Shown: piece after piece, positions 1-64,000 of the stretch | Numbering within the stretch: the first letter of the stretch is position 1 | Layout of the letters: every line of letters begins with the position of its first letter | From: Escherichia coli | Lineage (GTDB): Bacteria; Pseudomonadota; Gammaproteobacteria; Enterobacterales; Enterobacteriaceae | DNA length: 64,000 nucleotides | Strand: one strand, 5' to 3' | NCBI RefSeq assembly: GCF_013122565.1 | Contig: NZ_CP053258.1 | Position numbers and translations under genes: made by a program | The notes under the pieces: model-generated | What the model was told of the DNA's origin: nothing | Seen by the model: only the letters and a program-made list of their open reading frames with translations | Database searches by the model: none

Positions 1-630
<630 letters not shown>

Positions 631-672
631 TTATAGCACAGTCGTGGTGACTTGACCATCGTGCGCGTAGTG

Positions 673-1974
673 TCAGGCAGAGGTAAATTGCGGGATGTTA
701 TGCCATAACGGCCAGCTAAACGAGAAGCGGGCACCACCCAGTTCGCTGGTGTCACAATTAACCGTACCGCCCATTGCCAGTGCTATAGAGTGGACAATTG
801 CCAGCCCCAGCCCGCAGCCGCCGGTTGAGCGATCCCGGCTGGGATCGAGGCGAACAAAAGGTTCAAAGATATGTTCGCGGTTTTCTGGGGCAATCCCTGG
901 GCCATCATCCTCAACAATTAATGTCGCTCTATTCCCCGACAGTAGCAGGCTGGTTTCAACCGTTGAATGGCAGTACCGCAGGGCGTTATTGAGCAAATTA
1001 TCCAGCACGCGCTCCATTAAGCGCATATCCAACGCCGCATAATGGCCTTGCACGAGCGTTTTTATCCGTACCGTTTTATCGGGCGTTACTGCCTGAATAT
1101 CTGCTAGATGCGTTGACAGCCACAACGGCAGGTCTGGTTCGCTAAGATGAAGCTCGTTTTGTGGGCGATCGAGTCGGGCATAAGTCAGCAGCTCTTCAAT
1201 TAAAGCTTCAAGTTGACTGATATCACGATTCAACGCCTGGGATTCGGCGGCGCTCAGGTTATCGCTCATCTCCAGTCGATAACGCAGGCGCACTAACGGT
1301 GTTCGCAGTTCGTGAGCGATACCGTCAATAAGCTGTTTTTTGCTGGCAATTAAGGCGTTGATATTGTCCGCCATCTGGTTAAATGCGACGCCAAGTCGTT
1401 CAAAGCTCGAACCCTCATCAAAGTGGATACGTTCATTGAGATGCCCATCGCCAAATCGTTGCGCCGCTGCTTCCAGTTTTAACATATCCTGCCAGTGCGG
1501 ACGCATCCAGATAAACACCGGAAAGGCGAGGGAAATAGCAATAAAAGCGATCAGGGCGATATCCAGCAATCGCATCTGATGGAGATAATAAAGATAAGGA
1601 ACAGGACCAACTGCCAGCACGTAGTGGCTGCGCGGGATACGCTGCAAAAACGTGTACTGATCGTCCAGGGCGACAATTTCGCCGCCACGCAGTCGGTGCA
1701 TGGAAATATCATCAAGATGGTATTTACTCAGTGGCTCGACACGCAGATCGAAAGAGAGATTTAAATCCATCTCTTTCAGAGTCTTACCCCAGTCGTGTGG
1801 GGGGATCTCACGCAATTCGCTGCGCATCAGATACAGCGAACTGTTCATCAAATCATCCAGCGACTGTTTGCCCGCGCGTTCGGCGGTAAATTTGTACACC
1901 AGCCCAACCAGCAGAGACATCACAAGGAAGCAGACAAACAATAACAGGTAAAACTGGATAAACAGTTTTTTCAT
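673..1974 (-). CDS. rstB: Sensor histidine kinase RstB
   Basis: 433 aa ORF with two N-terminal TM segments, HAMP, H-box (HELRTPL) and HATPase motifs; adjacent to rstA. Confidence 0.9.
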   Translation of the reverse strand: MKKLFIQFYLLLFVCFLVMSLLVGLVYKFTAERAGKQSLDDLMNSSLYLMRSELREIPPHDWGKTLKEMDLNLSFDLRVEPLSKYHLDDISMHRLRGGEIVALDDQYTFLQRIPRSHYVLAVGPVPYLYYLHQMRLLDIALIAFIAISLAFPVFIWMRPHWQDMLKLEAAAQRFGDGHLNERIHFDEGSSFERLGVAFNQMADNINALIASKKQLIDGIAHELRTPLVRLRYRLEMSDNLSAAESQALNRDISQLEALIEELLTYARLDRPQNELHLSEPDLPLWLSTHLADIQAVTPDKTVRIKTLVQGHYAALDMRLMERVLDNLLNNALRYCHSTVETSLLLSGNRATLIVEDDGPGIAPENREHIFEPFVRLDPSRDRSTGGCGLGLAIVHSIALAMGGTVNCDTSELGGARFSFSWPLWHNIPQFTSA

Positions 1975-1977
1975 CGC

Positions 1978-2697
1978 TTATTCCCATGCATGGGGCGCAA
2001 AAAGATAGCCTTTGTTACGCACAGTTTTAATGCGATAAGGTTCTGCGGCGTTATCGAGCAGTTTTTTTCTTAACCGCGAAATAGCCACGTCCACGCTACG
2101 ATCCAGTCCGTCATAACTGACGCCGCGTAAATTTTTCAGCAATGCATCGCGGTCCATGATTTGCCCAGCATGGGTAGCTAATTCCCACAATAATTCGAAA
2201 TCAGCTGTCGAGAGCGAGATTTCAGTGTTAGCCAGGGTGACTACGCGGTTGATGGGATCGATGGTCAACGTGCCGAAATGCAGGGCTTTGTAGGGAGTCA
2301 GAGACGTTTCCTGAAGACCTTTGGTCAGTGTGGCTTGCTCATTCTGACGCAAATGCAAACGTAAACGCGCTAGCAAAACAGCAGGGGGCGTCGTTTTGAG
2401 AATATAGTCGCAGGCACCCATTTCCAGTGCCAGGATGTGGTTCATATCGCTATCGAGAGAGGTTAGAAGAACAATCGGTCCAGACCACTTTGCGCGTAAA
2501 TCACGACAAATGGTCATGCCGTCCTTGCCTGGTAGCATGATGTCGAGTAACACCAAATCCGGATTTTCTCGCAAAATGGTTTCTTCGGCCTGGTCGCCGC
2601 GCGGCTCTACGGTAACCTGCATATCATGTTTTGCCAGGTACGCGGCAATCAGTGAACCGACTTCCGCATCATCTTCCACAAATACGATAGTGTTCAT
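1978..2697 (-). CDS. rstA: OmpR-family response regulator RstA
   Basis: ORF track 1978..2757; likely true start MNTIVFVEDD (ATG at 2695-2697) giving 239 aa; receiver domain plus winged-helix domain. Confidence 0.9.
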   Translation of the reverse strand: MNTIVFVEDDAEVGSLIAAYLAKHDMQVTVEPRGDQAEETILRENPDLVLLDIMLPGKDGMTICRDLRAKWSGPIVLLTSLDSDMNHILALEMGACDYILKTTPPAVLLARLRLHLRQNEQATLTKGLQETSLTPYKALHFGTLTIDPINRVVTLANTEISLSTADFELLWELATHAGQIMDRDALLKNLRGVSYDGLDRSVDVAISRLRKKLLDNAAEPYRIKTVRNKGYLFAPHAWE

Positions 2698-2825
2698 AAC
2701 ATTCACGGTAGATATAAAAACGTCACAATACACCGCGCTGTTTTTACTTACTATCAATCGTTTCTAAACAAGTTTTCATCAGGTATTCTACTGATGACTT
2801 GTTATGGAAGTGTTAAGGTAAAAAG

Positions 2826-3161
2826 ATGGGGCTGGTAATCAAAGCCGCGCTCGGTGCGCTGGTAGTGCTGTTGATTGGTGTTTTAGCAAAAACGAAAAAT
2901 TATTATATCGCCGGGCTGATTCCACTTTTCCCGACCTTTGCGCTTATCGCGCATTATATTGTTGCCAGCGAACGCGGCATTGAAGCCTTACGCGCAACCA
3001 TCATTTTTAGTATGTGGTCGATTATTCCCTATTTTGTTTACCTGGTGTCGCTGTGGTATTTCACCGGAATGATGCGCTTGCCCGCCGCTTTTGTTGGTTC
3101 TGTTGCGTGTTGGGGGATAAGCGCATGGGTGTTGATTATATGCTGGATAAAGCTGCATTAA
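2826..3161 (+). CDS. ydgC: GlpM-family small inner membrane protein
   Basis: 111 aa hydrophobic ORF; position between rstA and folM as in K-12. Confidence 0.8.
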   Translation: MGLVIKAALGALVVLLIGVLAKTKNYYIAGLIPLFPTFALIAHYIVASERGIEALRATIIFSMWSIIPYFVYLVSLWYFTGMMRLPAAFVGSVACWGISAWVLIICWIKLH

Positions 3162-3880
3162 CGCAGATGACGACCGCCATCAAGTGGGAAACTGCGTCCG
3201 GTGACAAAGCAACTGGTAAGTAAGTAATCGACCAGGTCGATCACTTCTTTCTCGCCAGGCGCGGTTTTCATCAGTGATTTATTCAGCGCCTGTTGTCGAT
3301 ATTCGGCATCATCATGTTCATTAAACAGGATCAGCGATGGCGCAATAGAATTCACTTTCACTTCCGGTGCCAGCTTGCGGGCAAACGAGCGGGTCATATT
3401 ATCCAGTGCCGCTTTGCTTGCAGCATACGCAATATGTTTGTCGCTACCGCGCTCCACCACATAATCGGTAAAGTGAATGATATCGCTGGCGGCGTGTCCG
3501 TGCCCACGCAGTAATCTTTCCAGCGCATGGTTGAGCAGGTATGGGGTATTAACGTGGATCTGCATCATGCAAGCCAGTACGTCGGCCAGTGGCGCACCCG
3601 GTTTTTCCGCCATCCACGCACTGGCGTTATGCAAAATAGCACGCAGACCATGGGTGCTTTTTAGTACTTCGTCGGCAAACGCCATCACACCGTCGTTGGT
3701 CGAAAAATCAGCCTGAATACACTGCGCACCTGCATTAATCAGTCCATCAATGGCTGGATAGTGCGTCCGATAGCTGACAATCACCGGTTGCTTTTGATTA
3801 ATGAAATGCCATGCGAGGGCGAGGCCGATGCGACGACCACCGCCAGTAATTAATATTGGCAAGGGCTGGGCTTTACCCAT
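3158..3880 (-). CDS. folM: Dihydromonapterin/dihydrofolate reductase FolM (SDR family)
   Basis: 240 aa ORF with N-terminal ITGGGRRIG Rossmann motif and YAASKAAL SDR active site. Confidence 0.85.
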   Translation of the reverse strand: MGKAQPLPILITGGGRRIGLALAWHFINQKQPVIVSYRTHYPAIDGLINAGAQCIQADFSTNDGVMAFADEVLKSTHGLRAILHNASAWMAEKPGAPLADVLACMMQIHVNTPYLLNHALERLLRGHGHAASDIIHFTDYVVERGSDKHIAYAASKAALDNMTRSFARKLAPEVKVNSIAPSLILFNEHDDAEYRQQALNKSLMKTAPGEKEVIDLVDYLLTSCFVTGRSFPLDGGRHLR

Positions 3881-3916
3881 CGTTATCTCCTTTGCTATCC
3901 AACGATGGGATGAACG

Positions 3917-5299
3917 TTATCCCACCAGCATCCAGGTCGCCGGAACTGAGGCAATTAACAGCATGCCAATCAGCACCATTTCCTGACGGTTCAGTACATT
4001 ATCATGGGTATGCGTTTTACGCGCGTACAGGAAAACCAGCAGCCCCGGTGCATACAGAACAACGGATAACAGCAAGTGCATTGGACCAGAGGCGTACAAT
4101 AACCATAAGCCATAAATGCAGGCACCGACACCTACCGCTTTATGCAGTGGACGGGTTGCGATTTTCAGCAAGAACGCGCCGACCAGGAAATAGGGCACCA
4201 GAATCATTTCTGAGGCGATGGTCAGCAACGTGTTGTAATCGGAACCGGTCAGCCAGATGAGTACCAGACAAATTTGCACGCAGATGTTAGTCAACCACAG
4301 TGAGGCGGATGGCGCAGCTTGTGCGTTCTGGCGCGCAAAAATGCGCGGGAATGCTTTATGAGTGGCGGCCAGGAACGGAACTTCTGCCGCCATGATGGTC
4401 CAGCTTAAGTACGCGCCGCAAACGGAAACGATCAAACCGGCAGCGATGATGATTTCGCCCCACGGTCCCATCATTTCCACCATCAGACCGGCCATTGACG
4501 GGTTACGAATTTCAGCCAGTTCAGGACGTGCCACCACACCCAGCGAAAGCAGCGTTACCAGCAAGTAAACGCCCAGAGCGGAGAGAACCGCCAGCAGTGT
4601 CGCTTTGCCAACATCACGTTTATTACGCGCACGCGCAGAAACAACCACGGCACCTTCCACACCAATGAAAACCCACAGGGTGATCAGCATGGTGTTTTTC
4701 ACCTGTTCCCACACGGGGACGCCAAGTGCAAGTCCGGTGAAGTCGAGCTTGAAGGTATCCAGTTTGAACATCATCATAGCCAGCACAACAAACAGACCCA
4801 GCGGCAACAATTTTGCCAGTGTCGCCACCAGGTTAATGCTGGCAGCGGTTTGCACCCCGCGCAGGATCAAAAAGTGAACAATCCACAATAAAGCCGATGC
4901 ACCGACGATCGATTGCCAGGTATTACCATCGCCAAACAGGCGCAATTCCGGCGTGTCCGTAAAAAAGCTTAACGCGGAAAAAACGATTACCAGATAGGAG
5001 ACGTTGGCGATGACTGCGCACAGCCAGTATCCCCATGCGGAACAAAAGCCGATTAGCTCGCCAAACCCTTCGCGGGCATAGGTAAAGATACCGCCGTCAA
5101 GTTCGGGACGAATGCGCGTGAGGATCAGCATGGCAAAGGCCAGTAATAAAATACCAGCGCCAGTGATACCCCAGCCGATGAGCAGTGCTGCCGGGCTGGC
5201 AACTGCCGCCATATTTTGCGGCAGACTGAAAACACCCGCGCCCAGCATTGAGCTTAATACCAGCGCGGTGAGTGCGCTCAGTCCCAGTTTCTTTTCCAT
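3917..5299 (-). CDS. ydgI: Putative arginine/ornithine antiporter (ArcD-like, APC family)
   Basis: 460 aa polytopic membrane ORF; recalled match to E. coli YdgI. Confidence 0.85.
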   Translation of the reverse strand: MEKKLGLSALTALVLSSMLGAGVFSLPQNMAAVASPAALLIGWGITGAGILLLAFAMLILTRIRPELDGGIFTYAREGFGELIGFCSAWGYWLCAVIANVSYLVIVFSALSFFTDTPELRLFGDGNTWQSIVGASALLWIVHFLILRGVQTAASINLVATLAKLLPLGLFVVLAMMMFKLDTFKLDFTGLALGVPVWEQVKNTMLITLWVFIGVEGAVVVSARARNKRDVGKATLLAVLSALGVYLLVTLLSLGVVARPELAEIRNPSMAGLMVEMMGPWGEIIIAAGLIVSVCGAYLSWTIMAAEVPFLAATHKAFPRIFARQNAQAAPSASLWLTNICVQICLVLIWLTGSDYNTLLTIASEMILVPYFLVGAFLLKIATRPLHKAVGVGACIYGLWLLYASGPMHLLLSVVLYAPGLLVFLYARKTHTHDNVLNRQEMVLIGMLLIASVPATWMLVG

Positions 5300-5484
5300 C
5301 GATATCCAGTGATTAAAACGTGATAAGAAGAATAAATATTAGGGCAAAACGCATAAAAATGGAGTTTGCCACTGAAGCGCGGGATTTTACGAAGAGATGT
5401 GTCTGCATGCAATGGTTGCGGGGAAATTTGTGACTAAAAATACGAAAGGCGGCATCAAGCCGCCTTATAGGAGTAACTGAATAG

Positions 5485-6429
5485 TTATTTATACAGATCT
5501 GCGCTGACGGTCAGGTTATTACCACGTTCCTGCCACTGGCGGGTGATGTGGTAATACTTAGCACCTTTCTTCGCGGCACGTTTCGCAACCTGATAGGAGA
5601 CTTCGGTCATGTTGCCGTAGTTGCCAGAGAATTTGATGCTGTCGAACGGGACCATCATCGCTGCGGTCGCTTTGTTCAGTTCTTCGACTTTAGTGCCATC
5701 CGGGAGCGTGACAGTGTAACGCCCGCCTTTTGATGACTGGGTTTCAAAGAAGCGACCAACTTCAGAACTTGGTGAAGCGGTAGTCGCAACACCCGGGATC
5801 TCAACTTTCTTCGCGGCTTCGCCACCGGCAGCCAGAGCTGCACGTCCTGCTTCGGAATCTGCCGGGATCACATCCGGGCTCTGGACGATACGTTTCTTAG
5901 CATCTTTTTTATAGATGAATGCAGTAATACGCTGGTTGCCGCCCTGGTTGGCATCGATTTGACGAACGATGTAGAAAGAGTAGGCACCTTTCGCTTTTGC
6001 CGCTTTGGTGATGGCATCATTGACTTCTGGCTGGCTACGATAGAAGCCCTGGACGGTGACCGTGTCAAACGGTTCAATCAGAACAGCCTGATCTTTCGGC
6101 AGTTCGACAACACCGTTAATTACGCGATTACTTGTTTCTTCTGCTTTTTCAGCATCGGCTTTATAGAGGTCAGCGACCACACGCCAGTTACCGCTGTTAC
6201 CAAAATCAGAAGTGTCGACAACATAAAAAGAGGCGGCACCTTCTTTATCTGCGCGACGAGAAACGGCTTTCACCGCTTCGCCAATAGCATTAAAACGACC
6301 GGTAACCACTACACGGTCAAAAGGTTTAACCGCTGCCGCTTGCTCCGGTGTCAGTTCTGTTGCTGCGTTAACGGAGAATGCCGTAGCAGAAAGCAGTGCC
6401 GACGCCAGGAGGGTGTTCTTAAGCTTCAT
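5485..6429 (-). CDS. ydgH: Periplasmic protein with repeated DUF1471 (YdgH/BhsA-type) domains
   Basis: 314 aa ORF with signal peptide (MKLKNTLLASALLSATAFSVNA) and three internal repeats. Confidence 0.8.
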   Translation of the reverse strand: MKLKNTLLASALLSATAFSVNAATELTPEQAAAVKPFDRVVVTGRFNAIGEAVKAVSRRADKEGAASFYVVDTSDFGNSGNWRVVADLYKADAEKAEETSNRVINGVVELPKDQAVLIEPFDTVTVQGFYRSQPEVNDAITKAAKAKGAYSFYIVRQIDANQGGNQRITAFIYKKDAKKRIVQSPDVIPADSEAGRAALAAGGEAAKKVEIPGVATTASPSSEVGRFFETQSSKGGRYTVTLPDGTKVEELNKATAAMMVPFDSIKFSGNYGNMTEVSYQVAKRAAKKGAKYYHITRQWQERGNNLTVSADLYK

Positions 6430-6889
6430 AAAAATAATCCTTCGCCTTGCGCAAACCAGGTACTGGTATTGTTATTAACGAGAAACGTGGCTGATTATTG
6501 CATTTAAACGGTGTAACTGTCTGCGTCATTTTTCATATCACATTCCTTAAGCCAATTTTAATCCTGCTCAAATGACCGTCTATGCTTAAAAAACAGCCGC
6601 ATCAGCATCAATACTACTGAAGCAACTGAATTGTATAAGTTAATTTAATGTTAAGTAGTGATTCGTGCCGGGGCGATGTCTCGTTTTACCTGACCGTCGA
6701 AGACAATTATCAGTCTTTATCCGGCGTTCTAAGGTATTTATCCCACTATCACGGCTGAATCGTTAATATTTTGCGAGTTCACGCCGAAATACTGATTTTT
6801 GGCGCTAGATCACAGGCATAATTTTCAGTACGTTATAGGGCGTTTGTTACTAATTTATTTTAACGGAGTAACATTTAGCTCGTACATGA

Positions 6890-8485
<1,596 letters not shown>

Positions 8486-8492
8486 GGGGTAA

Positions 8493-9884
<1,392 letters not shown>

Positions 9885-9888
9885 CCCT

Positions 9889-9920
9889 GACGGCCTCTGC
9901 GGAGGCCGTCACTCTTTATT
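9889..9920. terminator. Stem-loop between convergent pntB and tqsA (possible bidirectional terminator)
   Basis: GACGGCCTC-TGCG-GAGGCCGTC perfect 9 bp stem followed by T-rich tract. Confidence 0.5.
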
Positions 9921-10857
9921 GAGATCGCTTAACAGAACGGCGATGCTTTGACCTCCCGCTGTTTGTTCAAGCGCAATTTTGACAATAATTGTTAACGGCA
10001 CGGAAAGCAGCATACCCACCGGTCCTAACAACCATCCCCAAAAAATCAACGACAAAAATACCACCAATGTGGAAAGTCCCAGCCCACGCCCCATGATGCG
10101 TGGCTCCAGAATATTGCCGAAGACCAGATTAATCAGCAGATATCCCGCCAGCACCAACAACGCTTCGTAGAAGCCATTAAACACCAGTACCTGAGCGATA
10201 ATCGAGGGCGGCGAGCATCGCCCATGCGACCAGGCCGGTGATGATGCTGATGGCTGTTTTCAGCACCAGATAATGAGACACACTGTCAATCGCACGCTGA
10301 ATCGCCGCCATCCCTTCAACCGGACGCGCCATCATTTGCTGAAATTTTCCGGGCAATTGTGGCACTTCGAGCAGCATAAACAGCACCGTCAGCAGCAATA
10401 AAAATATTGATGACATGGCATTAGATAACTGCGTCAATAAGTTGGTGAGCAACGTCATCGCCGCGTTCGGATCAATGTAATGCGCCAGTTGGTCAACTGA
10501 GACGTCAATCCCTACGCGTTGCAACAACGGCTCAAGAGCTTGCAGCGGCGTCATAATAGAGTTGCGATATTGCGGTAACGTCCGCGTCAACTCGTTGAGC
10601 GCGGAACCCAGATAAGCTAACAGCAACACCATAGCCATCACGATGATGGTCATCAAAATCGACACCGCCAGTACACGCGGCACTCGCCAGCGGACCATGT
10701 GTTGCACCAGCGGGTTAAGAATAACAGCAATAAATAATGCGAGAATAAACGGCACGATGATCTCGGCGGCAAAACGGATACCGCAGAGAATAATGACCAG
10801 CATTCCCAACATAATGACGATTTTTAGGCCATTGAGCGTGATGATCGGCTTTGCCAT
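9909..10857 (-). pseudogene. tqsA: AI-2 exporter TqsA (AI-2E/PerM family) interrupted by frameshift or internal deletion
   Basis: Two collinear same-strand ORFs (10177..10857, 226 aa, and 9909..10184, 91 aa) correspond to N- and C-terminal parts of one transporter; frames switch near 10180-10215. Confidence 0.7.
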
Positions 10858-11268
10858 GCTTGTCCCCGTTTTTTCTTCCTTGGCTAATAATAATGTCTTT
10901 TTCGCTCCGTCATCATAACGAAAATCAAACCGCTCAGGTAAAGAAGTGAAAATATTTTGAGTTAATTCTTAAGCTATGATACAAATCAGGCGTGTTCAAC
11001 TACCGAGGACAATTATCATCCGCGATGACGAGAAGCAACACTGCGGATAATTGTAATATTATGGACAATTTGTTCAGGACGTTATTTTCTACATTTACCC
11101 ATCTTCGTACCTCATCCACTATCTTGCTCGTAGGTGAGCAGCACTGGCGCAACGCGCTTTAGTCCTTTCTTCTGCCAAAGCTTGCGCTAAGCGCGGGGCT
11201 TGACCACTTTACTTTGGTTTCGCTGAATTAAGCGAAAATTAAAATAATTCTCTTGCAGGAGAAGGACA

Positions 11269-11634
11269 ATGTATATTTATTGGATTTTATTAGGTCTGGC
11301 TATTGCTACAGAAATTACCGGTACGCTGTCCATGAAATGGGCGAGCGTCAGTGAGGGAAATGGCGGCTTTATTTTAATGCTGGTGATGATTTCTCTGTCG
11401 TATATATTTCTCTCTTTCGCCGTTAAAAAAATCGCCTTAGGCGTAGCTTATGCGCTGTGGGAAGGTATCGGTATTTTATTTATTACCTTGTTTAGCGTTT
11501 TGTTATTCGACGAAAGTTTATCGCTGATGAAAATTGCCGGGTTAACCACCCTGGTCGCCGGGATTGTGTTGATAAAATCAGGTACCCGTAAAGCGCGTAA
11601 ACCTGAACTGGAGGTGAACCATGGCGCAGTTTGA
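11269..11634 (+). CDS. mdtJ: Spermidine export protein MdtJ (SMR family)
   Basis: 121 aa four-TM ORF; overlaps mdtI start. Confidence 0.9.
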
Positions 11635-11950
11635 ATGGGTTCACGCCGCCTGGCTGGCATTGGCAATCGTGCTGGAAATCGTTGCTAACGTCTTTTTGAA
11701 ATTTTCTGACGGCTTTCGTCGCAAAATATTTGGCTTGCTCTCCCTGGCGGCGGTGCTGGCTGCCTTTAGTGCGCTTTCTCAGGCCGTTAAAGGGATCGAC
11801 TTGTCTGTCGCTTATGCATTGTGGGGCGGGTTTGGTATTGCCGCCACGTTAGCCGCAGGTTGGATCTTGTTTGGTCAACGGTTAAATCGTAAAGGCTGGA
11901 TTGGCCTGATCTTGCTGTTGGCTGGAATGATCATGGTGAAACTTGCCTGA
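11621..11950 (+). CDS. mdtI: Spermidine export protein MdtI (SMR family)
   Basis: 109 aa ORF overlapping mdtJ 3' end, consistent with translational coupling. Confidence 0.9.
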
Positions 11951-11988
11951 TGAACACGCTGCCCGCGCTGTCGGGCAGCGTTTGAACA

Positions 11989-12810
11989 TTATTTTTGCGA
12001 CAGTTGATCCAGCCTGTCGCGAAAACCGGTAACAGAAATGGCCCGGTTATCGGCGCGCCAGCGATCTTTCGCGGCAGGAGCCGAACTTTGCACCCCAATT
12101 AATTGCCAGCCGTCATCGGTATGCAACATCAGAGGCGAACCGCTGTCACCCGGCAAGGTATCGCACTGATGTGACATCACCGACGTTTGCGCCCAGCCAG
12201 TCACTTCACAGTTTTGATGACTGTACAACGTATCGAGATGATCTTCAGGGTATCCCGCCTGAGTTACTTTACGGCCAGCCGATTTTAATGCGGCGGTAAG
12301 CGCGGCTTTATCTCCCTCAAATAACGGCAACGGTGTAATGCCAGAAGGGGGATTACGTAGCACAATCAATCCGAAGTCCCACGGTGCAGCTGCGGGAGGT
12401 ACAATCCAACCATCCCCATCTGCTTTTAACCGCTTTCCCAGTGTCGGATCAACGCGGCCTTCTATGTCGTGGATCTCATAGCGCCAAAGACCTTTATTTG
12501 ACACAAAACGCAGCGCTACCGCCTTATCCGCTTTACCCTTTGGAGGTGTCAATAAACAGTGTCCTGCCGTTAATGCCAGATTGGGTGCAATCAGCGTCGC
12601 CGTACATAAATTGCCGCTGGCCGTTTCCAGTTGCCCAACCGCATCCCACGGTGATTGGGTCGTGTCATTCACTGGCACACGATCATCATGACCAAAAAAC
12701 AGGGTGCTGATCTCATCGTTTGCCGATTTGGCAACGTCTGGTTTATCTGCAAACACAAAAGCAGACGTCAAACTAATTGCACCCAACACTACAGCAATGG
12801 TTGTACGCAT
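11989..12810 (-). CDS. ydgD: Secreted trypsin-like serine peptidase (S1 family)
   Basis: 273 aa ORF with signal peptide, TAGHC histidine motif and GDSGSP serine motif. Confidence 0.8.
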
Positions 12811-12909
12811 ATCACACTCTGGTGGGTAATTATGATTATTAAAAGCAAACCCTCATAAATACTATAGACGGGACGGGATGAAAGTGGGAGTAAAATCAGA
12901 TAACTACGA

Positions 12910-12993
12910 TCAGGAAAGATAAAAACGGGCGGCAATCAGTGCGCATAAAATAAGGATGATAAGAATGAACTCAAAGCGATAACGGCCCACCAT
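12910..12993 (-). CDS. ydgU: Small hydrophobic protein YdgU (27 aa)
   Basis: Manual translation MVGRYRFEFILIILILCALIAARFYLS; too short for ORF track. Confidence 0.6.
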   Translation of the reverse strand: MVGRYRFEFILIILILCALIAARFYLS

Positions 12994-13085
12994 ACTACCC
13001 TCCGCTAAAGGCGGTGCTAAACGTTACCCGCTTAGCACCGTAATTTTCAGGCGCGAGGGGGCGCGCCAGCATTACTGTTGAAAAC

Positions 13086-13394
13086 TTACGCTGCGGGTTG
13101 TGCAGCAGGTTTTGCCGGTTGCTGATGGCTGTGTTTCCCGGCGTGTTTCTTCGCTGCCTGCGCTTTTTGTTCAGGGGCTTTCTGTTCAGCTTTCGTATTT
13201 TTATGATGCTTTTTAGCCGCCTGCGCTTTCTGGGCAGGTGCTGCTTTATGCTGTTTTTTATGATGTGTAGTTTTCGCCGGCGCTGCTTTGGTGGTCGTCG
13301 CAGTCGGAGCAGGTGTGGTCGCAGTCTCTGCAGCAAAGGCGGCAGAAGACAGACCCATAGCAGCGGCAACAACCAGAGCTAATACTTTTTTCAT
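13086..13394 (-). CDS. asr: Acid shock protein Asr
   Basis: ORF track 13086..13421; canonical start [14 protein letters not shown] (signal peptide); lysine/alanine/histidine-rich repetitive periplasmic protein. Confidence 0.85.
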
Positions 13395-13817
13395 TGTCAT
13401 ACCCTCAATTTGTTTTTTCATTTAACCCCACTGCGGGGCCGTTGAAATAACTATATCCCTGGGAATGGTAGACTTCCGTGAGTGGTTGGTTTCAGCGTGT
13501 AACGATATGTACAAACGCTGAATAAATTACAGCATTGATAATAACGTATTGTGACTTAAGGAAAATTTAGCTACCAATAATAGTAGTCTTGATCGGGTTA
13601 ACTATTTTACTACTTACAAAGCGGTAGAATAACTGCGCATCAGTAATAAATGACACACAGCAAAATGAATCCGTTTATTTGGGTACTTATAATCTTGATG
13701 ACGCTAGATGCGCTGCGGGAATTGGCTGGCGCTTCGTCTATTTTAGGATGGCTATTAACGTTGGTTTGAGCAGGCAATAAGTCCGGATGGGTATTTACCG
13801 CAGTCCGGACTTATTTT

Positions 13818-15071
13818 TCAGGCGTGCAGACGACGATGCAAACGCGTCCCGACCAGCAGAGCAATGACCAGCATCAGAGCAATAAATGCGCCGACGCCGT
13901 TCCAGCCATAGTTATGCCAGAAAACACCCCCCAGCGTCCCGGCAATACTCGACCCCAGATAGTAACTGAACAGATACAGCGAGGAGGCCTGGCCTTTAGC
14001 GCGTTTTGCGCGGGGGCCGATCCAGCTGCTGGCAACGGAGTGGGCTGCGAAGAATCCGGCTGAGAAGAGTAACATTCCGGCAAAGATCAGCCACAGCGAG
14101 CTAAATAAGGTCATCAGTAAACCAAACAGCATAACTCCCGTCGAAAACAACATCACCGGACCGCGCCCATAGCGGGTGGTCATGGTTCCGGCTTTGGGTG
14201 AGCTCCATGTACCGGTCAAATAAGCCAGCGATAATAAGCCAACCACGGCCTGACTGACATGCCAGGGGGAAAGCATCAACCGATAGCCGATGTAATTAAA
14301 CAGCGTGACGAACGACCCCATCAGCAAAAAGCCTTCTGCGAACAATAACGGTAATCCCCGGTCACGCCAGTGCAGACGAAAGTTGATAAATAACGTCTTA
14401 GGGCGCAGCGAAGTCGGGCGAAAATGGCGTGATTCAGGGAGGATTTTCCAGAACATCAACGCCGAGGCCAGCGCGAAACAACCGATTGCCGCCAGAGCAA
14501 TTCGCCAGTTGAAAAAGTCCGTGAAGACACCGCTAATTAAGCGTCCGCTCATACCGCCAATTGAGTTGCCGCTGATATACAACCCCATTGAAAAGGCCAC
14601 GAAACTGGGATGGATTTCCTCGCTAAGATAAGTCATGCCAACAGCTGCCACGCCACTTAACGAAAGCCCAATCAAGGCGCGCATAATCAAAATGCCGTGC
14701 CAGCTGGTCATCATTGTCGAAAGTAACGTACAAATGGAGGCCAACAGTAGCGCCGTGACCATCACTGGTTTGCGACCAATGGCATCGGATAGGGGGCCAG
14801 TAAACAGCAAACCAATAGCCAACATCGCCGTGGAAATGGACAGTGAAATACTACTGTTCGCGGGCGTTAAGCCAAACTCCTGCGAAAGCACCGGAAGGAT
14901 AGGCTGCACACAATAGAGAAGTGCAAATGTTGCCAGTCCGGCAGAGAACAGCGCCAGGGTGACGCGCATAAATTGCGGCGTACCGCGTTTAATAAATTGA
15001 TTTGGCAGAGAAATGCTTTGCTTGTCAGTGTCGCTTGCCGGAGCGCCATCAACAGTTGTAGTACGGCTCAC
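13818..15071 (-). CDS. ynfM: MFS transporter YnfM
   Basis: 417 aa 12-TM ORF. Confidence 0.85.
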   Translation of the reverse strand: MSRTTTVDGAPASDTDKQSISLPNQFIKRGTPQFMRVTLALFSAGLATFALLYCVQPILPVLSQEFGLTPANSSISLSISTAMLAIGLLFTGPLSDAIGRKPVMVTALLLASICTLLSTMMTSWHGILIMRALIGLSLSGVAAVGMTYLSEEIHPSFVAFSMGLYISGNSIGGMSGRLISGVFTDFFNWRIALAAIGCFALASALMFWKILPESRHFRPTSLRPKTLFINFRLHWRDRGLPLLFAEGFLLMGSFVTLFNYIGYRLMLSPWHVSQAVVGLLSLAYLTGTWSSPKAGTMTTRYGRGPVMLFSTGVMLFGLLMTLFSSLWLIFAGMLLFSAGFFAAHSVASSWIGPRAKRAKGQASSLYLFSYYLGSSIAGTLGGVFWHNYGWNGVGAFIALMLVIALLVGTRLHRRLHA

Positions 15072-15177
15072 TTGAAATCCTTGCTAAATATGCCTGTGGA
15101 TCAGGCTTATACATAGGGTAGGAAAATCGAATTGTTCTGTCTAATATATTAATAATCTCAAATAAGATGTTTTAAAT

Positions 15178-16071
15178 ATGAATATTGAACTTCGTCATCT
15201 GCGTTACTTTGTTGCTGTTGCGGAAGAGCTGCATTTCGGGCGCGCCGCTGCCCGCCTGAATATTTCGCAACCGCCGCTAAGTCAGCAGATTCAGGCGCTG
15301 GAGCAACAAATTGGTGCCCGACTGCTGGCACGAACCAATCGCAGTGTATTGCTGACCGCAGCAGGAAAACAGTTTCTTGCAGATAGTCGGCAAATCCTGT
15401 CTATGGTGGATGACGCTGCCGCTCGCGCTGAAAGACTGCATCAGGGTGAAGCGGGGGAGTTGCGCATTGGTTTTACTTCGTCGGCTCCTTTTATTCGGGC
15501 GGTGTCCGATACGTTATCGCTGTTTCGCCGAGATTATCCCGATGTCCATTTACAAACCCGCGAAATGAACACTCGCGAGCAAATCGCTCCGCTCATTGAA
15601 GGAACGCTGGATATGGGATTGCTGCGTAACACAGCGTTACCGGAGACGCTTGAACACGCAGTCATCGTCCATGAACCGCTTATGGCGATGATCCCGCACG
15701 ATCATCCCCTGGCGAATAATCCGAGTGTAACACTGGCTGAACTGGCGAAAGAACCCTTTGTCTTTTTTGATCCGCACGTCGGGACAGGGCTGTATGACGA
15801 TATTCTCGGACTGATGCGACGTTACCATTTGACGCCCGTCATCACTCAGGAGGTGGGCGAGGCGATGACCATCATCGGTCTGGTTTCCGCCGGTCTGGGT
15901 GTTTCAATTTTGCCTGCGTCATTTAAACGTGTTCAGCTCAACGAAATGCGCTGGGTGCCGATTGCTGAAGAGGATGCGGTTTCTGAAATGTGGTTGGTCT
16001 GGCCGAAACATCATGAACAAAGTCCGGCTGCGCGTAACTTTCGTATTCATCTGCTGAATGCTCTCAGGTGA
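15178..16071 (+). CDS. ynfL: LysR-family transcriptional regulator
   Basis: 297 aa; N-terminal HTH (LRYFVAVAEELHFGRAA); divergent from ynfM. Confidence 0.85.
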   Translation: MNIELRHLRYFVAVAEELHFGRAAARLNISQPPLSQQIQALEQQIGARLLARTNRSVLLTAAGKQFLADSRQILSMVDDAAARAERLHQGEAGELRIGFTSSAPFIRAVSDTLSLFRRDYPDVHLQTREMNTREQIAPLIEGTLDMGLLRNTALPETLEHAVIVHEPLMAMIPHDHPLANNPSVTLAELAKEPFVFFDPHVGTGLYDDILGLMRRYHLTPVITQEVGEAMTIIGLVSAGLGVSILPASFKRVQLNEMRWVPIAEEDAVSEMWLVWPKHHEQSPAARNFRIHLLNALR

Positions 16072-16205
16072 GGGAAATTTCAGCGAAAAAGCCCGAAAAA
16101 TGTGCTGTTAATCACATGCCTAAGTAAAAATTTGACGACACGTATTGAAGTGCTTCACCATAGCCTACAGATTATTTCGGAGCGCGAAAATATAGGGAGT
16201 ATGCG

Positions 16206-17426
16206 GTGGTTGCTGAAAACCAGCCTGGGCACATTGATCAAATAAAGCAGACCAACGCGGGCGCGGTTTATCGCCTGATTGATCAGCTTGGTCCAGTCTC
16301 GCGTATCGATCTTTCCCGTCTGGCGCAGCTGGCTCCTGCCAGTATCACTAAAATTGTCCGTGAGATGCTCGAAGCACACCTGGTGCAAGAGCTGGAAATC
16401 AAAGAAGCGGGGAACCGTGGCCGTCCGGCGGTGGGGCTGGTGGTTGAAACTGAAGCCTGGCACTATCTTTCTCTGCGCATTAGTCGCGGGGAGATTTTCC
16501 TTGCTCTGCGCGATCTGAGCAGCAAACTGGTGGTGGAAGAGTCGCAGGAACTGGCGTTAAAAGATGACTCGCCATTGCTGGATCGTATCATTTCCCATAT
16601 CGATCAGTTTTTTATCCGCCACCAGAAAAAACTTGAGCGTCTAACTTCGATTGCCATAACCCTGCCGGGAATTATTGATACGGAAAATGGCATTGTACAT
16701 CGCATGCCGTTCTACGAGGATGTAAAAGAGATGCCGCTCGGCGAGGCTCTGGAGCAGCATACCGGCGTTCCGGTTTATATTCAGCATGATATCAGCGCAT
16801 GGACGATGGCAGAGGCCTTGTTTGGTGCCTCACGCGGGGCGCGCGATGTGATTCAGGTGGTTATCGATCACAACGTGGGGGCGGGCGTCATTACCGATGG
16901 TCATCTGCTACACGCAGGCAGCAGTAGTCTCGTGGAAATAGGCCACACACAGGTCGACCCGTATGGGAAACGTTGTTATTGCGGGAATCACGGCTGCCTC
17001 GAAACCATCGCCAGTGTGGACAGTATTCTTGAGCTGGCACAGCTGCGTCTCAATCAATCCATGAGCTCGATGTTGCATGGACAACCGTTAACCGTGGACT
17101 CATTGTGTCAGGCGGCATTGCGCGGCGATCTACTGGCAAAAGACATCATTACCGGGGTGGGCGCGCATGTGGGGCGCATTCTTGCCATCATGGTGAATTT
17201 ATTTAACCCACAAAAAATACTGATTGGCTCACCGTTAAGTAAAGCGGCAGATATCCTCTTCCCGGTCATCTCAGACAGCATCCGTCAGCAGGCCCTTCCT
17301 GCGTATAGTCAGCACATTAGCGTTGAGAGTACTCAGTTTTCTAACCAGGGCACGATGGCAGGGGCTGCGCTGGTAAAAGACGCGATGTATAACGGTTCTT
17401 TGTTGATTCGTCTGTTGCAGGGTTAA
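16206..17426 (+). CDS. mlc: ROK-family global regulator Mlc (DgsA)
   Basis: 406 aa ORF with GTG start; translation MVAENQPGHIDQIKQTNAGAVYRLI matches Mlc. Confidence 0.92.
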   Translation: MVAENQPGHIDQIKQTNAGAVYRLIDQLGPVSRIDLSRLAQLAPASITKIVREMLEAHLVQELEIKEAGNRGRPAVGLVVETEAWHYLSLRISRGEIFLALRDLSSKLVVEESQELALKDDSPLLDRIISHIDQFFIRHQKKLERLTSIAITLPGIIDTENGIVHRMPFYEDVKEMPLGEALEQHTGVPVYIQHDISAWTMAEALFGASRGARDVIQVVIDHNVGAGVITDGHLLHAGSSSLVEIGHTQVDPYGKRCYCGNHGCLETIASVDSILELAQLRLNQSMSSMLHGQPLTVDSLCQAALRGDLLAKDIITGVGAHVGRILAIMVNLFNPQKILIGSPLSKAADILFPVISDSIRQQALPAYSQHISVESTQFSNQGTMAGAALVKDAMYNGSLLIRLLQG

Positions 17427-17550
17427 CATTTTTTAACTGTTCTACCAAAATTTGCGCTATCTCAATTTGGGCCAGGAAAGCATAACTTAGACTTTCAAGG
17501 TTAATTATTTTCCTGGTTTATATTTGTGAAGCATAACGGTGGAGTTAGTG

Positions 17551-18246
17551 ATGCTGAAGCGTTTCTTTATTACCGGTACAGACACTTCTGTAGGGAAAAC
17601 GGTGGTTTCCCGCGCATTGCTACAAGCGTTAGCCTCCCAGGGAAAAACGGTTGCGGGATATAAACCCGTAGCGAAGGGGAGCAAAGAGACACCCGAAGGG
17701 CTGCGTAATAAAGATGCCCTGGTGTTGCAGAGTGTTTCAACCATCGAACTGCCTTATGAAGCAGTTAATCCTATCGCGTTAAGCGAAGAAGAAAGTAGCG
17801 TGGCGCACAGTTGCCCAATCAATTACACCCTCATTTCAAACGGCCTGGCAAACCTGACCGAAAAAGTCGATCATGTCGTGGTAGAAGGGACTGGCGGCTG
17901 GCGCAGTCTGATGAATGATTTGCGTCCACTCTCTGAATGGGTGGTGCAGGAACAACTGCCGGTGTTGATGGTTGTCGGTATTCAGGAAGGTTGCATTAAC
18001 CATGCACTGCTAACAGCTCAGGCGATTGCCAACGACGGGCTGCCGCTCATTGGCTGGGTGGCTAACCGAATCAACCCAGGACTGGCGCATTATGCGGAAA
18101 TCATTGATGTGCTCGGTAAAAAACTTCCGGCACCGCTCATTGGTGAACTGCCTTATCTGCCGCGCGCCGAACAGCGTGAACTGGGGCAATACATCCGCTT
18201 AGCTATGCTGCGCAGTGTGCTGGCGGTAGATAGAGTCACGGTGTAA
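17551..18246 (+). CDS. ynfK: Dethiobiotin synthetase paralog (BioD-like)
   Basis: ORF track 17539..18246; start [17 protein letters not shown] (P-loop); 231 aa. Confidence 0.85.
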
Positions 18247-19455
18247 CGTCCGCGAGATTACCGACGCAATTACGCAGGCAATCAATAAACCGGGGAGTAG
18301 CTGATACTCCCCGGTCATTTCACATATCATCAACGTCGACATAATCGGCGCGTGCGTGGTTGCCGCCAACAGTGTCGCCATCCCGGTCAATCCGAGTAAA
18401 AGCGTAATTTCTTCGCCATCAGGGAACCATAATCCCAGGCTACGACCATACAACATGCCAATGGCAAGACCGATAAATAGCGTCGGTGTAAAGACACCAC
18501 CGGGTGCGCCGGAACCGCTACTCGCCAGCACGGCACACAGTTTACAAAGGAAGATCCCGGCAATGATCATTAACAGTGGCGGGGCGGTTAAAAAGGATTG
18601 TACGGTGCTATAGCCGTTGCCCCACACTGCAGGTGTGAACAGGGAAAGCAGACCCACGATCAACCCGCCTAGTGCCAGTTGCCAGGGCGGCGCAAGTTTG
18701 AGACTCACAAATCCACGATGACAGGCGTTCATTAACGTTAACAACAGTGGTCCGCACAGACCTGCCAGCACACCTGTACTGATAATCAGCGCATAGTCAC
18801 GAGCCTGAACCGTCACTGAGAGTTGTACGCTGTAGAGTAACGCGTCGCTATGATTAATCAGATTGCTAACCAGCAATGCCACGACAGCGGAAATAATCAC
18901 CGGGCCGAGAGAGGCCAACATCATAGTGCCAAACAGCACTTCGGCTATAAATAAACTGCCAGCAAGCGGGGCGCGATAGGCCGCAGCCATTCCCGCCGCA
19001 GCTCCACAGGCGATCCATAATTTCCACTCCTGGCGTGGCGTAAAACGTTGGGTAAAACAGGAGGCGGCAAGGGCAGCTAAAAGAATCATCGCACCTTCGC
19101 GACCAATTGCACTGCCGCTGGTTACTACCAGCAGAGAGGCAAGCGATTTAACCAGGCTTGCTGCGTAATCAAACTGCCCATCGGTTTGCAACGCTTCCAT
19201 ATAATCGGTCGGCGCATGAGGGCGTTGCTGGGTAAATTTCTGCCAGCCCATCAGCAACAAACCCGCCGCCAGTCCGCCGAGCGCCGGAGTTAGCAGCCGT
19301 CGCCACGGGGAAAGATTTGTCGCTGCATTGACCAGACTGCCGGAGTCATTATTGAGGAACAACCACTCCAGTAGCAGCATCGCATGACGAAACCCGGCAA
19401 CGGCAAAGGCCGCGAGAATACCGACGGCTGTTGCGATAAGCAGACGGCGGAACAT
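18199..19455 (-). CDS. clcB: ClC-family voltage-gated chloride channel ClcB
   Basis: ORF track 18199..19515; likely start [12 protein letters not shown]; 418 aa; GSGIP-type selectivity motifs. Confidence 0.85.
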
Positions 19456-19648
19456 AGTGCGCAGATCCGGATAGATGTGTAGATGATGCATGAGCAGAAA
19501 TGGGCAATGAAACACGGGCGACTATTTTGCGGCAAAAGAGGCCAGCTGCAAAAGCAGTGCGTGCTTTAAGAGACAAAAAACGTGACACTGTAACGTATTG
19601 TTGCCGAATCGCGCGTAATCGTCACCATCCGGCAATATTACGGTGATC

Positions 19649-20263
19649 CTATCGAAACAGCGGTTTAACCGCGACAGGAATTAACAGTTGTGATTGCCAT
19701 TGCGCCAGCGTTAAGCGAGCCAGTTCACCCAGTGCACGGTAGAAAGGGTGTTCTGCTTTTTCGATAAAAACATCAAGAAAACGTGTTGACCACGGAAAAA
19801 GGTGCCATGCCAGCAATTCTTCGCATTCTGTCTGGCGACCATTCTCCGCCAACCACGCAGCCATCAACAGCAGCGAACCAAAATGATCTTCCGGTTCATT
19901 TTGCTTCATTTCAAACTGAATGCCTTTCTCGCGCATCCACTGACGAAGTGCCAATGTTGAATCGCCAAACAGCACAGATTCGCGATCCAGCCAGACCGAC
20001 CCCCACGGCGGAGACGGCAGTGCCCACGGGCCGACAAACAAACGCTGCCAGGCCTGGGCGTGAGTCTCTTCACACTGTGCCTGAAAAGCCGTCACCAGCG
20101 GCGCTAATGACGCTTCTGGTAGAGGCCACTGAGTTTCCCAGCCGTCACGGGTGAGTACCGCAACCAGAGGTGCGGCTTCCGCACTCTCTGGAGCGTAATA
20201 AAACAGCGCGCCCAACACGCGCGCCACGACAGAAAAATTATCTTGCTGTGAAAAATGGGTCAT
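19649..20263 (-). CDS. dmsD: Tat proofreading chaperone DmsD
   Basis: ORF track 19649..20272; start MTHFSQQDNFSV; 204 aa. Confidence 0.9.
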   Translation of the reverse strand: MTHFSQQDNFSVVARVLGALFYYAPESAEAAPLVAVLTRDGWETQWPLPEASLAPLVTAFQAQCEETHAQAWQRLFVGPWALPSPPWGSVWLDRESVLFGDSTLALRQWMREKGIQFEMKQNEPEDHFGSLLLMAAWLAENGRQTECEELLAWHLFPWSTRFLDVFIEKAEHPFYRALGELARLTLAQWQSQLLIPVAVKPLFR

Positions 20264-20305
20264 TCCTAACATCCTGAAATGTGCGGGTTGCCCCGCACCA
20301 ATTTG

Positions 20306-21160
20306 TTAACCTGCAATAGCCATTCCTACCGTCATGTGCAGGCCATAAAAGAGCACACGCCCGATCATCTCACCGCCAAGAATGAGGATTAACCCCAGAA
20401 TAAGTCCGGCAACGTGTGGTTCACGGCGACGTATGAGCGGACAAAGCCAGCATCCTAGACCTGCGCATAACAATACCACACGCCAGACCTGTAAGGAGGC
20501 GTAATCTGGTACCAGTGCGCTGGCTTGTTGTACGGATGAGTAAATAGACGACAGAGACAAACCTTGCAGCACAATCACCCCGGCACAAGCGATCAGCGCC
20601 AGAACGCTAATGATGGCAAATGGTGTGGTATTAAATGTAACGCGGGCTGCCCGCAGAATTGCGGCAGCAAGTATTGGACCACTCAACAATACCGTCAGGA
20701 AGAAAGCCAGCGTAGTGTAACCGTTATGCCAGGTTGGCACAGTGTCGATTTGATACACGCAGGTCATCATCCAGACGAAAATGACGCCGAGCGCCATGCT
20801 GACAAGTAACCAGAGTTTCCCCAACGCTTGCGGCATTTTACCGATGACCGCCACCAGCCACCATAGTCCGCCAACGGCAAAAAATATGGAACCGGCAGCA
20901 ATCTCGTTACTCAGACCAGAAGCTCCGATTCGATTCAGTGAGTTAAACGCCCGCAGTGGCGATCCCAGGTGCATGACAGAGGCAATAAACCCGATGCCCA
21001 TCAACAGCCAGAGGAAAAACATGCCACGAACAATGTGCTGACGGTCTGTGTCATTTTTGGCGGCGAACCAGCCAATTCCGCTAACAATCAGCGCGCCTAC
21101 TACGCATTGACCCAATACGGTAAAGATAACCAGTGGCCATTCATGCCATCCATTTCCCAT
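20306..21160 (-). CDS. ynfH: DMSO reductase-family membrane anchor subunit (DmsC-like)
   Basis: ORF track extends to 21400 but likely start is MGNGWHEWPLVIF at 21160, 2 bp after ynfG stop; 284 aa polytopic protein. Confidence 0.85.
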   Translation of the reverse strand: MGNGWHEWPLVIFTVLGQCVVGALIVSGIGWFAAKNDTDRQHIVRGMFFLWLLMGIGFIASVMHLGSPLRAFNSLNRIGASGLSNEIAAGSIFFAVGGLWWLVAVIGKMPQALGKLWLLVSMALGVIFVWMMTCVYQIDTVPTWHNGYTTLAFFLTVLLSGPILAAAILRAARVTFNTTPFAIISVLALIACAGVIVLQGLSLSSIYSSVQQASALVPDYASLQVWRVVLLCAGLGCWLCPLIRRREPHVAGLILGLILILGGEMIGRVLFYGLHMTVGMAIAG

Positions 21161-21161
21161 T

Positions 21162-21779
21162 TTACACTTCCTCCGGATTAGCCAGATAACCAGTGGTATC
21201 GCCGGTCGGGCGGCTGTTGGCGTTAGGTTTGATAACGATATTGGGTTTTGTGAAATGCGCGCGCGGCAGTGGCGCGACGGCAGCAAGAGTGCCGTGCTTC
21301 TGGCGCAGCTCTTCAATTGGACCGAACTCAAGTGCACGCAGCGGGCAGGATTCGACACATATGGGTTGTTTCCCCTCGGCGACGCGCGAATAACAACCAT
21401 CGCACTTCGTCATGTGCCCTTTTTCAGCATTGTACTGTGGCGCGCCGTACGGACAAGCCATGTGGCAGTAGCGGCAACCGATACAAACATCTTCATCAAC
21501 CACCACAAAGCCATCTTCACGCTTATGCATTGCGCCGCTGGGGCAGACTTTTGTACATGCGGGGTCATCGCAATGGTTACAGGAGATGGAGAGATAATAA
21601 GCGAACACGTTCTGGCGCCAGACGTCATTATCTTCCTGCCAGTCGCCGCCAGCATATTCATAAATACGGCGGAAACTGACTTCCGGGCCAAGATCTTTAA
21701 AATCTTTGCACGCCAGTTCGCAGGTTTTACAGCCAGTACAGCGGCTGGAATCGATAAAAAATCCATATTGTGTGGTCAT
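21162..21779 (-). CDS. ynfG: DMSO reductase-family 4Fe-4S ferredoxin subunit (DmsB-like)
   Basis: 205 aa with four CxxCxxCxxxCP clusters. Confidence 0.9.
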   Translation of the reverse strand: MTTQYGFFIDSSRCTGCKTCELACKDFKDLGPEVSFRRIYEYAGGDWQEDNDVWRQNVFAYYLSISCNHCDDPACTKVCPSGAMHKREDGFVVVDEDVCIGCRYCHMACPYGAPQYNAEKGHMTKCDGCYSRVAEGKQPICVESCPLRALEFGPIEELRQKHGTLAAVAPLPRAHFTKPNIVIKPNANSRPTGDTTGYLANPEEV

Positions 21780-21789
21780 GGGCTACTCC

Positions 21790-24216
21790 TTAAACCTTTT
21801 CGATCTGAACAAGATTGCTGTGCGACGGGTTTCCCTTTGCCAGCGGTGAAGGGCGGTGAGAGGTCAGAATATTGATACTGCCGCCGTGATCGACCCGGTC
21901 ACCAAACATATCCGCTTTAAGCCACGCACCTTGCCCGATGGCGGTAACGCCAGGCAGAATACGCGGAGTCACTTTTGCGGCAATCAGCATTTCTCCATTA
22001 TTGTTAAATACCCGCACGGTATCGCCATGACGGATACCGCGTTCCTGAGCATCAATGGGGTTGATCCACACCTCTTGTGGGCAGGCCTGCTGTAACACAT
22101 CAATATTGCCGTAGCTGGAGTGGGTACGTGCTTTGTAGTGGAAGCCCGTTAGCTGCAGTGGATAGGTTTTCCGCAGGGGATCGTCCCAGCCATCAAAACC
22201 TGGGGTATACGCAGGAAGGGGATGAATAATTTCATCTTTTTTCAATTCCCAGGTATCTGCAATCTTCGCCAGTCGTTCAGAATAAATTTCGATTTTCCCC
22301 GAAGGTGTTTTCAACGGGTTTGCCTGTGGATCTTCACGGAATGCGCGGAAAGCGACGTAGTGTTCTTCCGGGCATTTTTTCTTAAAGATCCCGGTCGTTT
22401 TCATCTCCTCGTAGTCGGGCATCTCAGGGTTACGTTCCTTCGTTTTCGCATGGAGATATTTGATCCATTCATGCTGACTGCGACCTTCAGTAAAGGTTTG
22501 ATAAACGTCCGGTCCTAAGCGTTTGGCGACTTCACTCAGCATCCAGTAGATGGGTTTGCGTTCAAATTTTGCTGAGGTTGCGGGTTGGGCGAGGATCACA
22601 TAGCCCATATTCCCTGCAGATTCATGAGAGATAAGGTCTTCTTGCTCTGTTGGCATCAGGTCGGGCAACAGGATATCGCAATACTTAGCCGAGGCCGTCA
22701 TGAAGTGGTCAATGCCGACAATCATCTCGCACTTGCTGTCATCCTGAAGCACCTCATGGGTGTGATTGATGTCGCCATGTTGATTGATCAATGTGTTACT
22801 GGCGTAGCACCATAAAAACTTGATGGGGACATCCAGTTTTTCTTTTCCACGAACACCATCACGGGTCGCGGTCATTTCCGTACCATGGTCGATGGCATCT
22901 GTCCATGTAAAGACGGAAATCTGCGTTTTAACAGGATTGGCTAGCATCGGGAACCATTCTACCCCCAGATCCCAGCTACCTTCGCGTACACCTGAGTTGC
23001 CGCCGTTTATGCCGACGTTACCGGTGAGAACGGAAAGCATGGCAATAGCGCGGGACGTTTGTTCGCCGTTGGAATGTCGTTGTGGCCCCCAACCCTGACA
23101 AATATAAGCAGGTTTTGCTGAACCGATCTCTCGTGCCAACTGGATAATTTTTTCTGCCGGGATGCTGGTGATTTTTGCTGCCCATTCCGGCGTTTTAGCT
23201 ATGCCGTCAGGCCCTTCGCCCAGAATATAGGCTTTATAATGCGCGTTACGTGGTGCGTTGGCGGGCAGCGTTTTTTCATCGTAACCAACACAATATTTGT
23301 CGAGAAATGGCTGATCGACCATGTTTTCAGTAATCAGTACCCAGGCAATCGCACAGGCCAGTGCGCCATCGGTGCCAGGGCGAATGGGCAGCCATTCATC
23401 TTCACGCCCGGCAGCTGTGTCGTTATAACGTGGATCGATGACGATCATGCGTGCGTTTGAACGTTCGCGGGCTTGCTCGACGTAGTAAGTGACACCACCA
23501 CCGCTCATCCGCGTTTCTGCCGGGTTATTTCCGAACATAACGACCAGTTTCGTATTGGCGATATCATCCGGGCTGTTGCCATCATTGGCACCGAACATAT
23601 AACTCATTGCGGCACTGATCTGTGCGGTACTGTAGCTGCCATAGCGACTGAGAAAACCACCGCAAGAGTTCATCAGACGGTACGGGACGTTTGAGTTGGT
23701 GATGTTTCCGCCATCTACACCTGTTCCGTACAGGACATGTACAGCCTCATTGCCGTAATCTTTTAGGATCCGCCGAAGATTATCACTGATGGTATCCAGG
23801 GCTTCGTCCCAACTTATCCGTTCAAATTTACCTTCACCGCGCTTGCCGACGCGCTTCATGGGATATTTCAACCTATCAGGATGATTCATCCGTCGGCGGA
23901 TAGAGCGCCCGCGTAAACACGCACGAACCTGATGATTACCGTAGACGTCGTCACCTGTCGTATCAGACTCCACCCAGTACACGGTGTCATCTTTCACATG
24001 CAAACGTAACAGACAGCGGCTCCCGCAGTTAACGGTACAGGAACTCCAGACCGCTTTCTCTTCTACCGGGGCCTCTGCCGCCCGGACCATTTGGGAAAAT
24101 GGCAGAGTGAAAGCACTGCTTGCCAGCGCAAGACTGCCAAGTGCGGAGGTTTTCATCAGACTTCTACGGCTGATTTCAGCCTTCATGAGCGCCTCTGTGG
24201 TATGGATTTTCATCAT
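21790..24216 (-). CDS. ynfF: Molybdopterin oxidoreductase catalytic subunit (DmsA paralog, putative selenate reductase)
   Basis: 808 aa; Tat signal SRRSLMKTSALGSLALA; molybdopterin-binding domains. Confidence 0.9.
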   Translation of the reverse strand: MMKIHTTEALMKAEISRRSLMKTSALGSLALASSAFTLPFSQMVRAAEAPVEEKAVWSSCTVNCGSRCLLRLHVKDDTVYWVESDTTGDDVYGNHQVRACLRGRSIRRRMNHPDRLKYPMKRVGKRGEGKFERISWDEALDTISDNLRRILKDYGNEAVHVLYGTGVDGGNITNSNVPYRLMNSCGGFLSRYGSYSTAQISAAMSYMFGANDGNSPDDIANTKLVVMFGNNPAETRMSGGGVTYYVEQARERSNARMIVIDPRYNDTAAGREDEWLPIRPGTDGALACAIAWVLITENMVDQPFLDKYCVGYDEKTLPANAPRNAHYKAYILGEGPDGIAKTPEWAAKITSIPAEKIIQLAREIGSAKPAYICQGWGPQRHSNGEQTSRAIAMLSVLTGNVGINGGNSGVREGSWDLGVEWFPMLANPVKTQISVFTWTDAIDHGTEMTATRDGVRGKEKLDVPIKFLWCYASNTLINQHGDINHTHEVLQDDSKCEMIVGIDHFMTASAKYCDILLPDLMPTEQEDLISHESAGNMGYVILAQPATSAKFERKPIYWMLSEVAKRLGPDVYQTFTEGRSQHEWIKYLHAKTKERNPEMPDYEEMKTTGIFKKKCPEEHYVAFRAFREDPQANPLKTPSGKIEIYSERLAKIADTWELKKDEIIHPLPAYTPGFDGWDDPLRKTYPLQLTGFHYKARTHSSYGNIDVLQQACPQEVWINPIDAQERGIRHGDTVRVFNNNGEMLIAAKVTPRILPGVTAIGQGAWLKADMFGDRVDHGGSINILTSHRPSPLAKGNPSHSNLVQIEKV

Positions 24217-24273
24217 TACTCACTTATTGCTTTTCAAACAAAATGTCATGCCAGAATTTATGGTTGTAGTGGG

Positions 24274-26700
24274 TTATATTTTTTCGATCTCGACCAGATT
24301 CGTGTGCTGCGGGTTTCCCTTCGCCAGTGGTGAAGGGCGCAGAGTGGTTAGCGTATTCACACAGCCTCCATGGTCGATTTTATCGCCAGACATATTGGCC
24401 TCATGCCAGGCTCCCTGGCCCATAGCGCTAACCCCAGGGAGAATGCGTGGTGTCACTTTGGCTGGTAGCCGAACTTCGCCACGATGGTTAAACACCCGCA
24501 CCATATCGCCGTTGGCAATCCCACGTTTCTGTGCATCTATAGGGTTGATCCACACCTCCTGACGGCAGGCAGCCTTCAGGACATCAATGTTGCCGTAGGT
24601 CGAGTGAGTACGGGATTTGTAATGGAAACCAAACAGTTGCAGTGGGAAGGTACTACGTTCAGGGGAGTCCCAGCCTTCAAAGGTTGAGGCATAAACCGGC
24701 AGTGGGCTTATCACTTCATCTTTTTCCAGTTCCCAGGTACGGGCAATTTCCGCCAGCTTGCTGGAATAAATTTCAATCTTACCGGAAGGCGTTTTAAGTG
24801 GATTTGCCTCGGGGTCGTCACGAAATGCTTTGTAGGCGACAAAATGACCATTGGGATCTTTACGCTTATAGATACCCATTTTTTTCAGTTCGTCGTAAGA
24901 CGGTAACGCCGGATCTTTGGCAAGCATTTTGGCGTACAGATGTTGTAACCATTGTTCCTGCGTGCGACCTTCTGTGAACTTTTGATAGACGTCAGGTCCA
25001 AGACGTTTCGCGACTTCACTCAGGATCCAGTAAATCGGTTTACGTTCGAATTTTTCGCTGGTGACTGGCTGGAGGAAAATGAGATATCCCATGTTACCGG
25101 CGTAGTCGTTAGGAATAATATCTTCCTGCTCAACGGTCATCAGGTCTGGCAGCAGAATGTCGGCATATTTTGCCGATGAGGTCATAAAGTTTTCGATGAC
25201 CACAATCATTTCGCATTTCGATTCGTCTTGCAGAATTTCATGCGTTTTGTTGATGTCAGAATGCTGATTAACGAGGGTATTTCCCGCGTAGTTCCAGATA
25301 AACTTAATGGGCACATCCAGTTTATCTTTGCCCCGGACACCGTCGCGGAGTGCCGTCATTTGCGGGCCATGATCGATAGCATCCGTCCAGCTGAAGCAGG
25401 AGATTGACGTTTTGACCGGATTATCCAGCACCGGTAGGCGTTCTATCGTAATGGTATAGGTCGATTCACGCGCGCCACTATTTCCGCCGCTGATGCCGAC
25501 ATTGCCCGTCAAAATAGGCAACATAGCAATAGCGCGTGCGGTCAGCTCACCGTTTGCCTGGCGTTGCGGCCCCCAGCCCTGGCAGATATAAGCGGGTTTT
25601 GCTGTGCCAATTTCACGAGCCAGCTTGATGATACGGTCCACCGGGATACCGGTAATTTGCGAAGCCCACTGCGGCGTTTTCGCTGTTTTATCATCACCTT
25701 CACCAAGAATATAGGCTTTATAGTGACCATTTTTTGGTGCATCTGCGGGTAAGGTTTTTTCGTCATAACCGATGCAGTATTTATCGAGAAAAGGTTGATT
25801 AACGAGATTTTCGTTAATCAATACCCAGGCAATACCCGCCACCAGCGCGGCATCGGTGCCCGGGCGAATAGGGAGCCATTCGTCTTCACGACCGGCAGCC
25901 GTATCGGTATATCGCGGATCGATAACAATCATTTTTGCGTTCGATTTTTCGCGCGCTTTTTCAAGAAGATAAGTGATGCCACCGCCGCTCATACGTGTTT
26001 CTGCCGGGTTGTTACCAAACATCACGACCAGCTTGCTGTTTTCGATATCCGTGGTGCTGTTGCCATCATTACTGCCGTAGGTGTAGGGCATGGCACAGGA
26101 AATTTGCGCAGTGCTGTAGGAGCCATACTGGTTGAGTGAACCGCCGTAGCAGTTCATCAGACGTTTGACCGCCGAGGCGGATGGCGATGAGCGGGTCATA
26201 TTGCCGCCAACGATCCCCGAAGAGTACTGAATATATACAGCCTCATTGCCATATTGTTCGACGGTTTTTTTCAGGCTACTGGCGATAGTATCCAGGGCTT
26301 CACCCCAGCTAATCCGTTCGAATTTGCCTTCGCCGCGTTTGCCCACGCGTTTCATTGGATAATTCAAGCGATCGGGATGATTAATACGCCGACGGATGGA
26401 GCGACCGCGCAAACAGGCGCGTACTTGATGATTGCCATACTCATCGCTGCCGGTGTTGTCAGTTTCCACCCAGGTCACTTCATTATCTTTAACATGTAGA
26501 CGAAGTGCACAGCGGCTACCACAGTTGACGGAACAGGCACCCCAGACCACTTTTTCGCTGGCCTGTTGTACCGCTGCCGCTGCACTGCGCAGGGTGAACG
26601 GTAAAGAAAAACCGCCTGCAGCCAGCGCCAGAGAACCTATCGCGGTAGATTTAACGAGTGTTCTGCGGCTGATGCCCACCATTTGTTCATTTTTGGACAT
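24274..26700 (-). CDS. ynfE: Molybdopterin oxidoreductase catalytic subunit (DmsA paralog, putative selenate reductase)
   Basis: 808 aa; Tat signal SRRTLVKSTAIGSLALAA; highly similar to ynfF (tandem paralogs). Confidence 0.9.
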   Translation of the reverse strand: MSKNEQMVGISRRTLVKSTAIGSLALAAGGFSLPFTLRSAAAAVQQASEKVVWGACSVNCGSRCALRLHVKDNEVTWVETDNTGSDEYGNHQVRACLRGRSIRRRINHPDRLNYPMKRVGKRGEGKFERISWGEALDTIASSLKKTVEQYGNEAVYIQYSSGIVGGNMTRSSPSASAVKRLMNCYGGSLNQYGSYSTAQISCAMPYTYGSNDGNSTTDIENSKLVVMFGNNPAETRMSGGGITYLLEKAREKSNAKMIVIDPRYTDTAAGREDEWLPIRPGTDAALVAGIAWVLINENLVNQPFLDKYCIGYDEKTLPADAPKNGHYKAYILGEGDDKTAKTPQWASQITGIPVDRIIKLAREIGTAKPAYICQGWGPQRQANGELTARAIAMLPILTGNVGISGGNSGARESTYTITIERLPVLDNPVKTSISCFSWTDAIDHGPQMTALRDGVRGKDKLDVPIKFIWNYAGNTLVNQHSDINKTHEILQDESKCEMIVVIENFMTSSAKYADILLPDLMTVEQEDIIPNDYAGNMGYLIFLQPVTSEKFERKPIYWILSEVAKRLGPDVYQKFTEGRTQEQWLQHLYAKMLAKDPALPSYDELKKMGIYKRKDPNGHFVAYKAFRDDPEANPLKTPSGKIEIYSSKLAEIARTWELEKDEVISPLPVYASTFEGWDSPERSTFPLQLFGFHYKSRTHSTYGNIDVLKAACRQEVWINPIDAQKRGIANGDMVRVFNHRGEVRLPAKVTPRILPGVSAMGQGAWHEANMSGDKIDHGGCVNTLTTLRPSPLAKGNPQHTNLVEIEKI

Positions 26701-26799
26701 AACTCACTCCCTGTTCTTTATCGTTATATAAAAGTTTATATATTGAATATTTAGCGCGCTAATAATAGAGGGAGTCTACCCATTTTGGGTTAAGAGTTA

Positions 26800-26813
26800 T
26801 TAATCCATATCAA
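26800..26813. promoter_or_regulatory. Candidate FNR box upstream of ynfE
   Basis: TTAAT-CCAT-ATCAA resembles FNR consensus TTGAT-N4-ATCAA; about 100 bp upstream of ynfE start. Confidence 0.4.
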
Positions 26814-26898
26814 TAGAAGGGTATGAGTAATAAGGTGGGATTATGTTGTATGTTCAAATCGCCGGATGTGTCGTATCCGGCGTTCAGTCGATAATGTA

Positions 26899-27204
26899 TT
26901 ACTGTGGTTCGGCAGGCGCGCCATCCTGGGTAGACTGCGCGGGAGCAGAGACGTTACCGCTGGTGGTGCGGGTGTAGAGAATTTTATGCGTATCATTAGC
27001 GCAATGCCCGACGACCTGGGAATCAGGCTGATCAACCTGGTCATTGGGTACAATACTTAACGTGAAGCTGCTTTCGGGTACGCCATTATTGATAATGCGC
27101 TGTGATATATCGCTCTGTATGCGCTCACAGGATCCCGGCGCGGCGAGTACCGCGGGTGAGGCGAGGGCGAGCAGAAGCGTGGCACAGCAGGTTGAGAGTT
27201 TCAT
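26899..27204 (-). CDS. ynfD: Small periplasmic protein YnfD (DUF1161)
   Basis: ORF track 26899..27246; likely start MKLSTCCATLLLALASPAVLA (signal peptide); about 101 aa. Confidence 0.75.
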   Translation of the reverse strand: MKLSTCCATLLLALASPAVLAAPGSCERIQSDISQRIINNGVPESSFTLSIVPNDQVDQPDSQVVGHCANDTHKILYTRTTSGNVSAPAQSTQDGAPAEPQ

Positions 27205-27311
27205 CATAAGCTCCTTACGCGAAGATAACTTCTTTAAGCATAGCATTTAACGTGTAAAGTACTGTATTTGCTACTATGATTGAGAATCATCTCTACTCTC
27301 TGGTGACTGAT

Positions 27312-28022
27312 GTGAAATACAAATTACTGCCATGCTTACTCGCGATATTCCTCACAGGATGTGACCGCACAGAGGTAACACTTTCATTTACCCCTGAGAT
27401 GGCCAGTTTCTCTAATGAATTCGATTTTGATCCGCTGCGTGGTCCGGTAAAAGATTTCACTCAGACATTAATGGATGAGCAAGGTGAAGTGACGAAACGT
27501 GTTTCTGGGACTTTGTCGGAAGAAGGCTGTTTTGATTCACTCGAATTACTGGATCTGGAAAATAATACCGTGGTCGCTCTGGTACTGGACGCCAATTATT
27601 ACCGTGATGCCGAGACGCTGGAGAAGAGAGTACGTTTACAGGGAAAATGCCAGCTAGCAGAATTACCTTCTGCCGGGGTGAGTTGGGAAACCGATGATAA
27701 TGGCTTCGTGATTAAAGCCAGCAGCAAACAGATGCAGATGGAATATCGCTATGATGATCAGGGGTATCCGCTGGGTAAAACCACGAAAAGTAACGACAAA
27801 ACATTATCTGTCAGCGCCACGCCATCAACGGACCCGATCAAAAAATTAGATTATACAGCGGTTACTTTACTGAATAATCAACGGGTTGGTAATGTAAAAC
27901 AGAGCTGTGAATATGACAGTCACGCCAATCCGGTGGACTGTCAGCTAATCATTGTTGATGAAGGAGTAAAACCCGCCGTCGAACGGGTTTACACCATCAA
28001 AAATACTATCGATTATTATTAA
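27312..28022 (+). CDS. ynfC: UPF0257-family lipoprotein
   Basis: ORF track 27276..28022; likely GTG start at 27312 giving VKYKLLPCLLAIFLTGC lipobox; about 236 aa. Confidence 0.75.
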   Translation: MKYKLLPCLLAIFLTGCDRTEVTLSFTPEMASFSNEFDFDPLRGPVKDFTQTLMDEQGEVTKRVSGTLSEEGCFDSLELLDLENNTVVALVLDANYYRDAETLEKRVRLQGKCQLAELPSAGVSWETDDNGFVIKASSKQMQMEYRYDDQGYPLGKTTKSNDKTLSVSATPSTDPIKKLDYTAVTLLNNQRVGNVKQSCEYDSHANPVDCQLIIVDEGVKPAVERVYTIKNTIDYY

Positions 28023-28024
28023 TA

Positions 28025-28585
28025 CTATTGTGCGGTCGGCTTCAGGAGAGTCTGACCCGGTGTTTTGTGCTCTGCCAGATACTGATGCTGGAATATACAC
28101 ATGCGAATGGCATTACGATATTGACCATTAATAAAGAACTCGTGCATCAATTCACCTTCAACCGTAAAGCCAAGCTTGCGGTAAATGTGAATCGCTTTTT
28201 CATTCTCTTTATCGACGATCAGATACAGCTTATAGAGATTGAGAACGGTGAAGCCATAGTCCATTGCTAATTTGGCGGCACGGGTTGCCAGACCTTTCCC
28301 CTGATACTCCGGGGAGATAATTATCTGAAATTCTGCCCGGCGATGAACATGGTTAATTTCCACCAGCTCCACCAGACCGGCTTTTTCGCCGTCACATTCC
28401 ACCACAAAGCGCCGTTCGCTCTGATCGTGAATATGCTTATCATACAGATCAGAGAGTTCAACAAAGGCTTCGTAGGGTTCCTCAAACCAGTAACGCATCA
28501 CACTGGCGTTATTGTCGAGTTGATGTACATAGCGTAAATCTTCACGCTCCAGCGGGCGTAGCTTAACACTGTGGGCGCTTGGCAT
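28025..28585 (-). CDS. speG: Spermidine N1-acetyltransferase SpeG
   Basis: 186 aa GNAT-fold ORF; translation [23 protein letters not shown] matches SpeG. Confidence 0.92.
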
Positions 28586-28619
28586 AACGTGTCCTTACAT
28601 TCCTTAAATCAATAACAGG

Positions 28620-28961
28620 TTAGGGGGTAATAACGCGGCCAGTTCGACGGTCCAGGCAGCGCAAAGTATTTGGCTCCCAGTAGGCATTGATGTTGGCGCT
28701 TTGCTCGCATTTATCGCGGTTATCAAAAGCGGCGTCGGCTTTATCCCACTCTTTTTCAGTGCGTTTATTCACTTTCTGGCGCAGATTGCGCGTGTCATTC
28801 CATTGCTCTTTTTCCATAGCGGCGTGCTGGCGGCTTTGTGCACTGTCGCCAGACTCAATCACCAGTTTGTTAGTTTCGGCATGAACAGTTGTGCTCAATG
28901 CCAGTGCGCAAGGCAGCAGAAAAGCGAGCAGGCCGATTCGTTTGCTGAGAGTGATTTTCAT
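28620..28961 (-). CDS. ynfB: UPF0482-family secreted protein
   Basis: 113 aa with signal peptide. Confidence 0.75.
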
Positions 28962-29095
28962 AATTCATTCCCTGTATGAATGATTAAAGGTGATTCTACA
29001 CCATCCACTGCGAACGCAAAACGTACCAGGAGGGTGTTTATATTGATGATATTATGTCGCCCTATAACTATACATGATGTCAATAAGTGACAAAG

Positions 29096-29422
29096 ATGAT
29101 TAAAACAACGTTATTATTTTTTGCTACTGCGCTGTGTGAAATTATTGGATGCTTTCTGCCCTGGTTGTGGTTAAAACGAAACGCCAGTATCTGGCTGTTG
29201 CTTCCGGCGGGGATTTCACTGGCGCTGTTTGTCTGGTTGTTAACGTTGCATCCTGCGGCGAGTGGGCGTGTTTACGCGGCTTATGGTGGCGTTTATGTCT
29301 GCACGGCGTTGATGTGGCTGCGCGTTGTGGATGGCGTGAAACTAAGTCTTTATGACTGGACGGGGGCGTTGATTGCGCTTTGCGGCATGTTGATTATTGT
29401 TGCGGGCTGGGGGCGCACGTAA
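29096..29422 (+). CDS. ynfA: UPF0060-family small membrane protein
   Basis: ORF track 29087..29422; start [13 protein letters not shown]; 108 aa, four TM. Confidence 0.8.
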
Positions 29423-29627
29423 GGACATAAATCCATTTTATCAATAAGATACGAGGATGTGTCAGCTGACAAAAGGTATTCTATTTCATCTTTTGTCAAC
29501 CATTCACGGCGCAAATATACGCCTTTTTTTGTGATCACTCCGGCTTTTTTCGATCTTCATACTTGTATGGTAGTAGCTCAGTTGCGTAGATTTCATGCAT
29601 CACGACAAGCGATGCAAGGAATCGAAC

Positions 29628-30842
29628 ATGAAGATCGTAAAGGCTGAAGTTTTTGTTACCTGTCCGGGGCGTAATTTCGTCACATTAAAAATCACCACTG
29701 AGGACGGTATTACGGGCCTTGGGGATGCCACCCTCAATGGACGTGAGCTTTCCGTGGCCTCTTATTTGCAGGATCACCTTTGTCCGCAGCTTATTGGTCG
29801 CGATGCGCACCGTATCGAAGATATCTGGCAGTTTTTCTATAAAGGTGCTTACTGGCGTCGCGGTCCGGTTACGATGTCGGCCATTTCAGCGGTTGATATG
29901 GCGCTGTGGGATATTAAAGCCAAAGCTGCCAACATGCCGCTTTACCAGTTACTCGGCGGCGCGTCTCGTGAAGGGGTGATGGTTTATTGCCATACCACCG
30001 GTCACAGTATTGATGAAGCTCTGGATGATTATGCCCGTCATCAGGAGCTGGGATTCAAAGCCATCCGCGTGCAGTGCGGAATCCCTGGTATGAAAACCAC
30101 CTACGGCATGTCGAAAGGTAAAGGTCTGGCTTATGAACCCGCAACCAAAGGACAGTGGCCGGAAGAGCAGCTGTGGTCGACGGAGAAATACCTCGATTTC
30201 ATGCCGAAATTGTTTGACGCGGTACGTAACAAGTTTGGTTTTAATGAACATTTGCTGCATGACATGCACCATCGCTTAACGCCTATTGAAGCGGCGCGCT
30301 TTGGTAAAAGCATTGAAGATTATCGCATGTTCTGGATGGAAGACCCGACGCCTGCGGAAAACCAGGAATGCTTCCGTCTCATTCGCCAACATACCGTCAC
30401 ACCCATCGCAGTGGGTGAAGTCTTCAACAGCATCTGGGACTGCAAACAACTGATTGAAGAGCAACTCATCGATTATATCCGCACCACGCTGACCCATGCA
30501 GGCGGAATTACCGGTATGCGCCGGATTGCCGATTTTGCTTCGTTGTATCAGGTACGTACTGGCTCACACGGTCCTTCCGATTTGTCACCAGTCTGCATGG
30601 CTGCGGCGTTGCACTTTGATCTGTGGGTCCCCAATTTCGGTGTCCAGGAATACATGGGTTATTCCGAACAAATGCTCGAAGTCTTCCCGCACAACTGGAC
30701 TTTCGATAACGGCTATATGCATCCGGGAGACAAACCGGGTCTTGGTATCGAATTCGATGAAAAGCTGGCGGCGAAATATCCCTATGAACCTGCTTATCTA
30801 CCAGTCGCACGTCTGGAAGATGGCACGCTGTGGAACTGGTAA
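29628..30842 (+). CDS. rspA: Starvation-sensing protein RspA (enolase superfamily, mannonate dehydratase-like)
   Basis: ORF track 29595..30842; canonical start [22 protein letters not shown] (ATG 29628); 404 aa. Confidence 0.9.
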
Positions 30843-30853
30843 GGAGTAAGATT

Positions 30854-31873
30854 ATGAAAAGCATATTAATTGAAAAACCGAATCAACTGGCGATTGTCGA
30901 ACGTGAAATACCCACCCCGTCAGCGGGTGAAGTACGAGTAAAAGTGAAACTTGCCGGAATTTGTGGTTCAGATAGCCATATTTACCGTGGGCATAATCCT
31001 TTTGCGAAATATCCGCGCGTCATTGGTCATGAATTCTTTGGCGTCATTGATGCGGTGGGTGAAGGTGTGGAAAGCGCCAGAGTCGGTGAACGTGTTGCTG
31101 TCGATCCGGTGGTCAGCTGTGGTCATTGCTATCCGTGCTCTATAGGTAAACCGAACGTTTGTACGACACTGGCTGTATTAGGTGTGCACGCTGACGGTGG
31201 TTTCAGTGAATATGCCGTGGTTCCGGCAAAAAATGCGTGGAAAATTCCTGAAGCAGTGGCCGATCAATATGCGGTAATGATCGAACCTTTTACCATTGCG
31301 GCTAACGTAACCGGACATGGTCAACCGACTGAAAATGATACCGTTCTGGTTTATGGTGCCGGTCCAATCGGCCTGACGATCGTTCAGGTATTAAAAGGCG
31401 TCTATAACGTTAAAAATGTGATTGTTGCCGATCGCATTGATGAACGACTGGAAAAAGCGAAAGAGAGCGGGGCAGACTGGGCGATTAATAACAGCCAGAC
31501 ACCGCTTGGCGAGATTTTCGCTGCAAAAGGCATCAAGCCGACATTAATTATCGATGCGGCTTGTCATCCTTCTATCCTGAAAGAGGCCGTAACGCTGGCT
31601 TCTCCAGCGGCACGTATTGTATTGATGGGCTTCTCCAGTGAACCGTCTGAAGTGATTCAGCAAGGAATTACCGGAAAAGAACTCTCTATTTTTTCTTCAC
31701 GCTTAAATGCAAATAAATTCCCGGTCGTTATCGACTGGTTAAGTAAAGGGTTAATTAAACCAGAAAAATTAATTACCCATACGTTTGATTTCCAGCATGT
31801 TGCTGATGCCATTAGTTTATTTGAACAGGATCAAAAACATTGCTGCAAAGTCTTACTCACTTTTTCTGAATAA
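30854..31873 (+). CDS. rspB: Zn-dependent alcohol dehydrogenase-family protein RspB
   Basis: ORF track 30830..31873; start MKSILIEKPN; GICGSDSH zinc motif; 339 aa. Confidence 0.9.
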   Translation: MKSILIEKPNQLAIVEREIPTPSAGEVRVKVKLAGICGSDSHIYRGHNPFAKYPRVIGHEFFGVIDAVGEGVESARVGERVAVDPVVSCGHCYPCSIGKPNVCTTLAVLGVHADGGFSEYAVVPAKNAWKIPEAVADQYAVMIEPFTIAANVTGHGQPTENDTVLVYGAGPIGLTIVQVLKGVYNVKNVIVADRIDERLEKAKESGADWAINNSQTPLGEIFAAKGIKPTLIIDAACHPSILKEAVTLASPAARIVLMGFSSEPSEVIQQGITGKELSIFSSRLNANKFPVVIDWLSKGLIKPEKLITHTFDFQHVADAISLFEQDQKHCCKVLLTFSE

Positions 31874-31930
31874 TACCAATAACGGCGAGTAAGTAGTACG
31901 CATCTTACCTCTTTTTTAGAGATAACCATT

Positions 31931-33298
31931 ATGACAATAGAAAAACACGAAAGAAGCACTAAGGATTTGGTGAAAGCAGCAGTATCGGGATGGCTGGGCA
32001 CTGCGCTTGAATTTATGGATTTCCAGTTATATTCGCTCGGCGCAGCGTTAGTGTTTCATGAAATATTTTTTCCTGAATCATCAACGGCAATGGCGTTAAT
32101 TCTGGCAATGGGAACCTACGGTGCAGGTTATGTGGCGCGTATTGTCGGAGCATTTATTTTCGGCAAAATGGGCGACAGAATAGGGCGTAAAAAAGTGCTC
32201 TTTATTACCATCACCATGATGGGGATCTGTACCACCTTAATTGGTGTGTTACCGACCTATGCACAGATTGGTGTTTTTGCACCCATCTTGCTGGTGACGC
32301 TGCGTATTATTCAGGGGTTGGGTGCAGGTGCGGAAATTTCCGGTGCCGGTACGATGCTGGCGGAATATGCACCAAAAGGTAAGCGCGGAATTATCTCCTC
32401 ATTTGTGGCTATGGGAACTAACTGCGGAACCTTGAGCGCAACGGCAATCTGGGCCTTTATGTTCTTCATTCTCAGTAAAGAGGAACTGCTGGCGTGGGGA
32501 TGGCGTATACCGTTCCTGGCGAGTGTTGTCGTGATGGTCTTTGCTATCTGGTTGCGTATGAATCTGAAAGAAAGCCCGGTCTTTGAGAAGGTTAACGACA
32601 GCAACCAACCGACAGCAAAACCTGCACCTGCTGGTAGCATGTTCCAGAGCAAATCCTTCTGGCTGGCAACAGGGCTGCGTTTTGGTCAGGCAGGTAACTC
32701 CGGATTAATTCAGACTTTCCTTGCAGGCTATTTAGTGCAGACGTTATTGTTTAACAAAGCAATTCCAACAGATGCATTGATGATCAGTTCGATTCTCGGC
32801 TTTATGACCATTCCGTTCCTTGGTTGGTTATCCGATAAAATTGGTCGCCGGATCCCGTATATTATTATGAATACCTCCGCGATTGTGCTGGCATGGCCAA
32901 TGCTTTCTATCATCGTAGATAAAAGCTATGCCCCGAGCACCATTATGGTTGCACTGATTGTGATTCATAACTGTGCGGTGCTGGGATTATTTGCTCTGGA
33001 AAACATTACCATGGCAGAAATGTTCGGCTGTAAAAACCGCTTTACCCGGATGGCTATTTCTAAAGAAATTGGTGGTCTTATCGCTTCCGGTTTTGGTCCT
33101 ATCCTGGCGGGTATTTTCTGCACCATGACGGAATCCTGGTATCCGATCGCCATTATGATCATGGCATATTCAGTGATTGGTTTAATCTCTGCGCTGAAAA
33201 TGCCAGAAGTGAAAGACCGTGATTTAAGTGCGCTGGAAGACGCCGCGGAAGTTCAACCGCGTGTTGTAAGAGCTGCGCAACCTTCCAGAAGTCTGTAA
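31931..33298 (+). CDS. ydfJ: MFS transporter YdfJ (apparently intact)
   Basis: 455 aa 12-TM ORF beginning 57 bp after rspB stop. Confidence 0.8.
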   Translation: MTIEKHERSTKDLVKAAVSGWLGTALEFMDFQLYSLGAALVFHEIFFPESSTAMALILAMGTYGAGYVARIVGAFIFGKMGDRIGRKKVLFITITMMGICTTLIGVLPTYAQIGVFAPILLVTLRIIQGLGAGAEISGAGTMLAEYAPKGKRGIISSFVAMGTNCGTLSATAIWAFMFFILSKEELLAWGWRIPFLASVVVMVFAIWLRMNLKESPVFEKVNDSNQPTAKPAPAGSMFQSKSFWLATGLRFGQAGNSGLIQTFLAGYLVQTLLFNKAIPTDALMISSILGFMTIPFLGWLSDKIGRRIPYIIMNTSAIVLAWPMLSIIVDKSYAPSTIMVALIVIHNCAVLGLFALENITMAEMFGCKNRFTRMAISKEIGGLIASGFGPILAGIFCTMTESWYPIAIMIMAYSVIGLISALKMPEVKDRDLSALEDAAEVQPRVVRAAQPSRSL

Positions 33299-33385
33299 AT
33301 CCTCAATCCCTTCTCTTACCGGAGAGGGGATTTTTATTCATATAACAAAACATGTAGCTTGCATATTTAAATTTAAGGAATTGTT

Positions 33386-34846
33386 ATGGGAAATAATTTG
33401 TTATCAGCAAAAGCGACGCTCCCTGTTTATGATCGTAATAACCTGGCTCCAAGAATTGTTCATTTAGGCTTTGGTGCATTTCACCGTGCGCATCAGGGTG
33501 TGTATGCCGATATTCTTGCTACGGAACATTTCAGTGACTGGGGATATTATGAGGTCAACTTAATCGGCGGCGAACAGCAAATTGCCGATTTACAACAGCA
33601 AGATAATCTTTATACCGTTGCGGAAATGTCGGCCGATGCGTGGACGGCTCGCGTCGTTGGCGTCGTTAAAAAAGCCTTGCACGTACAGATAGATGGCTTA
33701 GAAACCGTGTTGGCTGCGATGTGTGAACCACAAATCGCGATTGTCTCTCTGACAATCACCGAAAAAGGGTATTTCCACTCTCCGGCGACCGGACAGTTAA
33801 TGCTCGATCACCCGATGGTCGCTGCCGACGTGCAAAATCCCCACCAGCCGAAAACAGCAACAGGGGTGATTGTTGAGGCGCTGGCTCGCCGTAAAGCGGC
33901 AGGACTTCCCGCATTTACCGTCATGTCATGTGACAACATGCCAGAAAACGGTCATGTTATGCGTGACGTTGTCACTTCCTACGCGCAAGCCGTTGATGTA
34001 AAACTGACACAATGGATCGAAGATAACGTGACTTTCCCATCAACAATGGTGGACCGTATTGTGCCCGCAGTGACAGAGGATACGCTGGCGAAAATCGAAC
34101 AGCTTACCGGTGTGCGCGATCCTGCTGGCGTTGCCTGTGAACCTTTCCGCCAGTGGGTAATCGAAGATAACTTTGTTGCCGGACGTCCGGAATGGGAAAA
34201 AGCGGGAGCAGAACTGGTTAGCGATGTACTGCCTTATGAAGAGATGAAGTTGCGCATGCTCAACGGCAGTCATTCATTCCTGGCGTATCTGGGTTATCTT
34301 GCCGGATATCAGCACATTAATGACTGTATGGAAGATGAACATTATCGTCATGCGGCGTATGCCTTGATGTTGCAGGAACAAGCGCCGACGCTGAAAGTGC
34401 AGGGCGTTGATTTGCAAGATTACGCTAACCGATTAATTGCACGCTATAGCAACCCGGCGTTACGCCATCGAACCTGGCAGATCGCGATGGATGGCAGCCA
34501 GAAATTGCCACAGCGGATGTTGGATTCTGTTCGCTGGCATCTGGCGTATGACAGCAAGTTCGATCTGCTGGCGCTGGGCGTCGCGGGTTGGATGCGTTAT
34601 GTCGGTGGTGTTGATGAACAGGGAAATCCGATAGAAATCAGTGACCCACTGTTACCTGTTATTCAGAAGGCTGTACAAAGTAGTGCCGAAGGGAAAGCGC
34701 GCGTCCAGTCATTGCTGGCGATTAAGGCAATCTTTGGTGATGATTTGCCAGACAATAGCTTGTTTACTGCAAAAGTGACGGAAGCGTACTTGTCTTTATT
34801 AGCGCATGGCGCGAAAGCGACCGTGGCGAAATATTCCGTGAAGTAA
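33386..34846 (+). CDS. ydfI: Mannitol dehydrogenase-family oxidoreductase
   Basis: 486 aa; N-terminal Rossmann region ([12 protein letters not shown]); UxuB/UxaB-like. Confidence 0.85.
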
Positions 34847-34873
34847 AAAAAGCAATGCCGCCATCGGCGGCAT
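34845..34873 (-). terminator. Rho-independent terminator downstream of ydfZ
   Basis: ATGCCGCC-ATC-GGCGGCAT hairpin followed on the minus strand by a T7 run. Confidence 0.5.
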
Positions 34874-34881
34874 TCACACGC

Positions 34882-35085
34882 TTAGTTCATGCCGAGACGA
34901 ATCAGGTCCAGTGGTGCCAGTTTCTCTTCACAACCTTCAACAACTACGGTTTTTCCGCGGCGGATTTGCTCAGCGGTCAGACCTTCAGTATCAATCGACA
35001 GGATCTTGCCAGTGTGACCGGTGCCGCTAACCATAACACGGCTGCCAGTGGTGATTGCGTTACGGTTACGATCGTAGGTCGTCAT
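34882..35085 (-). CDS. ydfZ: Small protein YdfZ (67 aa)
   Basis: 67 aa [38 protein letters not shown]. Confidence 0.8.
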
Positions 35086-35261
35086 AGGTGTTTTCTCCTT
35101 TCTGATTTACAGTCGAAGCCCACGTAACGGGCGCAATATAAATACTCCTGTCGAGTGAAATATTTTTTGTTTTTGATCAAGCTCACATCTTTTTTGATGC
35201 ATGCATGAGCCATATGACGGAGGGAAAAACTCTCACCCCGGATGGGATGAGAGGAAATGAA

Positions 35262-35948
35262 TTACTCTTCGCTAAACCAGTCGCTGTTTTCCTGGCGGAT
35301 CTGGCGCACGGATTCGCTGATTTCCTGCAAATGTTGCGTCATTGCACGTTCTACCGCATCGCCATCACGTTTTTGCAGGGCAGAGAAAATATCAAGATGC
35401 TGGCGTAACAGCATTTCTGGTGGAGAAACGTGGTCGAAACTCATATAGCGCACGCGATCAACGGTCGCTTTCAGGTTCTCAATGGTATCCCACGCCAGTT
35501 GACAGTCGGCAATCTGCGTCAGGAGTTGATGGAAGTTGTCATCAAGTTCAAAAAAATCATCCAGTTGCTTGCGCTCAATGGCAATGCGTTGCTGGTGAAG
35601 ATTTTGTTCCAGTTGATAGCACTGGCTTTCGGTAATCATGCTCGCCGCCCGACGCGCCACCGCGCACTCAATGGCCTGACGGATAAAACTGCCATTGCGC
35701 ACCTGGGACATGGAAATTTTGTTGACGTAGCTGCCACGCTGCGGACGAATTTGAATCAGGCCGTTTTCTGCCAGTTTAATAAAGGCTTCACGAACCGGCT
35801 GGCGTGACACATTGAAACGAACAGAAACTTCTTTTTCCGACAACGGTGTGCCTGGTGCAATCAGGCAATGGACAATGTCGCGACGAAGAATACGATAAAT
35901 CTGCTGATTGACAGGCTGTGTGGGATTAAGTTGCGTTTCGACGGTCAT
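35262..35948 (-). CDS. ydfH: GntR/FadR-family transcriptional regulator (RspR)
   Basis: 228 aa; N-terminal GntR HTH; located next to rspAB. Confidence 0.85.
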
Positions 35949-36036
35949 TCGTTCTTGCTTGTGAGTGAGTTAACTGCATGAGTCTACCACTTTTTTGTGA
36001 CAAGCAATAACCCGGCAGTTACGCCGGGTATAAAAA

Positions 36037-36783
36037 TTACTGACGGTGGACATTCAGTCCGGCATAGCTTTGGGTAACCGGCATCATTTCCAGGGTATTG
36101 ATATTGACGTGAGCAGGCAGCGTTGACACCCACCAGACGGCTTCGCTGACATCTTCTGGCGTCAATGCAACGGTATTTTGATAGGTTTTTTCCGCTTTAC
36201 TGTCATCGCCTTTAAAGCGGACATTGGAAAACTCGGTGCCACCTACCAGACCCGGTTCGATGTCGGTGACGCGCACCGCCGTACCATGCAGGTCCGTACG
36301 CAGATTCAGGCTAAACTGACGAACAAACGCTTTCGTCGCACCGTAAACGTTACCACCGGCATACGGCCAGCTACCTGCCGTTGAGCCAATGTTAATAATA
36401 TGACCATGATTACGTTCAACCATACCCGGTAAGACGGCGCGCGTCATATATACCAGGCCTTTGTTGTTGGTATCAATCATCGTTTCCCAGTCTTCAACGC
36501 TGGCTTTATGCGCAGGCTCCATGCCCAACGCCAGGCCGGCATTATTTACCAGGATATCAATATTGCTCCACTCGGCAGGGAGCGATGCCAACATCTCTTC
36601 AATAGCGGCGCGGTTGCGAACGTCCAGTTGGGCGATATACAGATTATCTCCCAGTTCGTCTTTTAACTCCTGCAACCGCTCCTGGCGACGGCCAGTGGCG
36701 ATAACTTTATGCCCTTGTTGAATAAAACGACGAGTAATGCATTCACCAAAACCTGCCGTTGCTCCAGTTACTAAAACGATCAT
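36037..36783 (-). CDS. ydfG: NADP-dependent 3-hydroxy acid dehydrogenase (SDR family)
   Basis: ORF track 36037..36798; start MIVLVTGATAGFG; 248 aa. Confidence 0.88.
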   Translation of the reverse strand: MIVLVTGATAGFGECITRRFIQQGHKVIATGRRQERLQELKDELGDNLYIAQLDVRNRAAIEEMLASLPAEWSNIDILVNNAGLALGMEPAHKASVEDWETMIDTNNKGLVYMTRAVLPGMVERNHGHIINIGSTAGSWPYAGGNVYGATKAFVRQFSLNLRTDLHGTAVRVTDIEPGLVGGTEFSNVRFKGDDSKAEKTYQNTVALTPEDVSEAVWWVSTLPAHVNINTLEMMPVTQSYAGLNVHRQ

Positions 36784-36919
36784 CTCACTGTTCCTCAACG
36801 CTTTTGTGTGTCAATAACATAGCACGTGATGCTTAAGAGCGGGTAATACTGGTTTGCAAGATTGCACTACGTTATCAGTAAGCCTACGCTATGGAACACC
36901 TCGCGTTCAGGAGAAGAAA

Positions 36920-38965
36920 ATGACAACAATGAATCCTTTCCTTGTGCAAAGCACACTGCCGTATCTGGCTCCCCATTTTGATCAAATTGCCAATCATCAC
37001 TATCGCCCGGCATTCGATGAGGGAATGCTGCAAAAGCGGGCAGAAATTACTGCCATCGCGCTTAACCCGCAAACGCCTGATTTCGACAATACTATTCTGG
37101 CAGTGGAACAAAGCGGAGAATTACTTACCCGCGTTACCAGCGTCTTTTTTGCGATGACTGCGGCGCATACCAATGATGAATTACAGCGTCTTGATGAACA
37201 GTTTTCCGCTGAACTGGCGGAACTGGCTAATGATATCTATCTGAACGGTGAATTATTCGCGCGGGTAGATGCTGTCTGGCAGCGCCGTGAATCTCTGGGG
37301 CTTGATAGTGAATCCATCCGCCTGGTGGAGGTGATTCATCAACGTTTTGTCCTTGCCGGAGCCAAACTTGCGCAAGCTGATAAAGCAAAATTAAAAGTAC
37401 TGAATACAGAAGCTGCGACCCTGACCAGCCAGTTTAACCAGCGGTTACTGGCAGCAAATAAATCCGGCGGTCTGGTTGTGAACGATATCGCGCAGCTGGC
37501 AGGAATGAGTGAGCAAGAGATTGCGCTGGCGGCAGAGGCGGCTCGCGAGAAAGGTCTGGATAACAAATGGCTGATTCCGCTGCTGAATACCACCCAACAA
37601 CCGGCGCTTGCCGAAATGCGCGATCGTGCGACGCGTGAAAAACTGTTTATTGCGGGCTGGACTCGAGCGGAAAAAAATGATGGCAATGATACCCGCGCTA
37701 TCATTCAACATCTGGTGGAGATCCGTGCACAACAGGCAACACTACTTGGTTTTCCTCATTATGCCGCATGGAAAATCGCCGATCAGATGGCAAAAACACC
37801 TGAAGCAGCACTCAACTTTATGCGGGAAATTGTTCCAGCGGCGCGTCAACGTGCGAGCGATGAATTAGCCTCCATACAGGCGGTTATCGATAAGCAGCAG
37901 GGCGGGTTTAGCGCGCAGCCGTGGGACTGGGCATTTTATGCCGAACAGGTCCGGCGGGAGAAATTTGATCTTGATGAGGCGCAGCTCAAGCCATATTTTG
38001 AATTAAACACGGTGTTGAATGAAGGTGTATTCTGGACCGCGAATCAGCTCTTCGGTATTAAGTTTGTCGAACGTTTTGATATTCCTGTCTACCATCCTGA
38101 CGTTCGAGTGTGGGAAATTTTTGATCATAATGGCGTGGGACTGGCGTTATTTTACGGTGATTTCTTCGCCCGTGATTCAAAAAGCGGCGGTGCATGGATG
38201 GGCAATTTTGTTGAGCAATCAACACTTAATGAAACGCGTCCGGTAATTTATAACGTCTGCAATTATCAGAAACCCGCTGCCGGTGAGCCTGCGTTGTTAC
38301 TCTGGGATGATGTCATAACCTTATTCCATGAATTTGGTCATACGCTGCACGGCCTCTTTGCCCGCCAGCGTTATGCCACGCTTTCCGGCACCAACACGCC
38401 GCGTGATTTTGTCGAATTTCCGTCGCAAATCAACGAACACTGGGCAACGCATCCGCAGGTATTCGCTCGCTACGCCCGGCATTATCAGAGCGGGGCAGCA
38501 ATGCCTGACGAACTGCAACAGAAAATGCGTAATGCCAGCCTGTTCAACAAAGGGTATGAGATGAGCGAACTGCTTAGCGCCGCACTTCTCGATATGCGCT
38601 GGCATTGCCTGGAAGAAAACGAAGCAATGCAGGATGTCGATGATTTTGAATTGCGGGCGCTGGTGGCGGAAAATATGGATCTTCCTGCTATACCGCCACG
38701 CTATCGCAGCAGTTATTTCGCCCATATTTTTGGTGGCGGATATGCCGCAGGTTATTACGCTTATCTATGGACGCAAATGTTGGCCGATGATGGTTACCAG
38801 TGGTTTGTTGAGCAGGGCGGATTAACGCGTGAAAATGGGCTGCGTTTTCGCGAGGCGATCCTTTCCAGAGGTAACAGCGAAGATCTGGAACGCCTGTATC
38901 GACAATGGCGCGGTAAGGCACCTCAGATTATGCCGATGCTGCAACATCGTGGCTTGAACATATAA
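36920..38965 (+). CDS. dcp: Dipeptidyl carboxypeptidase II (M3 metallopeptidase)
   Basis: ORF track 36854..38965; canonical start MTTMNPFLVQS; HEFGH zinc motif present; 681 aa. Confidence 0.92.
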   Translation: MTTMNPFLVQSTLPYLAPHFDQIANHHYRPAFDEGMLQKRAEITAIALNPQTPDFDNTILAVEQSGELLTRVTSVFFAMTAAHTNDELQRLDEQFSAELAELANDIYLNGELFARVDAVWQRRESLGLDSESIRLVEVIHQRFVLAGAKLAQADKAKLKVLNTEAATLTSQFNQRLLAANKSGGLVVNDIAQLAGMSEQEIALAAEAAREKGLDNKWLIPLLNTTQQPALAEMRDRATREKLFIAGWTRAEKNDGNDTRAIIQHLVEIRAQQATLLGFPHYAAWKIADQMAKTPEAALNFMREIVPAARQRASDELASIQAVIDKQQGGFSAQPWDWAFYAEQVRREKFDLDEAQLKPYFELNTVLNEGVFWTANQLFGIKFVERFDIPVYHPDVRVWEIFDHNGVGLALFYGDFFARDSKSGGAWMGNFVEQSTLNETRPVIYNVCNYQKPAAGEPALLLWDDVITLFHEFGHTLHGLFARQRYATLSGTNTPRDFVEFPSQINEHWATHPQVFARYARHYQSGAAMPDELQQKMRNASLFNKGYEMSELLSAALLDMRWHCLEENEAMQDVDDFELRALVAENMDLPAIPPRYRSSYFAHIFGGGYAAGYYAYLWTQMLADDGYQWFVEQGGLTRENGLRFREAILSRGNSEDLERLYRQWRGKAPQIMPMLQHRGLNI

Positions 38966-38976
38966 ACACCACCAAT

Positions 38977-39006
38977 GGCTGGCCTGGAGATATCGCCAGG
39001 CCAGCC
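38977..39006. terminator. Stem-loop between convergent dcp and ydeJ
   Basis: GGCTGGCCTGG-AGATATCG-CCAGGCCAGCC long perfect stem. Confidence 0.5.
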
Positions 39007-39009
39007 TGG

Positions 39010-39528
39010 TTATAGCAGTAATTGCAGCAGCTGGGCGAGGGCAAACCTCACCGCTAAAGCTAATACCGTTTCGCAGTCGCCAGCAAAATGCATAACCGCA
39101 GTGTAGGTCTGGCCTTTAATATGCCACGCGAACCAGACGGTACCCGCTGGCGTACCATCTTCACCGCCCTCCGGTCCGCCGTAGCCGGTAATGGCAATAC
39201 TGACATCAGCATCCGCACGCTCTATGGCACCGGTTGCCATTTCTGCTGCCACTTTCTCACTCACCGCAGAATATCGTTCAAGAGATTGCTGGCTTACGCT
39301 GAGGATTTTCATCTTTGCCTGATCGGTGAAAGTAACAAAGCCTGCACCGTAAAATTTGGGTGTATCTTCAGCTGCACACAGGGCGCTAGCCAACTTACCG
39401 CCGGTGCATGATTCGGCGGTAGTTAAGCGTAATTGATCCGCGATAAGTCTTTGACTCAACGCGGATGTCAGGTTTTCAATAGTGTCGGTATCTGCAAGTT
39501 GTACAATTTTATTTCTATTAATGTTCAC
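39010..39528 (-). CDS. ydeJ: CinA C-terminal domain-like protein
   Basis: 172 aa ORF. Confidence 0.8.
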   Translation of the reverse strand: MNINRNKIVQLADTDTIENLTSALSQRLIADQLRLTTAESCTGGKLASALCAAEDTPKFYGAGFVTFTDQAKMKILSVSQQSLERYSAVSEKVAAEMATGAIERADADVSIAITGYGGPEGGEDGTPAGTVWFAWHIKGQTYTAVMHFAGDCETVLALAVRFALAQLLQLLL

Positions 39529-39802
39529 TGTTTTTGTCCACGCTTTTATATGTAAAGGTGATTTGCTTTTTCTGTATGCTCGTCCACTATAATAATTTCA
39601 AACATATAAATCCGATTATTCTGAAAAATATGTTTAAGACTCTTCAATCTTCTTAACTTTAGTGAGTTAAATTCTCTGAATATCTGACAGTTAGTTGGCT
39701 GATTTTAAATGCCTTATAACAATTGGCAGTATTCTTATTTGGCAATTATAAAAATAGCAACCAGACTTAATAAGTCAAACCAAACGCAATTAAGGAGTTA
39801 GT

Positions 39803-40195
39803 ATGAAATTTCAGGCCATTGTATTAGCAAGTTTTCTTGTCATGCCTTATGCGTTGGCAGATGACCAGGGCGGTTTAAAACAGGATGCAGCGCCACCGCC
39901 GCCTCATGCAATAGAAGATGGCTATCGCGGAACCGATGATGCAAAAAAAATGACCGTTGATTTCGCAAAAACCATGCACGATGGCGCTTCGGTTTCACTA
40001 CGCGGTAATTTGATTTCTCATAAAGGAGAAGACCGTTACGTTTTTCGCGATAAGAGCGGTGAAATTAATGTTGTTATTCCTGCAGCAGTCTTTGACGGAC
40101 GAGAAGTTCAGCCGGACCAGATGATCAACATTAGCGGCAGTCTGGATAAGAAAAGCGCGCCGGCCGTCGTTCGGGTCACTCATTTGCAGAAATAA
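39803..40195 (+). CDS. ydeI: Periplasmic OB-fold stress protein (YgiW/BOF family)
   Basis: 130 aa with signal peptide. Confidence 0.8.
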
Positions 40196-40449
40196 AAATA
40201 AATTAGCCTGATGGCCTGAACTACTGGGCCATTTGGGTATGGGGTTATGCTATTTGTCATCCTTTTATTTGTGATAATGCAGTGGTAATTTACAGAATTA
40301 AACACTTTTTTATCCGCTGATTTTGTTTTAAATCACAATGTTATCTCAGAGATGAATCATAACTTCGGATTTCTATGAAAATATTGACGTAATTTTGCTT
40401 TTCTCTCGTTAGAATAGCGCGCACAAGGAACTGTGAAAAAGGAGTGGCA

Positions 40450-41340
40450 ATGATCAAGAAGACAACGGAAATTGATGCCATCTTGTTAAATCTCAATAAG
40501 GCTATCGATGCCCACTACCAGTGGCTGGTGAGTATGTTTCACAGCGTGGTCGCGAGAGATGCCAGTAAGCCAGAAATAACGGATAACCATTCTTATGAAC
40601 TGTGCCAGTTTGGTCGGTGGATTGATCATCTGGGGCCACTCGATAACGATGAATTACCTTACGTTCGGCTAATGGATTCTGCCCATCAACATATGCATAA
40701 CTGTGGTCGGGAATTAATGCTGGCTATTGTTGAAAATCACTGGCAGGACGCGCATTTCGACGCTTTTCAGGAAGGGTTACTTTCTTTTACTGCGGCATTA
40801 ACCGATTACAAAATTTATTTACTGACGATCCGTAGCAATATGGATGTTTTGACGGGATTGCCGGGGCGTCGGGTTCTTGATGAATCCTTTGATCATCAGT
40901 TACGCAACGCTGAGCCTCTGAATCTTTATTTAATGTTGTTGGATATTGACCGATTTAAATTGGTTAATGATACCTACGGGCATTTAATCGGCGATGTAGT
41001 ATTACGCACCCTGGCAACTTACTTAGCCAGTTGGACGCGTGATTACGAAACGGTTTATCGCTACGGGGGCGAAGAATTTATCATTATTGTCAAAGCGGCT
41101 AATGATGAAGAAGCATGTCGTGCAGGTGTCAGAATTTGCCAGTTAGTCGATAACCATGCCATCACACATTCTGAAGGGCATATCAACATTACCGTGACAG
41201 CAGGTGTGAGTCGCGCATTTCCTGAAGAGCCTCTGGATGTGGTCATTGGAAGAGCGGACCGGGCAATGTATGAGGGTAAGCAAACCGGAAGAAATCGCTG
41301 CATGTTTATTGACGAACAAAATGTGATTAACCGAGTTTAA
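40450..41340 (+). CDS. dgcZ: Zinc-sensing diguanylate cyclase DgcZ (CZB + GGDEF)
   Basis: ORF track 40444..41340; start MIKKTTEIDAILL; RYGGEEF motif; 296 aa. Confidence 0.9.
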   Translation: MIKKTTEIDAILLNLNKAIDAHYQWLVSMFHSVVARDASKPEITDNHSYELCQFGRWIDHLGPLDNDELPYVRLMDSAHQHMHNCGRELMLAIVENHWQDAHFDAFQEGLLSFTAALTDYKIYLLTIRSNMDVLTGLPGRRVLDESFDHQLRNAEPLNLYLMLLDIDRFKLVNDTYGHLIGDVVLRTLATYLASWTRDYETVYRYGGEEFIIIVKAANDEEACRAGVRICQLVDNHAITHSEGHINITVTAGVSRAFPEEPLDVVIGRADRAMYEGKQTGRNRCMFIDEQNVINRV

Positions 41341-41379
41341 GCTCCGTTTAACATTCATTGAGAAAACTGATGCTACTGT

Positions 41380-41485
41380 GTCAACGATCCGTTATCAGTG
41401 CAGGAAAATGCCTGTTAGCGTAAAAGCAAAACACAAATCTATCCATGCAAGCATTCACCGCCGGTTTACTGGCGGTTTTTTTTCG
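41380..41485 (+). ncRNA. mgrR: Probable MgrR sRNA
   Basis: About 100 nt between dgcZ stop and a plus-strand intrinsic terminator (CCGCCGG-TTTA-CTGGCGG followed by T8); position matches K-12 mgrR between dgcZ and mgtS. Ends approximate. Confidence 0.4.
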
Positions 41486-41490
41486 CCGTC

Positions 41491-41531
41491 ATAAAAATCA
41501 GGCCCCTTGTACACAACTGTAACAAGGGGCC
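41491..41531 (-). terminator. Rho-independent terminator downstream of mgtS
   Basis: GGCCCCTTGT-loop-ACAAGGGGCC 10 bp stem followed on the minus strand by a T-rich run. Confidence 0.45.
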
Positions 41532-41558
41532 GGTTAGGTGAGGGATTATCTCCGTTCA

Positions 41559-41654
41559 TTAGTCATCCCATTTGTGGCTGAAATACGCGGCCAGAAAACC
41601 AGAAAATAAAATTATTCCCAGTACGGCCATAAAAACATTCATATTACCCAGCAT
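41559..41654 (-). CDS. mgtS: Small membrane protein MgtS (YneM), 31 aa
   Basis: Manual translation MLGNMNVFMAVLGIILFSGFLAAYFSHKWDD with GGAGG RBS; too short for ORF track. Confidence 0.8.
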   Translation of the reverse strand: MLGNMNVFMAVLGIILFSGFLAAYFSHKWDD

Positions 41655-41780
41655 TATTTGCCTCCGTTTATGGTGTGGTGTGTTTCCTCGCTTACCTTAA
41701 TTTTCATCTCAATGAGAAAGATATTAGCAGAGGTAACCTAAACGAAGGCTGAATTAAATTTTTATTGTGTTCGACTTAAA

Positions 41781-42968
41781 TCAACAAAGCGCGGGCTGCC
41801 CCCACGGTCTTGCACGAATCCCTTTTAACATCAGCACCCACGCAGCAATAATCACCAACGCTAAGATGATAAACAGCGAGGAAGGCGGCAGGTTGGTTAG
41901 CACTAGGCCACTCACTAATGGGTTAATTGCGGCACCAAGCCAGCCTAAAGACTGGGCGGAAAAATAGCTGGCTTTCATTCCTGGCGGCGCAATATGGTCA
42001 ATCAACATATACTCGCCCGGCGCATAAATGATTTCACCGACAGTAAATACCGCAGCTGACATACCCCACAATAGCAGGCTGTTGCCGGAAAAAATAAAAC
42101 CGACCAGTCCGATGACGAAACAGAGGGTGCCTGCTGTCATCAGCGCGCGGATGTTAGCCGGGTTAAGGCGGCGGCCCACGGAATATTGCAATGTAACCAC
42201 CATGGCAGCATTCACCGGAAGAACAACCGCGACCACCTTTTCGGCAAAATCCCCATCAGCAATCACCATCACATATTGTGAAATGCATGAAGCAAATGCG
42301 CCGCTAACAAAAGAAGCCAGAAAACCAGAGCAGGTAAACCACAACAGTGCTTTATCTTGTAATAAAACTTTCGGCGACCAGACACTGCCTGTTTCCGTGG
42401 CGATGATTTTCTCGCTGCGCTTTACCCATATTTGAATGAAAAGCATGGGGAACGCGGAACAGATAGCTGCCAGCCAGAAGGGCAGATTGATGCTCTGCAT
42501 CACCAACAGCGTGCCGAGCGGCGGACCGATGGTCCAGCCAATGTTTAGCATGGTGTAGTTAATTGAGAAGATTTTCGTTTTGCTGGTGGACGAAAGATTG
42601 TCGGCAAACCAGGCTTTCAACACGGTAGCAAAAACGGAATAGGCGCAGTTAATGAGGGCAAAAAAGAGCACCACCAGCGTCACGTTATTCACTAAAGGAA
42701 TGGCAATAAAACCGCTGGCGAAGGCGGTAATTGCCAGTAACATATAGCGTTTCTTGTCGAACTTATCCGCCAGGATACCAAAACCGAGGCTAAAAACGAC
42801 GCCAATAGTGAGCGCAATTGTCATCGCATAACCGATTAGATCGACACTCAGGCTGTACTGGCGACTCAAGTAAATGGTCATAAATGGCAGCGTAGCGCCG
42901 CGTCCGATGGTTAATAACAACGACGAGGCAAGAAGGGCGCTGGTAGAGCGTCGTAGGGATAAGTTCAT
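41781..42968 (-). CDS. ydeE: MFS efflux transporter YdeE
   Basis: 395 aa 12-TM ORF. Confidence 0.85.
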   Translation of the reverse strand: MNLSLRRSTSALLASSLLLTIGRGATLPFMTIYLSRQYSLSVDLIGYAMTIALTIGVVFSLGFGILADKFDKKRYMLLAITAFASGFIAIPLVNNVTLVVLFFALINCAYSVFATVLKAWFADNLSSTSKTKIFSINYTMLNIGWTIGPPLGTLLVMQSINLPFWLAAICSAFPMLFIQIWVKRSEKIIATETGSVWSPKVLLQDKALLWFTCSGFLASFVSGAFASCISQYVMVIADGDFAEKVVAVVLPVNAAMVVTLQYSVGRRLNPANIRALMTAGTLCFVIGLVGFIFSGNSLLLWGMSAAVFTVGEIIYAPGEYMLIDHIAPPGMKASYFSAQSLGWLGAAINPLVSGLVLTNLPPSSLFIILALVIIAAWVLMLKGIRARPWGQPALC

Positions 42969-43162
42969 TTGTCTGTCCGGCAGTGCGTTTCGTTATGTTT
43001 TGTTTTAGAGATGTAAAGAAATAGCATGGCAAAAATCCGAAGTATAGCGACTTATTTGCGCATTAATGCCGTCGTAATCGGCGACTAACGAATCAACTGT
43101 TAAAGAAAAGTAAATTCAGCTAAGTTGATTGCTTACAAAAGATGAAATTCAGAGGCGGTAGA

Positions 43163-44059
43163 ATGTCGCGAAAAGATGGGGTGTTGGCGCTACTGGTAGT
43201 GGTCGTATGGGGGCTAAATTTTGTGGTCATCAAAGTGGGGCTTCATAACATGCCACCGCTGATGCTGGCCGGTTTGCGCTTTATGCTGGTCGCTTTTCCG
43301 GCCATCTTTTTTGTCGCACGACCGAAAGTACCACTGAATTTGCTGCTGGGGTATGGATTAACCATCAGCTTTGCGCAGTTTGCCTTTCTGTTCTGCGCCA
43401 TTAACTTTGGTATGCCTGCTGGACTGGCTTCGCTGGTGTTACAGGCACAGGCGTTTTTTACTATCGTGCTTGGCGCGTTTACTTTCGGTGAGCGACTGCA
43501 TGGCAAACAATTGGCGGGGATCGCCTTAGCGATTTTTGGCGTACTGGTGTTAATCGAAGATAGTCTGAACGGTCAGCATGTGGCGATGCTCGGCTTTATG
43601 TTGACCCTGGCGGCAGCATTTAGTTGGGCGTGCGGCAACATCTTCAATAAAAAGATCATGTCGCACTCAACGCGTCCGGCGGTGATGTCGCTGGTAATCT
43701 GGAGCGCATTAATCCCAATCATTCCCTTCTTTGTTGCTTCGCTGATTCTCGATGGTTCCGCAACCATGATTCACAGTCTGGTTACTATCGATATGACCAC
43801 CATCTTGTCTCTGATGTATCTGGCGTTTGTGGCGACAATTGTTGGTTATGGGATCTGGGGAACACTACTTGGACGCTATGAAACCTGGCGGGTTGCACCG
43901 TTATCGTTACTGGTGCCCGTAGTAGGACTGGCAAGTGCGGCACTATTGTTGGATGAACGCTTAACGGGTCTGCAATTTTTCGGTGCGGTGCTCATTATGA
44001 CCGGGCTGTATATCAATGTATTTGGCTTGCGGTGGCGTAAAGCGGTAAAGGTGGGTTAA
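43163..44059 (+). CDS. eamA: Cysteine/O-acetylserine exporter EamA (DMT family)
   Basis: ORF track 43142..44059; start MSRKDGVLALLVVVVWGLNF; 299 aa. Confidence 0.88.
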   Translation: MSRKDGVLALLVVVVWGLNFVVIKVGLHNMPPLMLAGLRFMLVAFPAIFFVARPKVPLNLLLGYGLTISFAQFAFLFCAINFGMPAGLASLVLQAQAFFTIVLGAFTFGERLHGKQLAGIALAIFGVLVLIEDSLNGQHVAMLGFMLTLAAAFSWACGNIFNKKIMSHSTRPAVMSLVIWSALIPIIPFFVASLILDGSATMIHSLVTIDMTTILSLMYLAFVATIVGYGIWGTLLGRYETWRVAPLSLLVPVVGLASAALLLDERLTGLQFFGAVLIMTGLYINVFGLRWRKAVKVG

Positions 44060-44089
44060 TAAGCCCCGAGATGTCGGGGCCAGAACAAA

Positions 44090-44308
44090 CTACATAGCGT
44101 GTTGATTATAATAGGGCACGCCGAGCGCATCCGACTTATCACTGCCAGTACCCATGTGATTTAAATCAAACGGTGGTTGTTCCTGCGATGGGGGAACAAC
44201 CACGACATTGGCACAGGAAGTAACAACTGGCTGCGTGGTTTGTTCCGCAACGCCCTGCGCGGAAAAGAGAATAAGCGCAGCTGCTATTGCGGATAAAAGT
44301 GGTTTCAT
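44090..44308 (-). CDS. marB: Multiple antibiotic resistance protein MarB
   Basis: 72 aa with signal peptide; downstream of marA. Confidence 0.9.
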   Translation of the reverse strand: MKPLLSAIAAALILFSAQGVAEQTTQPVVTSCANVVVVPPSQEQPPFDLNHMGTGSDKSDALGVPYYNQHAM

Positions 44309-44339
44309 GATTGCCTCAGTGACGTTGTCACGTTATCAA

Positions 44340-44729
44340 CTAGCTGTTGTAATGATTTAATGGATGTAAAAAGCGCGATTCGCCCTGCATATTGGTCATC
44401 CGGTATTTATGCGGCGGAACATCAAAGTAATTTTTGAAGGTTCGGGTCAGAGTTTGTTGCGACTCGAAGCCATATCGTTCTGCCAGATAGAGTATCGGCT
44501 CGTTACTTTCCTTCAGCTTTTGCGCGATTTCCGTCATCTTACGGCTGCGGATGTATTGGCCTAATGAATGACCGGTTTCTTTTTTAAACATCCGTTGCAG
44601 GTGCCATTTAGAGTAACCCGAACGCTCTGACACTTTCTCCAGTGACAGTGGCGATTCCAGGTTGTCCTCGATCCAGTCCAAAATGCTATGAATGGTAATA
44701 GCGTCAGTATTGCGTCTGGACATCGTCAT
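44340..44729 (-). CDS. marA: AraC/XylS-family transcriptional activator MarA
   Basis: Translation [24 protein letters not shown]; canonical protein may start at the second Met (44723). Confidence 0.92.
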
Positions 44730-44743
44730 ACCTCTTTTTTTGT

Positions 44744-45178
44744 TTACGGCAGGACTTTCTTAAGCAAATGCTCAAGTGTTGCCACTTCGTCCGCCGTCAG
44801 GTTTTTTGTTAATTCTTGGTGCAGGTCCTGGCCAACTAATTGATGGCATTGTTCACATATTGCCGCGCCGCTGGTGGTAAGTTTTACCAGTACGCCGCGC
44901 TTATCATTCGGGTTCGGCAACCTTTCCACCCAGCCTTTACAGACCAGGCGATCCAGCATACGGGTCAGTGCTCCAAGGTCGACCGACAACACTTTTTTCA
45001 GTTCAACCGGAGTAATACACGCCGCGCAGCGGATAGAGCAGAGCACCTTAAACTGTGCCGCGGTAATATCCAGCGGAGACAGATACTCGTTAAGCAGGCG
45101 ATCTTTCTTCTGATTAACCATATGGATTAAGCGACCCAATGGAATAATTTCATTGAACAGATCGCTGGTACTTTTCAC
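44744..45178 (-). CDS. marR: Repressor MarR
   Basis: 144 aa; translation [33 protein letters not shown]. Confidence 0.92.
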
Positions 45179-45179
45179 A

Positions 45180-45277
45180 TTAGTTGCCCTGGCAAGTAAT
45201 TAGTTGCAGAGGATAATATTGCCCAGGCAAGTATAAGTCAAATGAATGAATTGACCGATGCCACGTTTTGCTAAATC
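45180..45277 (-). promoter_or_regulatory. marO operator/promoter: MarR sites II and I, -35 hexamer, and marbox
   Basis: Read on the mar strand: ATTACTTGCCAGGGCAACTAA (site II, about 45180-45200), TACTTGCCTGGGCAATATTAT (site I, about 45213-45233), TTGACT -35 (45236-45241), GATTTAGCAAAACGTGGCATCGGTC marbox (about 45253-45277). Confidence 0.8.
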
Positions 45278-45389
45278 GGTTCAAGTTTTGGTCAATGCGA
45301 TGCAAGGTTAGCTAAAGAGTGACACTTTATCCTTCTTTACCCCTTATACTTTTCGCTGATAACCCAGATACACAGGATAACAACCACCA

Positions 45390-46055
45390 ATGTTAGATTT
45401 GTTTAAAGCAATTGGCCTGGGGCTGGTGGTGTTACTGCCGTTAGCTAACCCATTAACAACTGTCGCGTTATTTCTTGGCCTGGCAGGCAACATGAACAGT
45501 GCCGAACGTAATCGTCAGTCGTTGATGGCCTCGGTGTACGTCTTTGCCATCATGATGGTGGCGTATTACGCCGGGCAACTGGTGATGGATACATTTGGCA
45601 TTTCGATTCCCGGTCTGCGAATTGCAGGCGGCTTAATCGTCGCGTTTATCGGTTTTCGGATGCTTTTTCCGCAACAGAAAGCGATTGATTCACCGGAGGC
45701 GAAAAGCAAGTCGGAAGAGCTGGAAGATGAACCCAGTGCCAATATTGCCTTTGTGCCACTGGCAATGCCAAGTACCGCCGGTCCGGGAACCATAGCGATG
45801 ATTATTAGCTCTGCGTCCACAGTGCGTCAGAGTTCAACCTTCGCTGATTGGGTACTGATGGTTGCGCCGCCGCTGATCTTTTTCCTTGTGGCGGTTATTT
45901 TGTGGGGAAGTCTACGCAGCTCTGGCGCAATTATGCGGCTGGTGGGTAAGGGGGGCATTGAAGCGATCTCCCGTCTGATGGGATTTCTGCTGGTATGTAT
46001 GGGGGTGCAGTTTATTATTAACGGCATCCTGGAAATCATTAAAACGTACCACTAA
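45390..46055 (+). CDS. marC: MarC-family inner membrane protein (UPF0056)
   Basis: 221 aa; divergent from marRAB. Confidence 0.9.
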
Positions 46056-46079
46056 AAAAGGCCCGAATGGGCCTTTCAA

Positions 46080-47270
46080 CTATTGCGTCTGTTCTTCGAG
46101 TGTCACTGGCCAGCGGCGGAAAATGATGATTGACCATATTAACGCGGCAAAAGCAGGCACCGCGCCCACATAACCAATCATCGACATTGACCAGTGCAGA
46201 CTTACCTGATTACCTACCAACGCACCCGCGCCGATTCCAATATTAAATATCCCGGAGAATAGCGCCATCGCGACGTCGGTGGCATCTGGTGCCAGCGCCA
46301 GCACTTTAACCTGCATACCAAGCCCGATGATCATCATCGCGATCCCCCAGAAAATACTCAGCACCCCGAGGTGTATTTCACTGTTCGCCGCAGGTAGCAG
46401 CAGTGCCAGGCACACCAGCAACAGTGCAATCGCCGTACTCACCAACCCAGACGCATACTGATTACCCAGTTTACCGAAAATCACGCTGCCAATAATGCCC
46501 GCACCACCGAGTAATAACAGTAATGCCGTGGCAAAGTTGGCGCTGAATCCCGCAATGTTTTGCACAAAAGGCTCGATATAGCTGTATGCCGTGTAATGGG
46601 CAGTGACAACCACCACAGTTAACAAATAAATGCTCATCAATGCCGGGCGGCGGAACAATAGCGGGAGGCTTTTCAATGAACCGGAATGCTCACTGGGCAG
46701 TAAGGGAAGTAACTTAATCAGGCACAAAAGGGTAATAAGCGCCCCGATACCAATCGCGAAGAAGGTCATTCGCCAACCGAAATACTGCCCCACAATGCGC
46801 CCGAGAGGTAATCCTAATACCATTGCCAGTGCTGTACCTGTGGCAATTAAACTCAATGCCTGTGCTCGCTTCCCGGCCGGAGCCATACGGATCGCCAGGG
46901 ACGCCGTAATCGACCAGAAAATCGCATGTGCAAAAGCCACACCAATGCGACTGATCACCAGAACGGTAAAGCTCCACGATAAAAACGACAGTACGTGGCT
47001 GGCAATAAACACCACAAACAGGCAGATCAGTAATTTGCGCCGTTCAACCTGGCTGGTCATTAACATAAAAGGCAATGACATTAGCGCTACTACCCATGCG
47101 TAAATGGTCAACATGATGCCGACCTGAGCGGTTTGCATGTGAAAACTTTGCGCAATGTCAGAGAGCAGGCCAACAGGGACAAATTCGGTGGTGTTGAAGA
47201 TGAAGGCGGCGACTGCCAGCGTAACGACCCGTAGCCACGCCACTTTGCGGGAAACAGTGTTTGTTGTCAT
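46080..47270 (-). CDS. sotB: MFS sugar efflux transporter SotB (YdeA)
   Basis: 396 aa 12-TM ORF. Confidence 0.88.
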
Positions 47271-47419
47271 AACAGATTATCGGGTGAGTTGCGAAAAAGT
47301 GATGAAATGATCTTAAAGCGGTTAATGATGTGAATACAATGCATTTGTGATCTGGATCGCGTTTTCCGTTTCTCTGACGCTGATTCTGTTCCGCGTCAGA
47401 GAGTTGGTAACATCACGGT

Positions 47420-48535
47420 TTAATGACGTTCAGGGAGATCTGGCGTTTTGGAGGTTGCGGGTATAGGTGGTCTGACAGGGGAGCGAGGCCTGTTTTTCAC
47501 CAGGTCTTCGTGAGTAACTTTTGGCGGTGTTTCATTTTTTACAAACAGTTTGAGGGTCCTGCGCGCCATATGTTTGATAATTTTATCATCACTTAATGAT
47601 GCTGGCATCAACACGTCATTCAAATCACTTTCATTGGGATTCATAAATTGGTGATAGTGCAATAACATATTGGCGAAAAATAAAAACAAGTCCTGAAAAT
47701 GAGGAGGTTCTTGTTCTGCTAAAAGGGATAAAAAGCAGATGCAGACTTCGGGTAGTACATGTTTGTTAGAACCTAATGAATCCATCAGGCTTTGCAATAA
47801 ATCCTCTTTTAATTCGCTGTCCGTTATGTCGAGAATGGCGGTGATCAAGTTAGGATCTTTATTGATGAACCATCTGTGAACCTCAGAGTTATTCCATAAT
47901 CGGGGGAGTATGACAAAATTACCGCGAGAGATAAAATTCAGGACAAGCAAATCAAACTGGCGTAAGTAATCTGCAGCGGTATGGTGATCCGGAGGCAGGG
48001 GGTCAATATGTGGTGTATGCGCTCTTTTGATGGGAACGCCAGGGTTGATCATTGGAAATTGTTCAATAAAGTCATTCAGAAACAGAAAGAGCACACGCTC
48101 GACGCCGGTCTGAAATACGCGCCCCATAGTGACAGGCTTTGGGTTGGGAGCGCAAAAAATATTAATTTCTCCATCATGGCGGAAATTATCTAAATAAATA
48201 GGGCTTAAATTTATTACTACCTGAAATTCAATATTTTCTTTGTGTCTTCCATTCCTGGCGGGATAAGTGAGTTTTAACTGAACCTTTTCATTGTATAGCG
48301 TGTCGTTACCCCGAAAAGAAGTCCTCTGAATATATGATAAGTTGTCAAGGTTATTAAATATCTTTTTTGTGGCTGAGTTGATGTTTAAAGACGTGCGCCA
48401 CTCTTCATCACATATTATTGTACTAAGTGCATCAATAAAATCCTTTAAAACTTCTTTTACCTGAGGTGCAATATTACGTACGGGAAAATCTTCAGGAAGA
48501 GATATGTAATTGCTGATGCTTACTGGCGTAACCAT
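47420..48535 (-). CDS. yneK: Uncharacterized protein YneK
   Basis: 371 aa ORF; AT-rich coding sequence; proline-rich C-terminus; no recognisable domain. Confidence 0.75.
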   Translation of the reverse strand: MVTPVSISNYISLPEDFPVRNIAPQVKEVLKDFIDALSTIICDEEWRTSLNINSATKKIFNNLDNLSYIQRTSFRGNDTLYNEKVQLKLTYPARNGRHKENIEFQVVINLSPIYLDNFRHDGEINIFCAPNPKPVTMGRVFQTGVERVLFLFLNDFIEQFPMINPGVPIKRAHTPHIDPLPPDHHTAADYLRQFDLLVLNFISRGNFVILPRLWNNSEVHRWFINKDPNLITAILDITDSELKEDLLQSLMDSLGSNKHVLPEVCICFLSLLAEQEPPHFQDLFLFFANMLLHYHQFMNPNESDLNDVLMPASLSDDKIIKHMARRTLKLFVKNETPPKVTHEDLVKNRPRSPVRPPIPATSKTPDLPERH

Positions 48536-48612
48536 ATTTGCCCCATATAGTCATAAGTCATCGGAACATCACTATATAGAGCATATTAGCCGCAAGAACT
48601 ATCAAAAATAGC

Positions 48613-49494
48613 TCATTGGTAACCCTGTCTTGCCGAGTCAGGCACATCCAGCAGTTGAATAAATGCCTCTAGCGGACGCGTTTTCGCACCACGACGCCAG
48701 ACCAGCCAGGTTGTTAACCAACGCCATTGCTCAGCTAACGGCCACGCTTCAACCTGGTGATGCCCCGGCATACTTTCCAGCATAGAGCGCGGAATAAGCG
48801 CAATGCCTGCTCCTGCGACTACACAGGCCAACATTCCGTGATAAGACTCCATCTCATGGATAGTTCCCGGAGCGGCACCGTCAGCATGAAACCAGCTCTC
48901 GAAGTGGCGACGATACGAACAATTGGCGCGGAAGGCATAAATGTTACTGCCATTCACCTGACTGGCACGGGTTACTGGCGCATGTCCTTGTGGCGTGACA
49001 ATCATCAGCTCCTCGCGGTATACCGGTATCCCGTCAATGGCGGTATGGTTAATGGGCCCATCAATAAACGCCGCATTCAGTTTTCCCTCCAGCACCCCTT
49101 CCAGCATAGTGCCGGAAGGGCCGGTGGAAAGTGAAAACTGAATTTTGGGATAACGACGGTTGAATTCCGCCAGTGTGGCCGGAATGCGAACTGCTGCGGT
49201 GCTTTCCAGCGAACCTAGAGAAAATAAACCTTGCGGCTCATCGCCAGCGACAACGCTCCGCGCTTCATCCACTAACGCGAGAATTTGTTGGCTATAGCGT
49301 AAAAAGTTATGCCCGGCAGGAGAGAGACGTAAACGCTGATTCTCGCGAATAAACAGATCTACCCCCAGTTCTGTTTCCAGCTGGCGTAGACGGGTAGTGA
49401 GATTCGACGGCACGCGATGCACTATTGCTGCAGCCTGCGTAATGCTGCCAGCTTCGGCAACCGCGTTGAACATCTCCAGTTGGGTCAGATCCAT
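48613..49494 (-). CDS. yneJ: LysR-family transcriptional regulator
   Basis: 293 aa; N-terminal HTH; divergent from sad. Confidence 0.85.
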
Positions 49495-49594
49495 AATATT
49501 CTCGATTCGTGAATAAGTGGCTTAATATTATTCATTTTAAAGCAAGAGTAAATCTGCGTATCTTCATACCATGACTCATAAAGGAGATACCCCG

Positions 49595-50983
49595 ATGACC
49601 ATTACTCCGGCAACTCATGCAATTTCGATAAATCCTGCCACGGGTGAACAACTTTCTGTGTTGCCGTGGGCTGGCGCTGATGATATCGAAAACGCACTTC
49701 AGCTGGCGGCAGCAGGTTTTCGTGACTGGCACGAGACAAATATAGATTATCGTGCTGAAAAACTGCGTGATATCGGTAAGGCTCTGCGCGCCCGTAGCGA
49801 AGAAATGGCGCAAATGATCACCCGCGAAATGGGCAAACCAATCAACCAGGCGCGCGCTGAAGTGGCGAAATCGGCGAATTTGTGTGACTGGTATGCAGAA
49901 CATGGTCCGGCAATGCTGAAGGCGGAACCTACGCTGGTGGAAAATCAGCAGGCGGTTATTGAGTATCGACCGTTGGGGACGATTCTGGCGATTATGCCGT
50001 GGAATTTTCCGTTATGGCAGGTGATGCGTGGCGCTGTTCCCATCATTCTTGCAGGTAACGGCTACTTACTTAAACATGCGCCGAATGTGATGGGCTGTGC
50101 ACAGCTCATTGCCCAGGTGTTTAAAGATGCGGGAATCCCACAAGGCGTATATGGCTGGCTGAATGCCGACAATGACGGTGTCACTCAGATGATTAAAGAC
50201 TCGCGCATTGCTGCTATCACGGTGACCGGAAGTGTTCGTGCTGGAGCGGCTATTGGCGCACAGGCTGGAGCGGCACTGAAAAAATGCGTACTGGAACTGG
50301 GCGGTTCGGATCCGTTTATTGTGCTTAACGATGCCGATCTGGAACTGGCGGTGAAAGCGGCGGTAGCCGGACGTTATCAGAATACCGGGCAGGTTTGTGC
50401 AGCGGCAAAACGCTTTATTATCGAAGAGGGAATTGCTTCGGCATTTACCGAACGTTTTGTGGCAGCTGCGGCAGCCTTGAAAATGGGCGATCCCCGTGAC
50501 GAAGAGAACGCTCTCGGACCAATGGCTCGTTTCGATTTACGTGATGAGCTGCATCATCAGGTGGAGAAAACCCTGGCGCAGGGTGCGCGTTTGTTACTGG
50601 GCGGGGAAAAGATGGCTGGGGCAGGTAACTACTATCCGCCAACGGTTCTGGCGAATGTTACCCCAGAAATGACCGCGTTTCGGGAAGAAATGTTTGGCCC
50701 CGTTGCGGCAATCACCATTGCGAAAGATGCAGAACATGCACTGGAACTGGCTAATGATAGTGAGTTCGGCCTTTCAGCGACCATTTTTACCACCGACGAA
50801 ACACAGGCCAGACAGATGGCGGCACGTCTGGAATGCGGTGGGGTGTTTATCAATGGTTATTGTGCCAGCGACGCGCGAGTGGCCTTTGGTGGCGTGAAAA
50901 AGAGTGGCTTTGGTCGTGAGCTTTCCCATTTCGGCTTACACGAATTCTGTAATATCCAGACGGTGTGGAAAGACCGGATCTGA
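49595..50983 (+). CDS. sad: NAD-dependent succinate-semialdehyde dehydrogenase Sad (YneI)
   Basis: ORF track 49571..50983; start [19 protein letters not shown] (AAGGAGA RBS); 462 aa. Confidence 0.9.
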
Positions 50984-51046
50984 CGCGACATATTCAGCTC
51001 TGATATACTCGCAGGTCTTTTCAGACCTGCGGTCCAGGAGTAGAAA

Positions 51047-51973
51047 GTGGCAGTCGCCATGGATAATGCAATTTTAGAAAACATCTTGCGGCAAGTGCGG
51101 CCGCTCATTGGTCAGGGTAAAGTCGCGGATTATATTCCGGCGCTGGCTACAGTAGACGGTTCCCGATTGGGCATTGCTATCTGTACCGTTGACGGACAGC
51201 TTTTTCAGGCTGGAGACGCGCAAGAACGTTTTTCCATTCAGTCTATTTCCAAAGTGCTGAGTCTCGTTGTCGCCATGCGTCATTACTCCGAAGAGGAAAT
51301 CTGGCAACGCGTCGGCAAAGATCCGTCTGGATCACCGTTCAATTCTTTAGTGCAACTGGAAATGGAGCAGGGTATTCCGCGTAATCCGTTTATTAATGCC
51401 GGTGCGCTGGTGGTCTGCGATATGTTGCAAGGGCGATTAAGCGCACCACGGCAACGTATGCTGGAAGTCGTGCGCGGCTTAAGCGGTGTGTCTGATATTT
51501 CCTACGATACGGTGGTAGCGCGTTCCGAATTTGAACATTCCGCGCGAAATGCGGCTATCGCCTGGCTGATGAAGTCGTTTGGCAATTTCCATCATGACGT
51601 GACAACCGTTCTGCAAAACTACTTTCATTACTGCGCTCTGAAAATGAGCTGTGTAGAGCTGGCCCGGACGTTTGTCTTTCTGGCTAATCAGGGGAAAGCT
51701 ATTCATATTGATGAACCTGTGGTGACGCCAATGCAGGCACGGCAAATTAACGCGCTGATGGCGACCAGTGGTATGTACCAGAACGCGGGGGAGTTTGCCT
51801 GGCGGGTGGGACTACCGGCGAAATCTGGCGTTGGTGGCGGTATTGTGGCGATTGTTCCGCATGAAATGGCCATCGCAGTCTGGAGTCCGGAACTGGATGA
51901 TGCTGGTAACTCGCTTGCGGGCATTGCCGTCCTTGAACAATTGACGAAACAGTTAGGGCGTTCGGTTTATTAA
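51047..51973 (+). CDS. glsB: Glutaminase 2
   Basis: 308 aa serine-dependent glutaminase family. Confidence 0.9.
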
Positions 51974-52332
51974 TGCAGTCTCTCGATCCACTCTTCGCGC
52001 GTTTATCCCGTTCAAAATTTCGATCTCGTTTTCGTTTGGGCATGAAAGAGCGTCAGTATTGTCTGGATAAAGGTGCGCCAGTCATCGAACAACATGCGGC
52101 GGATTTTGTCGCTAAACGTCTTGCTCCGGCATTACCGGCTAATGACGGTAAGCAAACCCCCATGCGCGGGCATCCGGTGTTTATCGCTCAGCACGCCACT
52201 GCAACCTGTTGTCGCGGTTGTCTGGCTAAGTGGCATAACATTCCGCAGGGTGTTTCGTTAAGCGAGCAACAACAACGTTATATCGTGGCGGTAATCTATC
52301 ACTGGCTGGTTATACAGATGAATCAGCCATGA
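51973..52332 (+). CDS. yneG: DUF4186-family protein
   Basis: 119 aa; start overlaps glsB stop. Confidence 0.75.
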   Translation: MQSLDPLFARLSRSKFRSRFRLGMKERQYCLDKGAPVIEQHAADFVAKRLAPALPANDGKQTPMRGHPVFIAQHATATCCRGCLAKWHNIPQGVSLSEQQQRYIVAVIYHWLVIQMNQP

Positions 52333-52470
52333 GAATTGCGGAAAACGATAAAATAGCATTCCCAGGGTACCTTTATTTGCCGCCGCTGTCAGCGAACATG
52401 CTATCCTTTATGAGAATTTACTTATTACGTTGAGATAATTGCCACCCGCAATTGTATGGACAGATAATTA

Positions 52471-53889
52471 ATGCATGTACACCCCATTTCAACTTTCCGT
52501 TTGTTCCAGGAAGGTCATCTGCTACGTAATAGCATCGCTATTTTTGCGCTAACCACGCTGTTCTATTTTATTGGTGCAGAGTTACGGCTGGTTCACGAAC
52601 TTTCTCTTTTCTGGCCGCTGAATGGCGTAATGGCGGGGGTGTTTGCTCGCTATGTCTGGCTTAATCGACTGCATTACTATGCGATCAGTTATGTGGCGAT
52701 GCTGGTTTATGATGCCATAACCACCGAATGGGGACTGGTTTCACTGGCTATCAATTTCTCCAATATGATGTTTATTGTTACCGTCGCCTTACTGGTCGTG
52801 CGGGATAAGCGTTTGGGGAAAAATAAGTATGAGCCAGTAAGTGCCTTACGGCTATTTAATTACTGTCTGATTGCCGCATTATTATGCGCTATTGTCGGGG
52901 CGATTGGTTCGGTCAGTATTGATAGTCTGGATTTCTGGCCTTTGCTTGCGGACTGGTTCAGTGAGCAATTCTCAACGGGCGTGTTGATCGTGCCTTGTAT
53001 GCTGACGTTGGCTATTCCTGGAGTGCTGCCGCGCTTTAAAGCAGAACAGATGATGCCCGCCATCGCGCTTATTGTGTCGGTTATTGCCTCGGTAATCATT
53101 GGCGGAGCGGGGAGTCTGGCGTTCCCGCTGCCTGCATTAATCTGGTGTGCAGTGCGCTATACGCCGCAGGTAACATGTCTGTTGACCTTTGTCACCGGTG
53201 CGGTGGAAATCGTACTGGTGGCTAATTCGGTGATTGATATCTCGGTCGGTTCGCCGTTCTCCATTCCGGAAATGTTCTCCGCACGTCTCGGTATTGCCAC
53301 GATGGCGATATGCCCAATTATGGTTTCTTTTAGCGTGGCAGCGATCAATTCGCTAATGAAGCAAGTTGCGCTGCGAGCCGACTTTGATTTTCTGACTCAG
53401 GTTTACTCACGGTCCGGTCTTTATGAGGCGCTGAAAAGTCCATCGCTGAAACAGACACAACATCTGACTGTCATGCTGCTTGATATCGACTATTTCAAAA
53501 GTATTAACGATAACTATGGACATGAATGTGGCGATAAAGTGTTAAGCGTGTTTGCCCGGCATATTCAGAAGATTGTCGGTGATAAGGGGCTGGTGGCGCG
53601 CATGGGCGGCGAAGAATTTGCTGTTGCAGTGCCGTCGGTGAATCCTGTCGATGGTCTGCTAATGGCGGAAAAAATCCGTAAAGGCGTTGAACTGCAACCA
53701 TTCACCTGGCAACAAAAAACGCTTTATCTCACTGTAAGTATTGGCGTCGGTAGTGGTCGCGCATCGTACCGAACGCTGACCGATGACTTTAATAAATTGA
53801 TGGTCGAAGCCGATACCTGTCTGTATCGCTCGAAGAAAGATGGGCGCAACCGTACCAGCACTATGCGTTACGGGGAGGAAGTTGTCTGA
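52471..53889 (+). CDS. dgcF: Membrane-anchored diguanylate cyclase (GGDEF domain)
   Basis: 472 aa ORF; N-terminal multi-TM sensor region then GGDEF domain (MGGEEFA). Confidence 0.75.
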   Translation: MHVHPISTFRLFQEGHLLRNSIAIFALTTLFYFIGAELRLVHELSLFWPLNGVMAGVFARYVWLNRLHYYAISYVAMLVYDAITTEWGLVSLAINFSNMMFIVTVALLVVRDKRLGKNKYEPVSALRLFNYCLIAALLCAIVGAIGSVSIDSLDFWPLLADWFSEQFSTGVLIVPCMLTLAIPGVLPRFKAEQMMPAIALIVSVIASVIIGGAGSLAFPLPALIWCAVRYTPQVTCLLTFVTGAVEIVLVANSVIDISVGSPFSIPEMFSARLGIATMAICPIMVSFSVAAINSLMKQVALRADFDFLTQVYSRSGLYEALKSPSLKQTQHLTVMLLDIDYFKSINDNYGHECGDKVLSVFARHIQKIVGDKGLVARMGGEEFAVAVPSVNPVDGLLMAEKIRKGVELQPFTWQQKTLYLTVSIGVGSGRASYRTLTDDFNKLMVEADTCLYRSKKDGRNRTSTMRYGEEVV

Positions 53890-54115
53890 CATCTTTATTC
53901 ATTCAGAGCGTTTTAAATGCAATGTGTTCTACCACTTTATGTTCGAAGAAAAGGCGTATTTCCTCAATTAAACCATGATCCGCGCCACACTTTTCTCATA
54001 AAACTGCTCATTAATCATCAGGAGTTGATCAAAACAGGGGTTCGGCGTATTAAAGTTTGCTAACCTGTCGTACCAATTCAAACAGGTTGTATGACTAATC
54101 AGAAGGGAACCCATT

Positions 54116-55567
54116 GTGAAAACACTAAATCGTCGCGATTTTCCCGGTGCACAGTATCCAGAACGTATCATTCAGTTTGGTGAAGGTAACTTCCTGCGCG
54201 CATTTGTTGACTGGCAAATAGATCTCCTGAATGAGCACACCGATCTGAATTCTGGTGTGGTCGTTGTTCGTCCGATTGAAACTTCATTCCCGCCGTCACT
54301 GAGCACGCAGGATGGTCTGTACACCACCATTATCCGTGGCCTGAATGAGACGGGGGAAGCGGTCAGCGACGCGCGTCTGATTCGCTCTGTTAATCGTGAA
54401 ATCAGCGTCTACAGTGAATACGATGAATTCCTGAAACTGGCGCACAACCCGGAAATGCGCTTTGTTTTCTCTAACACCACCGAAGCGGGTATCAGCTACC
54501 AGGCGGGCGATAAATTCGATGACGCGCCAGCGGTAAGCTATCCCGCAAAACTGACCCGTCTGCTGTTCGAACGTTTTAGCCATTTCAACGGTGCGCTGGA
54601 TAAAGGTTGGATCATCATCCCGTGTGAGTTGATTGACTACAATGGCGACGCGTTGCGTGAACTGGTGCTGCGCTATGCGCAAGAGTGGGCACTGCCAGAA
54701 GCATTTATTCAATGGCTGGATCAGGCTAACAGCTTCTGTTCTACGCTGGTGGACCGTATCGTTACCGGTTATCCGCGTGATGAAGTGGCTAAACTGGAAG
54801 AAGAACTGGGTTATCACGATGGTTTCCTCGACACCGCTGAACACTTTTACCTGTTTGTGATTCAGGGACCGAAATCCTTAGCGACCGAGCTGCGTCTGGA
54901 CAAATATCCGCTCAACGTGCTGATTGTTGACGATATTAAACCGTATAAAGAACGCAAAGTGGCAATACTCAACGGTGCACACACCGCGTTGGTGCCGGTG
55001 GCGTTCCAGGCAGGGCTGGATACCGTAGGTGAAGCGATGAACGATGCTGAAATTTGCGCATTCGTTGAAAAAGCCATCTACGAAGAAATTATTCCGGTTC
55101 TGGATTTGCCTCGCGATGAACTGGAGTCTTTCGCCAGTGCAGTCACCGGGCGTTTCCGTAACCCGTACATCAAGCATCAGCTGCTGTCTATCGCGCTCAA
55201 CGGTATGACCAAGTTCCGCACCCGCATCCTGCCGCAGCTACTGGCAGGGCAGAAGGCAAACGGCACACTTCCGGCGCGCCTTACTTTCGCATTAGCGGCA
55301 TTGATTGCGTTCTATCGCGGTGAGCGTAACGGAGAAACATATCCGGTACAGGACGATGCACACTGGCTGGAACGTTATCAGCAACTCTGGAGCCAGCATC
55401 GTGACCGTGTTATCGGTACCCAGGAACTGGTTGCGATTGTGTTGGCAGAAAAAGACCACTGGGAGCAGGACCTGACGCAAGTGCCTGGTCTGGTCGAGCA
55501 GGTTGCTAATGACCTGGATGCGATTCTTGAAAAAGGGATGCGCGAAGCTGTACGTCCGTTGTGCTAA
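54116..55567 (+). CDS. uxaB: Altronate oxidoreductase (tagaturonate reductase)
   Basis: 483 aa; N-terminal [10 protein letters not shown] Rossmann motif. Confidence 0.9.
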
Positions 55568-55773
55568 TAACACCGTTACTTCTGAACCCGGTTTCGACCG
55601 GGTTTCTTCTTTCACCATATTAGTTACAACATCCTATGTGCCTTTATCATTAACAGGTGCCACATGCAGCGCCTGTTAATGTTGTAAGCTTATAGGTAAT
55701 TTGTAAGTAGCGTCTTGAGAATGTGATCGTAATCACGTTTAATAGGGCGACTTTTCCACGCCTGAAGATAACC

Positions 55774-56688
55774 ATGATTGTTCGTCCACAACAACACTGG
55801 CTGCGCCGTATTTTTGTCTGGCACGGCTCAGTATTATCCAAGATATCCTCGCGCTTACTACTCAATTTTCTCTTTTCTATCGCTGTTATTTTCATGCTCC
55901 CCTGGTACACGCATCTGGGCATCAAATTCACCCTCGCACCGTTCAGCATTCTCGGTGTTGCCATCGCCATTTTTCTTGGTTTTCGTAATAATGCCGGTTA
56001 CGCCCGTTACGTTGAAGCGCGAAAACTTTGGGGGCAGTTGATGATTGCCTCACGGTCGTTACTACGTGAGGTAAAAACGACATTGCCGGATTCGGCAAGT
56101 GTAAGGGAGTTTGCCAGGCTGCAAATCGCCTTCGCTCACTGTTTACGCATGACATTACGCAAACAGCCACAGGCGGAAGTGCTGGCACATTATCTCAAGA
56201 CTGAAGATCTTCAGCGTGTACTGGCTTCGAACTCTCCAGCTAACCGTATCTTGTTAATAATGGGGGAGTGGTTGGCGGTTCAGCGCCGCAATGGGCAGCT
56301 TTCAGATATCCTGTTTATTAGCCTCAACGATCGGCTTAACGATATTTCAGCGGTTCTGGCAGGCTGTGAGCGCATTGCCTACACGCCAATTCCCTTTGCC
56401 TACACCCTGATTTTGCATCGTACCGTTTATCTGTTTTGTATCATGCTGCCGTTCGCGCTAGTCGTGGACCTGCATTACATGACGCCTTTTATCTCTGTGC
56501 TGATTTCCTATACTTTTATTTCGCTGGATTGTCTGGCGGAAGAACTGGAAGATCCGTTCGGTACTGAAAACAATGATTTACCGCTGGATGCCATCTGCAA
56601 CGCTATTGAAATTGACCTGTTACAGATGAACGATGAAGCCGAAATTCCAGCAAAAATTCTTCCCGATCGTCATTACCAGCTGACGTGA
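55774..56688 (+). CDS. yneE: Bestrophin-family membrane protein
   Basis: ORF track 55723..56688; likely start MIVRPQQHWLRRIF; about 304 aa. Confidence 0.75.
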   Translation: MIVRPQQHWLRRIFVWHGSVLSKISSRLLLNFLFSIAVIFMLPWYTHLGIKFTLAPFSILGVAIAIFLGFRNNAGYARYVEARKLWGQLMIASRSLLREVKTTLPDSASVREFARLQIAFAHCLRMTLRKQPQAEVLAHYLKTEDLQRVLASNSPANRILLIMGEWLAVQRRNGQLSDILFISLNDRLNDISAVLAGCERIAYTPIPFAYTLILHRTVYLFCIMLPFALVVDLHYMTPFISVLISYTFISLDCLAEELEDPFGTENNDLPLDAICNAIEIDLLQMNDEAEIPAKILPDRHYQLT

Positions 56689-56691
56689 TAA

Positions 56692-57450
56692 TTACTCCGT
56701 ACGGCGGGCAACAATAAAAAGACGCGGAAATGCCAGCAGTATCTGTCCGTTCTCTTGCAGTGGATACTGCTCTTCCAGCATCTGATGGTAGCGCGTAAGA
56801 AAAAGCTGCTGTTCGCTCTCGGTCAGATCCTGTAACCACGGACGTAATCCAGTGGCGGTCACCCAATCGATAATCGCCTGGTGCGACGGCATCTGGTGAT
56901 AGTAGGTGGTTCGCCAGATATCGACCTCACATCCGGCTTCGCTCAAAATATCGTAGTAAGCATGAACGCCAGCCAACGGCTCACGCCCGCGATCCGGGTA
57001 GTTTTGTTCCCAGGCAACTTCGCGCATGAGCACATGGGTCGGCTCCAGCCAGTTATCTGGCATCTGTACTGCCAGCACGCCCTGCGGATTAAGTAAAGAA
57101 ACCAAGTGAGGAAACAATTCGTAGTGGTCGGGCAGCCATTGCAGTGAGGCATTAGCAAAAATCAGATCGAGTGCCTGTTCCGGTTGCCAGTTGCGGATGT
57201 CTGCTTCCACGAACTGGCAGTCTGGCAAAGCACTGCGCGCTTCAGCAATCATCGCCGGAGACGAGTCGATGCCTGTTATCCTGGCCGCAGGCCAACGTTG
57301 ATGCAGCAGGGCGGTGCTGTTACCTGGGCCACAGCCAAGATCGGCAACGTATTTGATATTCTCCAGCGGCACTCTGGCAAGCAGCTCCACCGCCGGACGC
57401 GATCGTTCAGCGGCAAAGTGCAGATATAAAGAGGGGTTCCAGTCAGACAT
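56692..57450 (-). CDS. tam: Trans-aconitate 2-methyltransferase
   Basis: 252 aa; SAM-binding [10 protein letters not shown] motif. Confidence 0.9.
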
Positions 57451-57499
57451 TTATTTACTCCCGTCAGCGCGTTACCCCAATTGTAGATAAAACTGTTGA

Positions 57500-59240
57500 C
57501 ATCCTCCACGCCCTGAATGACGAGGATCCTGCTACGTTCAGGCTGTCGCCTGAATCATTTCGGTGGGTTCCTGCTTCAACGGGCGGCCTGACTGCACCAT
57601 CCCTCCACAGGCAAGAACGGCGTACCCCGCCGCTAAAATGTTACGAGCGCCGTTTACATCGGCGTTCGCTGTATATCCACATACCTGGCATCTGAATTTA
57701 CTTTGTGACAGGCGATTTTCTTTCGTTGTATGACCACAGCACGCGCAACGCTGGCTTGTGTACGCTGGCGGAACAGCAAGCACCTGACCGCCACACCAGA
57801 GCTGCTTGTACTCAAGCTGGCGACGCATTTCATACCAGCCCTGATCCAGTATCGAACGGTTTAAACCTGATTTTGCCCGGACATTGCGCCCCGGCTGGCT
57901 GACCGTACCCGCTGCTGACTTTGACATGTTGCTGACCTTCAAATCCTCAATGACTATCATTGCGTGGTTTTTGCTGACGGTCGTTGTGACTTTGTGAAGG
58001 TAGTCCCTGCGGATATTTGCGATACGGGAATGCAGTCGCTGTATTTTGCGTTTCTGCTTCTGCCAGTTGTTGCTGAATTTGACCTTGCGGCTTAACTGTC
58101 GCTGAAGTCTCGCCAGCTTCTTCTGGTTTTTCTGAAAACTGTTTACAGGCTCAAAGACTGTGCCATCTGACAGCGTGGCGAGTTTAGCCACGCCAGCATC
58201 CAGCCCGATCATTGATGCTGAAGGGTGAACCGGAGTGGATACTTCACTTTCTGTCTGAATACTGATGTGCCACTTACCGCAGGACTGGCTGACCGTGACA
58301 TTTTTCACAACACCCGTGACCTGACGGCTATTCCGGTAGCGCATCCAGCCCAGTTTCGGCAGAAAAATACGGCTGTTTTCCTGATCGAGCTTAACGCCCT
58401 GCGGGTAGCGGAATGCATCATTCTGTCCCCGCTTTTTGAATCGGGGAAAAGCAGCCCGCTTCCGGAAGAAGTTTTTGTAAGCCCACTCAAGGTCTTTCAG
58501 TGACTGTTGCAATGGCTGTGACGGGGCATCTTTAAGCCATTGCGTTTCAGTGGCATTTTTCCACTCAACCAGCCAGGAAGCCATTTTCCCGTAAGGGATG
58601 TATTTATTACCGGCCTCATGATTCTCATTCTGACGTGCCAGAGCACGATTGAAAACGAAACGACATGCGCCTGCGAAGCGCCTCATTTCACGCTCCTGTT
58701 GACCACCGGGTCTTAACTGGAATTTAAATGCCTGTAGTCGTTTCACAGGTCAAATGATATTTTGGTCTGTGAAAAAAGAAACCGATATCCGGCGTGGAAG
58801 GCATTGTGTTTTCCTGAAGCATGTTCACATGGTCTTTGTCACCAAATACCGACGCCAGATTTTTGACCATGACGCGACAGAAAAACTACGCACTTACTTT
58901 TCAAATGTATGTGCTGATTTTGAAGCTGAACTGGTTGAAATGGATGGCGAACCAGATCACGTCCATTTGTTAATTAACTATCCTCCCAAACTGGCGATAT
59001 CCAGTCTGGTAAACAGCCTCAAAAGCGTATCGGGTAGGTTACTGCGACGAGATCGACCAGATATTGCAGCCAGGTATTACTACAAAGGCGTTTTGTGGAG
59101 TCCTGGCTATTTTGCCAGTAGCTGCGGAGGTACGCCAATATCCGTCATCCGCCAATACATTGAACAACAGCAAACACCTGGTCAGGTGGAAAACCACACC
59201 TTATATCCCCGCCCTGAAGGACGGGGTTTTACGGCGCACC
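57500..59240. mobile_element. IS200/IS605-family insertion sequence (IS609-like), about 1.7 kb, with tnpA and tnpB
   Basis: TnpB and Y1 TnpA ORFs fill the gap between tam and lsrG; similar imperfect palindromes near both ends (57506-57525 and 59207-59226). Ends approximate. Confidence 0.6.
57538..58746 (-). CDS. tnpB: TnpB (IS200/IS605 OrfB; RuvC-like RNA-guided endonuclease family)
   Basis: 402 aa, GTG start; RuvC-I GLDAG, RuvC-II IEDL, RuvC-III NADVNGA and CxxC...CxxC zinc finger present; starts [18 protein letters not shown] as recalled for E. coli InsQ. Confidence 0.9.
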
Positions 59241-59335
59241 GGATAAATTCGCCTCACGGCATCAACCCATTGAACAGACGCTTTTTACGCGGCCCGGTCA
59301 TTAAAGATTCCAGTTTCGCGACACAGGTTTTGTAG
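58754..59335 (+). CDS. tnpA: IS200-type Y1 (HuH) transposase TnpA; ORF as read extends past the expected C-terminus
   Basis: HVHLL HuH motif and conserved YY/GYF tyrosines; canonical proteins are about 150 aa, so the true end is probably near 59210-59240; the rest is read-through overlapping lsrG. Confidence 0.8.
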
Positions 59336-59544
59336 TGAGGCGTGGTTTTATGGAATGCCACTGCGTCTTCATCTTTATAGGCTTCGTAAATATAAAAGCG
59401 CGAATTCACTTCCGGGTCCTGTAAGACATCGAAGCGCAAATTGCCTTCTTCCTGTACAGAGCCCAGGTGGTTCTGGCGAAAAACTTCGATAAACTCGTCA
59501 ACCTTGTCTTCATGAACGTTAATTTCAACCAGTGTGACGTGCAT
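59254..59544 (-). CDS. lsrG: (4S)-4-hydroxy-5-phosphonooxypentane-2,3-dione isomerase LsrG
   Basis: 96 aa; translation [26 protein letters not shown]. Confidence 0.9.
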
Positions 59545-59567
59545 AATTCTTCTCCTTAAATCCGCAG

Positions 59568-60443
59568 TTACTGTTTTTCACTCAGATAGAGTTCATATGC
59601 CCGATCAGCTGTTTCGTTATGGTGAACCACCGCCTGTACGGCTTTCATCATCGCCACCGGATGGTCAGACTGGAAAATATTACGCCCCATATCCACACCA
59701 GAAGCGCCCTGATCGATAGCCTGCCAGCACATTTCCAGCGCCTCGCGCTCCGGTAATTTTTTACCGCCAGCAATAACAATGGGTACCGGACATCCGGCAA
59801 CAATCCGTTCAAAACCTTTATCGACATAATAGGTTTTGATAATTTGCGCCCCCATTTCAGCGGCGATTCGAGTCGCGAGCGAGAAATAACGCTGATCGCG
59901 CACCATATCTTTGCCCACGCCTGTCACGGCCATGGTCGGCATTCCCACTTTCATTCCGGCATCGACCAGCTGAATAATATTTTTGATCGACTGATGTTCA
60001 TATTCGCTGCCGATATAAACCTGCGCCGCCACCGCGCAACTGTTCAGGCGCACGGCGTCATCCATCGATAACGCCACGGCTTCATTACTTAATTCCGCCA
60101 GAATAGAGTTCGCACCTGACGCCCGCAGTACCACTGGCTTATTGGTCGCCGGGGGAACTACGCTGCGCAAAATACCGCGCGTACACATTAATACATCGGC
60201 ATGTTCAAACAGCGGGGCGATATTTATATCAATGCGTTCAAGTCCGGTAGTCGGCCCCTGAAAATAACCATGGTCAAAGGCCAGCATCACGGTTTTACCC
60301 GTTTTCGGATTAAATATCCGCGATAAACGTGACTGCATTCCCCAATCCAGCGCACCGCAACCTTTCAGGGTAAAAGGGATATTTTGTTGCGGTTGATCGG
60401 TACGAAAATCTTTACCATCTTTAATATCGTCTAAATCTGCCAT
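59568..60443 (-). CDS. lsrF: 3-hydroxy-5-phosphonooxypentane-2,4-dione thiolase LsrF (aldolase-like)
   Basis: 291 aa class I aldolase fold. Confidence 0.9.
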
Positions 60444-60469
60444 AACTTACTCCGGTTAAGTAATGCACA

Positions 60470-61492
60470 TCAGAAATCGTATTTGCCGATATTCTCTTTG
60501 TTGAATATCACGCGCTCCGGTAACAGTACGATGCCATTACCATCCGCTTCGTAGTCATAGCCCTGAACGCTGTTTGGCGAGACTTCCACCTGACCTACGC
60601 CCTGAATATCCAGCTTGTCGCCCGTTTTCATTGATCCTTTTTTCAATAATGCATCCGCGACATAAACTGAAATTTTGCCTTGCTGAACCACATCCCACAG
60701 GCCAAATTCTTTCACCGTGCCGCGCTCTACATACGGGCGCATCACATTTGGCGTACTGAATCCGACAATCGCTACTTTGTCATTTTTCAAGTTTTCTGCG
60801 GCTTGTGCGGCAGCGGGCAGGGCGTTGGCATCGGGGGCGATAATGGCGTCGAGATCGCTATACGCTTTTAATATTCCTTCTGCGGTTTGTAACGATTTAG
60901 TGGCATCGTTATAGCCAAACTGCGTAGTGACAATTTCCCAGCCAGGATGCTCTTTGGCGATTTTCGCTTTCGCTTCTTTCACCCACTGGTTTTGGTCCGT
61001 AACGGTGGGGCTTGAGTAGAAAAACGCGACTTTGGCTTTGTCTTTATTCACCTGACGCGCCGCCATATCCACCAACATACCTCCCAACTGGGCGGGCGTT
61101 CCCTGATTAATGTAGTAAGAGCGGCACTCCGGTTTAGTATCAGAGTCCCAGGTCAGCACTCTCACACCACGTTGCATGGCGCGTTTCAGTGCCGGACACA
61201 AGCCATCAGGCGAAACCGCAGAAACGATAATGGCGTTATAACCTTGATTGACGAAGTTATTAATCAACTGTACCTGACCAGAAACACTGGGTTCTGTCGG
61301 CCCGTCGTAGGTCACATCAACGCCCAGCTCTTTACCCGCTTGTTGTGCGCCGTTGCCACCGCTGGTAAAAAATCCCACGCCAACCAGTTTGGGAATAAAT
61401 GCAATACGCTCTGCGGCCTGCACATTCATAGAGATTGCGGCAATGCCAAGAGCGCTAAGTAAGGCGATTTTCTTAAAGCGATGAAGTGTCAT
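60470..61492 (-). CDS. lsrB: AI-2 periplasmic binding protein LsrB
   Basis: 340 aa with signal peptide. Confidence 0.9.
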
Positions 61493-61503
61493 GAAGATAT
61501 CCT

Positions 61504-62496
61504 TTATGGCAATGGGTTATTGGCCCGACGCGCCAGCCACTCTTTAATTTGCTGGCGATGCAGGCTAACGGAACGACCTACGACAACGACGATAAGTAGC
61601 GCACCGGAAAGGGCGCTGGACACCTGATTTGGCACTCCTGCCATTTGCAAACCTTGTTGCAAATATCCCACTAATAAAACCGCAATGGCGGTGCCGATAA
61701 TGGAACCGGAACCACCATAAATATTGGCCCCGCCAAGCACCACGGCGGTGATGGCGGGCATCAGAAACGACGCACCGAGATCGGAACGTGCTGAACCAAA
61801 ATACGATACCAGCAGCACAGCGGCGACCGCAGACGCCAGCCCCGTCATGGCATAGAGCGCACATAAGGTGCGGTTAACTGGAATCGCGCTATAAAGCGCC
61901 ACGCGCGGGCTTTGCCCAATCAAAAACACATTACGTCCGGCATGGGTTTTATGCAGCCAGAGCCAGAAAACGAGGAGACATATCAGGAAGATAATCAGCG
62001 GAACGGGGAGTCCCAGCACATCCAGGTTAGCGAAATCTGTAAACGCCATCGGGAATCCACCAATACCTTCGTACCCCGTCGCTCCGGCCATCCCGGAAAG
62101 CAGCAGGGCACTTCCGGCAAACAGATACAGCGTGCCAAGCGTAATCACCAGCGGGTTAACTTTGGTATAGATAATTAATCCGGCGTTGATCAGCCCGCAC
62201 AATGCGCCGAGCAGTAAGGTCAGGAGAATCGCCAGCGGCATCGGCACACCACTTTGAAACAGTACGCCCAATGCAATGGCGCAGAGGCCGATGGTCGAAC
62301 CAAACGAAATATCTATCCCGCCACTGACAATCACCATCGTCAGCGGTAGGGCGACAATGCCAATGCAGATAAAGTCACTGGTGCTGAACAGCAACATATT
62401 GAGATCTAACATCCGCGGGTTAATTGCACCAAATGCGACAATCTCAATAACGAGCAGTGCGGCAAGAGCCAGTTCCCAACCGTAGCGAATACGCAT
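61504..62496 (-). CDS. lsrD: AI-2 ABC transporter permease LsrD
   Basis: 330 aa polytopic permease. Confidence 0.9.
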
Positions 62497-63524
62497 TATG
62501 CGGCCTCCCGTTTTTTACCTGACGAAGCGGGTTTAACGGATGGCGGTGGCGTCATAAAGCGGGCATATTTTTGCCGCCGTAGATTACGTTCCAGCGCACA
62601 ACGCAGGCGTCCATCAAACACCAGCACCGCCAGCAGAACCAGACCCGCGATAAAATCATTCCACCATGCCGGAATGCGCAACAGCACCAGTACGCTATCG
62701 ATCTGCGTCAGGAACCATGCGCCGAGTACCGCACCGATGATCGCACCGGAACCGCCGAGCAAACTAATACCGCCCAGCACGCAGGCTGCAATTGCTTTCA
62801 TTTCCAGCCCGGTACCGGTCTGGTTGGGGATAAAACCAATCTGCGAAGCAAACACAATTCCCGCCAGTGCCGCCATGCAGCCGTTCAACGAAAATGCCAC
62901 AATGCGAATGGCTTCCGTACGAACGCCCAGTTGACGAGCGCCCTGTAAATTATCGCCCGTGGCATAAAAACTGCGTCCAAACGCTGTCTTCGCCAGCAGC
63001 CAGGCCATAAATGCCACCAGAATTATCGTTAACCAACCAATTGCTGAAACGCCAAGCAGCAGCGGTGCGGAGAGCTGTTTCAGTTCGGCGGGTAACCCCT
63101 CAATCCATTTACCGCCAGTCCACAGCAACATGATGCCTCTGTACAACCCTAACGTGCCAAGGGTGGCAACAATGGCAGGGATCTTTAGCCACGCGACCAG
63201 GACACCGTTGAAAAATCCCGCGAGCAAACCAAGCAGTAAAGTCGCGACACAGGCAACAGGTAGTGAATATCCTGCGTTCAGTAACATCCCCAACAGCACC
63301 GCGCACATTCCGGTAATCGAACCCACTGAAACATCAATATTGCGCGTAAGCATTACCAGCGTCGCGCCCATTGCCAGCAGGATCAGGATTTGCGCGCTGC
63401 TATAAACCATGGTCAGCGTTTGCACACTTAAATACTGGCGGTCGAGAAAACCGGGTAATACAAACAGCAGCAGCACCGCCAGCAGTGCCGTGATTTCACG
63501 GTTGTTCTGAATAAACTTCAGCAT
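62496..63524 (-). CDS. lsrC: AI-2 ABC transporter permease LsrC
   Basis: 342 aa polytopic permease; start overlaps lsrA stop. Confidence 0.9.
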
Positions 63525-64000
63525 GACGCCTCCTGACGCTGACTATCGCCGAAGGAAACGCGCATAATAGTCTCGACATTAATATCGCGCCCGGTCAGTG
63601 CAGAGTGGGTAATTTCGCCCTGATGCATCACATACACACGATCTGCCATCAGTTCGATCTCTTCCAGATCAGAGGAGATAAGCAGCACTGCCACATTCTG
63701 TGCGGCGATGCTGCGCAACAGCTGGTAGATATCATTACGGGCCGAGACATCCACGCCGCGCGTCGGCTCATCGACAATCAATGCTTGCGGTGAAGCTTCC
63801 AGGCATTTGGCAATGAGGATTTTTTGCTGGTTGCCACCGGATAATGTCCGTGCAGCTTGTTCCGGTTGGTTAAATTTAATATTCAGCGCCCGACGATAAC
63901 GTTCCAGGGTGGCATTATCTTTCGCGGTTTTCGCCCAGAATCCACGAAGGTTATGAGTAAGGGCGCAGACGTTCCAGGCCAGCGAAGCATCGAGATTCAG
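63518..64000 (-). CDS. lsrA: AI-2 ABC transporter ATP-binding protein LsrA, C-terminal part (5' end beyond window)
   Basis: Frame open to window edge; C-terminus contains ABC signature-like LISSDLEEI and Walker B region. Confidence 0.85.

Follow-up and report, generated by a model that had tools for sequence, protein, structure and literature searches.

An 86-bp internal deletion makes the AI-2 exporter gene tqsA a probable pseudogene in a natural Escherichia coli strain

The tqsA (ydgG) gene of the Escherichia coli strain represented by assembly GCF_013122565.1 has most probably been turned into a pseudogene by a genuine, recent and lineage-specific deletion of 86 bp inside its coding sequence; we put the probability of this reading at about 90%. 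The gene was analysed within a 64,000-nucleotide stretch of contig NZ_CP053258.1, referred to here as the window, in which the locus is composed of the following features:

9909-10857, minus strand: tqsA (ydgG) pseudogene, 949 nt versus 1035 nt for the intact gene, assigned by alignment to tqsA of E. coli 14EC033 and by its position between pntB and mdtJ
10177-10857, minus strand: 5' ORF of 226 aa, comprising TqsA residues 1-219 (H1-H4 and TMH5), then YRSGTGV and the stop codon TAA
9909-10184, minus strand: 3' ORF of 91 aa, comprising TqsA residues 254-344 (TMH6, HP2 and the C-terminus)
10200-10201, minus strand: deletion junction, at which window position 10201 is gene nt 657 and window position 10200 is reference nt 744
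8496-9884, plus strand: pntB, the intact convergent neighbour, a 462-aa ORF annotated as pntB in syntenic genomes
11269-11950, plus strand: mdtJ/mdtI, the other neighbour; the order pntB-tqsA-mdtJI is the standard E. coli arrangement

The locus is orthologous to tqsA by both its pntB and mdtJ/mdtI flanks and its identity of up to 99.5% to annotated tqsA genes. A megablast search with window positions 9850-10950 against 5,426 complete E. coli genomes gave matches in 5,422 of them, with identities also reaching 99.5%. Among the full-coverage matches listed, the 1101 query bases span 1185-1187 bases of the record and are matched in two pieces, the span being 1187 bases in records with a full-length tqsA. 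The protein with which the allele is best compared is TqsA (YdgG; PF01594, NF008930, PDB 7NB6) of E. coli K-12, which is encoded at the same locus with the same native start and stop and is approximately 98-99.5% identical to the window allele outside the deletion, whereas the window allele is without nt 658-743 (residues 220-248) and is frameshifted thereafter.

The alignment of the intact 1035-nt tqsA of strain 14EC033 with the window contains a single gap of 86 nt (reference nt 658-743) and two substitutions elsewhere over the 949 aligned nucleotides. Codons 220-248 are thus missing, and since 86 cannot be divided by three, the reading frame is shifted and a stop is reached seven codons past the junction. 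The 226-aa ORF accordingly consists of 219 native residues, up to ...AWAMLAALD, and an out-of-frame tail, window position 10201 being the last base of Asp219. The 91-aa ORF, which ends with ...SDLNKE, is read in another frame of the same strand and shares 8 nt with the first ORF; its potential start is the GTG codon of Val254, with an AGG located 5 nt upstream. The reading frame is therefore disrupted as expected of a pseudogene. The first-pass annotation of this DNA had described one AI-2E-family transporter split over two frames, with 219 N-terminal codons followed by 7 extra ones and with a length of 949 against 1035 bp, i.e. a loss of about 86 bp. All of these figures proved to be exact by alignment, which gave one gap and no continuous frame; tqsA is truly broken.

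The exact 226-aa product was found in one contig only, Logan SRR11451224_16, among approximately 15 billion proteins (153 billion gene positions). In Logan, the de novo assembly made from SRR11451224 contains the same pair of 226-aa and 91-aa ORFs with the same junction, and its contig is identical to window positions 177-20857 (100.000% identity over 20,681 bp, no gaps). This contig comes from the same clone as the window, and the junction is reproduced by an independent de novo assembly, so that at the assembly level the lesion is real. An assembly error, which the first-pass annotation had wished to see excluded, would have to be present identically in this second assembly, where the frame is broken too. 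It is very improbable that the deletion is an artefact of assembly or sequencing and that tqsA is intact in the real genome, although the deletion is known from one clone only and, the evidence consisting of assemblies, the window and the Logan contig may derive from a single set of reads, which makes an artefact at the library level conceivable. The 86 bp that were lost are coding sequence, unique and free of repeats and thus not of the type that assemblers collapse, and typical sequencing errors are homopolymer indels of 1-2 bp. Moreover, over 32 kb that are collinear with the closest complete genome (strain 100181, approximately 99% identical), the tqsA deletion is the sole coding indel; the others are intergenic and 1 bp long (at about 19581, 32012, 33336 and 33363). 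The window assembly is thus not prone to frameshifts, which argues for a genuine deletion.

A genuine two-ORF form might also be the ancestral state, as the first-pass annotation had allowed, or a normal polymorphic or phase-variable state of the gene and not a one-off loss. The TqsA proteins of E. albertii and Escherichia sp. E2748 are 344 aa long and the same as that of E. coli over residues 220-253, and the locus is covered to at least 80% in one place in 5,171 of the 5,426 complete E. coli genomes. A 101-mer spanning the junction was matched in one piece by none of these 5,426 genomes, in which it aligned only as two pieces over a span of 187 bp, and an exact scan of metagenome contigs with a 36-mer across the junction gave no match. 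The junction k-mer of the 86-bp deletion is GCCGCCCTCGATTATCGCTCAGG. The ancestral version is refuted by the full-length outgroups; essentially all complete E. coli genomes carry the intact, 344-aa form as well. A polymorphic state could be suggested by the other lesions of tqsA that occur in E. coli (a ∆T frameshift, satellite insertions and a larger deletion, see below), but with the full-length gene in the two outgroups and in more than 5,100 complete E. coli genomes, and this junction in none of them, the chance that any of these versions holds is practically negligible. Phase variation is also contradicted by the nature of the lesion, because a loss of 86 bp of unique sequence cannot revert and there is no flanking repeat tract. 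The deletion allele is therefore derived, as the outgroups E. albertii and Escherichia sp. E2748 are intact, and it is recent, very rare and, as far as the data go, confined to one clone. The complete genomes closest to the window are only 99.0-99.1% identical to it over 25 kb; among them are 100181 (from human stool), ZF8-1 (from chicken faeces), isolates from baboons and an O157:H7 strain.

The consequences of the deletion for the protein can be judged from the solved structure of TqsA (PDB 7NB6), which matches the intact protein over residues 1-344. The N-terminal domain (H1-H4) carries the main pentamer contacts, and the C-terminal domain is composed of TMH5 (residues 189-218), HP1 (222-256, i.e. 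Phe222-Asn256), TMH6 (258-283) and HP2 (291-328); elevator-type transport was proposed as the mechanism (PMC9475539). HP1 sits between H3/H4 and TMH5/TMH6 and is part of the proposed substrate site: docking placed AI-2 between HP1, H5 and H6, with Asn234 in the docked site, and the tip of HP1 is formed by Ile236, the strictly conserved Pro237 and Asn238 (PMC9475539). Single-residue variants of HP1 had minor to mild effects on AI-2 binding in vitro, in data which their authors call preliminary (PMC9475539). The lost residues 220-248 make up most of HP1, including the Pro237 tip of the predicted AI-2 site. Residues 249-253 are out of frame, and TMH6 and HP2 are confined to the detached 91-aa ORF, so a transport domain with HP1 and HP2 joined to TMH5 and TMH6 is not encoded in the window tqsA.

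The same picture was obtained with the NCBIfam model NF008930 (AI-2E family transporter, 344 positions). Intact TqsA matches it over positions 1-344 with 672.6 bits, whereas the window pieces match as separate ORFs, over positions 1-221 (401.7 bits) and 254-344 (179.8 bits), the 91-aa piece falling below the curated cut-off of 318 bits. No single window ORF covers the whole profile, and the full length of the AI-2E family (NF008930, Pfam PF01594) is not reached. By locus and by sequence, the gene at 9909-10857 is tqsA; having neither the full length of its family nor the complete pair of hairpins, it is a tqsA pseudogene. Translation from the native start would yield a 226-aa product in which no more than the N-terminal domain and TMH5 is retained. 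Judged from the structure, the gene is almost certainly non-functional and null for transport, and the strain most likely lacks TqsA-mediated AI-2 export.

A working exporter assembled from both pieces is extremely unlikely. Expression as two fragments, with the GTG codon as the start of the 91-aa ORF, could in principle occur: the 8-nt overlap would allow translational coupling, the GTG is preceded by the weak AGG, and the main pentamer contacts are in the retained N-terminal domain (PMC9475539). Residues 220-253, however, are present in neither piece; HP1 is gone together with its strictly conserved Pro237, and with it a part of the proposed substrate site (PMC9475539). Furthermore, no intact genome has such an arrangement. 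Loss of the exporter thus remains the preferred reading of the broken frame.

The first-pass annotation had noticed the motif CGCCCTCGAT, thought to be shared at the junction, and had proposed a deletion between short direct repeats. This proposal did not hold: in searches of intact and deleted tqsA, in which shorter versions of the motif were included, CGCCCTCGAT was single-copy, at nt 648-657 in the left flank only, and microhomology at the junction amounts to 0 bp. Only one repeat has the right spacing, the 5-bp TCGCT, found in the contexts GTTCGCT and TATCGCT, whose retained copy is positioned as follows:

10194-10198, minus strand: retained TCGCT, reference nt 746-750; its partner at nt 660-664 is deleted, the two copies are 86 bp apart, and the retained copy lies 2 nt inside the junction

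Simple slippage between the TCGCT copies predicts the sequence ...GAT-GT-TCGCT, whereas the window reads ...GAT-TA-TCGCT, the dinucleotide kept (TA) being the right-hand one. Slippage between these copies would therefore need extension from a 2-nt terminal mismatch. Among all possible tqsA deletions of 50-150 bp, approximately 1.4% have an in-register run of at least 5 nt within 8 nt of the breakpoints. The TCGCT repeat as a cause is suggestive, not demonstrative. An illegitimate or slippage-type event near the imperfect repeat GTTCGCT/TATCGCT is probably a better description than a clean direct-repeat deletion, and we infer an illegitimate deletion of uncertain mechanism.

Other natural lesions of tqsA were encountered in E. 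coli. In some strains, loss of a single T at tqsA nt 737/738 (AATTCCCCC changed to AATCCCCC) splits the gene into ORFs of 269 and 91 aa. This ∆T allele yields the same 91-aa ORF as the window, and the ORF is present on more than 1000 contigs. An 80-mer of the ∆T allele had exact matches in only 8 of the 5,416 complete genomes searched; as several of the carriers are STEC assemblies from long reads, some of the ∆T cases may be sequencing errors. The number of contigs with the 91-aa ORF was rejected as a measure of tqsA pseudogene frequency, given this low count in complete genomes, the long-read STEC carriers and the many short contigs involved. On the right, the 86-bp deletion ends at nt 743, directly against the C5 tract beside the ∆T site.

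In E. coli UTAK-23 (positions 995-16907 of its locus) and also at further tqsA loci, an element of approximately 15 kb interrupts the 5' part of the gene, at about CDS nt 128-150. It carries genes for an integrase, AlpA, a primase, an Icd-like protein, PerC, a capsid protein, a portal protein, a protease and a terminase, and by this gene content it looks like a capsid-forming phage satellite. Both tqsA halves beside the element are annotated as pseudogenes by PGAP. The megablast query was matched in 5,678 places in the 5,422 records, which corresponds to approximately 256 complete genomes (about 5%) with the locus in two places; given this proportion, the satellite insertion would be the commonest interruption of tqsA. 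Finally, in E. coli CFSAN004176 (NZ_CP014583.1, 367907-368455) a span of 549 bp accounts for only 50% of the tqsA query, from which a larger deletion of independent origin follows for the tqsA of that genome.

At least four kinds of tqsA lesion, independent of one another, were thus encountered: the 86-bp deletion, the ∆T frameshift, the 5' satellite insertion and the larger deletion. The other lesions are also loss-of-function changes but differ from the window allele in breakpoints and mechanisms, and none has the 86-bp junction. That inactivation of tqsA recurs in natural E. coli, possibly under selection and not simply by neutral decay, appears unlikely to us, although the data hint at it. 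If it were true, selection could favour AI-2 being kept inside the cell, or the gains in biofilm and motility that were reported for tqsA knockouts, and the 86-bp allele would be one case of a quorum-signal exporter being lost convergently. That components of the AI-2 system are lost naturally in E. coli is already documented, an example being phylogroup B2, which is mostly lsr-negative (PMC12263705).

The genes for AI-2 import and processing that fall within the window are located at its far end:

59254-63524, minus strand: lsrG, lsrF, lsrB, lsrD and lsrC, all full length
63521-64000, minus strand: 3' end of lsrA, 160 open codons with ABC-ATPase motifs, named from position; its 5' part lies beyond the window

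LsrF, LsrB, LsrD and LsrC gave full-length NCBIfam equivalog matches (59568-63524). The 96-aa ORF at the lsrG position (59254-59544) is taken to be lsrG from its position and its sequence. The genes lsrK, lsrR and luxS lie outside the window. The in-window part of the lsr operon is intact and 49-53 kb from tqsA, in agreement with the first-pass remark that the import operon is kept about 50 kb away.

Two further observations concern other parts of the window. An IS200/IS605-family element (57538-59335) is located between tam (56692-57450) and lsrG. Its two genes are divergent: tnpB encodes a 402-aa protein of the RNA-guided endonuclease TnpB family (382.7 bits), and tnpA an IS200 transposase (143.3 bits). 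The open frame of tnpA continues for 193 aa and, on the opposite strand, overlaps the 3' end of lsrG, which is itself full length. At 30830-33298, the next ORF directly after rspB is full length, with 455 aa, and occupies the ydfJ position. In strain 100181, a lambdoid Qin-like prophage of approximately 45 kb lies between rspB and a truncated ydfJ, so that the window has the unoccupied attachment site.

The laboratory tqsA deletion mutants of Herzberg et al. (2006), as far as they are described in PMC9475539, are the expected functional equivalent of the window allele. Unlike these mutants, the window allele is natural, is carried by a wild strain approximately 1-2% diverged from K-12 and keeps a 226-aa N-terminal fragment. 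According to the same account, intracellular AI-2, lsr expression, biofilm, motility and biomass were raised in K-12 lacking TqsA (Herzberg et al. 2006, cited in PMC9475539). By analogy with the K-12 knockout, the strain studied here would be expected to contain more intracellular AI-2 and to show higher (derepressed) lsr expression. E. coli has three AI-2E paralogs of TqsA, YhhT (46% identity), YdiK and PerM (PMC9475539); these may cover AI-2 export, and the phenotype could then be nil. The earlier suggestion that the strain may lack this particular AI-2 export route is a fair one from the structure, but to say that it cannot export AI-2 would go too far in view of the three paralogs.

The tqsA lesion is an ordinary strain-specific pseudogene of an already known kind, in a gene whose structure and knockout phenotype are known. 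A strain-specific frameshifting deletion of this sort is routine genome decay and carries little weight beyond the annotation of the strain, in which one tqsA pseudogene should be recorded at this locus and not two "AI-2 transporter" genes. For work on AI-2, biofilm or motility in the strain, behaviour like that of a tqsA mutant would be expected by analogy with K-12, in combination with Lsr uptake genes that are intact within the window.

Follow-up and report, generated by a model that had tools for sequence, protein, structure and literature searches.

MdtJI is an enterobacterial spermidine exporter whose induction by spermidine depends on Rho and on the translation of a small upstream reading frame, mdtU, through a mechanism that needs further study according to Adams et al. 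(PMC7815308). Ahead of the exporter genes the DNA carries an imperfect inverted repeat, which a sequence-only reading had taken to be either the binding site of a dimeric regulator or an RNA structure in a long leader. The question raised by this locus is which of the two the repeat represents, and what it could contribute to the control of mdtJI. In the 64,000-nt stretch of Escherichia coli DNA analysed here (‘the window’, on the plus strand of which all features described below lie), the inverted repeat encodes an RNA stem-loop that is real and evolutionarily conserved, close to where the mdtUJI transcript begins: the element is present and transcribed, both its base-pairing and its sequence are under constraint, and an RNA 3′ end is found at its base in vivo. 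Since the hairpin lies between an SD-like motif and the mdtU start codon, it probably aids the start of ribosomes on mdtU. The control system itself is known, and the hairpin appears to add an undescribed detail to it and not to represent a new kind of element.

The leader of the mdtUJI transcript

The genes under the control of the leader are mdtJ (11269–11634) and mdtI (11621–11950), which together (11269–11950) encode a spermidine/multidrug exporter of the SMR type. Primer extension placed the mdtJI transcription start site (TSS) at a G 278 bp upstream of the MdtJ ATG, such that the ATG is found at +278 (PMC4636849; TSS also in PMC7815308); this G is position 10992 of the window (11269 − 277 = 10992). 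The position of the TSS was taken from the literature and not from a promoter scan; a consensus promoter scan and a terminator scan of 10800–11300 called no promoter and no terminator. Taken together with the published TSS, the sequence points to a probable mdtUJI promoter at 10957–10985, consisting of a −35 element TTGAGT (10957–10962), a 17-nt spacer and an extended −10 element TG-a-TACAAA (10977–10985), the TGnTAnAAT pattern of which is retained in other genera. The repeat falls inside the transcript mapped in this way, which begins 278 nt upstream of the mdtJ ATG.

Between the TSS and mdtJ lies the regulatory uORF mdtU (ydgV; 11061–11162), which has 34 codons including the stop codon and is supported both by published mutation data and by its conservation: of 80 genome loci, 79 contain a uORF with GEQHWRxAL as its conserved C-terminus, as do all seven additional loci that were examined. 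Translation of mdtU is needed for the induction of mdtJI by spermidine, and an ATG to ACG change abolishes both an mdtU-lacZ fusion and the induction (PMC7815308). It is the translation of mdtU that lets spermidine relieve Rho-dependent termination before mdtJI (Adams et al. 2021; PMC7815308), and spermidine is favoured by the same authors to be sensed through stalling of the ribosome at the conserved MdtU C-terminus (PMC7815308). The published model is concerned with the uORF and its conserved C-terminus, and with base pairing at the ribosome-binding site of mdtJ; when the full leader is folded, both the MFE and the centroid structure predict that a pyrimidine-rich segment just 3′ of the mdtU stop codon (11162–11175) pairs with that site (11255–11267). 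In the literature found on mdtU-mdtJI there is no discussion of the 5′ hairpin, of a remote GAGG motif or of ‘orphan’ RNA 3′ ends at 11044 and 11054. The hairpin lies inside the transcript that carries the 34-codon uORF, and directly ahead of this controlling uORF, which makes it a part of the mdtU-mdtJI leader with its uORF and Rho attenuation (PMC7815308), a leader to which those of speFL and toiL-topAI are analogous. That mdtU starts 6 nt 3′ of the repeat is the key to the likely role of the hairpin.

The inverted repeat as a conserved RNA stem-loop

The repeat had been placed at 11011–11052 with a spacer of about 18 bp; it is present there, its true extent being 2 nt more on each side, and the earlier spacer is near the measured loop of 19 nt. 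The arms are ACAATTA(TCA)TCCGC at 11009–11023 and GCGGATAATTGT at 11043–11054. A repeat search returned two overlapping inverted pairs, 11009–11017 with 11046–11054 (9 nt, 100% complementary) and 11015–11023 with 11043–11051 (9 nt, 89%), which combine into a single interrupted helix of 12–13 bp with a 3-nt bulge and a 19-nt loop: ACAATTA (11009–11015) pairs with TAATTGT (11048–11054) and TCCGC (11019–11023) with GCGGA (11043–11047), leaving TCA (11016–11018) bulged. Counted from the published TSS, the repeat spans +18 to +63 of the mdtUJI leader, with 6 nt left before the mdtU AUG at 11061, whilst the mdtJ ATG (11269) lies 214 nt downstream of the end of the repeat.

In the RNA, the outer helix is formed by the 5′ arm ACAAUUA (11009–11015) and the 3′ arm UAAUUGU (11048–11054); its ACAA/UUGU pairs show little or no variation among 64 distinct sequences, and its last base, 11054, is the site of an abundant in vivo RNA 3′ end. 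The 3-nt bulge UCA on the 5′ side (11016–11018) is seen in the folds and contains the nearly invariant A11018. The inner helix joins UCCGC (11019–11023), which is paired in 64 of 64 distinct sequences, to GCGGA (11043–11047), where pairing and covariation are accompanied by a Term-seq 3′ end at 11044. Enclosed by these arms, the 19-nt loop (11024–11042) combines a conserved core with variable edges and holds a non-conserved in-frame ATG at 11025. Upstream of the hairpin, the leader opens with a single-stranded 5′ tail, GUGUUCAACUACC (10992–11004), the columns of which are strongly conserved and which is unpaired in the folds of most sequences; it is possibly a standby or enhancer segment. Downstream, an A/U spacer of 6 nt, AAUAUU (11055–11060), which is without an SD and is predicted to be unpaired, leads to the mdtU AUG.

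The RNA of the repeat folds with −13.0 kcal/mol (none of 200 dinucleotide shuffles of the same sequence folds as well; z = −3.1), and the hairpin is kept in both the MFE and the centroid folds of the full 299-nt leader. Against the genomic background, however, the folding energy by itself is unremarkable and constitutes weak evidence: 26% of all 54-nt segments of the 64 kb equal or exceed this stability, as do 9.5% of those matched for GC content. Such figures are what might be expected of a functionless palindrome that arose by chance in AT-rich intergenic DNA, but the hairpin is kept in every orthologous locus examined, in more than 20 genera and with an identity above that of the neighbouring coding sequence, it displays compensatory changes and paired indels, and a discrete in vivo RNA 3′ end coincides with it. 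The conservation and covariation results effectively refute a chance origin, the probability of which we consider next to nil. The repeat stands above chance because it is conserved and covarying, and not because of its folding energy.

A covariance model of the element (R1) found exactly one copy in the window and one in each of 64 related loci (65 sources, E ≤ 1.5e-12), and these loci span more than 20 enterobacterial genera. The two-helix hairpin is the MFE structure in about 55 of 57 distinct orthologous sequences. Compensatory pairs are found in the inner helix among 64 distinct sequences, both at 11021–11045 (C-G in 61 and U-A in three) and at 11022–11044 (G-C in 56 and A-U in eight), and in Phytobacter the stem is re-registered as UUCCGCC/GGCGGAA. 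The outer helix shows matched insertions: 14 sequences have an extra base in the 5′ arm, and all 14 also have an extra G in the 3′ arm. G.U pairs are seen in E. albertii (G11009.U11054) and, as U.G, in the insertion-bearing sequences; as they are workable solely in the RNA of the plus strand, they support pairing at the RNA level. The mean column entropy is 0.18 bits for paired versus 0.57 bits for unpaired positions, and the identity reaches 0.85–0.96 over 10998–11077, compared with 0.73–0.86 in the mdtJ coding sequence and 0.31–0.68 in other intergenic parts, which makes the hairpin block the best-conserved intergenic part. The proposal of an RNA structure in a long leader is supported by transcription of the element (+18 to +63), by retention of the repeat across more than 20 enterobacterial genera, by compensatory changes and by the RNA 3′ end at its last base. 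Neither of the observations that the sequence-only reading named as grounds for its refutation holds, the repeat being both conserved and transcribed.

Independent covariation events are few because the sequence is so conserved. RNAalifold on a MAFFT alignment supports the inner 5 bp alone, and the outer helix was seen through per-sequence folding and model-based alignment, an approach that leans towards the model. A first search for MdtJ homologues reached close relatives only, and a second, which started from Erwinia MdtJ, added Pantoea, Pseudescherichia and others; the added loci of the Pantoea/Pseudescherichia type all carry the same A-U variant, and contribute more breadth and one evolutionary event only. 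An Rfam 15 covariance search of 10700–11500 with permissive thresholds returned three unrelated matches at chance level (E 0.17–7), far below gathering.

Operator and coding readings of the repeat

If the repeat acted as DNA, its palindrome would be an operator bound 3′ of the TSS by a dimeric factor (AcrR, or another such as H-NS) that served as a roadblock. AcrR shifts a 286-bp fragment containing the repeat (10931–11216), partially and at 1 µM only (PMC9769551), and an AcrR-like site at 11042–11065, one of two sites with 10 mismatches, overlaps the 3′ arm. This site, however, departs from the AcrR palindrome TACATACATTTGTGAATGTATGTA at 10 of 24 positions, is centred about 22 bp off the centre of the repeat and takes in one arm only, and there are 47 equally good AcrR-like sites within the 64 kb. 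H-NS is known to bind the region, and deletion of the sequence downstream of +1 raises reporter activity (PMC4636849), a rise that would also be expected from the loss of the region of Rho-dependent termination. The half-sites of an operator should moreover hold one consensus, whereas here a change in one arm goes with a change in the other, indels come in pairs and G.U is tolerated; in addition, 19 bp separate the arms, and conservation runs evenly through the loop and the flanks. The dimeric regulator site of the sequence-only reading is not supported on these points, with its arms 19 bp apart, its half-sites covarying and a weak AcrR site that overlaps the 3′ arm only, and a DNA operator is very unlikely. 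The identification of the repeat as an AcrR operator was rejected, as neither a palindrome match nor a single consensus was found. An intrinsic terminator or attenuator was rejected as well: none was called in the terminator scan, and the A/U-rich base of the stem is followed by AAUAUUAUGG.

A small protein-coding ORF could also run across the repeat, either PIRT-seq CDS61 (10976–11050, MIQIRRVQLPRTIIIRDDEKQHCG) or a longer MdtU/YdgV that starts at the ATG at 11025 (CDS62) or at the GTG at 10992 (the 56-aa YdgV of RefSeq). PIRT-seq points to translation upstream of mdtU and earlier in the mdtU frame (PMC12350097), YdgV is annotated from 10992 in RefSeq, and the CDS61 ORF is unbroken in Escherichia as well as in part of the Citrobacter and Enterobacter sequences. 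The CDS61 ATG, however, lies 16 nt upstream of the TSS and within the extended −10 element, and among 65 distinct sequences the ORF is intact in 17 and meets a stop after 7 codons in 37. The longer forms fare no better: in-frame stops occur 24 codons or fewer upstream of the mdtU AUG in 29 of the 65 sequences, the ATG at 11025 is changed to AAG, CTG or ACG in many, and the GTG at 10992 is the first transcribed base. Single-nucleotide indels fall in seven alignment columns, no third-position excess is seen in either frame (0.34–0.42 bits at all positions), and the mdtU-lacZ fusion is abolished by the ATG to ACG change at 11061 (PMC7815308). The coordinates listed for PIRT-seq (about 11039–11041 of the window) remove the 3′ arm, so that those fusions report on a disrupted hairpin. 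With an ORF that is not preserved, with indels and with no codon-position bias, both CDS61 and the long YdgV were rejected; that the repeat is coding is extremely improbable, and the results stand as evidence against two small-protein annotations across it, namely PIRT-seq CDS61 and the 56-aa RefSeq YdgV.

A putative split initiation region for mdtU

An SD-like GAGG (11005–11008) abuts the 5′ foot of the hairpin and is proposed, from its anti-SD duplex and its conservation, to be a remote SD of mdtU. G11005 is invariant, and in five sequences GAGG is changed to GGAG, with complementarity to the CCUCC of 16S rRNA kept; the carriers are Leclercia/Silvania, Phytobacter and one Pantoea, among which the double substitution may or may not have arisen independently. 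The motif is degenerate in two sequences, as GAAG (L088) and GAGU (L068). Among 57 distinct sequences, 54 have GAGG or GGAG as the strongest anti-SD duplex of the 72 nt that precede the mdtU AUG. The nearer candidate within 20 nt, GGAU (−3.3 kcal/mol, 13 nt upstream of the AUG), is part of the stem and disappears in Leclercia and Silvania, in which the stem has covaried to GCAGAU, which leaves no competing SD at the canonical distance. The linear distance between GAGG and AUG is 52 nt, and 6 nt with the hairpin folded; in other genera about 5–9 single-stranded nt are left before the AUG, as judged by eye from folds and alignment.

We tentatively infer from this arrangement that the hairpin forms a split (non-contiguous) translation-initiation region for mdtU, in which GAGG would serve as the SD and the hairpin would bridge the gap to the AUG; this is a plausible reading, of which we are somewhat less than half persuaded. 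The nascent leader would fold and loop out 46 nt, the SD-to-AUG spacing would fall from 52 to 6 nt, and the AUG would come within reach of a 30S subunit sitting on GAGG. Efficient translation of mdtU would in turn allow spermidine to relieve Rho termination ahead of mdtJI, and the hairpin would be an enabling part of a spermidine-efflux feedback switch. GAGG and the AUG region are predicted to be mostly open in the nascent 85–110 nt, whereas in the ensemble of the full-length leader GAGG is predicted to be paired (unpaired probability 0.02–0.22), and the split-initiation model therefore requires co-transcriptional initiation. Many E. coli genes begin translation without an SD, and the open A/U-rich stretch before the AUG might suffice alone for initiation on mdtU.

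Split (‘accommodated’) ribosome-binding sites have reportedly been described for the T4 genes 38 and 25, by Nivinskas et al. in 1999 and by Malys and Nivinskas in 2009. In T4 genes 38 and 25 a hairpin cuts the SD–AUG spacing from 22 to 5 nt and from 27 to 11 nt (PMC3014915). The mdtU leader has the features of this type: an SD that is linearly too far from the start codon, a conserved hairpin that fills the gap and gives a functional spacing when folded, no alternative SD that could compete, and an arrangement that is phylogenetically conserved. It differs in the size of the looped-out segment, which measures 46 nt, bulge and 19-nt loop included, against roughly 16–17 nt in T4 and is thus about threefold larger, and in its invariant loop, which a pure spacer would not need. 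The mdtU hairpin would furthermore serve a chromosomal regulatory uORF and not a phage structural gene. In E. coli itself, the initiation regions of rpmE (bL31) and thrS are non-contiguous and contain an operator hairpin (PMC7297116). The likeness is that a highly conserved 5′-UTR stem-loop splits the ribosome-binding region, being both a part of initiation and a candidate recognition site; in those two genes, however, the hairpin lies between an AU-rich enhancer and the SD, with the SD beside the AUG, whereas in the mdtU leader the SD is on the far side, and no repressor protein is known for mdtU.

The split-initiation reading would add an unusually large chromosomal case to the short list of such regions. 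The layout that the hairpin would give to the ribosome-binding region of mdtU, namely a remote SD, a conserved 46-nt stem-loop and the AUG, offers precise mutations with which to locate the action of spermidine, at initiation via the bulged hairpin or at the stalling at the MdtU C-terminus. A plain spacer hairpin does not account for the invariance of the loop core or for the conservation of the bulge A and of the 5′ tail.

RNA 3′ ends at the hairpin

Published Term-seq data contain an ‘orphan’ 3′ end at K-12 position 1673716, which corresponds to 11054, the last base of the hairpin (104,182 reads, M63), and a second 3′ end at 11044, inside the 3′ arm (48,661 reads, LB OD 0.4); K-12 positions were converted through the end at mdtJ+6, where 1673496 is 11274 in the window. 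The hairpin accounts for these two abundant ends. Both lie upstream of the mdtU AUG, and they could instead reflect a role in processing or decay. The hairpin would in that case be a stability or decay element only, which blocks a 3′-to-5′ exonuclease or marks a site of processing, and at which terminated leaders are trimmed to a stub of about 63 nt, with no role in initiation. The ends at 11054 and 11044 are indeed more abundant than the Rho-associated 3′ end at mdtJ+6 (60,096 and 30,332 reads). A generic exonuclease barrier, however, needs a stable stem alone and leaves the invariant loop and the SD-like motif at the foot unexplained, nor does it account for the fixed 6–9 nt to the AUG or for a conservation above that of mdtJ coding sequence; and with 17 nt of RNA ahead of it, the hairpin is not a 5′-terminal protective stem. 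A role in RNA stability or decay alone is judged to be distinctly unlikely.

Conserved loop core and bulge

Among 64 distinct sequences, the loop positions G11027, A11028, G11030, A11031 and AAGCAA (11033–11038) are invariant or nearly so, whilst the edges of the loop are variable. The core follows the pattern G-A-N-G-A-R-AAGCAA, with an identity of 0.96 for 11028–11037, and the bulged A11018 is present in 61 of the 64. Together with the conserved 5′ tail, the invariant loop core and the near-invariant bulge A suggest an additional contact or ligand. The stem could be an operator or sensor hairpin, with mdtU initiation tuned by a trans-acting ligand that recognises the loop and possibly also the bulge, for which a protein, Hfq with an sRNA, or spermidine on the bulged helix in the style of the ‘polyamine modulon’ are candidates. 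This is an unlikely though still serious proposition; it is compatible with a split initiation region, to which it would add a regulatory input. Besides the near-invariance of the core and of A11018, it draws on the three or four A-R-N triplets of the loop (AGA AGC AAC, as read by eye), which are of the type bound by the distal face of Hfq, and on rpmE and thrS, where operator hairpins occur within non-contiguous initiation regions (PMC7297116). Literature searches on mdtJ with RIL-seq and on mdtU/ydgV, however, returned no sRNA, Hfq or protein interaction at the hairpin, no Rfam family matches it, and sensing by stalling at the MdtU C-terminus is preferred by Adams et al. (PMC7815308).

For spermidine itself, the relevant comparison is with the polyamine modulon of Igarashi and Kashiwagi, which comprises oppA, rmf, fis, rpoN and others (PMC7177335). 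The mRNAs of this modulon are described as combining an SD that is distant or obscure with a bulged-out hairpin where translation begins (PMC7177335), and the mdtUJI locus is spermidine-responsive, a polyamine being the relevant signal here too. As in type 1 of the modulon, a remote SD is accompanied by a bulge or internal loop of 3–4 nt, which structure predictions place in most of 57 sequences. In the modulon, however, the SD is 10–15 nt away, as against 52 nt for mdtU, and Adams et al. propose that sensing takes place in the elongation or termination of MdtU (PMC7815308).

Going beyond a passive spacer, the hairpin may (a) be, by virtue of its invariant loop and conserved bulge, the RNA element that primarily responds to spermidine, a switch with a bulged helix like those of the polyamine modulon that would set the frequency of mdtU starts, with spermidine sensed at initiation, instead of or besides stalling; or (b) its leader stubs of about 53 and 63 nt, which end at 11044 and 11054, may act in trans via the loop as a 5′-UTR-derived small RNA. 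We hold such extended roles to be improbable; with either of them, polyamine homeostasis in Enterobacterales would gain an RNA sensor or effector that is conserved.

Pairing of the loop with other segments of the leader was inspected for several candidates, and neither conservation nor covariation was seen, which speaks against the operator or sensor reading. A pseudoknot between GUGUU (10992–10996) and AACAC of the loop (11037–11041), spotted by eye, was dropped, as 11039 (C/T/G) and 11041 (C/A/T) vary without matching changes at 10992 and 10994, and as the connecting loop would be merely 1–2 nt. Downstream partners for the loop, namely UUGCUCGU at about 11124, CUUCGU at about 11102 and the pyrimidine tract after mdtU, were likewise rejected, being poorly conserved or partly complementary. 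The loop is unpaired in all leader folds.

A hairpin in the mdtUJI leader

The sequence-only reading had claimed an imperfect inverted repeat upstream of mdtJ, to be explained either as a dimeric regulator binding site or as an RNA structure in a long leader. The repeat exists, and its true extent (11009–11054) is slightly greater than was claimed: a repeat search defines an outer helix, ACAATTA (11009–15) with TAATTGT (11048–54), and an inner helix, TCCGC (11019–23) with GCGGA (11043–47), and the sequence leaves a 3-nt bulge (TCA) on the 5′ side and a 19-nt hairpin loop. In both E. coli and Shigella, primer extension assigns the mdtJI start site to a G located 278 bp ahead of the ATG (PMC4636849), and dRNA-seq is consistent with this (PMC7815308). 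Adams et al. further defined mdtU (ydgV), a 34-codon uORF that terminates 106 nt short of the mdtJ AUG (PMC7815308). In the window, +1 is G10992 and mdtU occupies 11061–11162, so the repeat covers +18 to +63 of the mdtUJI transcript, and 6 nt separate it from the mdtU AUG. This position, together with wide conservation, supports the second explanation. Within a regulatory leader that is already known, the hairpin is a cis-RNA element of conventional type, undescribed as far as the literature could be searched: no mention of it was found in the papers retrieved on mdtU, mdtJI and ydgV, and Rfam holds no family matching it.

As RNA, the hairpin folds at −13.0 kcal/mol (z = −3.1 relative to shuffled versions of itself) and is kept in both the MFE and centroid folds of the entire leader. 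Folding energy by itself is unconvincing evidence, as 9.5% of GC-matched 54-nt windows within the same 64 kb fold as well or better.

Conservation and base-pairing constraint

An MdtJ scan of a genome collection gave 80 loci (Escherichia, Salmonella, Citrobacter, Enterobacter, Lelliottia, Kluyvera, Leclercia, Silvania, Kosakonia, Phytobacter, Pluralibacter, Buttiauxella, Cedecea, Erwinia and others), and protein look-ups contributed a further seven that could be used (Pantoea, Pseudescherichia, a Yersiniaceae MAG and an unclassified Enterobacterales strain). Every one of these 80 + 7 loci, except one that is truncated, carries a uORF resembling mdtU whose C-terminus reads GEQHWRxAL. Across 79 distinct spacers the best-conserved block is 10998–11077 (0.85–0.96 identity to the window base), compared with 0.73–0.86 for mdtJ codons, 0.46–0.56 for the middle of mdtU and 0.31–0.68 upstream of the promoter; in E. 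coli itself, 5,041 of 5,422 genomes keep the 78 nt at 99% identity or more.

When 57 distinct sequences were folded singly, nearly all formed the same two-helix hairpin, and a covariance model derived from that alignment found exactly one match in the window and one in each of 64 loci. The model-based alignment has the inner helix paired in 64/64 distinct rows: pair 11021–11045 is C-G in 61 and U-A in three (Leclercia, Silvania), and pair 11022–11044 is G-C in 56 and A-U in eight (the Erwinia/Pantoea/Pseudescherichia group). The Phytobacter stem is re-registered as UUCCGCC/GGCGGAA, one locus (L086) has its seventh pair changed to C-G, and all 14 sequences with an extra 5′-arm base also have an extra 3′-arm G. 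The ACAA/UUGU of the outer helix is invariant or nearly so. Paired columns vary much less than unpaired ones (0.18 vs 0.57 bits), sliding the 3′ partners by 1–3 columns lowers pairing from 93% to 33–45%, and the G·U pairs of E. albertii and the insertion-bearing genera fit only a plus-strand RNA. Because the element is so conserved, independent compensatory events are few, about four or five, and RNAalifold alone supports only the inner helix.

The proposed dimeric regulator site does not fit arms that covary and lie 19 bp apart. AcrR partially shifts a 286-bp fragment (10931–11216) at 1 µM (PMC9769551), and two sites (11042–11065 and 11086–11109) match its palindrome with 10 mismatches. The former overlaps the 3′ arm only, and the 64 kb holds 47 equally good sites; such a weak, one-armed site, with the covariation and separation of the arms, speaks strongly against an AcrR operator.

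RNA 3′ ends in vivo

Two Term-seq 3′ ends at this site, labelled ‘orphan’, are tabulated in supplementary file 1 of Adams et al. but go undiscussed in the paper (PMC7815308). Each table entry gives a 61-nt string with the 3′ end at position 51, as confirmed on the mdtJ+6 end and the sgrS terminator, and K-12 coordinates were anchored at 1673496 = window 11274. The end at 1673716 (M63; 104,182 reads) falls on 11054, the last hairpin base, and that at 1673726 (LB OD 0.4; 48,661 reads) on 11044, within the 3′ arm; both exceed the Rho-associated mdtJ+6 end in abundance. They imply leader stubs of ∼53 and ∼63 nt, and a structure that is stable in vivo would be expected to leave a defined end at the base of its helix, through exonuclease arrest or processing. 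Lying upstream of the mdtU AUG, these ends may reflect a role in decay or processing.

A proposed role in mdtU initiation

Induction of mdtJI by spermidine needs mdtU translation, as judged from an ATG>ACG mutant, and Rho, by a mechanism that was left open (PMC7815308). No Shine-Dalgarno (SD) sequence lies at the usual distance from the mdtU AUG; the nearest motif, GGAU, is 13 nt upstream within the stem and is gone where the stem covaries. Within the 72 nt that precede the AUG, GAGG (11005–08), which adjoins the hairpin at its 5′ foot, gives the best anti-SD match in 54/57 sequences. Its first base, G11005, is invariant; GGAG replaces GAGG in five sequences by a double change that keeps CCUCC complementarity, and the motif is degenerate in two. 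Folding would take out 46 nt and bring this remote SD to 6 nt from the AUG (∼5–9 nt in other genera, as we read the folds and alignment). In nascent RNAs of 85–110 nt, predictions leave GAGG and the AUG region open, and in the full-length leader they have GAGG paired. The arrangement is like the split ribosome-binding sites demonstrated for T4 genes 38 and 25 (PMC3014915) and also recalls rpmE and thrS, whose initiation regions are non-contiguous (PMC7297116). From the placement, spacing and openness of GAGG and these likenesses, we propose that the hairpin forms part of the region where mdtU translation is initiated.

The loop core (G-A-N-G-A-R-AAGCAA), the bulge A and the 5′ tail (10992–11004) are conserved beyond the need of a mere spacer. 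The hairpin may have a ligand-binding or polyamine-responsive role; polyamine-modulon mRNAs are described as marked by a distant SD and a bulged hairpin (PMC7177335).

Downstream, a pyrimidine tract directly after the mdtU stop (11162–11175, GUCCUUUCUUCUGC) pairs in MFE and centroid predictions with the mdtJ ribosome-binding site (11255–11267, GCAGGAGAAGGAC), a predicted pairing that fits the sequestration idea of Adams et al. The heptamer GGACAAT recurs at 11006–11014 (SD/hairpin foot), 11063–11070 (mdtU codons 2–3) and 11263–11270 (mdtJ ribosome-binding site and ATG), with GGA present in all three copies; the recurrence may be fortuitous or may mark a recognition motif that the three sites share.

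Coding readings

PIRT-seq has proposed two small ORFs across the repeat, CDS61 (10976–11050) and ‘CDS62’, a longer MdtU from ATG 11025 to 11162 (PMC12350097). The CDS61 ATG is upstream of +1, within the extended −10, and its ORF is intact in 17/65 distinct sequences; mdtU-frame stops occur at most 24 codons upstream of the AUG in 29/65, and ATG 11025 is frequently AAG, CTG or ACG in orthologous sequences. Broken ORFs, single-base indels in seven alignment columns and the absence of codon-position bias in the alignment columns speak strongly against small-protein coding across the repeat. The insertion coordinates of both CDSs map to ∼11039–11041, so the fusions would lack the hairpin 3′ arm; with the hairpin disrupted, AUU 11012 and AUC 11015, in the CDS61 frame and then 3–6 nt after GAGG, could explain the signal. 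RefSeq annotates YdgV as 56 aa from GTG 10992, the mapped first transcribed base, an extension with in-frame stops in 29/65 orthologous sequences; the experimentally supported start is ATG 11061, giving 34 codons (PMC7815308).

Promoter and neighbouring genes

Gene order around the repeat is pntB / tqsA / mdtJ-mdtI / ydgD / asr, and the 411-nt tqsA-mdtJ spacer, where RefSeq annotates ‘protein YdgV’ and mdtJ, is found in 5,422/5,426 complete E. coli genomes. GTAAA-GAAGT-GAAAA at 10938–10952 occupies −54 to −40 relative to the mdtUJI start and matches 9/10 positions of the CpxR box, GTAAA(N5)GTAAA. It is present in Pantoea too, and 10938–47 is strongly conserved (0.93 identity). This candidate box may account for high-pH induction. 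Previously, mdtJ was placed in the CpxR iModulon, with no ChIP-exo peak reported (PMC7657598).

On the minus strand, tqsA (9909–10857) is broken near 10194–10200 into two ORFs (9909–10184 and 10177–10857) and looks like a pseudogene in this strain, since ∼86 nt are deleted relative to the intact 1,035-nt tqsA of strain RM9872. Among the gathered loci, contig CACSKA010000003.1 is titled ‘Chryseobacterium sp. 18061’ and has a typical enterobacterial mdtU-mdtJ arrangement; that assembly is probably mislabelled or contaminated.

Follow-up and report, generated by a model that had tools for sequence, protein, structure and literature searches.

The small membrane protein gene ydgU (samT) between asr and ydgD in Escherichia coli, and its probable role in RstB-RstA feedback

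The gap of 275 nt between the stop of the acid-shock gene asr (13086) and the start of the peptidase gene ydgD (12810) contains a very short ORF on the same strand as both genes. The question raised by this locus is whether such an ORF is a gene and, if so, what its product does in the cell. All positions are given in the 64-kb stretch of E. coli DNA that was analyzed, referred to as the window. The most probable answer, held at a probability of about 0.85, is that the ORF is ydgU, now called samT, and that it encodes an RstA-driven membrane peptide that binds the sensor kinase RstB and damps RstB-RstA signalling. The ORF, its conservation, its Shine-Dalgarno sequence, the RstA box, a hairpin and the membrane-helix character of the peptide come from the present analysis, while translation, membrane localization, the operon, RstB binding and feedback were established in the literature for the K-12 allele.

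Identity and coding status of the 27-codon ORF

The initial annotation had described a 27-codon ORF on the minus strand at 12910..12993 and had named it ydgU, lying between ydgD and asr. The ORF listing gave identical coordinates and the same peptide, MVGRYRFEFILIILILCALIAARFYLS (27 aa, ATG start, TGA stop), and both name and position agreed with the RefSeq entry 'small membrane protein YdgU'. The order of the three genes, all on the minus strand, was also that of RefSeq. The features of this region are:

12910..12993, minus strand: ydgU (samT) coding sequence, 27 codons plus TGA (ORF listing, RefSeq CDS, NCBIfam NF052476, conserved frame, pN/pS)
12998..13003, minus strand: Shine-Dalgarno sequence of ydgU, GGAGGG, 4 nt 5' of the ATG, read from the sequence
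13086..13394, minus strand: asr, acid-shock periplasmic protein, promoter-proximal gene of the asr-ydgU operon (99.2 bits to NCBIfam NF033636, cutoff 50; RefSeq)
11989..12810, minus strand: ydgD, encoding a trypsin-like serine peptidase and conserved as the downstream neighbour of ydgU (ORF listing, RefSeq, survey)

A bare ORF of 27 codons proves nothing, because the ORF listing contained dozens of ORFs of 20-30 codons, a size that arises by chance, in the 4.5 kb around ydgU. What sets ydgU apart from these is the combination of a Shine-Dalgarno sequence, an NCBIfam equivalog, a RefSeq CDS and purifying selection. The peptide matched the NCBIfam equivalog NF052476 (small_YdgU) at 70.3 bits against a cutoff of 24, with residues 1-27 on model positions 1-27, and NF011341 (PRK14758) over its full length at 74.5 bits against a cutoff of 66. 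There was no Pfam family for the peptide, and a search of 11500..14500 against Rfam at E ≤ 1 gave no match. The ORF is the known gene ydgU, since renamed samT, and its product is a full member of the YdgU/SamT family. A RefSeq CDS was present at these coordinates under product names that varied by record ('small membrane protein YdgU', 'stationary phase-induced protein' or 'hypothetical protein').

The gene is already known: it was reportedly first identified in the 2008 screen of Hemm et al., RefSeq annotates it, ribosome profiling has detected it, and a functional characterization followed in 2026. The small membrane proteins of that screen are said to be shorter than 50 aa, to consist of one hydrophobic helix and to fall below ORF cutoffs, and they were reportedly found by conservation and ribosome-binding-site models; the others among them belong to different families and have different partners from YdgU. 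The gene illustrates well how length cutoffs in ORF calling routinely overlook small membrane peptides that modulate sensor kinases.

The window carries the same gene as E. coli K-12 (b4601), at the same position and of the same length, with 26 of 27 residues identical; the Shine-Dalgarno sequence, the hairpins and the spacer were identical in DNA. The allele differed from that of K-12 by A21 in place of T21 and by one synonymous Leu codon change, and of the 57 distinct YdgU peptides across genera, 40 had A and 17 had T at position 21. A 301-nt query around ydgU had a match in 5422 of the 5426 complete E. coli genomes searched, at an identity of at least 99% in 5228 of them. In one strain, ESBL_DR28 (NZ_CP067250.1), an IS2 element at 3164..4600 of the retrieved locus interrupts ydgU; the alignment is broken at base 163 of the query (window 12938, at about codon 19), making this strain a natural ydgU knock-out.

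Conservation was surveyed in 80 loci/species of the Enterobacteriaceae and Erwiniaceae, including Escherichia, Citrobacter, Kosakonia, Kluyvera, Buttiauxella, Cedecea, Erwinia, Pantoea and Mixta. The survey was anchored by synteny on YdgD and not on ydgU, so that the sample was independent of ydgU conservation. Of the 80 loci, 78 had a ydgU-like ORF that preceded ydgD and shared its strand. The distance between the two was typically about 100-120 nt (97-130 nt in most of the 78), and in 75 of the 78 the order asr-ydgU-ydgD was found on one strand. The length of the ORF was 26 codons at 55 loci, 27 codons at 22 and 29 codons at a single locus, so that 77 of 78 were of 26-27 codons. The aligned start was ATG in 75 of 78 loci, and a GGAG core preceded it in nearly all 78 and was invariant in alignment A2. 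The stop fell at one shared position, though TAA (35 loci), TGA (31) and TAG (12) were all used.

The pattern of variation among the 73 distinct ydgU sequences was that of a coding sequence. Column entropy at codon positions 1, 2 and 3 was 0.84, 0.34 and 1.32 (variability 3 > 1 > 2), pN/pS was 0.34 in the ydgU frame against 1.02 and 1.82 in the shifted frames, and this frame was open in all 73 sequences, compared with 0-37 for the other five frames. The entropy of the ORF was 0.83, and that of its flanks 1.5-1.8. Two residues, E8 and C17, were invariant, and R4, Y5, F7, L11, I15 and F24 were nearly so. Frame conservation and ribosome occupancy were the two checks proposed along with the initial annotation, and both came out in favor of a gene: the frame is kept far beyond close relatives, and published Ribo-seq shows strong occupancy of ydgU at pH 4.4, where it ranked in the top three genes for induction (log2FC 9.22 in footprints, 12.39 in RNA; PMC10746267). 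Thus ydgU is a protein-coding gene under purifying selection. Its family spans the Enterobacteriaceae and Erwiniaceae, and the invariant E8 and C17 are obvious mutagenesis targets for the interface with RstB.

The membrane peptide and the RstB-RstA system

Residues 9-26 of YdgU were strongly hydrophobic (mean Kyte-Doolittle value 2.73), and in the homologs R/K was 2.4 at the N-terminus versus 0.17 at the C-terminus. A GFP-YdgU fusion was found at the cell periphery (PMC11429745), so the earlier description of the product as a small membrane protein with a single transmembrane helix holds. These features fit a single-pass inner-membrane helix with its N-terminus inside and essentially no periplasmic tail. 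A test for conservation on one helical face gave permutation p values of about 0.04-0.13, which shifted with the residue range chosen.

The genes for the two-component system with which this peptide has been connected lie inside the same window as ydgU, and a predicted binding site for the response regulator was found upstream of asr:

13498..13511, minus strand: RstA box TACATATCGTTACA, an exact consensus match about 104 nt upstream of the asr ATG
673..1974, minus strand: rstB, sensor kinase reportedly bound by YdgU/SamT (833 bits to NCBIfam NF007898, cutoff 478)
1978..2697, minus strand: rstA, response regulator activating the asr-ydgU promoter (485 bits to NCBIfam NF007977, cutoff 330)

The consensus for the RstA box is TACATNTNGTTACA (PMC4117788). 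Allowing two or fewer mismatches on the coding strand, the box was found in 76 of the 78 homologous loci, compared with 0 of 78 and 1 of 78 control stretches, and its spacing to asr was constant, at about 118 nt. In published work asr and ydgU form an operon (PMC13425233, PMC11429745), which by northern blot is RstA-dependent and induced at pH 5 (PMC13425233). Low Mg2+ also induces ydgU in a PhoQ-PhoP-dependent manner via the asr promoter, and the DNA immediately 5' of ydgU had negligible promoter activity (PMC11429745). The predicted RstA box and the published RstA dependence both point to transcription of ydgU by the response regulator of the very system that YdgU would modulate.

The function of the peptide was described in a 2026 NAR paper in which ydgU was renamed samT (PMC13425233). 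At pH 5, samT expressed alone from another locus restored negative feedback on a Pasr reporter, and asr alone did not. This feedback was abolished in rstA D52A/D52E mutants and in rstB kinase-dead or null mutants. The two-hybrid signal of T18-SamT with T25-RstB was strong, comparable to that of MgrB with PhoQ, while SamT signals with PhoQ and EnvZ were weaker (PMC13425233). Published evidence for RstB binding and reduced signalling by SamT is thus two-hybrid data and genetic epistasis obtained with the K-12 allele. Support for the mechanism comes from this one study, with the direct interaction taken from bacterial two-hybrid assays of overproduced fusions alone, and the experiments used the T21 allele (PMC13425233), whereas the window encodes A21.

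These observations can be arranged into a four-step mechanism. In the first step, which is published, ydgU is transcribed from the RstA-activated asr promoter as the second gene of the operon. In the second, proposed in this analysis, polymerase would read through a terminator-like hairpin that abuts the ydgU Shine-Dalgarno sequence. In the third, also published, acid pH or low Mg2+ acts through PhoQ-PhoP to raise rstAB, and RstB-RstA then turns on asr-ydgU. In the last, again from published work, SamT would bind RstB in the membrane and lower phosphotransfer to RstA, a negative feedback like that of MgrB on PhoQ. Because YdgU has no periplasmic domain, the contact with RstB may lie in the membrane itself or in the cytoplasmic juxtamembrane region, where the conserved RRYxFE motif is the candidate.

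The parallel with MgrB was drawn by the SamT authors (PMC13425233). Like SamT, MgrB (47 aa) is a small single-pass inner-membrane peptide, and its PhoP-induced gene encodes an inhibitor of PhoQ, forming a negative feedback. MgrB has a functional periplasmic region with cysteines, whereas the YdgU chain stops with its helix and lacks a periplasmic domain. In addition, mgrB is monocistronic, while ydgU is instead found behind asr and a terminator-like hairpin. BLASTP of YdgU against a single MgrB sequence gave no alignment at E ≤ 100. On this sequence comparison, YdgU is a functional analogue of MgrB and not a member of a homologous family. A second comparison is with UgtS-UgtL of Salmonella, where, as in asr-samT, one operon encodes positive and negative modulators of the two-component system that controls it; UgtS antagonizes UgtL, whereas neither Asr nor SamT depends on the other for its action and the two work at different pH (PMC13425233).

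The spacer between asr and ydgU

The 92-nt spacer between asr and ydgU was predicted to form a stable fold (MFE, z = -2.66), in which two hairpins could be recognized:

13012..13040, minus strand: 12-bp terminator-like hairpin, CGGTGCTAAGCG-GGTAA-CGTTTAGCACCG (MFE fold of the spacer)
13050..13067, minus strand: upstream hairpin, GGCGCG-CCCCCT-CGCGCC, kept in Escherichia and Citrobacter only (spacer fold)

The 3' end of the 12-bp hairpin was 18 nt before the ydgU ATG, abutting the Shine-Dalgarno sequence, and in E. coli the hairpin was followed by a weak T-tract, CCTTTAG (13004..13011). A terminator scan did not call this hairpin, and the weakness of the T-tract accounts for the miss. In almost all lineages there was an equivalent GC-rich hairpin with a T-run, ending 16-22 nt before the ydgU ATG, and the stem sequences were clade-specific. 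In a 65-sequence alignment all ten base pairs showed changes on both sides, and pairing was kept in 95.1% of cells, compared with 78% in shuffled alignments (0 of 500 reached the observed value) and at most 45% when the partners were slid. The number of independent compensatory events is nevertheless small, since the changes were concentrated between a few clades. A strict count of hairpin plus T-run found 56 of 73 sequences with at least three T and 17 of 73 with at least five T; this is an undercount because A-T extensions of the stem absorb part of the T-run, and inspection of the folds indicated a hairpin in nearly all lineages.

The hairpin is a putative asr terminator in E. coli, one that polymerase would have to cross to reach ydgU. 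Together with the published lack of a promoter just 5' of ydgU, its presence suggests that ydgU is expressed by read-through of this terminator, which would set the ratio of Asr to SamT. The hairpin would then attenuate ydgU relative to asr. A terminator between asr and samT is not discussed in the main text of PMC13425233 or in the preprint text. How asr and samT come to be differentially expressed is a question raised by the SamT authors, and the conserved hairpin is a concrete candidate mechanism.

The upstream hairpin may add a second layer of control. In the MFE structure of the whole spacer, its CCCCCUC paired instead with the GGAGGG Shine-Dalgarno region of ydgU, and the C-rich loop may occlude this site, though any such role is speculative. 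It is possible, and we regard it as somewhat doubtful, that the spacer is a regulatory device and not a passive terminator, with read-through, and in Escherichia and Citrobacter perhaps also Shine-Dalgarno occlusion, setting the Asr:SamT ratio and hence the gain of RstB-RstA feedback. If this were true, Asr would be the positive arm and SamT the negative arm of that feedback. As no terminator follows ydgU, the same read-through may also bring the protease gene ydgD under the acid signal.

The ydgD neighbour, lineage exceptions and other small ORFs

The close and persistent association of ydgU with ydgD is the basis for an alternative reading, in which YdgU is real and its main partner is not RstB; it would act with the periplasmic protease YdgD or with other membrane proteins, and the effect on RstB would be secondary. 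In nearly all 78 loci YdgD itself, which had no NCBIfam match at E ≤ 1e-5, is encoded in the same orientation as ydgU, 97-130 nt downstream of it. A terminator-like hairpin was found in only 1 of 70 distinct ydgU-ydgD spacers, so that read-through into ydgD is possible; the E. coli spacer had no stable fold (z = +0.63). The translation efficiency of ydgD rises at pH 4.4 (log2 2.16, Table S4 of PMC10746267); this was the sole ydgD entry when evidence for co-induction was sought in the acid-stress supplement of that paper. The weaker two-hybrid signals of SamT with PhoQ and EnvZ would also fit a wider set of membrane partners, as would the finding that neither deletion nor overexpression of ydgU gave a growth phenotype under low Mg2+ (PMC11429745).

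Several observations stand against this reading and make it improbable. One is that samT alone restores feedback on Pasr and requires the RstB-RstA phosphorelay to do so (PMC13425233). In addition, the spacer contains a conserved block that suggests ydgD is transcribed on its own:

12861..12891, minus strand: conserved spacer block ACTCCC...CCGTCTATAGT, in full ACTCCCACTTTCATCCCGTCCCGTCTATAGT (MAFFT alignment of 69 distinct spacers)

This block was shared by all of the ydgU-ydgD spacers; most of its columns had an identity of at least 90%, and it was strongly conserved from Escherichia to Erwinia and Pantoea. It includes CTATAGT, which resembles a -10 element with an upstream C, and the block is probably the -10 region of a ydgD promoter. 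A scan with the sigma-70 consensus found no site in 12600..13600, a range that includes the block.

The exceptions to the common gene order also bear on the partner of YdgU. In two Mangrovibacter loci the order was asr, ydgU, asr, ydgD, and asr with its promoter region had been tandemly duplicated (1150..2270 of the loci). The ydgU gene followed the first asr copy only, and the second copy put about 750 nt between ydgU and ydgD, a separation that argues against a necessary coupling of the two. In two Franconibacter loci (about 2190..2400) asr was gone, and ydgU (25-26 aa) was found 111-128 nt 3' of a perfect RstA box; in other words, the box tracks ydgU even when asr is lost. Because Franconibacter keeps ydgU behind the RstA box without asr, the peptide would appear to be of value independently of Asr, and this natural experiment supports an asr-independent role for it. 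Losses were also seen. In Tenebrionibacter asr and ydgU had been deleted together, while in Intestinirhabdus alba (about 2290..2370 of the locus) ydgU was a decayed remnant with an early stop and without a start codon, despite the presence of asr, the T-run and a GGAGGGG Shine-Dalgarno sequence, indicating a lineage-specific loss.

The same position 5' of ydgD, with no intervening terminator, could instead mean that ydgU is a leader or upstream ORF whose translation, and not its peptide, controls ydgD, and the change in ydgD translation efficiency at pH 4.4 (PMC10746267) is what such control might produce. This is very unlikely, as a pure leader has no need of a selected amino acid sequence, and YdgU has one (pN/pS 0.34, invariant E8 and C17). 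The spacer of about 100 nt between the ydgU stop and ydgD, with its own promoter-like block, also speaks against translational control, as does the activity of the SamT peptide in trans from a different locus (PMC13425233). The remaining suggestion, that the ORF is spurious and its conservation that of a non-coding element (the asr 3'UTR with its terminator, or ydgD promoter DNA), could draw on the many chance ORFs nearby, the conserved hairpin and promoter-like block on either side and the missing Pfam family, but it was set aside as refuted for practical purposes by the coding evidence (three-base periodicity, pN/pS low in the ydgU frame only, a frame open throughout, a stop kept through all three stop codons and an entropy well below that of the flanks), by the lack of an Rfam match, and by the Ribo-seq signal (PMC10746267) and the detection of tagged protein (PMC11429745). 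The reading of YdgU as an RstA-driven peptide that would damp RstB is therefore preferred.

Other short ORFs were present in the window. A hydrophobic ORF of 39 aa (MTHSKMNPFIWVLIILMTLDALRELAGASSILGWLLTLV; 13650..13769, plus strand) occupies the ynfM-asr gap, running opposite to both genes, and scored 63.3 bits (cutoff 35) against NCBIfam NF033695, 'KPN_01571 family protein'. Its RefSeq annotation was inconsistent: some records gave it 120 nt, a K-12 record 72 nt. Judged by its predicted sequence, its product is another small membrane-type protein. Upstream of mdtJ, an ORF of 56 aa (10992..11162, plus strand) corresponded to the RefSeq CDS 'protein YdgV'.

One longer gene in the window was damaged. 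In the AI-2 transporter gene tqsA, at about 10194..10200, the window was without 86 nt relative to strain TUM13064. As this loss splits the gene into ORFs of 226 aa (10177..10857) and 91 aa (9909..10184), both on the minus strand, the source strain apparently carries tqsA as a frameshifted pseudogene.

Follow-up and report, generated by a model that had tools for sequence, protein, structure and literature searches.

At low pH, the bacterial envelope is protected by small periplasmic proteins such as HdeA, HdeB and Spy/CpxP, and the literature assigns a similar function to the Asr protein of Escherichia coli. In a passage that refers to Seputiene 2003 and Ren 2022, Asr is portrayed as an intrinsically disordered periplasmic chaperone/aggregase, which supports outer-membrane integrity at low pH, and the same study reports that no gene is induced more strongly at pH 4.4 than asr (about 1000-fold), which accounts for ~2% of all Ribo-seq reads (PMC10746267). 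The likeness to HdeA/HdeB and Spy/CpxP is functional only, as these proteins have no sequence relationship to Asr, which is of low complexity and which the literature describes as disordered, not folded. The match to Spy stays far below the threshold (11 bits against a cut-off of 174; E = 0.37), and a sequence search of the PDB returned no Asr relative with a solved structure. Asr is reportedly processed in two steps, which Seputiene et al. (2003) are said to have described as removal of the signal peptide followed by cleavage near residue 58/59.

The genes asr and samT (ydgU) form one operon that is activated by RstB-RstA, a two-component system on which both products act back in turn (PMC13425233). 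Asr exerts positive feedback, and SamT inhibits the RstB sensor kinase in a negative feedback (PMC13425233, 2026). CpxP likewise feeds back on CpxAR. Canonical Shine-Dalgarno sequences have been noted for both asr and samT (PMC13425233), and acid induction of asr is documented for strain K-12 (PMC10746267, PMC13425233).

Genes of biased composition are also known to harbour long “shadow” open reading frames (ORFs), which owe their lack of stops purely to codon content and lead both ORF finders and gene callers astray. The asr gene is likewise covered by such frames, yet the cause is unusually clean compared to other cases: the mature part contains no codon with T in the second position, and stops are therefore certain to be absent from the +1 frame. 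Here, we analyse the asr locus in a stretch of 64,000 nucleotides (64 kb) of E. coli DNA, in the following termed the window. Our reading, to which we assign a probability of roughly 0.95, is that asr of the window is intact and ordinary for E. coli and heads the asr-samT operon, which is induced by acid and RstBA, and that both ORFs overlapping the gene are non-coding by-products of its composition. As the gene has been described before, along with its repeats and its regulation, the biological significance of the locus is small; the rest is known or trivially derived.

The asr gene and its operon

The window comes from the E. coli chromosome, and positions 13086..13394 hold asr (Table 1). 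Its product matches the NCBIfam equivalog NF033636 (“acid resistance repetitive basic protein Asr”) over residues 1-99 with 99.2 bits (cut-off 50, E = 2.6e-28) and the Pfam family PF06392 with 46.3 bits (cut-off 24.9). Of 5426 complete E. coli genomes, 5422 contain the 309-nt coding sequence (CDS), invariably annotated as asr, and the gene order ynfM - asr - samT/ydgU - ydgD - mdtIJ is the same in the window, in K-12 and in strain 120899. The samT gene has an equivalent annotated position in K-12; it codes for only 27 amino acids and is missing from the ORF lists used here, which start at 30 amino acids. The minus-strand ORF in the list (13086..13421) reaches an upstream ATG at position 13421, and the RefSeq start lies at position 13394. 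No evidence contradicting the identification as asr was found in this analysis.

Over all 309 nt the allele in the window is 100% identical to asr of strain 120899 (WP_001342195.1), and its DNA is 99.0% identical to K-12 asr (b1597). K-12 Asr has the same length (309 nt, 102 amino acids), signal peptide, two repeat units and C-terminal tail as the protein in the window, and the two differ in two amino acids, T25A and K86G, the latter of which is located in the second repeat unit. Codon 86 (13137..13139, minus strand) reads GGG (Gly) here and AAG (Lys) in K-12, a two-base change that yields KKHAGKH instead of KKHAKKH. Strain 120899 has the identical T25A/K86G allele.

Table 1. Positions in the window of asr, its neighbours and the sequence features assigned to the locus.
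Feature	Position	Strand	Details
asr CDS	13086..13394	-	309 nt, 102 amino acids plus stop; RefSeq start 13394
Shine-Dalgarno GAGGG	13402..13406	-	7 nt upstream of the asr ATG (13394); read from the sequence
RstA-box match, predicted	13498..13511	-	exact to consensus TACATNTNGTTACA (TACATATCGTTACA); 104-117 nt upstream of the asr ATG
Sec-type signal peptide, putative	13332..13394	-	residues 1-21, then AE; basic, hydrophobic and A-x-A regions in the sequence
Short 21-nt (7-amino-acid) direct repeat, TATTPAP/TATTTKA	13294..13333	-	19 nt, 79% identity, spacing 21; offset-7 protein diagonal
A6 run	13254..13259	-	CDS 136-141; one A lost gives the 141-amino-acid chimera P0026 (alignment)
Repeat unit 1	13185..13247	-	residues 50-70; core QKAQAAKKH at 13206..13232
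A5 run	13210..13214	-	CDS 181-185; one A lost gives the 141-amino-acid chimera P0004 (alignment)
Repeat unit 2	13122..13184	-	residues 71-91; core QKAQAAKKH at 13143..13169; carries K86G relative to K-12
Spurious +1 sense ORF	12995..13372	-	125 amino acids; ORF list; crosses the asr-samT spacer, ends with TAG at 12995-12997
Spurious antisense ORF	13098..13382	+	94 amino acids; codon-aligned frame; ORF list
Two stem-loops in the asr-samT spacer	13013..13067	-	GGCGCG-CCCCCT-CGCGCC, then UGAAAAUU; 12-bp hairpin GGUGCUAAGCGG/CGUUUAGCACC
samT (ydgU)	12910..12993	-	27-amino-acid membrane peptide, MVGRYRFEFILIILILCALIAARFYLS; second gene of the operon, 93 nt downstream of asr
ydgD	11989..12810	-	ORF list

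The 102 residues of Asr include 31 A, 18 K, 10 T, 9 Q, 8 P and 8 H. Judging from the A-x-A pattern, the signal peptide would be cleaved off at the site indicated in Table 1, and the mature part holds 16 K, 8 H and 3 E and is devoid of V, L, I, M, F, R and D. With 16 lysines, 8 histidines, 3 glutamates and neither arginine nor aspartate, the mature protein would thus carry a calculated net charge of about +13, which would rise to ~+21 once the histidines are protonated. The product is predicted to be a secreted, very basic, low-complexity periplasmic protein. The 2022 paper by Ren et al. reportedly has “net-charge regulation” in its title, and a charge rise upon histidine protonation fits this term.

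Allowing for up to one mismatch, the RstA-box consensus, which reportedly goes back to Ogasawara et al. (2007), matches the 64-kb window at a single site, the predicted box upstream of asr (0.27 matches expected). The exact match to this consensus is consistent with an activation of asr-samT by RstB-RstA. A scan for consensus sigma-70 promoters yielded no site, which in our own reading is unsurprising for an activator-dependent promoter, and terminator-like matches are weak. The asr-samT spacer is structured: the RNA folded from positions 12985-13100 (minus strand) has a free energy of -47.2 kcal/mol (z = -2.47), and its two stem-loops may serve as a partial terminator or as a processing/stability element of the operon.

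Rfam scans, carried out locally with E values up to 1 and across the whole window at gathering thresholds, identified no RNA family at asr. Elsewhere in the window and unrelated to asr, the Hfq-binding sRNA STnc560 gives a full-length match to RF01407 (41352..41565, plus strand; 281.9 bits, gathering score 55). A small ORF divergent from asr (13650..13769, plus strand; MTHSKMNPFIWVLIILMTLDALRELAGASSILGWLLTLV) is the counterpart of a gene that carries the annotation “KPN_01571 family protein” in K-12 and other strains. In strain 120899 it appears as a shorter “hypothetical protein”, and genomes do not agree in the start codon assigned to it.

Internal repeat of Asr and its copy number

The first-pass annotation had identified the gene as asr, encoding imperfect repeats rich in K, A, Q and H, and had proposed a self dot-plot as a check. 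The NF033636 match bears out the identification, and the dot-plot of the protein displays internal repeat structure in the form of a clear diagonal at offset 21, along which residues 50-70 match residues 71-91. The exact 9-mer QKAQAAKKH occurs twice, 21 residues apart, and weaker diagonals at offsets 7 and 14 run through the T/P/A-rich N-terminal part.

In a sequence of such low complexity, the K/A/Q/H-rich units might resemble each other by chance, without any true internal duplication, and some of the scores would agree with this notion. The DNA self-match statistics of asr are not above codon shuffles (170/1000 and 389/2000), and neither is the BLOSUM62 self-diagonal score of the protein above composition-preserving shuffles (233/2000), a score that is uninformative here as low complexity inflates the shuffled values. 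Instead, exact runs and identity windows were evaluated. Among 5000 residue shuffles of mature Asr, an exact repeat of at least 9 residues arose once and 12 identities in a window of 17 never arose, and therefore the repeat exceeds compositional chance. Moreover, the KAQAAKKH core recurs in one to three copies at a spacing of 15-25 residues in many genera, and a recent duplication of the equivalent unit is visible at the DNA level in Pectobacterium. Chance similarity is thus a very improbable explanation; the repeat is real and more than low complexity.

The orthologues illustrate how this unit is distributed. Clean full-length Asr proteins comprise about 73 to 120 amino acids, and copies of the KAQA[AT]K core, spaced by 15-25 residues, number one in Yersinia, two in E. 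coli, E. fergusonii and Serratia and three in Pectobacterium and the database protein P0032. The proteins of E. fergusonii (P0020), Serratia (P0050/P0058), Yersinia (P0088) and Pectobacterium (P0033) all share a signal peptide, an A/T/P-rich N-terminal part and the KAQAAKKH core, and their mature part is basic and free of hydrophobic residues, like in E. coli. The surroundings of the gene are similar in part: downstream of asr, E. fergusonii and Yersinia have a gene for a trypsin-like peptidase, and in Pectobacterium aroidearum the genes for a response regulator and a histidine kinase directly precede asr.

At the DNA level, Tandem Repeats Finder detected a tandem repeat in P. aroidearum asr (period 54, 2.7 copies, 89% matches, score 240), no array in E. 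fergusonii asr and, at a score of at least 30, no array inside E. coli asr. Hence, Pectobacterium has kept a recent DNA tandem repeat that is absent from E. coli, and unit duplication therefore occurs in the Asr family. In E. coli asr, a search for DNA repeats returned a single 36-nt pair of 78% identity at a spacing of 63 nt, and the two 63-nt units agree at 34 of 63 positions (54%), with a longest shared run of 11 nt. The E. coli repeat pair is old and diverged. We envisage that Asr was built by an ancient internal duplication of a ~21-residue unit with the conserved family core (E/A)QKAQAAKKH, and that the two E. coli units have since diverged too far in DNA to behave as a tandem repeat any longer; the gene length in E. 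coli is fixed at 309 nt.

The repeats had also been considered prone to copy-number variation, and a comparison of repeat number across strains had been suggested. In its strongest form, this view would make asr a hypervariable contingency locus, where slipped-strand mispairing shifts the copy number between E. coli strains. The word “repetitive” in the family name, the one to three copies across genera, the genuine 54-nt tandem repeat in Pectobacterium and an E. coli-like database variant (P0034) that lacks exactly the seven residues PAPTATT, one 7-amino-acid unit, might all be taken to favour it. However, Tandem Repeats Finder detects no array in the E. coli gene, its units are only 54% identical and share at most 11 nt in a run, and its length does not vary in the sample: the CDS spans 309 nt in 29 of 29 evenly spaced E. 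coli records, and the 486-nt asr locus spans 486 nt in a single piece in 59 of 59. No length variant was thus encountered among the 88 evenly sampled records, a sample size compatible with rare large indel alleles in up to roughly 1-2% of genomes. In 5417 of 5422 genomes, at least 80% of the locus is covered in one place, and a protein search revealed no E. coli-like cluster that gains or loses a 21-residue unit in frame. The weakest asr match, which is also the only disrupted locus inspected, is due to an IS66 insertion and not to a repeat change. A contingency locus of this kind is accordingly just as improbable as chance similarity, and the expectation of strain-level variation is not borne out by the E. 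coli records sampled. Repeat number in Asr is instead a character that differs between genera (one to three copies), rather than a strain-level polymorphism in the sampled E. coli.

The disrupted locus belongs to E. coli strain ZYB39 (NZ_CP098234.1, locus 2501..4352), where asr is interrupted near its 3' end by the IS66-family element ISCro1. In RefSeq, the locus nevertheless retains an “asr” CDS, which is 360 nt long and extends into the insertion sequence.

Reading frames overlapping asr

Two long ORFs overlap asr, one in the +1 sense frame and one in the codon-aligned antisense frame, and both start at TTG. Their coordinates had been given correctly in the first-pass annotation and agree exactly with the ORF list. 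They had been regarded as artefacts produced by the repeats on both strands; the ORFs indeed are artefacts, but their cause is the composition of the gene and not the repeat.

The 81 codons of the mature part include none with T at position 2, since mature Asr lacks V, L, I, M and F. The codons of the +1 frame begin with the second-position base of the asr codons and, as this base is never T, the stops TAA, TAG and TGA cannot occur. A stop in the codon-aligned antisense frame requires TTA, CTA or TCA on the sense strand; none of these codons is present in the mature part, and therefore this frame is stop-free as well. Consistently, 10000 of 10000 shuffles of the codon order of the mature part leave both frames without any stop, and the other three frames average 3.7-4.7 stops. 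The few hydrophobic codons lie in the signal-peptide segment, as does every alternative-frame stop delimiting the spurious ORFs on this side; in every codon shuffle the antisense frame contains exactly one stop, opposite the single TTA (Leu) codon of the signal peptide. The bias is reflected in the T content of the sense strand, which amounts to 7.7% in the mature part versus 24% in the neighbouring ydgD. The open frames are a deterministic product of the amino-acid composition alone, and the repeat plays no part.

One or both of these ORFs might still be real genes for arginine-rich or hydrophobic peptides, as is hinted at by their length of 125 and 94 amino acids, by an antisense frame that stays open across the four genera compared (E. 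coli, E. fergusonii, Pectobacterium and Yersinia), and by a +1 ORF that is intact in six of six E. coli alleles. Yet, an openness forced in 10000 of 10000 shuffles is uninformative on coding, and the antisense frame is open in the four genera just as the codon content predicts. The +1 frame, on the other hand, is interrupted by internal stops in E. fergusonii, Pectobacterium and Yersinia, where the orthologue has Val or a similar residue. Searches of Pfam and NCBIfam returned no family match for either ORF, both of which would have to start at TTG, and in the six RefSeq E. coli records inspected asr is the only annotation across the CDS. The ten polymorphic sites among six E. coli alleles are mostly non-synonymous in the alternative frames (synonymous to non-synonymous, 2:8 for the +1 ORF and 4:6 for the antisense ORF, compared to 6:4 for asr), a trend that points the expected way, with counts too small to separate the frames statistically. 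An exact look-up in a collection of 15 billion proteins retrieved neither ORF, which is a weak argument, since Asr of the window, its 111-residue extended form and K-12 Asr are absent from the collection too. Genuine overlapping genes are, in sum, even less credible than the alternatives considered for the repeat, and we conclude that both ORFs are spurious. They can be dismissed by a deterministic argument, namely no T in the second position and no TTA, CTA or TCA, without any recourse to the repeats.

The +1 ORF terminates one base before the samT ATG (12993-12991), just after the samT ribosome-binding site GGAGGG. This arrangement is most likely a coincidence, since conservation of the +1 frame does not extend beyond E. 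coli. The farthest-fetched reading, that a fraction of ribosomes might slip by +1 on the lysine A-runs of the massively translated asr mRNA, read through the structured spacer and terminate at the samT start, which could couple the translation of asr and samT or generate a minor arginine-rich Asr variant, has only the geometry in its favour, and a frame that is closed in E. fergusonii, Pectobacterium and Yersinia against it.

Frameshifted Asr proteins in databases

The canonical 102-residue Asr, whether in the form of the window allele or of K-12, is absent from the 15-billion-protein collection, which does contain many frameshifted or truncated versions. For this reason, the E. coli forms obtained by homology search are all aberrant; a low-complexity filter may be the reason for the missing canonical protein.

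Approximately 20 of the 120 protein clusters retrieved with Asr consist of proteins of 122-141 amino acids, which begin like Asr and continue in the +1 frame of the 125-residue ORF, and several of these chimeras are named Asr by their source. By aligning the encoding loci, the deletion of a single A was demonstrated for two of them (P0026 and P0004; Table 1); the chimeras of 141 amino acids belong to the assemblies GCA_000190815.1 and GCA_052882035.1. The loss of one base in the A5 or A6 runs of lysine codons, either by real mutation or by sequencing error, leads gene callers into the open +1 frame and gives rise to the chimeras of 122-141 amino acids. The open +1 frame thereby accounts for many database proteins of this size as single-base frameshift chimeras, a consequence at the level of annotation and the only one found.

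Follow-up and report, generated by a model that had tools for sequence, protein, structure and literature searches.

Convergent overlaps in bacteria are mostly a few bases long. In such pairs, two genes on opposite strands share their 3' ends, and when they do so in the same-triplet antisense register, the stop of each gene falls opposite a leucine or serine codon of its partner (TTA, CTA or TCA), of which it is the reverse complement. The ynfK and clcB genes of Escherichia coli are arranged in this way, yet they share as much as 48 nt (36-66 nt in relatives), and this overlap has been retained in several genera.

At the level of RNA, the system closest to what we describe here is a class of Rho-dependent E. 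coli transcripts. Dar and Sorek 2018 (PMC6061677) found that these transcripts end just past stable stem-loops without U tracts, that such stem-loops protect against PNPase and RNase II, and that rut sites lie immediately downstream. The ynfK transcript resembles this class in several ways: its stem-loop is stable and comes without a proper U tract, read-through at its end is sensitive to bicyclomycin (BCM) in published data (PMC7815308), and the sequence immediately downstream is C-rich and G-poor. It differs in that the stem-loop does not lie in an untranslated spacer, but antisense within the coding sequence (CDS) of the convergent gene, where it constrains clcB codons. Other described elements are informative as well. 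Like intrinsic terminators, ynfK has an 11-bp GC-rich stem with a 5-nt loop, 42 nt past its stop; unlike them, it has a weak U tract (3-4 U in 8) and shows Rho dependence in published data. Bidirectional collision terminators (Ju et al. 2019; Wang et al. 2022) are likewise palindromic stem-loops near the gene ends of a convergent pair, whereas here the stem sits in one ORF, its pairing is conserved on one strand and the site is Rho-sensitive. Finally, RNA structures embedded in coding sequence suppress synonymous variation, and we see the same local loss of synonymous variation, with a nonsynonymous site that covaries with a synonymous one; the structured RNA in our case, however, is the antisense transcript of the neighbour gene and not the mRNA of the host gene itself. 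In the literature searched, we found no description of an embedded, strand-specific ynfK 3' stem-loop or of its imprint on clcB codons.

Our favoured explanation, to which we give a probability of roughly 60%, is that the 3' end of ynfK is a Rho-dependent terminator with a 3' stem-loop embedded in clcB, and that the overlap comes from the abutting cores of the two genes. The overlap itself is of little weight, and the useful result is the ynfK 3' stem-loop written into clcB. The features that define the arrangement of the two genes are the following.

17551..18246, + strand: CDS of ynfK (bidA, a bioD paralog), 231 codons plus TAA, from the ORF list and RefSeq annotations
19455-18199, - strand: CDS of clcB from the K-12 start, 418 codons plus TAA, from the ORF list, annotations and Pfam Voltage_CLC on orthologs
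18199..18246, both strands: tail-to-tail overlap of ynfK and clcB in the same triplet register, 48 nt, from a codon-by-codon table

All positions refer to the window, which is the whole stretch of 64,000 nt that was analysed, and a window position equals 1684770 minus the MG1655 coordinate. The region belongs to the E. coli chromosome, with the gene order mlc - ynfK - clcB - dmsD - ynfH, and was found in 5421 of 5426 complete E. coli genomes at 98-99.4% identity. Both genes are genuinely protein-coding: YnfK matches E. coli dethiobiotin synthetase (PDB 1a82) in phmmer with E=3e-65, and ClcB orthologs carry the Pfam Voltage_CLC domain. The start of clcB according to RefSeq PGAP is at 19491, 12 codons upstream of the K-12 start.

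A 48 bp convergent overlap of the ynfK and clcB 3' ends at 18199-18246 had been proposed from the sequence-only reading of this DNA, and it is confirmed by the ORF list, the raw sequence and RefSeq. In the ORF list and the raw sequence, the TAA of ynfK occupies 18244-18246, and the TAA of clcB is the reverse complement of the TTA at 18199-18201. The overlap had been described as the last 16 codons of each gene, which holds if the stop is counted and not otherwise, the shared 48 nt being made up of 15 sense codons and a stop codon per gene. Triplet boundaries are common to ynfK and clcB, with codon position 1 of one gene opposite position 3 of the other; the clcB stop lies opposite Leu217 (TTA) of ynfK, and the ynfK stop opposite Leu404 (TTA) of clcB. 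An earlier end of either gene was looked for, and neither ynfK nor clcB stops sooner in the window. Each stop lies inside the ORF of the partner with no earlier in-frame stop, in the window and also in 23 orthologous loci. The identical 48-nt overlap is present in the RefSeq annotation of E. coli D8, DH5alpha, BW25113 and K-12 MG1655, and the MG1655 coordinates are 1665315..1666571 for clcB (b1592) and 1666524..1667219 for bidA/ynfK (b1593). The overlap is already public annotation, and it is real but ordinary.

The length of the overlap can be compared with what the register allows by chance. The only sense codons that generate a stop in this antisense register are TTA, CTA and TCA, which account for 7 of the 231 ynfK codons (3.0%) and 18 of the 418 clcB codons (4.3%). 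Because the expected open antisense run is ~23-33 codons, a length of 48 nt is unremarkable once the genes abut in this register. The noteworthy aspect of the overlap is its persistence across genera, not its length. All 23 of the 23 orthologous loci examined have an overlap of 36, 45, 48 or 66 nt. Escherichia species share the 48-nt length with Scandinavium, Entomohabitans and the Cedecea group; Citrobacter and Salmonella have 45 nt, Enterobacter cloacae and Pseudenterobacter have 66 nt, and one metagenomic enterobacterium has 36 nt. The exception is E. coli E69 (L009), where a stop at clcB codon 412 (Q412) reduces the overlap to 27 nt and removes the ClcB tail. A scan of the genome collection and protein searches returned no outgroup with a convergent, non-overlapping ynfK and clcB, only overlapping pairs or ClC homologs without ynfK.

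The overlapping DNA encodes the C-terminal ends of both proteins, and these extend beyond the protein cores.

18211..18243, + strand: C-terminal tail of YnfK, residues 221-231, without counterpart in BioD and antisense to the end of the ClcB core including its S-I-Y motif
18202..18219, - strand: C-terminal tail of ClcB, residues 413-418 (HTAQHS), antisense to YnfK core residues 218-223

The last residue of E. coli BioD (PDB 1a82, 1dts) aligns to L220 of YnfK, and 11 YnfK residues are extra. In the AlphaFold2 model of YnfK (pTM 0.85), the mean pLDDT is 92 for residues 211-220 and 48 for residues 221-230, and each of residues 225-231 is below 50. Outgroup ClC proteins that are 43-50% identical to ClcB end 2-3 residues past the S-I-Y motif in five of six cases. 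ClcB itself extends past this motif by 8 residues in E. coli and by 15 in Enterobacter, where its tail is 7 residues longer, and its last ~6 residues are without counterpart in outgroup ClC proteins. Part of the YnfK tail can be read directly from the other strand, its conserved V-D-R being the complement of the ClcB S-I-Y codons (GTA GAT AGA vs TCT ATC TAC). The tails of YnfK and ClcB are probably short, variable and non-structural. Both can be lost or altered, as natural variants (L009, L027 and L023/L024) demonstrate, and the YnfK tail is 4 residues shorter in L027. Damage to clcB is frequent and takes the form of in-frame deletions or a duplication in E. coli clusters, the early stop of L009, and almost total loss of the gene from two Citrobacter species. 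An early C-terminal end was also considered for the shorter E. coli ClcB clusters (393-405 aa) and rejected, as these have internal in-frame deletions and an intact C terminus.

With its end at 18210, the YnfK core almost abuts that of ClcB, which ends at ~18217-18222. From this we infer an origin by deletion and read-through. One deletion taking out both stop codons and the spacer would yield the overlap architecture, and each gene would then read into the antisense of the other up to the first in-register stop, giving the 48-nt overlap and two short tails.

It had also been stated that neither gene can have a terminator outside the coding sequence of the other. This holds, with no intergenic DNA between the genes, and a stem-loop of ynfK was found at 18289-18315 inside clcB. 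Because no intergenic space is left, the 3'-end signal of ynfK is placed inside clcB.

18289..18315, + strand: conserved RNA stem-loop in the ynfK 3' UTR, 11 perfect bp with a 5-nt loop, about -21 kcal/mol
18316..18346, + strand: conserved post-stem tail (CATTTCACAnATCATCA), from alignment A2

On the ynfK-sense strand, positions 18289-18299 pair with 18305-18315, and the stem starts 42 nt past the ynfK stop. The stem-loop is built from clcB codons 381-389, ACC GGG GAG TAT CAG CTA CTC CCC GGT (T G E Y Q L L P G), and is located 29 codons ahead of the clcB stop. A terminator scan reported it with 12 pairs, as a stem-loop at 18288-18316. Perfect hairpins this large are uncommon, with 3 in the 64-kb window compared to 0.17 in shuffles. 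An Rfam search gave only a match at chance level (SR6 antitoxin, 23 bits vs a gathering score of 55). The reverse situation, a clcB signal within ynfK, was also considered. The scan contained no canonical terminator of clcB inside ynfK, the clcB-sense fold was not exceptional (z = +0.74), and no conserved clcB terminator was found there. Nor was a cluster of synonymous constraint found in the 3' half of ynfK, where synonymous variation is free.

The stem-loop is present in all 22 aligned orthologous loci and also in L027. It encodes a conserved segment of ClC helix R in which T, G, L, P and G are nearly invariant, and it could be argued that the hairpin is a functionless by-product of these residues and of codon bias, or that it acts in the clcB mRNA, for instance as a brake on translation. 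Codon usage along the gene makes this highly improbable. Among 15 full-length clcB orthologs (55-93% protein identity) aligned by codon, only three of the 178 conserved 4/6-fold codon columns use a single codon, and these are T381 (ACC), L387 (CTC) and P388 (CCC), all within the stem; they are the sole invariant 4/6-fold codons in the whole of clcB. In a set of 20 sequences, T381 and P388 are the only single-codon columns (2 of 165). CCC and CTC, which are among the frozen codons, are rarely used in E. coli. At L387, four sequences have CTG (Enterobacter, Pseudenterobacter, Scandinavium and L027), and they are exactly the four in which E383 is replaced by Q (GAG to CAG). The CTC to CTG change thus follows E383Q, and together they swap a G-C pair to a C-G pair, so that a nonsynonymous site covaries with a synonymous site. 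The covariation score was 0.139 vs 0.100 in shuffles and was matched by none of 500 shuffles. The compensatory change concerns one pair only and is probably a single evolutionary event.

The pattern of base pairing differs between the two strands. Counted over 9 core pairs in 23 sequences, cells of the ynfK-sense strand are Watson-Crick in 176 cases, G.U in 21 and mismatched in 10; the corresponding numbers for the clcB-sense strand are 176, 2 and 29. The orthologous sequences are related, and the counts are not independent events. In alignment A2, wobble-position transitions commonly produce G.U pairs on the ynfK-sense strand (columns 64, 67 and 46), whereas transitions leading to G.U only on the clcB-sense strand are essentially absent (none in columns 49 and 70, one in column 52). 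Wobble tolerance is confined to the strand antisense to clcB, which is again not what is expected of a by-product or of a structure in the clcB mRNA. A palindromic DNA-binding site was rejected on the same data, as the half-site symmetry is broken in many species in such a way as to keep the G.U pairs of one strand. A promoter-like match at 18301-18330 (+) was likewise rejected; its -10 hexamer TATCAT is AATCAT in most relatives.

Strand specificity also bears on whether the hairpin could act as a bidirectional, collision-type terminator that positions head-on RNA polymerase (RNAP) collisions and ends the transcripts of both ynfK and clcB. The two genes are convergent, the E. coli stem pairs perfectly whichever strand is read, and on the - strand it is followed by TTTATTGATT and is called a terminator by the scan. 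Positioned RNAP collisions do require a stem-loop (Wang et al. 2022 preprint, 10.1101/2022.10.23.513370). We nevertheless consider this reading very unlikely. Pairing on the clcB-sense strand is not conserved (29 mismatched cells vs 10), neither is the T tract of the - strand, and the site lies 29 codons before the clcB stop, where its use by clcB would truncate the ORF. In addition, the collision terminators described are Rho-independent and intergenic, while the ynfK site is BCM-sensitive and inside an ORF.

Comparisons outside the intact gene pairs lead in the same direction. An outgroup ClC gene (L029) that encodes the same T-G-Q-Y-x-x-L-P-G pattern, and whose convergent neighbour is a peptidase and not ynfK, has codons that form no stem, which argues against the residues alone producing the hairpin. 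All that is left of clcB in Citrobacter sp. Awk 4 and NCU1 is a 3' remnant of ~300 nt with independent deletions or indels and stops, while ynfK is intact. The hairpin and the next 18 nt are nearly unchanged in both. Awk 4 has one difference in the loop and one in the tail, and NCU1 differs at the base of the stem (A-U to U-U and C-G to U-G). The stem has here outlasted the pseudogenisation of clcB, contrary to what a by-product of ClcB residues would do. Within E. coli, 5192 of 5420 genomes carry an identical hairpin 60-mer, compared to 1967 of 5017 for the adjacent clcB 60-mer. The post-stem tail encodes highly conserved ClcB residues (L-M-I-C-E-M-T), and its conservation therefore says little about an RNA function. 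Judged from the alignments, the conservation of the stem-loop itself is RNA-level and strand-specific. These lines of evidence agree in suggesting that selection acts on the RNA stem of the ynfK transcript, fixing synonymous sites of clcB.

Termination at the ynfK 3' end has been captured in published data. Adams et al. 2021 (PMC7815308, Supp. file 2) list a bicyclomycin-sensitive Rho termination region at this locus, annotated as "primary: ynfK, antisense: clcB", with a Rho score of 4.21 and p=1.5e-6, based on DirectRNA-seq with and without bicyclomycin.

18256 (MG1655 1666514, -), + strand: highest Rho score in the published ynfK Rho region, 10 nt past the ynfK stop (PMC7815308); the score is computed over 800-nt windows, and 18256 is not a precise end

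Coverage upstream and downstream of the ynfK end was 85 and 11 without BCM, and 292 and 159 with BCM (PMC7815308, Supp. file 2). The downstream/upstream ratio in these data goes from 0.13 to 0.54, meaning that read-through rises when Rho is inhibited. Published data (PMC7815308) show in this way that termination at the ynfK 3' end is Rho-dependent. The Rho effect is partial, with ~45% of the coverage drop at the ynfK end remaining under BCM. Past the stem, the 50-nt block at 18297-18346 has 30% C and 14% G, and is a candidate rut region by composition only.

The remaining drop under BCM raises the question of whether the stem-loop is a classical intrinsic terminator of ynfK, with Rho as a backup. 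In line with such a terminator, a strong, GC-rich stem-loop of 11 bp follows soon after a stop codon, 42 nt past that of ynfK, and 19 of 20 sequences encode E379 by GAA, a choice that keeps UUUC past the stem. On the other hand, the stem is followed on the ynfK-sense strand by a weak U tract (UCAUUUCA, 3-4 U in 8), short of what an intrinsic terminator has, and the consensus scan, whose threshold is at least 5 T in 8, makes no call on the + strand and calls only the - strand copy. Intrinsic terminators are also Rho-independent, which the ynfK 3' end is not according to PMC7815308: the effect there is partial, and the locus is listed as a significant Rho termination region. The Term-seq tables of the same study, from LB or M63 cultures, contain no mapped RNA 3' end for ynfK or clcB, which counts against an intrinsic terminator and likewise against our favoured reading; low expression of the FNR-activated ynfK in LB and M63 is a plausible reason for this absence. 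Taken with the Rho data, we regard an intrinsic terminator with Rho as backup as unlikely.

Another dataset contains an entry for this gene. PMC10349824 (Supp. Data 4) gives a ynfK "Termination" position at 1664825 (-), which we set aside as it fits neither MG1655 v3 nor BW25113 numbering. It probably follows the numbering of U00096.2; converted on that basis, it would fall inside ynfK near window position 17968, a mapping that is uncertain.

A Rho-dependent ynfK 3' end with an embedded stem-loop could work as follows. Ribosomes would leave the ynfK mRNA at 18246, and Rho would load onto the untranslated C-rich, G-poor RNA around or just downstream of the stem-loop and terminate transcription inside clcB. 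The stem-loop would set the mature ynfK 3' end and shield it from 3'-5' exonucleases, and it may possibly be a weak intrinsic terminator too. Selection on this RNA structure would have frozen the synonymous sites of clcB. The exact 3' end of ynfK and the protective or terminator role of the hairpin are what we infer from the stem-loop and the published Rho region together.

The locus appears to be a clean natural example of a 3'-end RNA signal of one gene inside the CDS of its convergent neighbour. Its consequences are frozen codons, a synonymous site that covaries with an amino-acid change, and an element that outlives the decay of its host gene. More generally, conservation of synonymous sites in a gene may report a signal on the opposite strand. 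Expression of ynfK would probably be perturbed if the 3' end of clcB were deleted or "silently" recoded. The protective stem-loop model for Rho-dependent transcripts can also be put to a simple genetic test at this locus, since mutations that break the stem can leave both proteins unchanged.

Expression of ynfK is relevant to the possible effects of the overlap on clcB.

17452..17500, + strand: ynfK promoter region, from a published transcription start site (TSS) and an FNR-like box

The TSS of ynfK is at MG1655 1667270, or window position 17500, by SMRT-Cappable-seq (PMC6131387, Supp. 4), and clcB (b1592) did not turn up in the part of the SMRT-Cappable-seq operon table that was covered. Direct activation of ynfK by FNR, with ChIP, has been reported under anaerobic conditions (PMC3688515). 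We find a putative FNR-like box, TTGCGctatCTCAA, at 17452-17465, centred 41.5 nt upstream of the TSS and with 3 mismatches to the consensus. To include the stem-loop, the ynfK transcript must extend at least ~70 nt past its stop, and by geometry it would be complementary to roughly the final 117 nt of the clcB ORF (18199-18315).

Transcriptional interference or antisense pairing of the two mRNAs, which the sequence-only reading had raised, is geometrically plausible. On this basis, the overlap could have been kept as a regulatory arrangement in which FNR-driven ynfK transcription lowers clcB anaerobically, through RNAP collision or through a duplex and RNase III. In its more specific form, the stem-loop and the overlap would make up an oxygen-responsive switch, with the stable ynfK 3' UTR silencing the ClcB transporter by collision or RNase III. 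If this were true, selection would have favoured the hairpin in two roles, at the 3' end of ynfK and in anchoring a natural antisense RNA. We hold the regulatory reading to be decidedly doubtful and the switch to be quite improbable. The mRNAs would be complementary over at least ~117 nt by geometry, ynfK is FNR-activated from its own TSS, and the arrangement is conserved across genera. However, overlapping genes are hard to separate, and this accounts equally well for a conserved arrangement. In addition, clcB is often damaged or lost with ynfK kept, so a function directed at clcB is not what maintains the element there. Because the ynfK tail and the hairpin are kept where clcB is damaged or lost, the element is maintained for ynfK and not for the control of clcB.

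In two Citrobacter genomes, clcB survives only as a remnant, as follows:

approximately 2900-3250 of the ynfK/clcB locus of Citrobacter sp. Awk 4 (L020), clcB remnant
approximately 2960-3312 of the corresponding locus of Citrobacter sp. NCU1 (L021), clcB remnant

A deletion common to both has removed the first ~310-320 codons of clcB, plus whatever stood upstream, and just codons ~309/321-417 can be matched. Later, independent indels of 38 nt (Awk 4) and 15 nt (NCU1) are found in the remnants. Despite the loss of clcB, ynfK and the conserved hairpin on its 3' side are retained in both genomes.

Natural alterations of clcB (18199-19491; protein entries P0002, P0012, P0033; L009, the E. coli E69 locus) are also frequent within E. 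coli. Among E. coli protein clusters, ClcB carries 25-residue in-frame deletions (one such cluster has 154 members) or, as an alternative change, a 26-residue duplication, and codon 412 is a stop in E69. Because these deletions, the duplication, and the stop occur, the sequences suggest that selection on clcB is relaxed in part of the species. RefSeq PGAP places the clcB start 12 codons (19456-19491) upstream of the K-12 MG1655 annotation, giving 430 aa vs. 418 aa, and the longer N terminus is likewise called for orthologs in other genera.

Upstream of ynfK, two promoter elements can be placed relative to the published transcription start site (MG1655 1667270, window 17500; PMC6131387):

17452-17465, candidate FNR-like box, TTGCGctatCTCAA, three mismatches to TTGAT-N4-ATCAA, centred 41.5 nt upstream of the start site
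17488-17493, -10 hexamer, TAGACT

The candidate box and the -10 agree with the reported direct activation of ynfK by FNR (PMC3688515).

Two published signals may fall inside ynfK, both with uncertain mapping. For ynfK, PMC10349824 Supp. Data 4 gives a half-life-segment border of the "Termination" type at 1664825 (-). This coordinate agrees with no numbering but the older U00096.2 one, under which the border would lie at window ~17968, within the coding sequence and ~280 nt before the stop. HusR (YnfL), a LysR regulator encoded nearby, has a genomic SELEX peak reported at 1,664,668 in older coordinates, in the clcB < ynfK < dgsA interval (PMC12844172); the peak would correspond to window ~18125.

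Elsewhere in the window, perfect hairpins include:

25795-25821, palindromic, 11 bp, TTGATTAACGA-GATTT-TCGTTAATCAA
38977-39006, GC-rich, 11 bp, GGCTGGCCTGG-N8-CCAGGCCAGCC

The former, one of just three such hairpins in the whole window, lies within the ynfE coding sequence (placed by collinearity with MG1655), and its outer arms read TTGAT...ATCAA.

Follow-up and report, generated by a model that had tools for sequence, protein, structure and literature searches.

DmsABC of Escherichia coli is a heterotrimer, encoded by an operon with one catalytic gene and no chaperone gene. The ynfEFGH-dmsD operon of the same species (ynfEFGHI; b1587-b1591 in K-12) instead carries genes for two catalytic subunits, or heads, together with dmsD. 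According to the literature, the two enzymes share a dependence on DmsD and differ in their reported substrates. SrnABCD of Enterobacter cloacae (PMC12724226) has a single catalytic subunit and lacks YnfF. Its head belongs to the YnfE clade and carries the Tat motif SRRTLVK, identical to that of YnfE, and an FNR site (ttgatgaggattaa) is found at srnA, along with genes for B, C, and a TorD-like chaperone. SerABC of Thauera selenatis is likewise a Tat-exported Mo-bisPGD enzyme that reduces selenate, but as a member of the type II DMSO-reductase family it lies in another branch (SrnA shares only 24% identity with SerA; PMC12724226), and it is soluble and periplasmic, without a DmsC-type anchor.

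The locus described here lies in a window of 64,000 nucleotides of E. coli DNA. We are highly confident that it represents the ynfEFGH-dmsD operon of this species, which is paralogous to dmsABC and works by the mechanism set out below. Five intact genes, ynfE, ynfF, ynfG, ynfH, and dmsD, occupy the minus strand of 19649-26700 (Table 1), a region that ends exactly at the dmsD stop codon and the ynfE start codon, and none of the five open reading frames (ORFs) contains an internal stop. The longest minus-strand ORFs were 26700..24274 (808 aa), 24216..21790 (808 aa), 21779..21162 (205 aa), 21400..20306 (364 aa), and 20272..19649 (207 aa). Start codons were set by the RefSeq annotation of K-12 and strain A30, which places ynfF at the second ATG (24213, 807 aa, the preceding ATG at 24216 giving 808 aa), ynfH at 21160 (284 aa, the 364-aa ORF being an upstream over-extension that overlaps ynfG), and dmsD at 20263 (204 aa). 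All five gene assignments made in an earlier note on this DNA passed curated family thresholds. That note also described two catalytic proteins of 808 aa, which holds for YnfE; YnfF has 807 aa by its accepted start.

Gene names and order are the same in RefSeq for the syntenic E. coli region, and the genes, order, spacers, and flanks are all as in K-12 (mlc, bioD2/bidA, and clcB on one side; ynfD, ynfC, speG, ynfB, and ynfA on the other). DNA identity of the region was 98.3% to K-12 b1587-b1591 and 98.7% to strain A30. A search of 5426 complete E. coli genomes gave a best full-length match of 98.7% and found the region in more than 5000 of them. Differences from K-12 were allelic only (12 aa in YnfE, 2 in YnfF, 2 in YnfG, 6 in YnfH, and 3 in DmsD). 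The operon is ordinary, well studied, and intact here, with nothing new about the locus. The ORF listing also contained plus-strand frames at 19783-20154, 21255-21875, 21269-21679, 23984-24562, and 25795-26139. Four of these plus-strand ORFs and one out-of-frame minus-strand ORF were scanned and had no Pfam match at E <= 0.1, which is consistent with the spurious status that antisense ORFs had been given before, and we rejected such frames as real genes.

Table 1. Features of the ynfEFGH-dmsD locus, with positions in the window; functions are predicted.
Feature	Position	Strand	Evidence
GC-rich hairpin CGCCGGATacgacacATCCGGCG, directly after ynfD stop codon	26860..26882	-	sequence
FNR-type site TTGATatggATTAA	26800..26813	-	consensus match
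ynfE, Tat-exported Mo-bisPGD catalytic subunit, 808 aa	24274..26700	-	NCBIfam, Pfam, motifs
ynfE-ynfF spacer, 60 nt	24214..24273	-	sequence
ynfF, second Tat-exported catalytic subunit, 807 aa	21790..24213	-	NCBIfam, Pfam, motifs
ynfG, four-cluster ferredoxin subunit, 205 aa	21162..21779	-	TIGR02951, cysteines, DmsB identity
ynfH, DmsC-type membrane anchor and quinol-oxidising subunit, 284 aa	20306..21160	-	Pfam DmsC, hydropathy
7-bp GC hairpin, GCAA loop, in 42-nt ynfH-dmsD spacer	20281..20298	-	sequence
dmsD, Tat proofreading chaperone (TorD/NarJ family), 204 aa	19649..20263	-	NCBIfam, PDB
Long imperfect terminator-like hairpin, then GUUUUUUG, downstream of dmsD	19576..19648	-	RNA fold

Both catalytic subunits matched their own family models above the cut-off and better than the model of the other head. 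YnfE scored 1793 bits with NF041885 (cut-off 1675) and 1473 with the YnfF model, and YnfF scored 1773 bits with NF041884 (cut-off 1650) and 1481 with the YnfE model. Each has the domain order PF04879, PF00384, PF01568 (Fe4S4, molybdopterin oxidoreductase, MGD-binding). The FS0 cysteines are at 56/60/64/96 in YnfE (motif CSVNCGSRC, with Cys96 as the fourth) and 59/63/67/99 in YnfF (CTVNCGSRC, with Cys99 as the fourth). A serine within GSYSTAQ (Ser196 in YnfE, Ser195 in YnfF) aligns with S205 of DmsA and with Ser147 of 1EU1, the molybdenum ligand of Rhodobacter DMSO reductase. We assign both proteins to the DmsA-type Mo-bisPGD oxidoreductases, with the cofactor and oxo-transfer predicted; the published support for them is purely genetic (PMC5203670, PMC12724226). 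The PDB holds no solved structure of the enzyme, 1EU1 being the closest entry (E = 2.7e-74). Scores with the type II, SerA-type model TIGR03479 were 228 bits for YnfE and 235 for YnfF, against a cut-off of 985, which places the operon outside the Ser-type selenate reductases. YnfE has a twin-arginine signal, SRRTLVK, at residue 11, and YnfF has one, SRRSLMK, at residue 15. These motifs and published experiments, including the demonstration of Tat export for Salmonella YnfE (PMC5203670), support the Tat dependence previously proposed for both subunits.

The remaining genes encode the Fe-S subunit, anchor, and Tat chaperone that the earlier note placed after the catalytic pair, and each product passed its threshold. 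YnfG matched TIGR02951 (DmsB type) with 266 bits against a cut-off of 214, has no signal peptide of its own, and carries 16 cysteines, in four groups of four, at positions identical to those of DmsB. YnfH matched Pfam DmsC (PF04976) with 423 bits along the full 275-position profile, and a simple hydropathy profile gave eight hydrophobic segments, the same as in DmsC. DmsD scored 346 bits with NF008632 (cut-off 162), and its residues 1-204 matched PDB 3U41/3EFP/3CW0 (E = 1.5e-136; 456 bits to 3U41/3EFP). The enzyme thus has the three-subunit design and motifs of DmsABC, with identities of 65-67% for A, 93% for B (YnfG against K-12 DmsB), and 56% for C, and in both operons 10 nt separate the A gene from the B gene. 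We attribute the 93% identity of YnfG and DmsB to strong purifying selection, because pS is 0.74 and dN/dS is 0.013, values that rule out gene conversion as its source.

Co-directional genes, short spacers (60, 10, 1, and 42 nt for ynfE-F, F-G, G-H, and ynfH-dmsD), an FNR-like site, and the lack of an internal terminator point to a single FNR-dependent transcription unit. Its upstream boundary is probably marked by the CGCCGGATacgacacATCCGGCG hairpin, a putative ynfD terminator. The 198-nt ynfD-ynfE spacer holds the FNR-type site TTGATatggATTAA, which has one mismatch to TTGAT-N4-ATCAA, lies 113 nt before the start codon of ynfE, and is identical in K-12. A similar site is found at a comparable distance in Salmonella, Citrobacter, Enterobacter, Kosakonia, and Phytobacter, against a background of 2.9% of random 300-nt sequences that contain a site with at most one mismatch, and the FNR dependence of the ynf operon is cited in PMC10845959. 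Position, conservation, and literature carry the support for this site, since the match alone is not above chance: the whole window held five FNR-like matches where 3.1 were expected. No canonical sigma-70 match was detected in front of ynfE by a promoter scan, in keeping with a promoter that depends on an activator. We rejected a sigma-70 promoter at ynfE and an internal dmsD promoter (3 promoter-like sites against 8.6 expected, none in a spacer). A consensus scan of the operon strand found no terminator-like site in any spacer, all minus-strand matches being inside coding sequence. The hairpin between ynfH and dmsD is identical in K-12 and has no U-run after it; it is possibly an mRNA-stabilising or partial-termination element. 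Downstream of dmsD, the long hairpin (fold -26 kcal/mol, z = -2.0) followed by GUUUUUUG would act as a terminator. Structured RNAs such as a Moco riboswitch were discarded, with no Rfam match at E <= 1 in 18000-28500.

Published work shows that the small RNA RyhB represses a ynfF fusion covering -60..+24 (PMC4666370). The ynfE-ynfF spacer has one base change relative to K-12. Its final 19 nt (24232-24214, AAGCAATAAGTGAGTAATG) span the ribosome-binding site of ynfF and show complementarity to the core of RyhB. The duplex of this region with RyhB nt 31-60 had an energy of -20.8 kcal/mol, and folding with full-length RyhB favoured ynfF (duplexfold, -35.4 kcal/mol; 4 of 200 shuffles were as good). 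Pairing energy alone does not explain specificity for ynfF, because the ynfE leader also pairs moderately with the RyhB core (-17.6 kcal/mol). With core-only values this close, we set energy aside as a discriminator between the two genes, and ynfF repression rests on the published experiment.

Head content varied among the genera surveyed. Single-head operons with B-C-D are common, and the Enterobacter loci found here have the E-G-H-D layout of SrnABCD. Some Citrobacter species (the Citrobacter freundii group) have one gene in which a YnfE-type signal is fused to a YnfF-type body, and Citrobacter HRGM_0066 has a clean ynfE deletion with the promoter kept. Among complete E. coli genomes, about 10% have a ynfF deletion pseudogene beside an intact ynfE.

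The most likely mechanism, which is already known, is that two heads share one electron-transfer and anchor module under one FNR-type promoter. Gene identities, motifs, paralogy, duplication age, and conservation of the FNR-like site were computed here, and Tat and DmsD dependence, selenate and tellurate phenotypes, and FNR and RyhB regulation come from the literature. Anaerobic activation of the promoter upstream of ynfE would provide all five gene products, with YnfE and YnfF as alternative heads on a common YnfG-YnfH module served by DmsD. As a DmsA-type Mo-bisPGD enzyme, each head would contain an FS0 [4Fe-4S] cluster and bind molybdenum through a serine. DmsD, which also matures DmsA (encoded elsewhere), is predicted to hold the twin-arginine signal peptide of each head in the cytoplasm during cofactor insertion. 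The folded head and the signal-less YnfG would then leave together via Tat and dock on YnfH. YnfH would oxidise menaquinol, and the electrons would flow via YnfG to the molybdenum site in the periplasm for reduction of an oxo-acceptor (selenate, tellurate, and probably also S-/N-oxides). Translation of ynfF is further repressed by the iron-sparing RyhB at the ynfE-ynfF spacer.

The earlier note regarded the heads as paralogues arising by tandem duplication and suggested comparing both with DmsA. YnfE and YnfF were identical at 565 of 801 aligned positions (71%, E = 0), so the low identity that would contradict paralogy was not seen, and their identities to DmsA were 67% and 65%, respectively. 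The adjacency of the paralogues stands, but a recent origin does not. Adjacency, equal length, and 71% identity could suggest that the pair was recently duplicated or homogenised by gene conversion, a reading that we consider extremely improbable and rejected. At synonymous sites, ynfE and ynfF have diverged almost to saturation (pS 0.70, dS about 2; pS = 0.75 for either gene against dmsA). Third-position identity is low along the whole length (0.33-0.59), the longest exact common run is 17 nt, and together these scans found no gene-conversion tract. A tree built from 92 homologues placed YnfE and YnfF in separate clades (200/200 bootstraps each) that are sisters (200/200); each spans several Enterobacterales families and includes genera with just one of the two heads. 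Because synonymous sites are saturated and the clades are separate and well supported, the two heads are ancient paralogues and not the product of a recent tandem duplication. That one of them is decaying and non-functional in this strain also seems very unlikely, even though YnfF adds little to selenate reduction in Salmonella (PMC5203670) and ynfF is lost from about a tenth of complete E. coli genomes: both ORFs here are full length with all motifs intact, ynfF has 2 aa changes in 807 relative to K-12, and dN/dS between the paralogues is 0.10.

How the heads are assembled and what they reduce are separate matters. We infer both the alternative YnfEGH and YnfFGH heterotrimers, as opposed to one four-subunit complex, and the physiological substrate. 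A single YnfEFGH heterotetramer would fit the adjacency and co-transcription of ynfE and ynfF and the frequent wording "YnfEFGH complex" in the literature, but we find it improbable given that DmsABC is heterotrimeric, that functional-looking single-head operons occur in many genera, and that E. coli genomes with the ynfF pseudogene keep ynfE intact. Moreover, the model for SrnABC is a heterotrimer, and an E. coli strain deleted for ynfEF regains selenate reduction with SrnA alone, a single head for which the authors posit assembly with E. coli YnfG and YnfH (PMC12724226); a Salmonella ynfF deletion retains activity with YnfE alone (PMC5203670). As for substrate, the link to selenate reduction mentioned in the earlier note has literature support, from Guymer 2009 as cited in PMC5203670 and from the loss of selenate reduction on deletion of ynfEF in E. 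coli (PMC12724226). Selenate may nonetheless be an adventitious substrate, because no direct assay of purified enzyme has been developed (PMC5203670). It is quite possible, although we lean the other way, that the physiological role is that of a back-up or specialised S-/N-oxide reductase (for DMSO, methionine sulfoxide, and the like), with selenate and tellurate as side activities. The DmsA-type serine ligand kept in both heads, their identity to DmsA, their placement in the TIGR02166 "DMSO/selenate family," and the missing direct assay (PMC5203670) agree with this role, and PMC12096835 counts both proteins among the S-/N-oxide reductases, reporting about 2-fold induction by HOCl and up-regulation of ynfE in a dmsA deletion. 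However, clear loss-of-function phenotypes have been reported only for selenate and tellurate, and the single-head orthologue SrnA is required for selenate reduction in E. cloacae (PMC12724226).

For the locus itself, the result is the correct annotation of a textbook E. coli operon and matters little. Its wider interest is modest and concerns which substrates YnfE and YnfF use physiologically and why two heads are kept. We tentatively suggest, as a doubtful but possible reading, that the E-F tandem is evolutionarily unstable: ancient heads with overlapping but distinct substrates would be rivals for a single YnfG-YnfH-DmsD module, with their control partly separate (RyhB on ynfF only), and lineages would repeatedly collapse to one head. 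The routes of collapse may include E-only operons, ynfE deletion, E-signal/F-body fusion, and the ynfF deletion pseudogene. If this is true, the head kept by a strain would predict its oxyanion or S-oxide substrate range. The comparative pattern, in which ancient paralogues have been cut back to one head repeatedly and independently, also cautions against calling each single-head orthologue "YnfE."

The operon occupies 19649–26700 on the minus strand of the window as five intact consecutive ORFs, whose start codons were corrected by comparison with two RefSeq-annotated E. coli strains, K-12 and A30. The spacers, in operon order, are 60, 10, 1, and 42 nt. The operon region was found at ≥80% coverage in 5060 of the 5426 complete E. 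coli genomes (megablast, query 19000–27400); the best full-length identity there was 98.7%, and the RefSeq names were ynfE, ynfF, ynfG, ynfH, and dmsD. Compared with K-12, the region is 98.3% identical and has the same flanks, with mlc, bioD/bidA, and clcB on one side and ynfD, ynfC, speG, ynfB, and ynfA on the other. The locus is already known, and what we add are corrected start codons, the ancient age of the catalytic pair, and several side observations. Among the latter, the start of clcB is annotated inconsistently, its RefSeq product having 418 aa for K-12 but 430 aa for A30.

Positions of the ynfEFGH-dmsD genes and neighboring features in the window
Feature	Position	Strand	Length	Remark
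FNR-type site	26813–26800			TTGATatggATTAA
ynfE	26700..24274	minus	808 aa	
ynfF	24213..21790	minus	807 aa	extra ATG three bases upstream in the ORF accounts for the 808 aa of the earlier note
ynfG	21779..21162	minus	205 aa	
ynfH	21160..20306	minus	284 aa	longest ORF (364 aa) is an over-extension into ynfG
ynfH-dmsD hairpin	20281–20298		7-bp stem	GC-rich, GCAA loop, GTGCGGGGCAACCCGCAC
dmsD	20263..19649	minus	204 aa	ORF length 207
clcB	18199–19515		438 aa (longest ORF)	GTG start at 19515

Each product was assigned to its family above a curated threshold. YnfE scored 1793 on its own NCBIfam model (cut-off 1675) versus 1473 on the YnfF model, and YnfF scored 1773 on its own (cut-off 1650) versus 1481 on the YnfE model. 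Both catalytic subunits, or heads, contain in order the Pfam Fe4S4, molybdopterin oxidoreductase, and MGD-binding domains, a twin-arginine motif (SRRTLVK in YnfE, SRRSLMK in YnfF), and the C-x3-C-x3-C...C pattern of the FS0 group. The serine of GSYSTAQ (residue 196 of YnfE, 195 of YnfF) occupies the alignment position of S205 in DmsA and of Ser147, the residue that ligates molybdenum in Rhodobacter DMSO reductase (1EU1). The anchor YnfH gives a full-length match to Pfam DmsC (423 bits) and, like DmsC itself, contains eight hydrophobic segments. DmsD exceeds its equivalog cut-off (346 versus 162) and is near-identical to the solved E. coli DmsD structures 3U41, 3EFP, and 3CW0. The ferredoxin YnfG exceeds the cut-off of a DmsB-type model (266 versus 214) and has 16 cysteines positioned exactly as in DmsB. 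It is 93% identical to K-12 DmsB (dmsB at L002 3415–4032) despite saturated synonymous sites (pS 0.74, dN/dS 0.013), so that the electron-transfer subunit is under unusually strong constraint; by comparison, the ynf and dms catalytic subunits are 65%–67% identical and the anchors 56%. We also note that B subunits of ynf operons in other genera score nearer to K-12 DmsB than to YnfG of the window.

YnfE and YnfF share 71% identity across 801 residues, clearly not the low identity that would speak against paralogy, and are 67% and 65% identical, respectively, to K-12 DmsA. The earlier note's description of tandem paralogous subunits therefore holds and its interpretation is supported, but the term duplication needs refining, as saturated synonymous sites and separate clades make the pair an ancient rather than a recent duplication. 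In codon-aligned Nei-Gojobori comparisons, pS between ynfE and ynfF was 0.70 (dS about 2) with dN/dS of 0.10, and pS of either gene against dmsA was 0.75. Gene conversion between the two was ruled out, because third-position identity is low throughout (0.33–0.59 in 40-codon windows) and no exact in-register match exceeds 17 nt. A neighbor-joining tree, the only tree built, placed 92 catalytic subunits (790 columns) from at least 78 loci, whose ORFs were classified by BLASTP. These loci came from species-representative genomes scanned with YnfF-derived peptide patterns up to a maximum of 80 loci, a sample biased towards YnfF-like patterns. The YnfF clade, the YnfE clade, and their sister relationship were each recovered in 200/200 bootstraps, with DmsA outside. 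The YnfF clade takes in genes of Morganella, Serratia, and Kluyvera; the YnfE clade takes in those of Enterobacter, Kosakonia, Kluyvera, Buttiauxella, Rahnella, and Rouxiella, as well as one from Pasteurellaceae (198/200). From this clade membership in a neighbor-joining tree of a YnfF-biased sample, the split is older than the divergence of the Enterobacterales families. Among the window, K-12, and A30, ynfE is two to three times more polymorphic than ynfF: the window and K-12 differ by 63 nt and 12 aa in ynfE and by 21 nt and 2 aa in ynfF, and K-12 versus A30 follows the same trend.

Among the loci listed from the YnfF-query scan, operon layouts were diverse. The order E-F-G-H-dmsD was seen in Escherichia, Salmonella enterica subsp. 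arizonae and diarizonae, Citrobacter amalonaticus S646, and Pseudocitrobacter. One-headed E-G-H-D operons occurred in Enterobacter, Kluyvera ascorbata, Kosakonia, Phytobacter, Buttiauxella, and Rouxiella, with the experimentally characterized srnABCD of Enterobacter cloacae as a counterpart, and several Citrobacter species had a single F-type head followed by G-H-D. In Rahnella (L029, L031, L052, L058, L078) and Mesocricetibacter (L061, Pasteurellaceae), one B-C-DmsD set goes with two catalytic genes, one of the YnfE clade and one of the DmsA clade. In Kluyvera cryocrescens (L046) and the gut isolate Enterobacteriaceae MGYG-HGUT-00110 (L050), the gene next after dmsABC belongs to the YnfF clade and is accompanied by B and C genes of its own, and the YnfF-clade gene of Serratia (L017–L019) adjoins no B or C gene. 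In Escherichia sp. MOD1-EC7003 (L004), whose locus has 95.7% DNA identity to the window, ynfE (7525–9937) appears to break near codons 220–236, its tblastn match being in two parts that differ in frame, which points to a frameshift pseudogene or else to an error of assembly.

Heads have also been lost or fused. While ynfF is intact in the window, a sizeable minority of complete E. coli genomes, such as Ecol_AZ153 (L083, NZ_CP019000.1), carry a ynfF pseudogene beside an intact ynfE, with two internal deletions of 274 and 581 nt (window 21872–22145 and 22920–23500). Some part of ynfEF was matched in 5323 of 5426 genomes and segment 22930–23490 in only 4761, a difference that puts the deletion in about 560 genomes, about 10%; the examples among the matches listed are human isolates. 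In Citrobacter youngae, Citrobacter sp. Cu233, and C. werkmanii (L010–L012), the single catalytic gene is a hybrid, as is probably that of L009. Its promoter, leader, and Tat signal peptide are YnfE-type (alignment columns 1–55), and a junction at a conserved K-x-VW leads into a YnfF-type mature protein, windows of which are 90%–96% identical to YnfF references versus 52%–86% to YnfE references. This looks like unequal recombination between the tandem paralogs, and the "YnfE"-named genes of this group fall in the YnfF clade. Citrobacter sp. HRGM_Genome_0066 (L071) arrived at a single head independently: ynfE is cleanly deleted relative to C. amalonaticus S646 (L007), with about 106 nt in place of 7470–9972 of the latter. 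This genome retains the FNR-site promoter, and its remaining ynfF has its own signal peptide.

A GC hairpin after ynfD opens the 198-nt ynfD-ynfE spacer, which also contains a site with one mismatch to the FNR consensus, 113 nt from the ynfE start codon. Five FNR-type sites in the window against 3.1 expected is a count that alone is not above chance. However, Citrobacter, Salmonella, Enterobacter, Kosakonia, and Phytobacter have the same or a similar site at −103 to −115, whereas only 2.9% of random 300-nt windows contained an FNR-type site with no more than one mismatch. FNR dependence has been reported before (Xu et al. 2009; Kang et al. 2005; both as cited in PMC10845959). RyhB represses ynfF translation via −60 to +24, the region of the ynfE-ynfF spacer (PMC4666370), and the last 19 nt of this spacer have a computed pairing energy of −20.8 kcal/mol with the RyhB core. 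A terminator-like hairpin with a U-run lies 3' of dmsD, and Rfam gave no match in 18000–28500. The ynfH-dmsD hairpin is the same in K-12 and has no U-run after it. One possible effect is to uncouple or stabilize expression of dmsD, whose product is needed for DmsA maturation too.

In the best-supported reading of the operon, a single FNR-activated transcript would carry all five genes, and DmsD would bind either head, YnfE or YnfF, by its Tat signal during cofactor loading. Signal-less YnfG would be exported together with the head, and both would dock on YnfH, which would oxidize menaquinol. Electrons would then travel via the four clusters of YnfG and via FS0 to the molybdenum site in the periplasm, and substrate would be reduced there. 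Dependence on Tat and DmsD, as well as selenate and tellurate phenotypes, is known from the literature (PMC5203670, PMC12096835, PMC12724226). No purified-enzyme assay exists (PMC5203670), and recent work places YnfE/YnfF among S-/N-oxide reductases (PMC12096835). Single-head operons are common and ynfF pseudogenes frequent, SrnA of E. cloacae, which has the same SRRTLVK motif as YnfE, allows an E. coli ynfEF deletion to reduce selenate again (PMC12724226), and activity is kept in a Salmonella ynfF deletion (PMC5203670). From these observations, we infer that the two heads may form alternative trimers.
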